30,408 nucleotides of DNA, from the NCBI GenBank assembly GCA_024403585.1, contig JAKSRN010000001.1, positions 1-30,408 of the forward strand, written 5' to 3'. Source of the DNA: Lachnospiraceae bacterium (GTDB taxonomy: Bacteria > Bacillota > Clostridia > Lachnospirales > Lachnospiraceae). A model generated the notes under the pieces. It made no database searches, was not told where the DNA came from, and saw only the letters and a list, made by a program, of their open reading frames with translations. Positions within the stretch are counted from its first letter, which is position 1, and the number at the start of each line of letters is the position of its first letter. Below, one piece after another: positions 1-30,408 of this stretch. The translations under genes and the position numbers were made by a program.

Positions 1-1
1 A

Positions 2-910
2 TTTTTTGTAACAGGCGTGAATGGTCAGCTGGGCCATGATGTTATGAATGAGCTGAATAAAAGAGGTCATGAGGGTGTAGGATCAGATCTTGCAGAATGC
101 TATGCAGGTGTCGCAGACGGAAGTGCAGTAACTACCATGCCATACATGGGTCTGGATATCACTGACAAAGAGGCTGTAGAGAAAGCAATCACTGAGATCA
201 ATCCGGATGCAGTGATTCACTGTGCAGCATGGACTGCAGTAGATATGGCTGAGGATGATGATAAAGTAGCAGCTGTAAGAAAGGTTAACGCAGGCGGAAC
301 TCAGAATATTGCAGATGTATGTAAAAAACTGGATTGCAAGATGCTCTATCTTTCTACTGACTATGTATTCGATGGACAGGGAACAGAGCCATGGCAGCCA
401 GACTGCAAAGACTACAAACCTCTGAATGTTTACGGACAGACAAAACTGGAGGGAGAGCTGGCAGTAAGCGGAACTGTTGACAAGTTCTTTATCGTACGTA
501 TCGCATGGGTATTCGGTCTGAATGGTAAAAACTTTATCAAGACTATGATCAATGTTGGAAAAACTCATGACGAAGTAAGAGTTGTAAACGATCAGATCGG
601 AACACCAACCTACTGCTTCGACCTTGCTCGTCTTCTGGTTGATATGTGTGAGACAGAAAAATACGGATACTACCACGCAACCAATGAGGGCGGTTATATT
701 TCCTGGTATGATTTCTGTGTAGAGTTCTACAAACAGTATGGACTTACAACAAAGGTTACACCGGTAACAACAGCAGAGTATGGTTTAAGCAAAGCTGCAA
801 GACCATTCAACAGCAGACTGGACAAGAGCAAACTGATCGAGAACGGTTTCCAGCCACTTCCAACCTGGCAGGATGCGGTGTCCAGATATCTGAAAGAAGC
901 AAATCTGTAA
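2..910 (+). CDS. rfbD: dTDP-4-dehydrorhamnose reductase (RmlD/RfbD), 5'-truncated by the window edge
   Basis: The frame is open from base 2 (FFVTGVNGQLG = Rossmann TGxxGxxG), so the true start lies upstream of the window, not at GTG 17. SDR motifs STDYVFDG and YGQTKLEGE; RfbD-typical VNDQIGTPT and RPFNSRLD. Confidence 0.96.
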   Translation, partial: FFVTGVNGQLGHDVMNELNKRGHEGVGSDLAECYAGVADGSAVTTMPYMGLDITDKEAVEKAITEINPDAVIHCAAWTAVDMAEDDDKVAAVRKVNAGGTQNIADVCKKLDCKMLYLSTDYVFDGQGTEPWQPDCKDYKPLNVYGQTKLEGELAVSGTVDKFFIVRIAWVFGLNGKNFIKTMINVGKTHDEVRVVNDQIGTPTYCFDLARLLVDMCETEKYGYYHATNEGGYISWYDFCVEFYKQYGLTTKVTPVTTAEYGLSKAARPFNSRLDKSKLIENGFQPLPTWQDAVSRYLKEANL

Positions 911-932
911 AAACGATCCTTAGAATCTAAAT

Positions 933-972
933 TAAGGAATTGGTTAAGAAGATAAGGAATCGGTTAAGAAGA
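933..972. repeat. 20-bp tandem duplication (TAAGGAATYGGTTAAGAAGA x2, one mismatch)
   Basis: 933-952 taaggaattggttaagaaga and 953-972 taaggaatcggttaagaaga, read directly. Confidence 0.9.
950..964 (+). repeat. 15-bp direct repeat, left copy (AGATAAGGAATCGGT)
   Basis: Identical to 8229-8243. Confidence 0.85.
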
Positions 973-1018
973 ACATAATAAAGGCGAGGCATGATGCCTC
1001 GCCTTTATTATGTTCTTC
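968..1018. terminator. Bidirectional intrinsic terminator between convergent rmlD and the YfhO-family gene
   Basis: Perfect 25-bp inverted repeat: gaagaacataataaaggcgaggcat (968-992) and atgcctcgcctttattatgttcttc (994-1018). GC-rich core with A/T-rich flanks on both sides. Confidence 0.88.
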
Positions 1019-1048
1019 ATTAGATTTTTATTCTGTCTGTCAGGTGGA

Positions 1049-3781
1049 TCAGTTGTGTTTACGGCGTCCTATACGCAGATGAAGGATGACCAGGATCAGG
1101 AAGATACACCAGGAAACAACAGTGATCAGTAATGCTGTTTTCAGAAGCGGCTGCTGATAATCCAGACGGATATCGTGACTGCCGGCAGGGAGATGGATGG
1201 CAGAGAAGCCATAGTCTGCACGAAGGATCTCCTGTTCCTCACCGTCAACTGTGATGGTCCAGCCATTCTCGTAAGGAATCGGGAAGAATACATATCCATC
1301 CTCTTTCAGTTCCGCAGTGCACAAAATGTGACTGTCGTTGTAGGTATCTGTTAATGTGATCTCTGCTGTACTCTCCGCTTTCTTAACAGAAGGAGCTGTA
1401 TAGAAATGGAAGTCAGACAGGGAAGTGATCAGGTTTGGATCCCAATTGTGGATATAGAGACCATCGGATCCCACCGGAAGCTGCATCTCAACCGTAACAG
1501 GAGCTCCTCCCACAACCGTGACGGTCTTGTAATTATAGAGTTCTTCTGTAGTTCGAATCTGCAGATCATAGGATCCGTTTACGCAAGCAGTAAAGCGTAC
1601 AACGATCTCGCCGTCCTCTTCTGTAACTGCTCTGTTGAATGGCAGATAGGTTTCCGGCTGCTGCCAGCTGTATTTTCCTTCTGCATCCGGCACCAGATCA
1701 GGAGATATACGGAAGGTATCATTGTCAATAAGCTTATAATCGTCCAGTACCTTTGCCAGAGAGTTTACATCTACACCAGGGGCTTCATCATCCAGAAGCA
1801 GGTAATCTTTCAGGACTGCATCTGTATTGAGAAGTGCTTCACAGGTTTCAAAATCATAGTTAGCCAGAGTTTTGGTATAGAAGGAAGCAAAGGATTTCCA
1901 GTTGATGTTTTTGTAAAGATAGAGAGAACCGAAAGTCTTCTCCAGCTGATAGCAGGAGGCAGGAGCCTTGGAGCTCTGAGAAACCACATACTTGATTCCA
2001 AATAAATCTGCGTAATCCTCTTCTTTAGAAATCTGGCGGAAGGTCCAGTGGGCAGTATTGATATAGTAGAGTTCAGGTACCGTCTTGTCCAGAAACTCCA
2101 GGATATATCGGTTGGAGGTGCTGTTATAGGTACTGATTCCACGATAATACTGGCCGGCTGAATCCATGCAATGGGAACCGGCTTCATAATCTTTCTCAAG
2201 ACGGTAGAAATCTCCGTCTGTTTCCAGAAGATAGTTCTGGAGAGCTTTCCAGTCATCACCGTACATTGCTTCTGTATAAGCAGGGTCGTTGGCATTCACT
2301 CCGCGTTTTGCTGCTGTGGTATAGGTATCTGCCGTAACATTCAGTCCTATAGTCAGGCAAAGCAGAAGAAGGAGCGGGGACCTTTTGGAGGCAAATCTCT
2401 TTCTGCTGAGCAGGAAGAGGAAGACTGCCATCAGGATCAGTGTGCCGGCGAGGATCAATGCATCCAGTCGGAATGTCAGAACTGTGAATTCTCTTATTTT
2501 TTTCAGATACAGATATTCAGCAGGCAGCAAGGTGATCAGCGCACCGAAGATGCTGAAACGATGCTCCTCAAGGATGATATCCATCATGTAGGCCGTCAGT
2601 AAGGCAAACAGCGGCATCAAAAGGAAGGTATGTCTGCAGAACGGAGTTGAAAAAGCATTGAAGATCATACTTCCCAGCATGATGCACAGGGAGAAAACGC
2701 ATGCCAGAACCGTAAAAATCTGGACCAGCCTTGTGCGGATGCCGGTTTCTTTTCTGAATACAATAGCCAGGACAAACTGCACCAGAAGGAGAAGCAAAAG
2801 ACCTGAGAAGAACAGGCAAGGTGCTTCATAGAAATTGGCGAAACCGGTGTAGCCCATCTTTGCAGTTCCGATTCCTTCCAGTGTACTCGCAAGAAAGCGG
2901 TAGATCAGAGTCTTGTAATAAGCCATATCCTGCCATGGACGAAGTCCTTCCAGACAGCGGGTAAGAAGAGAACTCTGCCCCTCCATTCGCGCTGATACAC
3001 TGAAAACAAGTGCATAGGAAGGAAGAAGATTCAGAATACCCATGAATACACCCAAAAGAAGGGCGAATCCCTGACGGAAAAGCGCAAGCACAAATCCAAT
3101 AAATCCATCACGTCTGTCCTGGAAGAGGCGAAGTGCCACATAAAAGGCGCAGACAATCAGAACCATATAGGAGAGATAGTAGGTGTTCAGCAGCATGAAA
3201 GCTGTACAGATCACCACAGCCGGAGAAAACTTCTTTTTCTGCAGGGACGACTCTAAGAGACTCAGCAGTAAAGGAAGGAAGATCATCATCATACTGAACT
3301 GATAGTGCTGTCCCCAGACAGTCAGAAAACCATTAAATGCATACAGGTACGATGCGATCAGTCTGGCCTCAAAGCTGAATGAAAAACGGGACAGGTATTT
3401 CCAGGCTGCAAAACCGGAAAGGATCAGGAGCAGAAGGTGTACATAGATCAGAGCATGAGCCATCATCTGAGGACCTGCAATGATTCCGATACAGTACAGG
3501 ATCCACAGAGAAGGATTCAGAAGATTCAGCTGATACATGCTGGTTCCAAAACCGTTTGTAAAATCCCAGAAAGAAAGATTTCCGTTTCTGATATGGTTTA
3601 CCACCGTGCTGTATTGCATGATATACTGCTCCGCAGTATCCGAACCGATATCACGGAACATGAAGAGAGAGTTGCCGAAGATGTATTGATAATAGGCAAC
3701 GCATCCTGTCAGGGCAATCAGAAAAAACAATAAAACATAGGGATGTTTCTTGAAAAAACCGGTAAGATTTCGTATAAACAT
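1049..3781 (-). CDS. YfhO-family polytopic membrane protein (GT-C-fold glycosyltransferase), 910 aa
   Basis: About 11-13 hydrophobic segments, a large extracellular domain and a final TM helix. YfhO-typical C-terminus FFPIPYENGWTITVDG...GFSAIHLPAGSHDIRLDY. SD AAAGGAG upstream on the minus strand. Confidence 0.88.
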   Translation of the reverse strand: MFIRNLTGFFKKHPYVLLFFLIALTGCVAYYQYIFGNSLFMFRDIGSDTAEQYIMQYSTVVNHIRNGNLSFWDFTNGFGTSMYQLNLLNPSLWILYCIGIIAGPQMMAHALIYVHLLLLILSGFAAWKYLSRFSFSFEARLIASYLYAFNGFLTVWGQHYQFSMMMIFLPLLLSLLESSLQKKKFSPAVVICTAFMLLNTYYLSYMVLIVCAFYVALRLFQDRRDGFIGFVLALFRQGFALLLGVFMGILNLLPSYALVFSVSARMEGQSSLLTRCLEGLRPWQDMAYYKTLIYRFLASTLEGIGTAKMGYTGFANFYEAPCLFFSGLLLLLLVQFVLAIVFRKETGIRTRLVQIFTVLACVFSLCIMLGSMIFNAFSTPFCRHTFLLMPLFALLTAYMMDIILEEHRFSIFGALITLLPAEYLYLKKIREFTVLTFRLDALILAGTLILMAVFLFLLSRKRFASKRSPLLLLLCLTIGLNVTADTYTTAAKRGVNANDPAYTEAMYGDDWKALQNYLLETDGDFYRLEKDYEAGSHCMDSAGQYYRGISTYNSTSNRYILEFLDKTVPELYYINTAHWTFRQISKEEDYADLFGIKYVVSQSSKAPASCYQLEKTFGSLYLYKNINWKSFASFYTKTLANYDFETCEALLNTDAVLKDYLLLDDEAPGVDVNSLAKVLDDYKLIDNDTFRISPDLVPDAEGKYSWQQPETYLPFNRAVTEEDGEIVVRFTACVNGSYDLQIRTTEELYNYKTVTVVGGAPVTVEMQLPVGSDGLYIHNWDPNLITSLSDFHFYTAPSVKKAESTAEITLTDTYNDSHILCTAELKEDGYVFFPIPYENGWTITVDGEEQEILRADYGFSAIHLPAGSHDIRLDYQQPLLKTALLITVVSWCIFLILVILHLRIGRRKHN

Positions 3782-3819
3782 AAAGGGCTCCTTTGATGAT
3801 TCAGACTATAGTTAAAAAA

Positions 3820-3849
3820 AGTATACCATAGGGGGAAAGGCAGGAGCAA
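3820..3849 (-). promoter_or_regulatory. Sigma-A-type promoter for the YfhO-family gene
   Basis: Minus strand: TTGCTC (3849-3844), N18, TATACT (3825-3820), with extended -10 TGn (TGG TATACT). Confidence 0.6.
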
Positions 3850-3858
3850 GCATCGGGC

Positions 3859-3887
3859 TTGAAGCTGGATGAAAAACATGTTATACT
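3859..3887 (+). promoter_or_regulatory. Sigma-A-type promoter for the ATP-grasp/SMR/wecE operon
   Basis: TTGAAG (3859-3864), N17, TATACT (3882-3887), with extended -10 TG at 3879-3880. Confidence 0.72.
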
Positions 3888-3946
3888 AAAATGTAAAATT
3901 TTGTTCAGAAATATTTAATAAAAACAAGAATGGAAGAAGAGATAGA

Positions 3947-6100
3947 ATGAAAAGAGTATTGATCCTTGGTGCCAGCTATACACAGACACCTTTGTATGAA
4001 GCGGCAAAAAAACTGGGAATCGAAACTATTGCCGGCAGTATCCCGGGACCATATCCGGGATTTGACCTGGCAGATGAAACAGCATATATGAATATTGCCG
4101 ATCCGGATGAGTGCGTAGCGGTTGCTTCTGATCTTAATCTGGATGGCGTATGTACCTGTGGACTGGATCTGGGCATGAGAGCGATCGGTGCGATCAGTGA
4201 TACCTGTCATCTTCCGGGACCTTCCCGTGCAGCTGCTGAGCGTGCCGGTAATAAATTTGAGATGAAAAAGGCTCTTGTTGCAGCAGGAGTTCAGACCGCA
4301 CGTTTTTTCTGTATCCATAATGAGGAGGAGCTGGAAGCTGCTCTGGATCAGCTGACCTTTCCGGTTATTCTGAAAGCGGTGGATCAGATGGGAAGCCGTG
4401 GTATCTTCCGCAGTAATACAAGAGAAGAGGCCAAAGAGAATTTCCATAAGAGTATGGAAGCAACTGCCAAAGACTATTGTCTGGTGGAAGAGTTTATTGA
4501 AGGCGAGATCTTTGGTGTAGAAGCAATGATCCAGAACGGACAGGTTCTGTTTATGCTTCCTAATAATATAGAAGCATTTGTTGTTACAACACCTACCCCG
4601 GTGGGACACTCTGTACCTTTTAAAGAGGAAGCCACTCTTGGAGCACAGGTTCGCGAGCAGACAGAGAAAGCCATTCGTGCACTGGGGCTTGACAATTGTC
4701 CTGTAAACTGTGATTTTATAAAACGTGACGGAAAAGTCTATGTAATTGAGCTGACAGGAAGATCAGGTGCAACAGGTCTTTCTGAGATGACCGGTATCTA
4801 TTACGGACTGAATTATTATGAGATGATCCTCCGGCTTGCAGTAGGAGAGGATGTGTCCGGATATTTCACAGGAGATATTCCACGCACACCGAACCTGACA
4901 CATACATTGATGGCAGACAGAAAGGGAATCGTCCGCGAGATCATTAACAGGAATGCACCGGCAGATGACATCCTTGATCTTTCCTTCAATATTGAGCCCG
5001 GCAATCCGGTACAGCCATATACCAATGGCCGTGACAGGATTGGACAGGTGATCTTGAAGGGAAGTACTCTTGCAGCATGTGAACGCAGACTGAAGGAGAT
5101 CCTGGACCAGATCAGTCTTCGTCTGGAAGGTGATCTTCCGATCTTTGATACACCGATCATGGAGCTTTCCTCCTGTGAGGAAAACCGGATCTTCTGTAAA
5201 AGAGAAGATACGATCCCATTTTCCTTTGGTGGAAATAAAGTACGTTTTGCCCAGTATTATCTGGAAGATATGGAACGTAAAGGCGCGAATGCGATGATCC
5301 TGTATGGAGGTTATCATTCCAATCTTTGCAGAATCCTGTCTGCAGCCTGTCTGAAGAAGGGAATTCCATGTTCCATGATCCACATGGTGGATGACATTGA
5401 TCCGGATGAGAAAAGCTGCAATATGACACTGATCCAGGCTTCCGGTGTAAAAGAGTACCGTTGTCATAAAGACGGAATTGCTGCAGCAGTTCAGAAGGCA
5501 ATGGATGACTTCAGGGAACAGGGTTTTGAACCATATTATATCCATGGCAATATCTACGGAAAAGGCAATGAGACTACTCCGATGAGGGCCTATGTGGATG
5601 TTTATCGCGAAATCTGCCAGCAGGAGAGAACGATGGGTATTTCCTTCGATTACATCTTCCTTGCGACCAGTACAAACAGTACTCAGTCAGGTCTGGTGGC
5701 TGCACATGCCATGGACGGTGACAACCGCAAGATCATCGGTATCTCTGTTACAAGATCTGCTGAGCGTGCCATCGCCGTGATTGGTGCAAACCTGAAAGAA
5801 TACCAGGAAAAATTCGACGCTGCTTACAGATTGTGCTGTAATCCGGAAATCCTGGTGGAGGATGCTTATCTGGCAGGCGGCTATGGTTGTGAGAATGAGG
5901 GGATCCGTCAGGCAATCCGTGATGCTTATCTGAAGGATGGCATGAATCTGGATGCCACTTATACAGGCAAAGCATTCTGGGGAATGCAGGAGTACCTGAA
6001 ATCCCACCATATCACAGCTAAAAATATCCTTTTCCTGCACACAGGAGGAACGCCTTTGTTCTTCGATGCACTGGAAACCGGTGTATTTGATCACGCATAA
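3947..6100 (+). CDS. Fusion protein: N-terminal ATP-grasp ligase (CarB/L-amino-acid-ligase-like) + C-terminal PLP fold-type II enzyme (D-cysteine desulfhydrase/ACC deaminase family), 717 aa
   Basis: ATP-grasp motifs: NKFEMK, FPVILKAVDQMGSRGI, LVEEFIEG, VYVIELTGRSG, and a LAL-type C-terminal subdomain. From about aa 395: TPI...KREDTIPFSFGGNKVR (PLP lysine K431), GGYHSN, LDATYTGKA, LFLHTGG. Confidence 0.88.
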   Translation: MKRVLILGASYTQTPLYEAAKKLGIETIAGSIPGPYPGFDLADETAYMNIADPDECVAVASDLNLDGVCTCGLDLGMRAIGAISDTCHLPGPSRAAAERAGNKFEMKKALVAAGVQTARFFCIHNEEELEAALDQLTFPVILKAVDQMGSRGIFRSNTREEAKENFHKSMEATAKDYCLVEEFIEGEIFGVEAMIQNGQVLFMLPNNIEAFVVTTPTPVGHSVPFKEEATLGAQVREQTEKAIRALGLDNCPVNCDFIKRDGKVYVIELTGRSGATGLSEMTGIYYGLNYYEMILRLAVGEDVSGYFTGDIPRTPNLTHTLMADRKGIVREIINRNAPADDILDLSFNIEPGNPVQPYTNGRDRIGQVILKGSTLAACERRLKEILDQISLRLEGDLPIFDTPIMELSSCEENRIFCKREDTIPFSFGGNKVRFAQYYLEDMERKGANAMILYGGYHSNLCRILSAACLKKGIPCSMIHMVDDIDPDEKSCNMTLIQASGVKEYRCHKDGIAAAVQKAMDDFREQGFEPYYIHGNIYGKGNETTPMRAYVDVYREICQQERTMGISFDYIFLATSTNSTQSGLVAAHAMDGDNRKIIGISVTRSAERAIAVIGANLKEYQEKFDAAYRLCCNPEILVEDAYLAGGYGCENEGIRQAIRDAYLKDGMNLDATYTGKAFWGMQEYLKSHHITAKNILFLHTGGTPLFFDALETGVFDHA

Positions 6101-6146
6101 GCATACCCATTCCGCAATGTTCTGGAGACATAAGGAGGGGGAAAAG

Positions 6147-6254
6147 GTGGATGCCTATGTCCGCTTTACCAGGCTTGAGGCGTCCAATTTGTGTAATGTT
6201 TGTGAACCGGGCTCTGATTCCCGGCAATCAATTGAATTCTATAGGGAAGTGTGA
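6147..6254 (+). CDS. Candidate 35-aa small ORF (VDAYVRFTRLEASNLCNVCEPGSDSRQSIEFYREV)
   Basis: Perfect SD TAAGGAGG at 6131-6138, 8 nt before GTG 6147. Stop is 9 nt before the next gene. No recognisable homology. Confidence 0.3.
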   Translation: MDAYVRFTRLEASNLCNVCEPGSDSRQSIEFYREV

Positions 6255-6263
6255 GAAAATATT

Positions 6264-6629
6264 ATGAATAAACAGAATGAAAAGAAGAAAACGCCGTTGT
6301 GGGTTCTGATCATGCTTCAGGCCAGTCTTCTGTTTTCTTCACTTAGCGGCGTATGCTCGAAGCTGGCCGCTCAGTCCGAGGGGATAATCAAGTTTCTGTT
6401 CTGGTATGGAATGGTTTTGTTTATCATGTTCGGATATGCTGTGATCTGGCAGCAGATTTTAAAAAGAATGCCGCTGACCGTTGCCTATGCCAACAAACCG
6501 GTTGGTCTCATCTGGGGAATGATCTGGGGAACGTTGATTTTCGGAGAAAGGATCACCTGGAATATGATTCTGGGTGCAGGAATTATCTTTGTGGGTATCT
6601 TCCTGGTGGTGACAGCGGATGGACAATAA
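6264..6629 (+). CDS. Small DMT/SMR-superfamily transporter subunit (EamA / ArnE-ArnF-like), 121 aa
   Basis: Four hydrophobic helices, MPLTVAY motif, GERITWNMILGAGIIFVGI C-terminus. No EmrE-type Glu in helix 1. Confidence 0.82.
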   Translation: MNKQNEKKKTPLWVLIMLQASLLFSSLSGVCSKLAAQSEGIIKFLFWYGMVLFIMFGYAVIWQQILKRMPLTVAYANKPVGLIWGMIWGTLIFGERITWNMILGAGIIFVGIFLVVTADGQ

Positions 6630-6969
6630 GTATTATATTCTGATTCTGCTGGTATCTGTTTTTGTTTCAGCGGTATCACAGATCATCTTAAAAACAGCTG
6701 CGAACAGAACCTATGAGAGTGCGATCAAAGAGTATCTGAATTTCAGGGTTATCTTTTCTTACGGATTATTTTTCCTGTCCACGATCCTGACCATGATCGC
6801 TTTGAAAAAGGTTCCGTTATCTATGCAGCCTATTCTGGAATCTACTTCTTATATATATGTTTCCGTAATGGGATACTTTTTATTGAAAGAACGTTTCAGC
6901 AAGAGAAAACTACTGGGCCTGGCCCTGATCCTGCTGGGGATTTTTGTATATTCCATCAACATGGCATGA
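6619..6969 (+). CDS. Small DMT/SMR-superfamily transporter subunit (EamA / ArnE-ArnF-like), 116 aa
   Basis: Four TM helices, SQIILK, ALKKVPLS, LKERFSKRKLLGLALILLGI. Overlaps its partner by 11 nt, which suggests a coupled heterodimer. Confidence 0.82.
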   Translation: MDNKYYILILLVSVFVSAVSQIILKTAANRTYESAIKEYLNFRVIFSYGLFFLSTILTMIALKKVPLSMQPILESTSYIYVSVMGYFLLKERFSKRKLLGLALILLGIFVYSINMA

Positions 6970-6990
6970 TGGAGGAAAAAGGAGATTAGT

Positions 6991-8124
6991 ATGATTGATT
7001 TTAACAGACCACCTTATGTAGGAAAAGAGATGACTTACATCCAGGAGGCAATTGCGAATAAAAAGCTTTGCGGTGACGGTGCATTTACTAAAAAATGTTC
7101 CGCATGGATGAAAGAAAAACTGGGGACAGAGTTTGCCCTCCTCACCACATCCTGTACACATGCGCTGGAGATGGCGGCTCATCTCTGTGATCTTGAGCCG
7201 GGTGATGAGGTAATTATGCCGTCCTATACATTTGTTTCTACTGCGGATGCATTTGTATTAAAAGGAGCGAAGATCGTTTTTGTTGATGTTCATCCTGAGT
7301 CCATGAACATTGACGAAACTAAGATCGAGGAAGCAATCACAGATAAGACAAAAGTAATCGTTCCTGTTCATTATGCCGGTGTTGCATGTGAGATGGATAC
7401 GATCATGGATATTGCAAAACGTCACAATCTTCTGGTTGTTGAGGATGCAGCGCAGGGTGTCAATGCCTTCTACAAGGGAAGAGCCCTGGGAACCATCGGT
7501 GATTTCGGCTGCTTCAGCTTCCATGAGACTAAAAACTACACCATGGGTGAGGGTGGAGCACTTCTCTTCCAGGATCCGAAGTACCTGGAGAAAGCGGAGA
7601 TCCTTCGTGAAAAAGGAACTGACAGAAGTAAGTTTTTCCGTGGACAGATCGATAAATATACATGGGTGGATTTCGGTTCTTCCTATCTGCCAAGTGATAT
7701 GAATGCAGCTTATCTCTACGCACAGCTGGAGGAAAGCAAGAAGATCGACGATCAGAGAATGGCCATCTGGAATCTCTACAATGACGGGCTGAAAGAACTG
7801 GCAGACAGAGGTCTGATCGAGCAGCCTTTCATTCCAAAAAGCTGTGTACACAATGCCCACATGTACTATATTAAGCTGAAAGATCTGGAGACAAGATCTG
7901 CACTGATCTCTTATCTGAGAGAAAGAGACATCTGTGCAGTATTCCATTACATTCCTCTGCACAGTGCAGCTGCAGGATTGAAGTTCGGACGTTTCCATGG
8001 GGAAGATAAATATACCACAGTTGAGAGTGAGCGTCTGATGCGTCTTCCAATGTATTATTCTCTCAGTCTTGAGGAGGCTGCACAGGTTGTGGACGCGATC
8101 AAGGCATTTCCTGCATTTCAGTAA
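6991..8124 (+). CDS. rffA: dTDP-4-amino-4,6-dideoxygalactose transaminase (WecE/RffA, DegT/DnrJ family)
   Basis: MIDFNRPP, LLTTSCTHALEMAA, VEDAAQG, FSFHETKNYTMGEGGAL (PLP Lys), REKGTDRSKFFRGQIDKYTWVDFGSSYLPSD, AVFHYIPLHS. All are characteristic of WecE. Confidence 0.95.
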   Translation: MIDFNRPPYVGKEMTYIQEAIANKKLCGDGAFTKKCSAWMKEKLGTEFALLTTSCTHALEMAAHLCDLEPGDEVIMPSYTFVSTADAFVLKGAKIVFVDVHPESMNIDETKIEEAITDKTKVIVPVHYAGVACEMDTIMDIAKRHNLLVVEDAAQGVNAFYKGRALGTIGDFGCFSFHETKNYTMGEGGALLFQDPKYLEKAEILREKGTDRSKFFRGQIDKYTWVDFGSSYLPSDMNAAYLYAQLEESKKIDDQRMAIWNLYNDGLKELADRGLIEQPFIPKSCVHNAHMYYIKLKDLETRSALISYLRERDICAVFHYIPLHSAAAGLKFGRFHGEDKYTTVESERLMRLPMYYSLSLEEAAQVVDAIKAFPAFQ

Positions 8125-8228
8125 AGCGGAGGACTCTGGAATCATAAGGGGCTACCTGAAAGCATTCAGGGTGATCAGTAAGGATTTTCGGTAATTCTCC
8201 GGTCGTGCAGTTGACTAATAAAAGAAAC

Positions 8229-8243
8229 AGATAAGGAATCGGT
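8229..8243 (+). repeat. 15-bp direct repeat, right copy; contains the SD of the 8244 gene and abuts its ATG
   Basis: agataaggaatcggt, identical to 950-964. Confidence 0.85.
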
Positions 8244-10061
8244 ATGGCACAGTCACAAGTTATTCGTATTATGAAAAAAATCAGACCTTATACCATAAAA
8301 AAGGGACTGCTTTATCTGAAACACTATGGTTTCAAGGATTTTATGAGCCGTCTTGCAGAGCGCATGGAACCGGAAGAGGTTCCGTATGGTCCATGGTATG
8401 AGGAGCATAAGGCTTCTGAAGCGATGTTGGAAAAACAACGGAAGGTTCATTGGGTAGATCCTGTGACTATCAGTATCGCTGTTCCGGCTTATCATACGCC
8501 GGAGGAGTTTCTGCGCCAGCTTCTGGATTCGCTTGTGGCACAGACGTATCCATACTGGGAGCTCTGCATAGCCAATGCCAGCCCTGAGGACGAAGTGATG
8601 CAGAAGGTACTGAAGGAATACCGGGATAAGGATAAAAGGATCAAGGTTCTTGATCTCGAAGAGAATGCCGGTATCTCCCAGAATACGAATGCTGCGCTTT
8701 TCATGGCAAGCGGTCAGTATGTGGGACTTCTGGATCACGATGATCTGCTGGCTCCTGACTGTCTGTATGAAGTAGCTGTCAGAATCTGTGATGAGAAGGC
8801 AGACATGATCTATACGGATGAGGATAAAGTAACTTCTGACTTAAGTGAACACTATCAGCCGCACCTGAAACCGGATTTCAGTCCTGATCTTCTCAGATCC
8901 AACAACTATATCTGCCATTTCCTTACTGTGAAAAAGGAGCTGGTGGAAGCAGTCGGAGGATTCCGTAAGGAGTTCGACGGTGCGCAGGATCATGATTTTA
9001 TCTTCCGGTGTTCTGAAAGAGCGGAGCATATTGCGCATGTTCCGAGAATTCTTTATCACTGGAGAACACATAAGGCATCCACAGCAGATAATCCGGCCAG
9101 CAAGCTTTATGCTTACGATGCCGGAAAGAGAGCGGTGGAAGGTAACCTGGAGCGTCTGGGTCTGAAAGGCGAGGTTTCGCATACAAAGGATTATGGTTTC
9201 TACAATGTGAAATACCAGGTACAGGGAGAGCCGCTGGTTTCTATCCTGATCCCGAATAAGGATCAGAGAGATACACTGGAGACCTGTATCAGATCGATTC
9301 GTGAGAAAACCACTTATAAAAATTATGAGATCCTGATCATTGAGAATAACAGTGTAGAAGAAAATACATTTGCTTATTATAAATGTCTGTCAGGGGATCC
9401 GAAGATCCGTCTTTTACGTTGGAAATCCGGATTTAATTATTCTGCGATCAATAATTATGCGGCTCGAAAAGCCAAAGGTGAGTACCTGCTGTTTTTGAAT
9501 AACGATATTGAAGTGCAGACACCTGACTGGATTGAAGAGATGCTGGCAAACTGTCAGCGGCCGGATGTGGCGATCTGCGGCAGCAAACTGTATTATCCGG
9601 ATCATTCGATCCAGCATGCCGGTGTGATCGTTGGTCTTGGCGGAATCGCAGGACATGCGTTCCTTAATATGCCGGGAAGCAGAACCGGTTATCTTCATAA
9701 AGCATCCATCCAGCTGAATACCAGTGCGGTTACGGCTGCATGTATGATGATGAAAAAAGAAGTATTTGATATGCTCGGTGGTTTTGAAGAAAAACTCACG
9801 GTGGCATTCAACGATGTGGATCTGTGCCTTAGAACTGTCAGGGCCGGATATTGGATCGTATATAACCCGCATGTGGAGATGATTCATTATGAGTCAAAAT
9901 CCCGTGGGGCAGAAGACAGTCCTGAGAAGGTTCGCCGCTTCCAGAGTGAGATTGAATTCATGCGAACCCGCTGGATCGATTTCCTGAAAAAGGGCGATCC
10001 CATGTATAATCCTAATCTTACGTTAAGTAAATGGAATTATTCTCTCAGGGCAAAACAGTAA
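8244..10061 (+). CDS. Two-domain GT2 glycosyltransferase (probable rhamnan polymerising rhamnosyltransferase), 605 aa
   Basis: Two GT-A domains: ISIAVPAY...GLLDHDD...YTDEDK...GAQDHD and VSILIPNKD...FLNNDIE...AVTAACMM...FNDVDLCLR. Confidence 0.9.
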   Translation: MAQSQVIRIMKKIRPYTIKKGLLYLKHYGFKDFMSRLAERMEPEEVPYGPWYEEHKASEAMLEKQRKVHWVDPVTISIAVPAYHTPEEFLRQLLDSLVAQTYPYWELCIANASPEDEVMQKVLKEYRDKDKRIKVLDLEENAGISQNTNAALFMASGQYVGLLDHDDLLAPDCLYEVAVRICDEKADMIYTDEDKVTSDLSEHYQPHLKPDFSPDLLRSNNYICHFLTVKKELVEAVGGFRKEFDGAQDHDFIFRCSERAEHIAHVPRILYHWRTHKASTADNPASKLYAYDAGKRAVEGNLERLGLKGEVSHTKDYGFYNVKYQVQGEPLVSILIPNKDQRDTLETCIRSIREKTTYKNYEILIIENNSVEENTFAYYKCLSGDPKIRLLRWKSGFNYSAINNYAARKAKGEYLLFLNNDIEVQTPDWIEEMLANCQRPDVAICGSKLYYPDHSIQHAGVIVGLGGIAGHAFLNMPGSRTGYLHKASIQLNTSAVTAACMMMKKEVFDMLGGFEEKLTVAFNDVDLCLRTVRAGYWIVYNPHVEMIHYESKSRGAEDSPEKVRRFQSEIEFMRTRWIDFLKKGDPMYNPNLTLSKWNYSLRAKQ

Positions 10062-10075
10062 AAAAGGAGTCTGAC

Positions 10076-11041
10076 GTGAAAGAAGTAACAGTTGTGATCC
10101 CCAATTACAATGGAATGAAGTATCTGAAGATCTGTATGGATGCATTAAGAAAGCAGACGCTTAAAAGTTTCACCGTCCTTCTGGTGGACAACGGATCAGA
10201 GGATGACAGTGTTGCTTATGTCAGAGAACAGTATCCGGAGGTGGAAGTGATCTGCCTTCCGGAAAATACAGGTTTCTGTGGTGCGGTGAATACCGGTATC
10301 CGGAGAACTGTGACTCCCTATGTGATCCTTCTTAACAACGATACGGAAGTGTTTCCGGAGTTTTGTGAGGAATTACTGAAGGGGATCAAACGCAGAAAGA
10401 AAGCATGCTCTGCAGCTGGAAAATTGATCCAGTATCATGACAAAACAAAGATTGATGATGCCGGGAATTATTATTGTGCTCTTGGCTGGGCGTATGCCAG
10501 AGGAAAGGATCAGTCTGTGGATCGCTATGAGAAAGCAGAGCAGGTTTTCTCGGCCTGTGCCGGAGCGGCAATCTACAGGATGGACGTTTTAAAGAAGATC
10601 GGTCTTCTGGACGAGGCGCATTTTGCCTATCTGGAGGATCTGGACCTGGGATACAGGGCAAGGATCTTCGGATATGAAAACTGGTATATCCCGACTGCGA
10701 AGGTCTATCATGTGGGTAGCGGAACCAGCGGTTCCAGATACAATACATTCAAGACCGGCTATTCCGCAAGGAACAATATCTATCTGATCCATAAAAACAT
10801 GCCTATGGTTCAGGTACTTCTGAATCTGCCTCTGCTCCTGGCAGGATTTGGAGTGAAAGCTGTCTTTTTTCAGAAGAAAGGACTTGGAGCTGAATACAGG
10901 AAAGGGATCCGACAGGGTCTGCTTCTTGGATATAAAAAAGAAAACCGTAAGAAGAAGATTCGTTTTCAGTGGAGAAACCTTGGGAATTATGCAAGGATCC
11001 AGCTGGAACTTTGGATAAATATAGTGAGAAGACTTCGCTAG
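10076..11041 (+). CDS. GT2 glycosyltransferase (WbbL-like / rhamnosyltransferase-type), 321 aa
   Basis: VTVVIPNYNG, LLVDNGSED, NTGFCGAVN, LLNNDT, YLEDLDLGYRA, VYHVGSGTSG. Start moved from 10031 to GTG 10076 (SD AGGAG at 10065-10069). Confidence 0.9.
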   Translation: MKEVTVVIPNYNGMKYLKICMDALRKQTLKSFTVLLVDNGSEDDSVAYVREQYPEVEVICLPENTGFCGAVNTGIRRTVTPYVILLNNDTEVFPEFCEELLKGIKRRKKACSAAGKLIQYHDKTKIDDAGNYYCALGWAYARGKDQSVDRYEKAEQVFSACAGAAIYRMDVLKKIGLLDEAHFAYLEDLDLGYRARIFGYENWYIPTAKVYHVGSGTSGSRYNTFKTGYSARNNIYLIHKNMPMVQVLLNLPLLLAGFGVKAVFFQKKGLGAEYRKGIRQGLLLGYKKENRKKKIRFQWRNLGNYARIQLELWINIVRRLR

Positions 11042-11042
11042 G

Positions 11043-11071
11043 TTGTTTTTTCACAATCTGTATAGTATAGT
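11043..11071 (+). promoter_or_regulatory. Possible sigma-A promoter for the LCP gene
   Basis: TTGTTT (11043-11048), N17, TATAGT (11066-11071), in an AT-rich intergenic region. Confidence 0.4.
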
Positions 11072-11135
11072 AAATTACTGTAAAAGTGAGAGGTTGCGCA
11101 TAGTTGCACAACAAAATCATGAGGAGTAAAAAATA

Positions 11136-12455
11136 ATGGCTAAAAAAAGTAAAAAATCCGGCTACAACAAAAGAAAGGGTCTGTTTGCATTCGAGTGCAT
11201 CATCCTGTCTCTTCTTGTTGTGGTTCTGGTCGGTAGTATATGGGTAATGGCAAAGTTTTCAATGATCAACTTTGAAAAACTGGATACTGACAAACTGGTC
11301 ACAGCCGAAGAAGCGAATACTGACCAGGAACAGAATACAGAAACGCAGCCAGGGCAGGAAACTCAGACAGAGAATGATTTTGGACTGAGTGGCGTCGAGA
11401 TGTTTGCGCTGGTTGGTATTGATGAGCGTGATGGAATGGACAGTATGAACAGTGATACCATGATCATTGCATGTCTCAATCATAATGAAAAGACCATCCG
11501 TCTTGCTTCTGTCTATCGTGATACCTATCTGAATGTAGGTGAGTATGAAGGGGAGACTTTGTATTCCAAGGCAAACTGTGCTTACGGAATTGGCGGTGCT
11601 GCCCAGTTCCTTACCATGCTTAACCTGAATCTGGATCTGAATATTACAGAGTTTGCTTCTGTTCGTTTCCTGGCCCTGGCAAAAACAATTGAGCTGATGG
11701 GCGGTCTGGATATCGATATGACCAGAGAGGAAGTAATCCATCTGAATAACTATAATATTGAAACATCGGAAGCATGTAACATGCCTTACGTGGAACTGGA
11801 GATGCCGGGACCGCTGGAGTTTGACGGTGCCAAGACACTGACTTTCCATGTAAACGGAACTCAGGCTGTTTCCTATGCACGTATTCGTTATACGCAGGGT
11901 AACGATTTCCGTCGTGCCGCAAGACAGAGACTTGTACTTCAGAAAACACTGGAGAAAGCAAAAACCTGTGGAATCGGTACTCTGAACAATATCCTCAATG
12001 AGGTTCTTCCGGATGTTACCACCAATATGAATAACTCCAAGATCATGACCTATGCGGCAGCTGTTCTTTCCTATGATATTGTGGATCAGGCAGGATTCCC
12101 GTTTGATCATATTGAGGACGAGGGAGATCTGACAGGAAGTGATAACGTTATCACAGTCACACTGGAGAATAATGTAATCAAGCTGCATGATTTCCTGCTT
12201 CCGGGTGTACCATATGAGCCGTCAGCAACTGTAAAAGAATACAGTAACTATATTATCAATAAAACCGGTCTTGGTATGGAGTCTCTGCCATTGCAGTCTG
12301 AAGACGGAACGATTCCAATCTGGACTGCAGAAAGTCAGGCACAGGCTGACGCAGCGGCTGCAGAAGCGGCTGCGGCACAAGGCAGTGAAGAGTATTCCGG
12401 GTATGACAGTAATGATACAGAAGGATATGATTCCTATGATGAGAGCGGTTATTGA
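11136..12455 (+). CDS. LCP (LytR-CpsA-Psr) glycopolymer-peptidoglycan ligase, 439 aa
   Basis: Basic N-tail and one TM helix; LVGID, SDTMII, SVYRDTY, KANCAY, NGTQAVSYARIR, DFRRAARQR. Confidence 0.93.
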   Translation: MAKKSKKSGYNKRKGLFAFECIILSLLVVVLVGSIWVMAKFSMINFEKLDTDKLVTAEEANTDQEQNTETQPGQETQTENDFGLSGVEMFALVGIDERDGMDSMNSDTMIIACLNHNEKTIRLASVYRDTYLNVGEYEGETLYSKANCAYGIGGAAQFLTMLNLNLDLNITEFASVRFLALAKTIELMGGLDIDMTREEVIHLNNYNIETSEACNMPYVELEMPGPLEFDGAKTLTFHVNGTQAVSYARIRYTQGNDFRRAARQRLVLQKTLEKAKTCGIGTLNNILNEVLPDVTTNMNNSKIMTYAAAVLSYDIVDQAGFPFDHIEDEGDLTGSDNVITVTLENNVIKLHDFLLPGVPYEPSATVKEYSNYIINKTGLGMESLPLQSEDGTIPIWTAESQAQADAAAAEAAAAQGSEEYSGYDSNDTEGYDSYDESGY

Positions 12456-12475
12456 TCAAAGGATTTGAGGTTACT

Positions 12476-13399
12476 ATGGAACATATAAAAACAGTGGATA
12501 TCTGTATCCCTGTCTATAAACCGGATCCTGAATTCGCTGCGATGCTGAAACGTCTGGCGAAACAGGACTATCCGATTCACAAGCTGTGGATCGTGAATAC
12601 AGAAGAAAAATACTGGGATACTTCTTTTGAAAAGGAGTATCCCCATTGTCATATCATGCACATTTCCCGGGAAGACTTCAATCACGGGGGTACAAGGCGC
12701 TTAATGGCTGAAAGCTCCGATGCAGAACTGATCTTGTTTATGACACAGGATGCGATGCCTGCTGACCAGCACCTTGTGGGGAACCTGGTGGAAGCATTTG
12801 ATGAGCAGGGAGTCAAAGCTGCTTATGCCAGACAGCTGCCACGTAAGGAGTGCAGAATGATGGAAGCCTATACCAGAAGCTTTAATTACCCGGCGGTCAG
12901 CTGTACGAAAAGCCAGGCAGATCTGCCAACCAGGGGGATTAAAACATTTTTCTGTTCCAATGTCTGTGCAATGTATGAGAAAAAAACGTATATGGAACTG
13001 GGGGGATTTCCTGAGCGGACGCTCTTTAATGAGGATATGATCTATGCAGGACATCTGATTCAGGCCGGATATAAGATCCGTTATCAGGCAGAGGCAAAGG
13101 TGATCCATTCCCATAACTATTCAAACAGACAGCAGTTTCATCGGAATTTTGATCTGGCTGTTTCTCAGGCAGAATTTCCGGAAATCTTCCAGACATATCC
13201 TTCAGAGGGGGAAGGATTAAAACTGGTAAAATCTACTGCAGCCTACGTTTGCAAAAAGGGAAAACCGTGGCTGGTGGTTTCACTGTTTACGGGAAGTTTC
13301 AGTAAATATGCAGGATATTTTCTGGGGAAACGATTCAAAAAACTGCCGGGATGGCTGGTAAAGAGATGTACCACGAACCCAGGCTACTTTACCAGGTGA
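12476..13399 (+). CDS. GT2 rhamnosyltransferase (RfbN/WbaN-like), 307 aa
   Basis: VDICIPVY, FNHGGTRR, LFMTQDA, AAYARQLP, FCSNVCAMY, NEDMIYA, VIHSHNY...FD. Start moved to ATG 12476 (SD GAGG). Confidence 0.85.
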   Translation: MEHIKTVDICIPVYKPDPEFAAMLKRLAKQDYPIHKLWIVNTEEKYWDTSFEKEYPHCHIMHISREDFNHGGTRRLMAESSDAELILFMTQDAMPADQHLVGNLVEAFDEQGVKAAYARQLPRKECRMMEAYTRSFNYPAVSCTKSQADLPTRGIKTFFCSNVCAMYEKKTYMELGGFPERTLFNEDMIYAGHLIQAGYKIRYQAEAKVIHSHNYSNRQQFHRNFDLAVSQAEFPEIFQTYPSEGEGLKLVKSTAAYVCKKGKPWLVVSLFTGSFSKYAGYFLGKRFKKLPGWLVKRCTTNPGYFTR

Positions 13400-13458
13400 A
13401 TTCCTGCTGATTCCGATACAGAGTTTATAGGGGTTATATGATTTAAAAAAGGGGTGTA

Positions 13459-16400
13459 GTGCATATGGAGAAAAGAACTGTTCGTAGAATATGTCGGTTG
13501 AGCAGCTGGATCGCCTGCCTGTTGCTGCTGTTGTTATGTACCGTTCCGGTTTGGGCGGAAGGAACACTGTCAGCGAAACTGAATACAAGCGAGACTACCT
13601 GTTCGATCACCTGGTCCGGTTATCAGATGCCGTCTGATGGTGACAGTCTTCAGGTGGCTGTCTGGAGCTCCAACAAGGGGCAGGATGATCTTAAGTGGAG
13701 AAGCCTGCGATCTGTGAACGGAGCATACAGTGTTGATTTTTCTATTGCTGATCATAAGGATAGCGGTGAATATAATGTGCATCTGTATCTCCATACAAAA
13801 GCAAATAAGATGGTTTTCCTTGGTAAAACCTCTTTCACTGTGACACCTGCGTCTGCGACTGAAGTCAGTGTGACTGATCTGAACCAGACAGCCGGTACCT
13901 GCAATGTTGTGATCAAGGGACTCAAAAGCCCTTCCGGTATCACGAAAGTACAGGTTCCGACCTGGTGCGCAGCGGATCAGAGCGATCTTGTATGGTACGA
14001 GGCTGCGAAACAGAGCGATGGAAGCTGGATCGCTAAGATTGATTTTTCCAGACATAAATCACATCTGGGAACTTATCAGATCCATGTATACGCAAACAGT
14101 GCCAACGGTTTATTCAATATTGTAGGAAAAACAACAACACAATACGGTGTTTTTGACCCTGCAGTAACAGTAAGCCGTAACCAGGCAGATTACACAGTAA
14201 AAGCGACTGCAATTAAGGCGGATGAAGAAATTAAAGCCGTGAGAGTTGCAATCTGGAGTAAGGAGAATGGACAGGACGATCTCCGTTGGACCGACCTTTC
14301 CTATACTGCTTCATCAGATTCTGCAACAGCAGCTATCTCTCTTGAAGATTATCGTGATTTCGGCACATACCATGCTCATGTATATGCGGTGGGCAAGTCA
14401 GGAAAGCTGTATTTCCAGGCAAAAACAGAGTTTGAACTTCCTGTACCGAAAGCCTCTGTATCTGTTGAGCAGCAGAGCGGTAAATTCAATGTCAGATTAT
14501 CTGATGTTTCCTGCGGAGTAAGTATTAAACAGATCATGGTTGCCGTATGGTGTGCAGGTGATCAGTCAGATATTGTCTGGTATAAGGCAGAGAAGCAGGG
14601 TGACGGAAGCTACACCGTCTCCTCTGATATTTCAAAACATAAAAACCACACCGGAAATTACTATGTCCATGCATATATGGATGACAACAGGGGCAGTAAG
14701 AGCCAGTGTATTGCAAAATCTTCTTTCCAGACGGCGGAACAGAAGGAACGATCCGCTGGTGAACTGAAGATGACACCGAATACAGACCGGTCTGTATATT
14801 CCGCATCTGTTTCGGATGTATATATTCCGGAATCCTATGCATCTGTTCAGATGGCTGTCTGGACAGAAAACAATGGTCAGGATGATCTGACCTGGTATAA
14901 GGCATCTGAAAATGGCAGTACCTGTTCAGCAGATATTCCGGTTTCTGATCATAAGAATGAAGAAGGTTTATATCATCTTCACCTGTATGCAAAACAGGCA
15001 GACGGAAAATGGCTGTTTATCAGAAAATATACCTTTGAGGTTACAGCAGCCCCAACATTAAAGATTGTGAAAAAAAGCGCATCCACTGCGGAACTCAGTA
15101 TCAAACTGGCTCCGGATATGATTGCGTCCAGAGTTGAATTCCCAACCTGGACCACTTCCAACCAGAGTGATCTTGTATGGTATCAGGGCGTGAAACAGAG
15201 TGATGGCAGTTATACAGTAATGATTGATACTGCCAAACACGAGAATCACAGTGGAACCTATATTATTCATGCGTATTATATAGATAACGGAGGAACCCAT
15301 CATCTCCTGTCAAAAGGTACAGTGGACCTGGTTGGTGCTGCAAGTACAACAAATAAACTGACCATTACGAAAAACAGTGATTCCACTGCTACGGTCAGCA
15401 TTAAACCGGCGGCAACAAACATGGCAAAAGTCCTGTTCCCAACCTGGTGTGCATCTGACCAGAGTGATATTGTCTGGTATCAGGGTACAAAACAGAGTGA
15501 TGGCAGTTATAAAGCTACTATTGATGCGGTCAAACACCAGTACCATAGCGGTACCTATATCGTTCATGCCTATATGGAGGATGCAGCAGGCAAGAAAACA
15601 TTCCTGGATAAAGGAACTGTAGATCTGAAAGCAGATGCTCCTGCGGTTATGGGCACCGCATCCATCAGATCCTGTCTGATCACAGGCGGAAATCAGGTGA
15701 CTGTGGAAGCTGCTGTAACCGGAAGCGGAAGCTTCGGCTTGTTCCGTTTACCGGCTGGACAGACAGATCTCGCAGCAGGTGCGACTCCTCTTGCTACAAC
15801 AACAGGAAGCGGTATAATCCGTATGTCCTGTCCGCTGAATGTCAATACATCCTCCAGTCTGATCAATGAAAAACTTGTGATTGGACAGAAACAGGGATCT
15901 TCCTATGTAAAGATCAGTTCCGGTTCTTACATTACAAATCCGGAAGCAGTTGCATCTATAACAAGAGCATTCCCGACAGCAGCCTCCAAAAAGGGTCTGC
16001 AGGTCAATACAGGAATGGCATCAGATGCACGTGCACTGGGAGTCAATCATGCAGTGATCAATGTTGTACTCAGCAATATTCCTTCTAAATCCGGAGGAAT
16101 ACCTTATAACTATAACGGAAAAACTTACTACATGGATATGGGATATGTCTATGCGCTGGATGCAGCCTTTGCTGAGCAGGCAGCCAACGGTTCCATTGTT
16201 TCAGCAATCCTGCTGCTGCCTTGGGACAATAACTGGATCAATCTGATCATCCCATCCGGAAGAACGGCGGGTCATGCTTTCTATGGAGTGAATGCAGAAA
16301 CCCAGTCCGGAAGAGATCAGCTGGGGGCTATTTTCAGTTTTCTTGCAAATCGCTATTCCGATTCCGGACATAATGTAGTAAACTGGATTCTTGGTAATGA

Positions 16401-17157
16401 GGTAGGAAACTATACAACCTATAACTGGTGCGGTAATGTAAGTCTTCAGCAGTATGCAGAGTATCTTGCTCATGCATTCCGACTTCTCTATAACAGCACC
16501 AGAAGTCAGTACAGTAATGCCAGATCCTATATTTCACTGGATCATGTATGGAATTACCCGAGAACCGGTGCATTCAAAGGATTGGAACTTGTCCAGGCAT
16601 TTGCCAATGCTATTCAGGCGGAGGGCGATATCACCTGGAACATTGCATATCATCCATACCCTGCACCGCTGACATCACCGAATTTCTGGAAGAATACAAC
16701 CGGTTGTACCTTTAGTCCAACCTCTTACTTCTTCACCATGTATAATCTGAGAGCATTAACAGATTATATTGCCAATACTTACGGATCTCAGCATAGATTT
16801 ATTCTGTCTGAGACAGGATTTACTTCTTATTCCGGTGGTGTTCATGATGAAAAACTTCAGGCTGCAGCCATTGCTTATGGTTACTATCTGGCAGAGTTTA
16901 ATGATATGGTTGACAGTTTTGTGATCCATCGTCATGTGGATCATATCGCGGAGACCAGTCAGGGTCTTTATCTGGGACTGTGGACCAGAGATCCTGCGAC
17001 GGATGGATCCCCGCTGAATCAGAAAATGTCCTGGTCAGTATTCAAAAATATGGATACTTCACAGGGTGCAGCATATACTAATTTTGCCCTTAGCGTTATT
17101 GGTGCGAACAGCTGGGAATCCATTGTTCCCGGTTATACTGCTTCAAGGTTTAGATAA
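13459..17157 (+). CDS. Secreted protein with 7 GBS Bsp-like repeats and a C-terminal DUF5722-like clan GH-A glycoside hydrolase domain, 1232 aa
   Basis: Signal peptide ending VWA; seven W-x(3-4)-(G/D)Q(D/S)D(L/I)xW...H..G.Y..H.Y repeats. C-domain SKKGLQV...NWILGNEV...YISLDH...AYHPYP...ILSETGF. The start may be ATG 13465. Confidence 0.85.
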   Translation: MHMEKRTVRRICRLSSWIACLLLLLLCTVPVWAEGTLSAKLNTSETTCSITWSGYQMPSDGDSLQVAVWSSNKGQDDLKWRSLRSVNGAYSVDFSIADHKDSGEYNVHLYLHTKANKMVFLGKTSFTVTPASATEVSVTDLNQTAGTCNVVIKGLKSPSGITKVQVPTWCAADQSDLVWYEAAKQSDGSWIAKIDFSRHKSHLGTYQIHVYANSANGLFNIVGKTTTQYGVFDPAVTVSRNQADYTVKATAIKADEEIKAVRVAIWSKENGQDDLRWTDLSYTASSDSATAAISLEDYRDFGTYHAHVYAVGKSGKLYFQAKTEFELPVPKASVSVEQQSGKFNVRLSDVSCGVSIKQIMVAVWCAGDQSDIVWYKAEKQGDGSYTVSSDISKHKNHTGNYYVHAYMDDNRGSKSQCIAKSSFQTAEQKERSAGELKMTPNTDRSVYSASVSDVYIPESYASVQMAVWTENNGQDDLTWYKASENGSTCSADIPVSDHKNEEGLYHLHLYAKQADGKWLFIRKYTFEVTAAPTLKIVKKSASTAELSIKLAPDMIASRVEFPTWTTSNQSDLVWYQGVKQSDGSYTVMIDTAKHENHSGTYIIHAYYIDNGGTHHLLSKGTVDLVGAASTTNKLTITKNSDSTATVSIKPAATNMAKVLFPTWCASDQSDIVWYQGTKQSDGSYKATIDAVKHQYHSGTYIVHAYMEDAAGKKTFLDKGTVDLKADAPAVMGTASIRSCLITGGNQVTVEAAVTGSGSFGLFRLPAGQTDLAAGATPLATTTGSGIIRMSCPLNVNTSSSLINEKLVIGQKQGSSYVKISSGSYITNPEAVASITRAFPTAASKKGLQVNTGMASDARALGVNHAVINVVLSNIPSKSGGIPYNYNGKTYYMDMGYVYALDAAFAEQAANGSIVSAILLLPWDNNWINLIIPSGRTAGHAFYGVNAETQSGRDQLGAIFSFLANRYSDSGHNVVNWILGNEVGNYTTYNWCGNVSLQQYAEYLAHAFRLLYNSTRSQYSNARSYISLDHVWNYPRTGAFKGLELVQAFANAIQAEGDITWNIAYHPYPAPLTSPNFWKNTTGCTFSPTSYFFTMYNLRALTDYIANTYGSQHRFILSETGFTSYSGGVHDEKLQAAAIAYGYYLAEFNDMVDSFVIHRHVDHIAETSQGLYLGLWTRDPATDGSPLNQKMSWSVFKNMDTSQGAAYTNFALSVIGANSWESIVPGYTASRFR
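13600..15630 (+). repeat. Array of 7 Bsp-like repeats (approximate bounds)
   Basis: Cores: WSSNKGQDDLKW, WCAADQSDLVW, WSKENGQDDLRW, WCAGDQSDIVW, WTENNGQDDLTW, WTTSNQSDLVW, WCASDQSDIVW. Confidence 0.88.
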
Positions 17158-17174
17158 CAGAGAGGTGATTTTGT

Positions 17175-17858
17175 ATGAAGAATAAATTATTAGCAGCAAC
17201 TTTAGGAATTCTCCTGGCGATCGGATGTATCGGAATCAGTGTATCAAAAGTATCTGCAGAGCCTGATATGGAATCTACAGTGGAAGCTGAAGAGACAGAA
17301 GAATCTGCGGAAGCTGAAGAGGAGGAGACAGTGCCGGAGGAAGATGCTGACACTGTTCCGGAAGAAGACGCAGAAGCAGAAGAAAAAAAAGAGGAAGAAA
17401 CAGAGGTCAAAGCAGAATCAGAAGAGAAAGAAGAGGATGCGGAGATCACCGGAATGAAGATCACACTTGAAAATGAGCTTCAGGCGGATATAATTTCTGT
17501 AGAAGTGGCAGCATTCTCCAATGAAGTATATTCAGAGAATCTTTTGAAAAAAGATCAGATTTTCGCAGCCGGAGAGTCCTGTACCATTGGTGTTCCTGAA
17601 GAGTTTCAGGATGCGGATCTGGGTATGTATAATGTTCGGATCACTCTGGCAGACGGAAGCATTCAGGAAATCCCATTGGTTCCGCTTTTGGAAAATGTAA
17701 TCGGAACAGTGTATCCGGATAACGGAATTGTTCTGATCAGAGTTCGTGATGAGCGTCTGGAAGCTGAAGCAGAACCGGTCAGTGAAGCAGAGATTCAGCA
17801 GACGGAAGCTGAAGCAAGCCAGATCATGGCAGAAATCCTCTCTGCAGAATTAGAATAA
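17175..17858 (+). CDS. Secreted acidic protein of unknown function, 227 aa
   Basis: Signal peptide (VSA|E), Glu-rich low-complexity linker, a compact probably beta-rich domain of about 100 aa, and an acidic helical tail. SD AGAGGTG upstream. Confidence 0.8.
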   Translation: MKNKLLAATLGILLAIGCIGISVSKVSAEPDMESTVEAEETEESAEAEEEETVPEEDADTVPEEDAEAEEKKEEETEVKAESEEKEEDAEITGMKITLENELQADIISVEVAAFSNEVYSENLLKKDQIFAAGESCTIGVPEEFQDADLGMYNVRITLADGSIQEIPLVPLLENVIGTVYPDNGIVLIRVRDERLEAEAEPVSEAEIQQTEAEASQIMAEILSAELE

Positions 17859-17883
17859 CAAGAATAGGAAAGGTCAATAAGCG

Positions 17884-20196
17884 ATGTTGGACACTAAGAA
17901 AAAGAAGGATGTAAGATCCACGAACAAGCCGGCTTCCGGAAGTATAGGATTGAAGATCCTGAATGGTATTTTTACCCTGCTGGCAATATTATTTGCATCA
18001 GTAGCGACTCTTGCATTCCGCTCTTATCACTGGGCAATGAATACATGGAGTGAACTCTCAATGGAAGAGATTGTCTATCATATGAACACCACGATCGAGG
18101 GTGCGGATGATATGATCGGACAGTATATTAAAGCATGTGTGATCATAACGGTTGTTGTGATGCTGCTGCTTATCGTTGTATTCATTCTTTTAAGAAAGAA
18201 AAGGGTGATCACTCATATCCTGCAGGCAGTTCTTATCATTGCATCTGTAGTTGTTATGGTGAATACCTATAGTCATTTTAATAAAGACGTCGGAGTTTCT
18301 GATTATATGGAAGCTCAGGAGACCTATTCTTCCTTTATTGATGATAATTATGTGGATCCGAATGACGTACAGCTGACATTCCCTGAGAAGAAAAGAAATC
18401 TGGTTTACATCTTCCTGGAATCCATGGAGAATACCTATTCTGATGAAGCATCAGGAGGAGCCTTCCCTGAGAACTGTATTCCGGAGCTGACTCAGATTTC
18501 CATGGAGAATGAGAACTTCTCCGGATCAGAAGGCGGACTGAACGGCGGTATTCCGCTGAAGGGATCTACCTGGACCATCGGTGCCATGTTTGCACAGACA
18601 TCCGGACTTCCTTTGAACCTTCCGATCGATAAGAATGCCATGAGTACACAGAATGATTTCTTCCCTGGTGTGACTGCGCTGGGAGACATTCTGAAAAACA
18701 ATGGCTATGCTCAGACACTGTGCATCGGTTCTGATGCAGCCTTTGGAGGCCGCGACCTGTATTTTAAAGGTCATGGTGATTTTACAATTAAAGACTACTA
18801 TGCAGCCATCAATGATGGAAAGATTCCATCTGATTATTACGTATGGTGGGGATTTGAAGATAAATACCTGATGGATAATGCCAAGGAAGAGATGACTAAG
18901 CTTGCTTCCGGCACACAGCCATTCAATTTTACCATGCTGACTGTTGATACTCACTTTGAAGATGGTTATGTATGTTCTGATTGTGAAAGCAACTACGGAA
19001 CACAGTATTCCAATGTAATGGCTTGTTCCAGCAAGAAGATCAACGAGCTTGTCGGATGGATCAAACAGCAGCCATGGTATGAGAATACTACAATTGTGAT
19101 CTCCGGAGACCATCTCACCATGGACAGAGATTATTGTGAAGATGTTCCTGATAATTATGAAAGAACAGTATACACAACTGTTATCAATGCTCCGTTAGAA
19201 AGAGAAACACAGGACAGAAGAACCATCTGTACCTTTGATAACTTCCCAACTACTCTGGCCGCACTGGGAGTAGAGATCGAAGGAAATCGACTGGGTCTCG
19301 GAACCAATCTGTATTCCTCCGAGCCAACCCTTCTGGAACGTTATTCTGTGAAAGAGGCCAATGAGGGATTGCAGCAGAAATCTGAGTTGATGGACAACCT
19401 TCTTGCCGGCATCAATACCAAGCTTGCAGATTGTAAGATTTCTGATTATAATCCTGTTACAAAAACAATTTCTGTAGAGATCAGTAATATTCAGTATAAG
19501 AAACCGCTGCGCTCCATCGATATTCAGATCTATGGCCGTAAGGACAAGAAGGATATCAAGTATTATAAGATGAATGACGACGGTGATGGTACCTATTCAT
19601 TCGAGATTCCTATGATGGAACACAATGCAAACGGTGTTTACAATATCCAGGTTCTTGGTGATACGGACGATCCGAGTCTGACCAAGATTCCGTTTGGTAC
19701 AAAGAAAGTTACTGTAGAGGATCCGACATTTACAGAAACCCTTGAGTCCATGGAGGTTCTTGAGAGTAAAGGAACTCTGATCGTGGAGGATTACAATGCA
19801 GAAACAGACACAATGAACATTTATGCTGTTGACGTAGAGACTCCAAACGGAGTTATGGATGTTTCCTGTGCTGTATGGAGTAAAGGTGACCAGTCTGATC
19901 TTCGCTGGATCGGTGCTACTGAGGTCGATGATGGTATCTACCTCATGCAGGTTCATGGAAGTGACTTTGGACAGACCAAGAATACACTTTCTATCCATCT
20001 GTATATCACAGATATGCAGGGTGAAGCGATTCTTCTCCACGCAGATAAGGCAGAGCTGATCGATCAGAGAACTCCGGAAGAAATTGCGGCTGATCAGACA
20101 GCTACAGATGCAAATACACCTGATGCCAATGCTGCAGGTGAGACTCCTGTCGAAGCAGTTCCTCCAACAGAGAATACAGAAACAGTTACAGAATAA
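17884..20196 (+). CDS. LTA synthase/OpgB-like phosphoglycerol transferase (alkaline phosphatase superfamily) with 2 C-terminal Bsp-like repeats, 770 aa
   Basis: About 3 N-terminal TM helices; KRNLVYIFLESME, TWTIGAMFAQTSGLPL (OpgB-like catalytic Thr), TVDTHF, ISGDH metal ligands. C-terminal repeats IYGRKDKKDIKYY...H...G.Y and AVWSKGDQSDLRW...IHLY at about 19460-20050. Confidence 0.88.
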   Translation: MLDTKKKKDVRSTNKPASGSIGLKILNGIFTLLAILFASVATLAFRSYHWAMNTWSELSMEEIVYHMNTTIEGADDMIGQYIKACVIITVVVMLLLIVVFILLRKKRVITHILQAVLIIASVVVMVNTYSHFNKDVGVSDYMEAQETYSSFIDDNYVDPNDVQLTFPEKKRNLVYIFLESMENTYSDEASGGAFPENCIPELTQISMENENFSGSEGGLNGGIPLKGSTWTIGAMFAQTSGLPLNLPIDKNAMSTQNDFFPGVTALGDILKNNGYAQTLCIGSDAAFGGRDLYFKGHGDFTIKDYYAAINDGKIPSDYYVWWGFEDKYLMDNAKEEMTKLASGTQPFNFTMLTVDTHFEDGYVCSDCESNYGTQYSNVMACSSKKINELVGWIKQQPWYENTTIVISGDHLTMDRDYCEDVPDNYERTVYTTVINAPLERETQDRRTICTFDNFPTTLAALGVEIEGNRLGLGTNLYSSEPTLLERYSVKEANEGLQQKSELMDNLLAGINTKLADCKISDYNPVTKTISVEISNIQYKKPLRSIDIQIYGRKDKKDIKYYKMNDDGDGTYSFEIPMMEHNANGVYNIQVLGDTDDPSLTKIPFGTKKVTVEDPTFTETLESMEVLESKGTLIVEDYNAETDTMNIYAVDVETPNGVMDVSCAVWSKGDQSDLRWIGATEVDDGIYLMQVHGSDFGQTKNTLSIHLYITDMQGEAILLHADKAELIDQRTPEEIAADQTATDANTPDANAAGETPVEAVPPTENTETVTE

Positions 20197-20212
20197 TTTG
20201 CGTAAATCAGAT

Positions 20213-20260
20213 GCTGCTCTTAACTGGAAATACACTTCGTGGTTAAGAGCAGCGTTTTTA
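20213..20260 (+). terminator. Terminator-like hairpin between the LtaS/OpgB-like gene and the GT-C/Gtr module
   Basis: 12-bp perfect stem gctgctcttaac (20213-20224) and gttaagagcagc (20242-20253), 17-nt loop, followed by GTTTTTA. Confidence 0.6.
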
Positions 20261-20277
20261 TAATGGGGTACGTGCAG

Positions 20278-22005
20278 ATGGAAAAGAAAAAAAGAAATAC
20301 GTTCATAACAGGAGGCATCATGCTTGTTGCGGCCATCTGCAGAATCGGCCTGGCCAACTGGCTTGGAATATGGTTCCCCTGTGCACAGGTTTATGATGAT
20401 GCATTGCTGGTGAGATATGCAGATCTGACCAGCCACTTTAATGAGCCGAATATCGACTCTCTTTTGAAATATCTGGGATATCCGGTATATCTGAATGCAG
20501 TTTCAAAAACACCTTTTTCTTATGCAACGGTTACAGCAGCTGTGTGGATCCTTGCAGCACTTTGTGTGTTTTTTGTGGCAAAACGTTTGACAGGAAACAG
20601 GATTTTTTCTCTGGTGGCTTACCTGTATACCCTGTATCTTCCGGTGGCATTTGATCTGTATTGCGGAACAAGACTGTATCGTAATGCGCTCATTGCGCCA
20701 TTCGCATGTATCAGTCTGACCTGTATGGGATGGCTGATCCTGTATATAAAAGACGATAAAAGAAGTATAGTGAAAAGTATCCTGCTGGGAATTCTGACAG
20801 GTGTTTCCTTTACCTGGTGTTATTATATGAAAGAGGATGGCATCTGGCTGAAGGCATGTCTGCTCTTTACCTTCTTATATGCAGGTATCTCTTTTCTTGT
20901 ATGTCTGATTCGGAAAAGACAGAGAAATCTGAGGGCCGTTGTTTCTGCGCTCCTTCTTGCTGCAATCCCGGTCCTGATCTATAAATATACGACGATTCAG
21001 TATACGAATAAGAATTATGAATCCTTTGGTGTCTATGACCTGAATACCAGGACAGAGGGCCAGCTGGGTGAATTCGTTAATTCTGTTTACAAAATAAAAT
21101 CGGAAAACCGCACAGCAGATGTGTGGGCACCTTATGATGCGATCGTTCAGGCTTTTGAGGCTTCCCCAACACTGTCAGAGCATCCGGAACTCCTTCAGGC
21201 AGTTCATGATTCTCCTTGGAGAGCAGGTAATGTTGAAGAGAATCCTATCACCGGTGATTTCCTTACCTGGGTTCTGAGAACTGCTCTGGATAATACGCAT
21301 ATATGGGAGGATGAAAAGCAGATCAGTGATTTGTTTGGAAAAGTTAATAAAGAGATCCAGACTGCTTTTGACGATGGAAGACTTCAGAAGGAAACAGACC
21401 GTATCCAGCTTCTGGGCAGTGCAGGAGGACGTACGATCCCTGAGATCCTCGATCTGTTTCCACTTGTGGTTGAAAGTTTTAAGGGCGTGATCGTACAAAA
21501 GGGTGTACAGCCCGGATGTCTTCTTGTAGGTCCGGAAGAGATTGAGGGACAGCCGGAGCTTTGCGAAGCAGCTGCAGAGCTGACACATACGGAATATCTT
21601 ACGGACTATTCCTTCCGATTCAATACTGTTCTGAGAGCAACTGCATTCTGCCGTGTGCTCACAATGATCTATATGGGATTGAATCTTGTTCTGTTCCTGG
21701 GATCTGTGGGGATCATTCTCTTTCAGATCTTCGTATTCCTGGTTCATCTGGGACATATGAAAAAATACAGGAAGGAGCGGGGAGCCGCTTTTGAAAAAAC
21801 CTTCATGGCCCTGGTGATGTATGGGGTGGCATGTGTTTATGCGTTCGGAATCTGCTGGTTTTCCTCTTTCCTTGGCGAACAGGCCCTGGTATTTTTGAAT
21901 TACTATAATATTGCACTACCATGTATCATGACACTGGCTTATCTGCTGTCATGGTCATCCTTGTTTGGAAATAAGATAAAAAGAAAAAATAAAGGAGAGA
22001 ATTGA
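20278..22005 (+). CDS. Polytopic membrane protein, probable GT-C glycosyltransferase (GtrC/GacL-like role)
   Basis: About 11-12 TM segments; acidic YDD motif in the first external loop; large external loop at about aa 260-460. Start moved to ATG 20278 (GGGG SD-like element upstream). The GT-C call rests on topology and context. Confidence 0.6.
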   Translation: MEKKKRNTFITGGIMLVAAICRIGLANWLGIWFPCAQVYDDALLVRYADLTSHFNEPNIDSLLKYLGYPVYLNAVSKTPFSYATVTAAVWILAALCVFFVAKRLTGNRIFSLVAYLYTLYLPVAFDLYCGTRLYRNALIAPFACISLTCMGWLILYIKDDKRSIVKSILLGILTGVSFTWCYYMKEDGIWLKACLLFTFLYAGISFLVCLIRKRQRNLRAVVSALLLAAIPVLIYKYTTIQYTNKNYESFGVYDLNTRTEGQLGEFVNSVYKIKSENRTADVWAPYDAIVQAFEASPTLSEHPELLQAVHDSPWRAGNVEENPITGDFLTWVLRTALDNTHIWEDEKQISDLFGKVNKEIQTAFDDGRLQKETDRIQLLGSAGGRTIPEILDLFPLVVESFKGVIVQKGVQPGCLLVGPEEIEGQPELCEAAAELTHTEYLTDYSFRFNTVLRATAFCRVLTMIYMGLNLVLFLGSVGIILFQIFVFLVHLGHMKKYRKERGAAFEKTFMALVMYGVACVYAFGICWFSSFLGEQALVFLNYYNIALPCIMTLAYLLSWSSLFGNKIKRKNKGEN

Positions 22006-22976
22006 TGGATAAGATTGCGGTTTTGATTCCGTGTTATAACGAAAGCAAGACAATCGAGAAGGTTGTTAAGGATTTTAAGGCTGCTTTACCTGAAGCAGTG
22101 ATCTATGTGTATGATAATAATTCCAGTGATGGGACTGATGAGATTGCCCGAAAAGCAGGGGCAGTCGTAAAATACGAGCATAAGCAGGGAAAAGGTAACG
22201 TAATCAGAAGAATGTTCCGTGATATTGATGCAGAATGCTATATCATGGCAGATGGAGATGATACTTACCCTGCAGAACATGCACCGGAGATGGCCAAACT
22301 GGTTCTTGAAAAGAAGGTGGATATGGTTGTAGGAGACAGACTTTCTTCTACTTATTTTGAAGAGAATAAGAGACCTTTCCATAACATGGGCAATTCTGTA
22401 GTGCGTGGCGGTATCAATCTGCTCTTTAAGAGCGATATCAAAGACATCATGACCGGTTACAGAGCATTCAGCTACCTGTTTGTAAAATCATTCCCGGTTC
22501 TTTCCAAAGGATTTGAGATCGAGACAGAGATGTCCATTCATGCCATTGACAAAAATATGTACGTGGAGAATGTGGTCATTACCTACAGGGATCGTCCGGA
22601 AGGAAGTGAGTCTAAGCTGAATACTGTATCCGATGGATTAAAAGTACTGAGAACCATCGCTCGTCTTTTCCGCAATTACAAGCCGATGCAGTTCTTTGGT
22701 ATTATTGCAGCAGTGCTTGCCTGCATATCAACTGCTTTCTTTATTCCTGTTCTTGTGAACTATATTCATACAGGACTTGTACCACAGTTCCCGACACTGA
22801 TCGTATGTGGTTTTGTGATGGTGATCGCGATCCAGTCTCTCTTTGCCGGTCTGATCCTGCAGAATATGGTACAGAAAAACAGACAGGATTTTGAGCTGGA
22901 GCTGATCAAGATCCGTGATATGGAGCAGAGATTATTAGGAAAACGAAAAAGATGCGTACAGAAACAGGCTCAGTAA
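22005..22976 (+). CDS. GT2 polyprenol-phosphate glycosyltransferase (GtrB/CsbB/DPM1-like), 323 aa
   Basis: IAVLIPCYNE, YVYDNNSSD, KQGKGN, MADGDDTY, MVVGDR, DIMTGYRAFS, GFEIETE, YRDRPEGSESKL, two C-terminal TM helices. TGATG coupling with the upstream gene; SD AGGAG. Confidence 0.9.
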   Translation: MDKIAVLIPCYNESKTIEKVVKDFKAALPEAVIYVYDNNSSDGTDEIARKAGAVVKYEHKQGKGNVIRRMFRDIDAECYIMADGDDTYPAEHAPEMAKLVLEKKVDMVVGDRLSSTYFEENKRPFHNMGNSVVRGGINLLFKSDIKDIMTGYRAFSYLFVKSFPVLSKGFEIETEMSIHAIDKNMYVENVVITYRDRPEGSESKLNTVSDGLKVLRTIARLFRNYKPMQFFGIIAAVLACISTAFFIPVLVNYIHTGLVPQFPTLIVCGFVMVIAIQSLFAGLILQNMVQKNRQDFELELIKIRDMEQRLLGKRKRCVQKQAQ

Positions 22977-24079
22977 AGAAAGGGACCAGGATTCATTGGA
23001 TTGACGGTTTGCGAGGAATCGGATGTCTGTGTATTTTCTTCCATCACTTTTGTCTGAAGTATTACCCTGCCACCTACTGGGGACCGGCTGAAGAGAGCCG
23101 GATCCGCTGGGGGCTGGATGCAAAACTGGCAAATATGCCTTTTGTGTTTGTGATCAATGGAAATTTCTGGGTGTGTGTATACCTCTTGCTTTGCGGAATG
23201 GTTGTAGTGAATAAAACACTTGATCAGATGTACGGTCACAGATTGACCTATTATCTAAGATACTTTGTCAAACGATACTTTACACTGGTGCTGCCGATCT
23301 TCATTGCTGAGATGCTGATGTTTGCAGGCAGTCGTCTGTTCCCGGCCTATGTGATTCCGGATATCAGACAGACCATACCTTTTTTCCATTTTTTGAAGAG
23401 TACATTCTGGTCAGTACTATTTGTTTGTGATACTTCTGTGCTGGGTTCTTTGTGGACGATGCAGGCTATTTTTCTTGGTGGTCTGATCGTGCTGCTGATT
23501 CACCTGCTGTTTCAGAAGCGGATCGTAAAGATCCTTCTTCTTTTGCTTGTGATGGTTTTGTTTTTACGAACAAGTGACCACTGGTATTTTGCACCTGTTA
23601 TGGCGGGCGGAATCTTCTGGCTTCTGTTTCCTGAAATCAGGGACTTTGGAGGCTGCCCGGCAGGAGTGGTCAGTTTTATCATCGGATGCTTTTTAGCAGC
23701 ATATCCATCCGGACTTGTTCCGGAGAGCGGGGTGTATGGATTGCTTCCGGCAGTGAAATACGGTCCGTTTTTTTATCATTTTATTGGAGCAATCCTGTTT
23801 GTTTACGGAATTGCCAGATTGCAGGTTCTTCGGACTCTGTTTGGATGCCGAGCTGCAAGATGGCTTGGAAGGATTGCCTACCCTTTCTATGTTCTGCATG
23901 GTTTTTTTATAAAACTGATGGGCGTTGTCTTTGCCGGATTAAGTAAGGGAATCGCATCCTACTCCTTGCGTGTGGGTATATGTGCGGTTCTGGCATTGGC
24001 ATTCTGTCTGATCGCGTCCTGGTGTTATGCAAGCTATCTGGAACCGCGATGGAATAAGATAATCAAAAAAATTGCCTGA
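22952..24079 (+). CDS. Acyltransferase family 3 (OafA/WecH-like membrane O-acyltransferase), 375 aa
   Basis: WIDGLRGIGCLCIFFHH, KRYFTL, SLWTM, LGRIAYPFYVLH, and about 10 TM helices. No fused SGNH domain. Confidence 0.9.
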   Translation: MRTETGSVKKGTRIHWIDGLRGIGCLCIFFHHFCLKYYPATYWGPAEESRIRWGLDAKLANMPFVFVINGNFWVCVYLLLCGMVVVNKTLDQMYGHRLTYYLRYFVKRYFTLVLPIFIAEMLMFAGSRLFPAYVIPDIRQTIPFFHFLKSTFWSVLFVCDTSVLGSLWTMQAIFLGGLIVLLIHLLFQKRIVKILLLLLVMVLFLRTSDHWYFAPVMAGGIFWLLFPEIRDFGGCPAGVVSFIIGCFLAAYPSGLVPESGVYGLLPAVKYGPFFYHFIGAILFVYGIARLQVLRTLFGCRAARWLGRIAYPFYVLHGFFIKLMGVVFAGLSKGIASYSLRVGICAVLALAFCLIASWCYASYLEPRWNKIIKKIA

Positions 24080-24098
24080 AAGGAGACTGTCAATTAAT

Positions 24099-24509
24099 AT
24101 GTCAGGAAAACAGGGAGGCTTGAGCAAGCTTTTTGAACAGCTGATCAAATTCGGAATCGTTGGCGTAATAGCATTTTTCATAGATTATGGTGCAATGGTA
24201 TTGCTGACAGAGTGCTTTCATATCTATTATCTTTTGTCAGCACTGATCTCTTTTGTTCTCTCAGTGATCTTTAATTACATAGCCAGCATGCGTTATGTAT
24301 TCGTCGGACGAGAGGATATGAGCAAGTCAAGAGAGTTTACGATCTTTATTGTGTTGAGTGTGATCGGTCTGGGAATCAATGAATTGTTCATGTGGCTTAT
24401 GGTAGACAAACTTACCATTAACTATATGATCTCAAAGATTTTTGTAACTGCACTTGTAATGGTCTGGAATTTTATTACAAGGAAGATTTTTCTGGAGGCA
24501 AAACAGTAA
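24099..24509 (+). CDS. GtrA-family flippase, 136 aa
   Basis: QLIKFGIVG, FIDYG, SVIFNY...RYVF, SKIFVTALVMVWNFITRKIFL, four TM helices. Start moved to ATG 24099 (SD AGGAG). Confidence 0.92.
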   Translation: MSGKQGGLSKLFEQLIKFGIVGVIAFFIDYGAMVLLTECFHIYYLLSALISFVLSVIFNYIASMRYVFVGREDMSKSREFTIFIVLSVIGLGINELFMWLMVDKLTINYMISKIFVTALVMVWNFITRKIFLEAKQ

Positions 24510-24535
24510 AAAGTATTACAAAAAGCAAGCGAAAA

Positions 24536-24552
24536 TGTAACGAAAATGTAAT
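24536..24552 (+). promoter_or_regulatory. WalR(YycF)-type direct-repeat box TGTAAC-N5-TGTAAT
   Basis: tgtaac gaaaa tgtaat matches the consensus TGTWAH-N5-TGTWAH. It lies within an exact 11-bp tandem (cgaaaatgtaa x2, 24530-24551) and ends 6 nt upstream of a -35. Confidence 0.62.
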
Positions 24553-24558
24553 AAACTC

Positions 24559-24588
24559 TTGGCGTAGCCAGGTTTTCTGTGATACTAT
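24559..24588 (+). promoter_or_regulatory. Sigma-A-type promoter for the Bsp-L,D-transpeptidase gene
   Basis: TTGGCG (24559-24564), N18, TACTAT (24583-24588), with extended -10 TG at 24580-24581. Confidence 0.6.
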
Positions 24589-24647
24589 AGGAAGATGAAA
24601 AGAATGATCATGGATCAATAGATTAAAAAAGGATAAAGGAGGAGAGT

Positions 24648-27600
24648 GTGTTGAAACGACGTAACAAATGGTTAAGTCTGCTGCTGACGGCATGCCTGAC
24701 ACTGAGTTGTTCTACTGCTGCATATGCGGATCCTGGACCTGCACAGAGTGATGCTGAGACGATCAGCGTTTCTGAAACTGCAGAAGAAACGGATGTGGAT
24801 GCTGCTGAGCCGGCAGAGGAGATAACAGAGGAGACAGAGGAAGTCGTTGAGGCTCCTGAGATGCTGACAGAAGAGCCGACTGTTGACTGGAAAGATCACG
24901 GTGACGGCCTGATCGATCTGTCCATGAAAAACTACACCAGAGGATCTGATGTAAAAGAACTTCGATACTATGTTTGGAGTGAGAAAAACGGTCAGGATGA
25001 TCTGAAAGCTCATAAAGCAGATGACAGTAATTTCTACCAGATGAATACACAGGATCATAAGGATGATCTGGGTGATTATCATGTGCATGTGTATGAGGTA
25101 CTGTCGAATGATTCTCTCAGATTAGTATGTAAATTTGTTGGGAATGTAGCTTCCATCGACCGACCGGTTCCGACTCTGATCGTTGAGGACAAGGACGGAG
25201 AGGAGAAGACATTCTCTTTATCCTTTAAAAATTACAGCCCTGCATCAGATGTGGAGAATGTCAGAGTTGCGATCTGGAGTGAAAAAGGTGGTCAGGATGA
25301 TCTGAAGTGGTATACCTTTGATTCTAAAGATGGAAATCTGACTTATGATTTCAAACCGGCACCACACAAAACAGCCGGTCTTTATCACCTGCATGTCTAT
25401 GAAGCAAAAAAAGGCGGAGCTCTGAAATTTGTTGCTAAATCCACCCTGGAGGTATCTGTTGCCAAGGAGGGAACCGTTACTGTCAGTGATCTTGATCAGA
25501 AGAAGGGTACCTGCAAGATCACAATCACAGGTGTAACATGTCCATCCGGCATTACAAAGGTTGAATTCCCGTCCTGGAGCAAATTTGATCAGTCTGATCT
25601 TGTATGGTATCAGGCAACTGCAGAGGAAGATGGCAGTTATACAGCAACACTGGATGTTTCCAAACACAAAAACAATCTGGGAACTTATCAGATCCATGCA
25701 TATGCTGTGAACGGAAACGGAATCCAGAGTCTGGTCGGAAAGACCACAGCAACCTTTAAGGTTGATACAGCTACTGTTACAGCAGTTAAGGATTCTGAGT
25801 CTGTGATTCTGGAAACACAGGATATTGGTGTTCCGGGAGGACTTTCTGCTGTTCGTTATGCAGTTTGGAGCGAAGAGAAAGGACAGGATGATCTGCAGTG
25901 GTTTGAGACTGCTTGCCAGGCAGCCACAGCGTCTGCAAAATATACCATCTCTTCTTTTAAAGGCTTTAAGCACTTTGGTGTATATCAGGTACACTGCTAT
26001 GGTGTAGCTAAGAACGGAAATCTTGTTTTACTGGGTACAACATCTTTTGAAGTTGAAAAACCGGCACTGGATGATATGAAGATCACTCTGGATAATGCAA
26101 AGGGTGAATTCACAATCGTTCTCAGTGGTCTGAAGAGTGACACTGGAATCACTAAAGTGCAGATCCCTGTATGGAGTGCAAAAGATCAGAATGATCTGGT
26201 ATGGTATACCGCAACCAAGGATGCATCCGGAAACTATACTGTTAAATCTACGATCGCAAAACATAAATATAATGTTGCAACCTATACCGCACATGTATAT
26301 GTGACAGAGACCAATGGTCTTACCTCCTTCCTTAAAGGAGATACGTTTACATTCGAGAAAACCTGTGATGGTGTAGAGGTTGGTGCAGGCACCAACCAGA
26401 AGACATTCCCGATCACTGCTAAAAATATTTCTATTCCGTTAGGAGCAAAATCAGTTACTGCTGCTGTATGGAGTGACAAGGATGGGCAGAATGATCTGAA
26501 ATGGTATACACTGACCGGAACAAACGGTGGTGATTACAAAGGAACTATTGATATCAGCAACCATAAGACCCAGGGTAATTATCAGGTACATGTGTATGCC
26601 AATACATTAGGCGGAACCAATGTATTCCTTGGCAATACAACATTTACAGTTAACAGTACTGCAAAGGCAACTGCTACAGTTGTTTCAGAAGAGCCATCCA
26701 ATGGCTGCTTTAACCTGAAGATCACAATCACAGATGCCAATTCAGCTGTTTCCAAGCTGGAGGTTCCAATCTGGACCAAAGGAGATCAGAGTGATATTTA
26801 CTGGTATACAGCTACAAAACAGAGTGACGGCACTTATTCCTGCAAGGTGAATATTGCAAATCATAAGCTGAATCTTGGAAACTTTGTGATCCACATGTAT
26901 CCAACCTTTACCAACGGAATTAGGATTGCTGCGGGTACTACATCCTATAACTTTAATCCTCCGAATGTTCTTGCTGTGACAAAACCTGCTAACGGAAGCA
27001 GAAAAGTGACACTGAAGAATGCCGGTGCTGCAAGCAAGGTACAGTTTGCTGTATGGAGTGATGATAAGGGTCAGGATGACCTGGTATGGTACAGTGGAAC
27101 AAAACAGAGTGACGGAAGCTGGACAGCGACCATTAAATCACTCAATCATAAGAGTGCAGGAAACTATCAGCTCCATTGTTATGTGAATGATAAGATGACC
27201 TGCGCAACTACTTTTAGTTTCGCTCAGAGTGAGATGGCTAAGCAGGGCTGGTACTACGAGAATGGATACAAGTTCTATTATAAGGACGGTAAAAAACTGA
27301 CCAACCTGACTTCCATCATCGGAGCACAGGGTTCTTATGTGGCAAAGGTTAACAGAACAACCTGTACGATCACAATCTATGCGGATGACCCGAATAGTAA
27401 AAAGGGGTATATTATTCCGGTTATTGCATTTACCTGTTCTGTAGGTCTGCCAAATACACCTACAACACCAGGAACACACTATACTTTTGTAAAATACAGA
27501 TGGAAAGAGCTGATGGGTCCATCCTATGGACAGTATGCTACTAAGTTTACCAGTGATGGTATCTACTTCCATTCTGTAGCAGGATTCAATACCACAAGTT

Positions 27601-27821
27601 ATAACCTCAATTATATCGATTATAACAATCTGGGAATTCCTGCATCTCATGGATGCGTACGTCTTTGTGTACGTGATGCAAAATGGATCTATGATAACTG
27701 TCCATTAGGTATGAAGGTCATTGTATATGACAGCGGTGATCCGGGACCATACGGAAAACCGGCAACAATCAAGATTCCACCGGGACAGACATGGGATCCA
27801 ACTGATCCGGCAATACAGTAA
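24648..27821 (+). CDS. Secreted L,D-transpeptidase (YkuD family) with 8 Bsp-like repeats, 1057 aa
   Basis: Signal peptide (AYA|D), acidic linker, 8 repeats, a GWYYENGYKFYY segment, then KVNRTTCTITIY...CSVG...TP..G...FHSV...LGIPASHGCVRL (catalytic His/Cys). SD AAGGAGG; start GTG 24648 or TTG 24651. Confidence 0.92.
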   Translation: MLKRRNKWLSLLLTACLTLSCSTAAYADPGPAQSDAETISVSETAEETDVDAAEPAEEITEETEEVVEAPEMLTEEPTVDWKDHGDGLIDLSMKNYTRGSDVKELRYYVWSEKNGQDDLKAHKADDSNFYQMNTQDHKDDLGDYHVHVYEVLSNDSLRLVCKFVGNVASIDRPVPTLIVEDKDGEEKTFSLSFKNYSPASDVENVRVAIWSEKGGQDDLKWYTFDSKDGNLTYDFKPAPHKTAGLYHLHVYEAKKGGALKFVAKSTLEVSVAKEGTVTVSDLDQKKGTCKITITGVTCPSGITKVEFPSWSKFDQSDLVWYQATAEEDGSYTATLDVSKHKNNLGTYQIHAYAVNGNGIQSLVGKTTATFKVDTATVTAVKDSESVILETQDIGVPGGLSAVRYAVWSEEKGQDDLQWFETACQAATASAKYTISSFKGFKHFGVYQVHCYGVAKNGNLVLLGTTSFEVEKPALDDMKITLDNAKGEFTIVLSGLKSDTGITKVQIPVWSAKDQNDLVWYTATKDASGNYTVKSTIAKHKYNVATYTAHVYVTETNGLTSFLKGDTFTFEKTCDGVEVGAGTNQKTFPITAKNISIPLGAKSVTAAVWSDKDGQNDLKWYTLTGTNGGDYKGTIDISNHKTQGNYQVHVYANTLGGTNVFLGNTTFTVNSTAKATATVVSEEPSNGCFNLKITITDANSAVSKLEVPIWTKGDQSDIYWYTATKQSDGTYSCKVNIANHKLNLGNFVIHMYPTFTNGIRIAAGTTSYNFNPPNVLAVTKPANGSRKVTLKNAGAASKVQFAVWSDDKGQDDLVWYSGTKQSDGSWTATIKSLNHKSAGNYQLHCYVNDKMTCATTFSFAQSEMAKQGWYYENGYKFYYKDGKKLTNLTSIIGAQGSYVAKVNRTTCTITIYADDPNSKKGYIIPVIAFTCSVGLPNTPTTPGTHYTFVKYRWKELMGPSYGQYATKFTSDGIYFHSVAGFNTTSYNLNYIDYNNLGIPASHGCVRLCVRDAKWIYDNCPLGMKVIVYDSGDPGPYGKPATIKIPPGQTWDPTDPAIQ
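24910..27192 (+). repeat. Array of 8 Bsp-like repeats (approximate bounds)
   Basis: Cores: WSEKNGQDDL, WSEKGGQDDL, WSKFDQSDL, WSEEKGQDDL, WSAKDQNDL, WSDKDGQNDL, WTKGDQSDI, WSDDKGQDDL. Confidence 0.88.
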
Positions 27822-27828
27822 TAAATAA

Positions 27829-27869
27829 GGGGGGAGTGGACTTAAAGTCCAGTCCCCCTATGCTTTTTT
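27829..27869 (+). terminator. Intrinsic terminator after the L,D-transpeptidase gene
   Basis: gggggga-g-tggact / taa / agtcca-g-tccccct stem with one mismatch, followed by gctttttt. Confidence 0.8.
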
Positions 27870-27898
27870 GACAAAAGTTTTTAGACTGGAGATGAATG

Positions 27899-30408
27899 AT
27901 GAGTAAGAGGAAAACATGGAAACAGATGATGGCAGGAATGCTGACGGCTGTCACGATTCTCGGAAGTATGCCTTCTCCTGTTTTTGCTGCTCTTCCTGAG
28001 GAAAACCAGGAAACAGAGCTGCGATCGGTGCAGGCGGATGGAGGACCGGAAGAAGAGGATTTGGCTACAGATATTTCTGTGACAGAAGAAACAGAAGTAA
28101 AAGAAGATATTTCCGATGGTGAAGAAATTCCTGAAGAGGAAGCAGATCATGCGGTTGTTTCTGAGGTAGAACAGGAAGAAAGCTATTCTGAAACACAGAC
28201 CGTGGAAGAATTGTCTGTGGGAGATCCGGTGGTTGTATGTGATCCCGTGGATCCTGTTACAGGAAAATTTACCATCAGAGTCAGGAACTGCCAGCTTTCT
28301 GCAGGAGATCAGATTCTTGTTCCGGTATGGCAGGAAGCGAAGCAGAAGGATCTTGTATGGAATACAGCAGTTCGTGAAGGTGAGGAGTATGTTGTTCGTG
28401 AGACCACGGCTGCCCATGGATATCTGACAGGGGAATATCAGATCCACGTTTACAGGAAAAACAGTGTGGGACAGATGACATTTCTTGCAAAGACTGCTGT
28501 CCGGATCATACCGGAGGCGGAGGGAATCTCCACAGAGAGAGCAGGAAACCAGGTCTATGCCACCCTCACAGGTGTAAAATTATACGATACCTCTGACTCT
28601 GTACAGCTGGCTGTCTGGAGCGAGACGAACGGACAGGATGATCTTGTCTGGGAGACTGCCAAGAGGCAGAGCGACGGGAGCTGGAAAGCAACAATCCCTT
28701 TGAGTAAACATACAGGTACAGGTATTTGTCATGTACATGCCTATGCATTTACCAGGACAGGGGTTCCGGTATGCTTAAAGAAAACAACTTTTCAGCTGGG
28801 AGGAATCTCTGCTGACAGTATTAAGGCGACAACACCTGATCCTTCCACAGGTGAATTTACAGTTACGATTTCCGGAATTACAGCTCCTGCGGGAATTGCA
28901 AAGATCCAGGTGCCGATCTGGTCTAAGCCGGATCAGAGTGATATCTACTGGTATACGGCAGAGAAACAGGGCGATGCTTACATAGCAAGATGCAATCTCT
29001 CAAAACACAGAAATAATACGGGAACCTATCAGATCCACGTCTATCTTACAGATCTGAGCGGATACAGAAGTTTTCTGACTATGACTACGATGAAAGCGGA
29101 GTCTTTGGGGGCATTGGAAGTTACAAATTTTGCTGCCGCTGTAAGCAACGGTACTTTTACATTAAGTGCTGATAAGATCACTGCTCCTTTTTCTGTTAAA
29201 ACAGTCAGTATTGCTGTTTGGAACAAGGCAGACCAGAGTGATCTTGTATGGTATACACCGGTAAAGGACGGAGAGCGATATATAGTAAACTCTTCTATTG
29301 CAAAACACAAATTCCATACAGGTACCTATCAGGCCCATCTTTATCTGCAGAACAGTGAAGGCAAGATGGTATTCGGCGGGAAAACAAGTTTCTCTGCTGC
29401 ATTGGATTATCCGTCATTGAAGGTAGTGACTTCTGCAGACCAGACAAGTGTTCAGGCAATTCTCAGTAATCTTCAGACACCTGATCGAGGCGGTGTGGTT
29501 CGATTTGCTGTCTGGAGTGAAGAGAATGGCCAGGATGATCTCAGATGGTATACAGCAGCAGGACCGGAAGGAAATCAGACCGCAACCATTCCGGTTGCAA
29601 ACCATCGTTCCACAGGAGCCTGCCAGATCCACGCCTATGTATTCTGGCCGGATAACTCCTATTGCCTGATCGGTAAAACAACCTTTACCGTGGCAAATGC
29701 TGCTGTGAATGCAGTAAAGGTCAGCAATGTGGATCACACAAAAGGAAGTTTTACCATTACAGTGACTGCAGCAGATGCCAGTGGAATTGACTATGTGAGA
29801 ACTGCTGTATGGAGCAAAGCAGACCAGAGTAATCTGGTATGGTATAAAGGTGTGCAGCAGACAGACGGAAGCTGGACTGCTTCCATGCAGATTGAAAATC
29901 ATAAAGGTCTGTACGGAGTCTATCATGTGCATGCTTATGCAGTGATGAAGGATGGCAGCAGCAAACTGCTGGCTGTCACAGATACTGAATTGAAGGAAAG
30001 CAACCGGTTTGTTTCTGAAAAGCTTTCTGAAGATACGATCAGACTCACGATCTACAGTCCGAATCTGAATGGGAAAACCGCAGAATCCGTTGTGTTCCCA
30101 ACCTGGAGTCAGACCAACGGACAGGATGATCTGGTCTGGTATAAGGGTGTGAAACAGGCGGACGGCAGTTATCAGGTGACCGTTAAGCAGGAAAACCATA
30201 AACATGACGGTGTGTTTTACACGCATGTGTATGTAAAATATGCAGGTGAAGAAAAACTGGTGCAGGCAACCAGCTACACACTGGCAAAATCTGTAACACA
30301 GGTCAGAGAACTGGATGCTGAGGCACTCGCGGTTATGCGTAATATCCTCTATGCCGTAGAGACCGGCGGACAGGTATATGGAAGAAAGCAGTATGACAAT
30401 TTTACAGA
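27899..30408 (+). CDS. Secreted protein with 7 Bsp-like repeats, 3'-truncated at the start of a probable cell-wall-enzyme domain (more than 836 aa; absent from the ORF track)
   Basis: Translated by hand in frame 2 with no stop up to the window end. MSKRKTWKQMMAGMLTAVTILGSMPSPVFA signal peptide, acidic linker, 7 repeats, then MRNILYAVETGGQVYGRKQYDNFT. SD GGAG at 27888-27891; alternative ATG at 27896. Confidence 0.9.
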   Translation, partial: MSKRKTWKQMMAGMLTAVTILGSMPSPVFAALPEENQETELRSVQADGGPEEEDLATDISVTEETEVKEDISDGEEIPEEEADHAVVSEVEQEESYSETQTVEELSVGDPVVVCDPVDPVTGKFTIRVRNCQLSAGDQILVPVWQEAKQKDLVWNTAVREGEEYVVRETTAAHGYLTGEYQIHVYRKNSVGQMTFLAKTAVRIIPEAEGISTERAGNQVYATLTGVKLYDTSDSVQLAVWSETNGQDDLVWETAKRQSDGSWKATIPLSKHTGTGICHVHAYAFTRTGVPVCLKKTTFQLGGISADSIKATTPDPSTGEFTVTISGITAPAGIAKIQVPIWSKPDQSDIYWYTAEKQGDAYIARCNLSKHRNNTGTYQIHVYLTDLSGYRSFLTMTTMKAESLGALEVTNFAAAVSNGTFTLSADKITAPFSVKTVSIAVWNKADQSDLVWYTPVKDGERYIVNSSIAKHKFHTGTYQAHLYLQNSEGKMVFGGKTSFSAALDYPSLKVVTSADQTSVQAILSNLQTPDRGGVVRFAVWSEENGQDDLRWYTAAGPEGNQTATIPVANHRSTGACQIHAYVFWPDNSYCLIGKTTFTVANAAVNAVKVSNVDHTKGSFTITVTAADASGIDYVRTAVWSKADQSNLVWYKGVQQTDGSWTASMQIENHKGLYGVYHVHAYAVMKDGSSKLLAVTDTELKESNRFVSEKLSEDTIRLTIYSPNLNGKTAESVVFPTWSQTNGQDDLVWYKGVKQADGSYQVTVKQENHKHDGVFYTHVYVKYAGEEKLVQATSYTLAKSVTQVRELDAEALAVMRNILYAVETGGQVYGRKQYDNFT
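28270..30285 (+). repeat. Array of 7 Bsp-like repeats (approximate bounds)
   Basis: Cores: WQEAKQKDLVW, WSETNGQDDLVW, WSKPDQSDIYW, WNKADQSDLVW, WSEENGQDDLRW, WSKADQSNLVW, WSQTNGQDDLVW. Confidence 0.86.

Follow-up and report, generated by a model that had tools for sequence, protein, structure and literature searches.

A single gene from a gut Lachnospiraceae bacterium was found to encode an ATP-grasp ligase joined directly to a fold-type II, pyridoxal phosphate (PLP)-type domain, and this fusion gene is confirmed to be genuine and recurrent. It lies in a window of 30,408 nucleotides, the whole stretch of DNA analyzed here, next to genes for the synthesis and transfer of a wall polysaccharide. 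Judged from sequence, the best-supported function is the ligation of an amino acid onto the 4-amine of a WecE-made sugar, with the help of the PLP domain. More specifically, we lean cautiously towards the fusion being a bifunctional tailoring enzyme in an Arn-like, lipid-carrier-dependent decoration of a rhamnose-type wall polysaccharide, in which the PLP half would supply the amino acid. The features of the locus are summarized in Table 1.

Table 1. Fusion gene, its two halves and the neighboring features, with positions in the window
Feature	Position	Strand	Basis and remarks
RmlD (dTDP-4-dehydrorhamnose reductase)	2..910	+	TIGR01214 270 bits, cut-off 224; truncated at contig start
15-nt exact direct repeat, left copy	950..964	.	
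YfhO-family GT-C membrane glycosyltransferase, divergent	1049..3781	-	PF09586 205 bits; weak PgfM1/PgfM2 matches
Fusion gene P0001	3947..6100	+	717 aa; ATP-grasp "B" + DCD-like PLP domain
ATP-grasp half, L-amino-acid-ligase (LAL) type with LAL_C2	3947..5128	+	aa 1-394; Pfam, alignment, Foldseek
PLP half, fold type II, DCD/CuyA-like	5129..6097	+	aa 395-717; Pfam, alignments
Small EamA/SMR-like membrane protein, flippase pair half 1	6264..6629	+	ArnE 33 bits, below cut-off
Small EamA/SMR-like membrane protein, flippase pair half 2	6619..6969	+	ArnE 30, ArnF 27 bits, below cut-offs
WecE, dTDP-4-keto-6-deoxyglucose 4-aminotransferase	6991..8124	+	NF008687 637 bits (cut-off 375); TIGR02379 633 bits (cut-off 435)
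15-nt exact direct repeat, right copy	8229-8243	.	ends at the start codon of the double-GT2 gene
Wall-polysaccharide backbone genes: double GT2, GT2, LCP ligase, GT2	8244..13399	+	gene order shared with L010-L019

The initial annotation had described an uninterrupted open reading frame of 717 amino acids with a domain boundary near residues 393/395. The open reading frame call, Pfam, end-to-end alignments and an AF2 model bore this out, and the boundary had been placed correctly: the gene opens with ATG, runs through 717 codons without interruption, and joins two complete domains without a linker. The model (pLDDT 92.8, pTM 0.88) showed no low-confidence linker at the junction. Since the source genome is a MAG fragmented into 585 contigs, two separate genes might have been wrongly joined by assembly or annotation. 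However, contigs X2, X4, and X5, which come from three independent studies, cross positions 4700-5600 with 0 gaps, no joints, and no indels, and contig X9 also covers the junction stretch 5078-5402. The same two-domain architecture is common to ~70 protein clusters (clustered at 90% identity) of 700-757 amino acids with 48-98% identity, so that homologues are not always split, and the confidence of the AF2 model holds through the junction. An assembly artefact was ruled out by the independent contigs together with the ~70 clusters of the same architecture, and the probability of a wrongly joined gene is negligible. The architecture had not been recognized among characterized enzymes; likewise, no paper characterizing an ATP-grasp-PLP fusion or its system was found in the literature searched.

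In the N-terminal half, Pfam matches to ATP-grasp_3/4, GARS_A, and RimK spanned ~100-300, followed by LAL_C2 at residues 320-394 (47 bits, cut-off 29). The three-domain ATP-grasp fold with LAL_C2 and the conserved ATP/Mg-binding residues place this half in the LAL branch. Residues K103, K143, E181, E268, and R272 were invariant in 64 fusions, and the IELTGRxGA motif aligned with the E..R.G pattern of 3VOT and 4WD3. The standalone ATP-grasp protein 4DIM from Anaerococcus prevotii (403 amino acids), a structural genomics entry deposited as "phosphoribosylglycinamide synthetase" with no assigned function, resembled the N-terminal half over the full length (query 2-392, chain 8-401, E 2e-99; Foldseek TM 0.86), but is not fused to a PLP domain. 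Foldseek also returned 3VOT (TM 0.84). The L-amino-acid ligases BL00235 (3VOT), RizA (4WD3), and BacD have the LAL_C2 domain and the E...R.G active-site pattern in common with the fusion, at an identity to its ATP-grasp half of <20%. These enzymes join two free amino acids, whereas the genomic context suggests that a sugar amine, predicted to be that of a 4-amino sugar, replaces the free amino acid as acceptor.

That context is a wall-polysaccharide locus. RmlD marks it as a rhamnose-polysaccharide locus, which also encodes a GacH/LtaS-like enzyme. The cassette from YfhO to WecE is bracketed by the pair of 15-nt direct repeats. The flippase pair and YfhO flank the fusion, and the presumed task of YfhO is to move the sugar from its lipid carrier onto the wall polymer. 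All matches to Arn and Pgf models were below the cut-offs. WecE (637 bits) and RmlB are both present, as expected of the 4-aminotransferase part of an Arn-like system. In relatives, a tight operon B-E1-E2-Gs-WecE is kept across many genera, where B is the ATP-grasp domain and Gs an ArnC/PgfS-like GT2 (170 bits for the ArnC model and 168 bits for the PgfS model, both below the curated cut-offs). Gs adjoins B in most relatives, while in this genome a 70%-identical copy is located on another contig, C209. An EamA/SMR-like small membrane gene adjoins B in most loci.

A linkage of the fusion to wecE had been proposed and holds in the neighborhood survey; like this one, the other computational checks suggested in the initial annotation turned out in its favor. 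WecE was found near 43 of the 45 PLP-positive loci, counting only loci with full flanks. Five genomes apparently without WecE all carry it elsewhere. The PLP-negative loci L057 and L081 have only unrelated housekeeping genes as neighbors and no WecE nearby; WecE lies elsewhere in these genomes. In a sample of 200 genera, WecE was present in all 13 B-positive genomes compared to 72 of 200 genomes overall (36%), shared ancestry being uncorrected. As 59 of these 72 WecE-positive genomes have no B, WecE alone does not imply the pathway.

These data bear on the question whether the ligase acts on a sugar at all. It might instead produce a free dipeptide or a modified amino acid, or modify peptidoglycan or teichoic acid, the glycan genes being merely co-located. 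The closest characterized ATP-grasp relatives (3VOT BL00235, RizA, and BacD) do make free dipeptides, and a DD-carboxypeptidase and L,D-transpeptidases occur in or near the modules. Against this stand the persistence of the operon across genera, the constant company of WecE wherever B occurs in the sampled genomes, and the pairing of a DegT aminotransferase with all three unrelated ATP-grasp clades. Furthermore, the acetyltransferase WecD was looked for and not found, nor was any other N-acylating enzyme for the WecE product, so that an off-sugar ligase would leave this product without an available acylating enzyme. We consider such a function improbable.

The C-terminal half matched Pfam PALP at residues 398-700 (profile positions 4-295 of 295) and aligned with ACC deaminase and D-cysteine desulfhydrase (DCD) over almost the full length. 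The positions Glu295 and Leu322 discriminate ACC deaminases from D-cysteine desulfhydrases. At these positions the PLP half carries the DCD-type motifs YTGK and HTGG, where the ACC deaminase-type signature, as in 1RQX, is YEGK and HLGG. With this replacement and a score of 125 bits where TIGR01274 requires 392, identity as an ACC deaminase was rejected. The family reference for D-cysteine desulfhydrase/CuyA consisted of the TIGR01275 subfamily and the equivalogs NF052482 and NF003030. Here, too, the scores stayed far below the curated cut-offs, with 116 of 289 bits for TIGR01275, 153 of 450 for CuyA, and 110 of 429 for DcyD (NF003030); XcbE reached 134 of 450. The best curated matches were thus CuyA, XcbE, and ACC deaminase, in this order.

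The pocket residues were retained. In the numbering of StDcyD, N50, K51, S78, N79, Y287, and T315 make up the pocket shared by DcyD and CuyA, in which Y287 is the alpha-deprotonating base for D-substrates (PMC11193023). In alignments to 4D97, 7YSK, and 1RQX all six were kept in the PLP half, and the residues N430, K431 (the Schiff-base lysine), S458, N459, Y672, and T699 were invariant in the 64 fusions. DcyD (Salmonella 4D8T series; Pectobacterium 7YSK) and CuyA (PMC11193023) thus have the same fold type II (TM 0.82-0.84), the Schiff-base lysine, Asn50, the Ser78-Asn79 loop, the D-face base Tyr287, and Thr315 in common with the PLP half, but are only ~26% identical to it. The residue following the Ser-Asn loop is His or Gln in DcyD and CuyA and Leu in the PLP half. 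The relatives are located in catabolic operons, whereas the subfamily of the PLP half is found in glycan-biosynthesis cassettes; moreover, the PLP half is fused to a ligase, unlike DcyD and CuyA. From its sequence, the PLP half is a relative of DCD/CuyA outside every curated equivalog and forms a separate subfamily. Of the earlier assignment to a "DCD/ACC deaminase family", the DCD side therefore stood, with DCD/CuyA-like residues including the D-face tyrosine, while the ACC deaminase side did not. As the carboxylate-binding Ser-Asn loop is kept, a free amino acid is the expected substrate.

The PLP subfamily comprises 174 clusters (E<1e-30). A single orthologous clade (support 100/100) was fused to B in 28 loci and to A, an ATP-grasp paralogue of B, in 36 loci; the A-fused form was seen in Blautia, and B. 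wexlerae carries it as a pair with B. In one locus (L094), the PLP gene of the same clade stands alone directly upstream of B. The wider subfamily is also fused to GNATs and to Bac_transf and nearly always adjoins a sugar 4-aminotransferase and an ATP-grasp gene. In other families of Clostridia it occurs in cassettes of Wzx, PALP, GNAT, PylC-like ATP-grasp, DegT, RmlA, and 4,6-dehydratase genes, and the DegT aminotransferase is paired with each of three unrelated ATP-grasp clades. On the contig of P0129, the gene is accompanied by no more than a GT2 and a Wzx flippase. The PLP module was absent from eight loci with full flanks, and is hence not required by the ligase; B. ammoniilytica is one PLP-negative relative. 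The partnership of PLP domain and ATP-grasp postulated in the initial annotation therefore recurs, but is not specific to B: the PLP module is a dispensable accessory that occurs with either of the two ATP-grasp paralogues and can also be encoded on its own. This shuffling of domains speaks for a functional link.

In the proposed pathway, RmlA and RmlB would provide dTDP-4-keto-6-deoxyglucose, from which WecE would form a dTDP-4-amino-4,6-dideoxyhexose, by annotation dTDP-Fuc4N or dTDP-Qui4N. The PLP half is predicted to act on a free amino acid by D-face chemistry, either racemisation/epimerisation or beta-replacement through an aminoacrylate, and its product, a D- or otherwise non-proteinogenic amino acid, would be used by the ligase. 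The ATP-grasp half would convert the carboxylate of this amino acid to an acyl phosphate and transfer the acyl group to the sugar 4-amino group, taking the place of the missing WecD. The GT2 encoded on contig C209 may then link the aminoacyl sugar to undecaprenyl phosphate, after which the pair of small EamA proteins may flip the lipid-linked sugar across the membrane and YfhO would join the sugar to the polymer. Where the second ATP-grasp (A) is present, it probably adds a second residue, and a GNAT in its place probably caps the alpha-amine.

The role of the PLP half as a supplier is counted against by the fact that the characterized DCD/ACCD/CuyA members are all lyases that make a 2-oxo acid. 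Lyase chemistry, the only one demonstrated in this family, could operate here in a D-Cys/D-Ser/cysteate-type enzyme, with pyruvate or 2-oxobutyrate being ligated to give, e.g., an N-pyruvoyl sugar, or with the ammonia serving an amidation. The complete lyase residue set and the three best curated matches agree with this. With pyruvate being abundant, however, there seems to be no need for a fused enzyme devoted to making it; amino acids are what LAL-type and PylC-like ATP-grasps activate; and a RidA-type enamine deaminase was not seen in the modules. The keto-acid option is also disfavored because related cassettes add a GNAT, which requires a free amine to cap. Amidation of a uronic acid was set aside, as a UDP-sugar dehydrogenase or uronic-acid gene was absent from the window and the core modules and no such gene is there to need it. 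Overall, a plain lyase appears quite unlikely.

Alternatively, the order of events may be reversed, with the ATP-grasp half attaching an ordinary residue such as Ser or Cys and the PLP half, bound to its free alpha-amine, then performing beta-elimination or beta-replacement on the sugar-linked residue to leave a dehydroalanyl, pyruvoyl, or beta-substituted acyl group. Action on a terminal residue would explain why the PLP module pairs with either ATP-grasp or with none, all characterized relatives are beta-eliminases, and the tight, high-pTM packing of the domains in the AF2 model fits a hand-over of the product. Yet an amide would fit the invariant Ser-Asn loop less well than a free alpha-carboxylate, and the GNAT of the distant cassettes would find no amine after elimination to a keto-acyl group. 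This order is unlikely in our view, though it merits consideration.

If the PLP half supplies a D-amino acid before ligation, one option within the favored pathway, a further step is conceivable. Of the 45 PLP-positive loci with full flanks, 38 encoded a secreted S11 DD-peptidase, compared with 0 of the 8 PLP-negative ones. Based on this co-inheritance, the D-aminoacyl alpha-amine might act, outside the cell, as acceptor for the S11 enzyme, which would cross-link the decorated polysaccharide to peptidoglycan stem peptides. We regard this as a long shot; if true, the glycopolymer would be anchored by a peptide bond, distinct from phosphodiester ligation by LCP enzymes.

The favored pathway resembles the Gram-negative Arn (Pmr) system (ArnB, ArnA, ArnC, ArnD, ArnE/F, ArnT), in which likewise a 4-aminotransferase acts on the sugar, the amine so formed is N-acylated, a GT2 loads undecaprenyl phosphate, a pair of small subunits serves as flippase, and a GT-C transfers the sugar outside the membrane. 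The systems differ in the sugar (UDP-Ara4N in Arn, a dTDP-6-deoxyhexose here), in the acylation (a formyltransferase in Arn, an ATP-grasp with an amino acid predicted here), in the deformylase, which is not present in this module, and in the GT-C and its target (ArnT and lipid A versus YfhO and wall polysaccharide). Gram-positive three-component systems consist of a CsbB/GtrB-type GT2, a flippase, and a YfhO protein, such as PgfS/PgfM1/PgfM2 of S. mutans and the streptococcal GacI-L side-chain addition, and transfer plain Glc or GlcNAc. The PgfS-like GT2 (168 bits) and the YfhO protein with weak PgfM matches are shared with them, and the likeness extends to the LCP ligase and the LtaS/GacH-like enzyme encoded in a rhamnose-polysaccharide locus. 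To our knowledge, none of these systems has any aminotransferase, ATP-grasp, or PLP enzyme for tailoring the sugar. A similar scheme is described for the amidation of the Campylobacter jejuni HS:2 capsule, in which the PLP enzymes Cj1436 and Cj1437 build a small amine block that the C-terminal ATP-grasp amidoligase of Cj1438 couples to a surface-polysaccharide sugar by an amide bond (PMC11800379 and references 37-39 therein). The polarity is reversed in that system, since the sugar (GlcA) provides the carboxylate and the small molecule the amine. Its ATP-grasp belongs to a TupA-like clade, and its PLP enzymes are of another fold type and not fused to the ligase.

The carriers are gut commensals, comprising many Blautia species, Scatomonas, Oliverpabstia, and others, and the cell-wall glycopolymers of these abundant organisms are almost unstudied. 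As cultured carriers exist, among them Blautia wexlerae, B. schinkii DSM 10518, and B. caecimuris DSM 29492, the prediction is directly testable. If it is true, the orphan structure 4DIM would gain a function, as would a PLP subfamily that numbers 170 sequence clusters or more, and the DCD/ACCD/CuyA family, from which only catabolic lyases are known to date, would have its first role in biosynthesis. An aminoacylated 4-amino sugar would put a free amine on the polysaccharide, and together with the GacH/LtaS-like enzyme this could give a zwitterionic surface polymer, of a kind known to modulate host immunity.

The fusion described in the initial annotation, a complete ATP-grasp ligase joined to a complete PLP domain in a single 717-aa ORF, was borne out by the reading frame, by Pfam (table below) and by alignments. 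The N-terminal half could be aligned from end to end with PDB 4DIM, a standalone ATP-grasp protein of 403 residues (E 2e-99), and the C-terminal half with ACC deaminases and D-cysteine desulfhydrases across nearly their entire length. Contigs from three independent animal-gut studies crossed positions 4700-5600 with no indel and no joint; the junction is thus continuous, and an assembly artefact is ruled out. The fused architecture recurred in ~70 protein clusters (700-757 aa, 48-98% identity). An AlphaFold2 model based on 64 fused homologues (mean pLDDT 92.8, pTM 0.88) contained no weak linker, which predicts that the two domains pack against each other in one fixed arrangement. No solved chain covering both halves was found in the structure search (best query TM 0.49). 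Searched separately, the ATP-grasp half matched 4DIM (TM 0.86) and the L-amino-acid ligase 3VOT (TM 0.84), and the PLP half matched Salmonella D-cysteine desulfhydrase (TM 0.82-0.84). Literature searches found no paper characterising the fusion or its cassette. The fused gene is genuine and conserved, and it encodes a bifunctional enzyme yet to be characterised.

Features of the window and of related loci (L-numbers); positions refer to the window unless stated otherwise
Feature	Position	Strand	Details
Fusion ORF	3947-6100	+	717 codons, uninterrupted
ATP-grasp, several models	fusion residues 100-300		Pfam
LAL_C2 (L-amino-acid-ligase C-terminal domain)	fusion residues 320-394		Pfam
PALP	fusion residues 398-700		Pfam; profile positions 4-295 of 295
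15-nt direct repeat, left copy	950-964		inside a tandem 20-mer duplication (933-972) right after rmlD
15-nt direct repeat, right copy	8229-8243		final base abuts the double-GT2 start codon
Exact 14-mer pair, unrelated	4233 and 5757
ORF, polysaccharide locus	17175-17858		227 aa; no Pfam or NCBIfam match
ORF, polysaccharide locus	20239-22005		588 aa; no Pfam or NCBIfam match
AglJ/DPM1-like GT2, Acyl_transf_3 O-acyltransferase, GtrA-family protein	22002-24509
S11 DD-carboxypeptidase-like gene	L079:14199-15470
S11 DD-carboxypeptidase-like gene	L090:13042-14307
S11 DD-carboxypeptidase-like gene	L010:4390-5769
DUF2142 membrane protein	L094:1691-3112		at YfhO's usual place, split module
Three ATP-grasp paralogues, two ArnC-like GT2 genes	L044:8784-21170		Lachnospiraceae; PLP module absent

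Residues K103, K143, E181, E268, and R272 of the ATP-grasp half did not vary across the 64 fusions, and its large-loop motif lined up with that of characterised L-amino-acid ligases. Two positions tell ACC deaminase from D-cysteine desulfhydrase. There, the PLP half carried the desulfhydrase pattern (YTGK and HTGG), whereas the ACC deaminase 1RQX has YEGK and HLGG. The scores of the PLP half lay far below all curated cut-offs (CuyA, 153 vs. 450; XcbE, 134 vs. 450; TIGR01275, 116 vs. 289). StDcyD and the D-cysteate sulfo-lyase CuyA share a pocket of N50, K51, S78, N79, Y287, and T315, in which Y287 is the base deprotonating D-substrates (PMC11193023). In our alignment these residues corresponded to N430, K431, S458, N459, Y672, and T699 of the fusion, all six of which were unvaried across the 64 fusions. 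Judged by its sequence, the PLP half is a relative of the D-cysteine desulfhydrase/CuyA-type enzymes that stands outside every characterised equivalog.

The partners of the PLP module were compared in 80 related loci from named genomes, nearly all of Lachnospiraceae, with ORFs labelled by the proteins of the window. The module was fused to the window-type ligase (B) in 28 loci. In 35 others it was fused to a paralogous ATP-grasp (A, ~27% identical to B) with a standalone B adjoining, and one further locus had the A fusion only; the 35 include loci of B. wexlerae, B. schinkii DSM 10518, and B. caecimuris DSM 29492. Several loci had A and/or B and lacked the PLP module. The gene content of L044 (see table) may mean that it holds two decoration modules side by side. 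The PLP halves of A and B fusions were ~58% identical. NCBIfam NF002563 (PRK02186, 890 positions, 'argininosuccinate lyase') matched residues 47-395 of the window's fusion (P0001), that is, only the ATP-grasp part, and also matched the A-type ligase; the model seems to represent a different ATP-grasp joined to an amino-acid lyase domain, which would make it a parallel architecture.

When the PLP half was used by itself as the query, an exhaustive search (clusters at 50% identity) returned 174 clusters at E<1e-30, a level well above the ~100-bit match to solved D-cysteine desulfhydrase/ACC deaminase enzymes, so that these clusters form a separate subfamily. The majority of its members were standalone proteins of 310-330 aa; others carried a fusion partner, which was a GNAT acyltransferase (at either end), a Bac_transf sugar-phosphate transferase, or VanZ. 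These fusions (P0178, P0209, P0129, P0133, P0140, and P0182, with one or two GNAT domains where present) appear uncharacterised. P0125, at 47% identity the closest of the standalone members, lay in a split version of the window's module, made up of RmlD, DUF2142, PALP, B, a flippase pair, an A-like ATP-grasp, GT2, WecE, and further GT2s. The position of DUF2142 suggests that it substitutes for YfhO in transferring the same lipid-linked sugar.

In a maximum-likelihood tree of 96 PLP domains, every Lachnospiraceae-type domain fell within a single clade (100/100). The B-fused forms, including that of the window, made up one subclade (100/99), whose sister group mixed A-fused forms with P0125; a large Blautia A-fused clade lay outside both, and GNAT fusions originated repeatedly in a neighbouring clade. 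This topology indicates a single orthologous PLP lineage fused to two different ligases and then split again, a history that strongly supports a role of the PLP enzyme and the ligases in one pathway. Four contigs labelled Coriobacteriaceae, Faecalibacterium, Eggerthellaceae, and Prevotella (L012, L026, L068, and L073) carried modules near-identical to Lachnospiraceae/Blautia ones, and their PLP domains nested within those clades; mis-binning is more likely than cross-phylum transfer.

The proposed link to the 4-aminotransferase WecE held in the neighbourhood survey, with WecE within reach in 43 of 45 full-flank PLP-positive loci. For each of the five loci without a nearby WecE, an orthologue (64-69% identical) was present at another place in the genome. 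When one genome from each of 200 Lachnospiraceae genera was sampled, WecE was present in 13/13 genomes with a B-type ligase and 7/9 with the PLP subfamily, compared to 72/200 overall. The link of PLP enzyme and ligase to the aminotransferase is therefore robust. Standalone PLP genes of four other Clostridia families lay within cassettes (e.g., Wzx, PALP, GNAT, PylC-like ATP-grasp, DegT aminotransferase, RmlA-like, and 4,6-dehydratase), one of which had the ATP-grasp fused to GNAT. Across families, the cassettes define a recurring triad of sugar 4-aminotransferase, ATP-grasp (three clades), and PLP enzyme, often with GNAT.

We consider it somewhat probable that the ligase aminoacylates an amino sugar with the help of the PLP domain, and hold any specific PLP reaction to be distinctly less so. 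The ATP-grasp half would act on the 4-amino group made by WecE, in WecD's stead, and the PLP half would provide the amino acid. Alternatively, the PLP half might modify the residue once it is sugar-bound. Work on a free amino acid is favoured by the invariant carboxylate-binding Ser-Asn loop, by the GNAT cassettes, which require a free alpha-amine to cap, and by the activation of amino acids by PylC-like/LAL-type ligases. A D-amino acid is made plausible by the D-face Tyr, by the strict preference of DcyD and CuyA for D-substrates, and by the PylC-like partners. The characterised members of this family are all lyases, so that racemisation or beta-replacement would be a reaction new to it, and this step is the weakest link of the argument; the rival here is a plain lyase whose oxo-acid product gets ligated.

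A gene for a secreted, signal-peptide-bearing S11 DD-carboxypeptidase was present in 38 of 45 PLP-positive loci vs. none of eight PLP-negative ones (Fisher's test, p = 7e-6, kinship of genomes ignored). In the window's own genome, contig C290 breaks off inside a 75%-identical copy, which fits the place directly upstream of rmlD in the closest relatives' loci (L010 and L011); the gene probably sits directly upstream of the window. This association is in keeping with D-amino-acid chemistry and prompts the speculation that the S11 enzyme might join a D-aminoacyl amine on the wall polysaccharide to peptidoglycan stem peptides.

In the window, the fusion neighbours RmlD, a divergent YfhO GT-C, WecE (637 bits vs. 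a cut-off of 375), and two small EamA proteins weakly resembling ArnE/ArnF. The window also holds genes for the backbone of a wall polysaccharide of the rhamnose type, namely GT2s and an LCP ligase, and farther downstream it encodes an LtaS/GacH-like enzyme and GBS_Bsp-repeat proteins. In most relatives, the flippase pair is separated from WecE by a ~315-aa GT2 (ArnC model, 170 bits; PgfS model, 168 bits), which is absent from the window; elsewhere in the genome, contig C209 carries a 70%-identical copy. RmlB is present in the genome (92% complete), in which no WecD-type Fuc4N acetyltransferase was found. The genes at 22002-24509, whose GT2 scored 217 bits to TIGR04182 (under cut-off), form a second lipid-carrier module downstream, suggesting a separate, second type of side-chain decoration on the same polymer. 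The exact 15-nt repeat flanking the YfhO-to-WecE cassette could be an insertion footprint or a mere duplicated ribosome-binding region; a 15-mer pair within 7.5 kb has a rough chance expectation of ~0.03, yet the 14-mer pair also occurs.

The delivery route is of a familiar type and would work along the lines of Gram-positive GtrB/flippase/YfhO systems and the Arn pathway; what is new is the tailoring step. The nearest characterised analogue of that step is Cj1436/Cj1437/Cj1438 of C. jejuni, where PLP enzymes feed an ATP-grasp that decorates a sugar, although with a polarity opposite to that proposed here. The fusion matters for its frequency among dominant gut commensals and because cultured strains allow a direct test.
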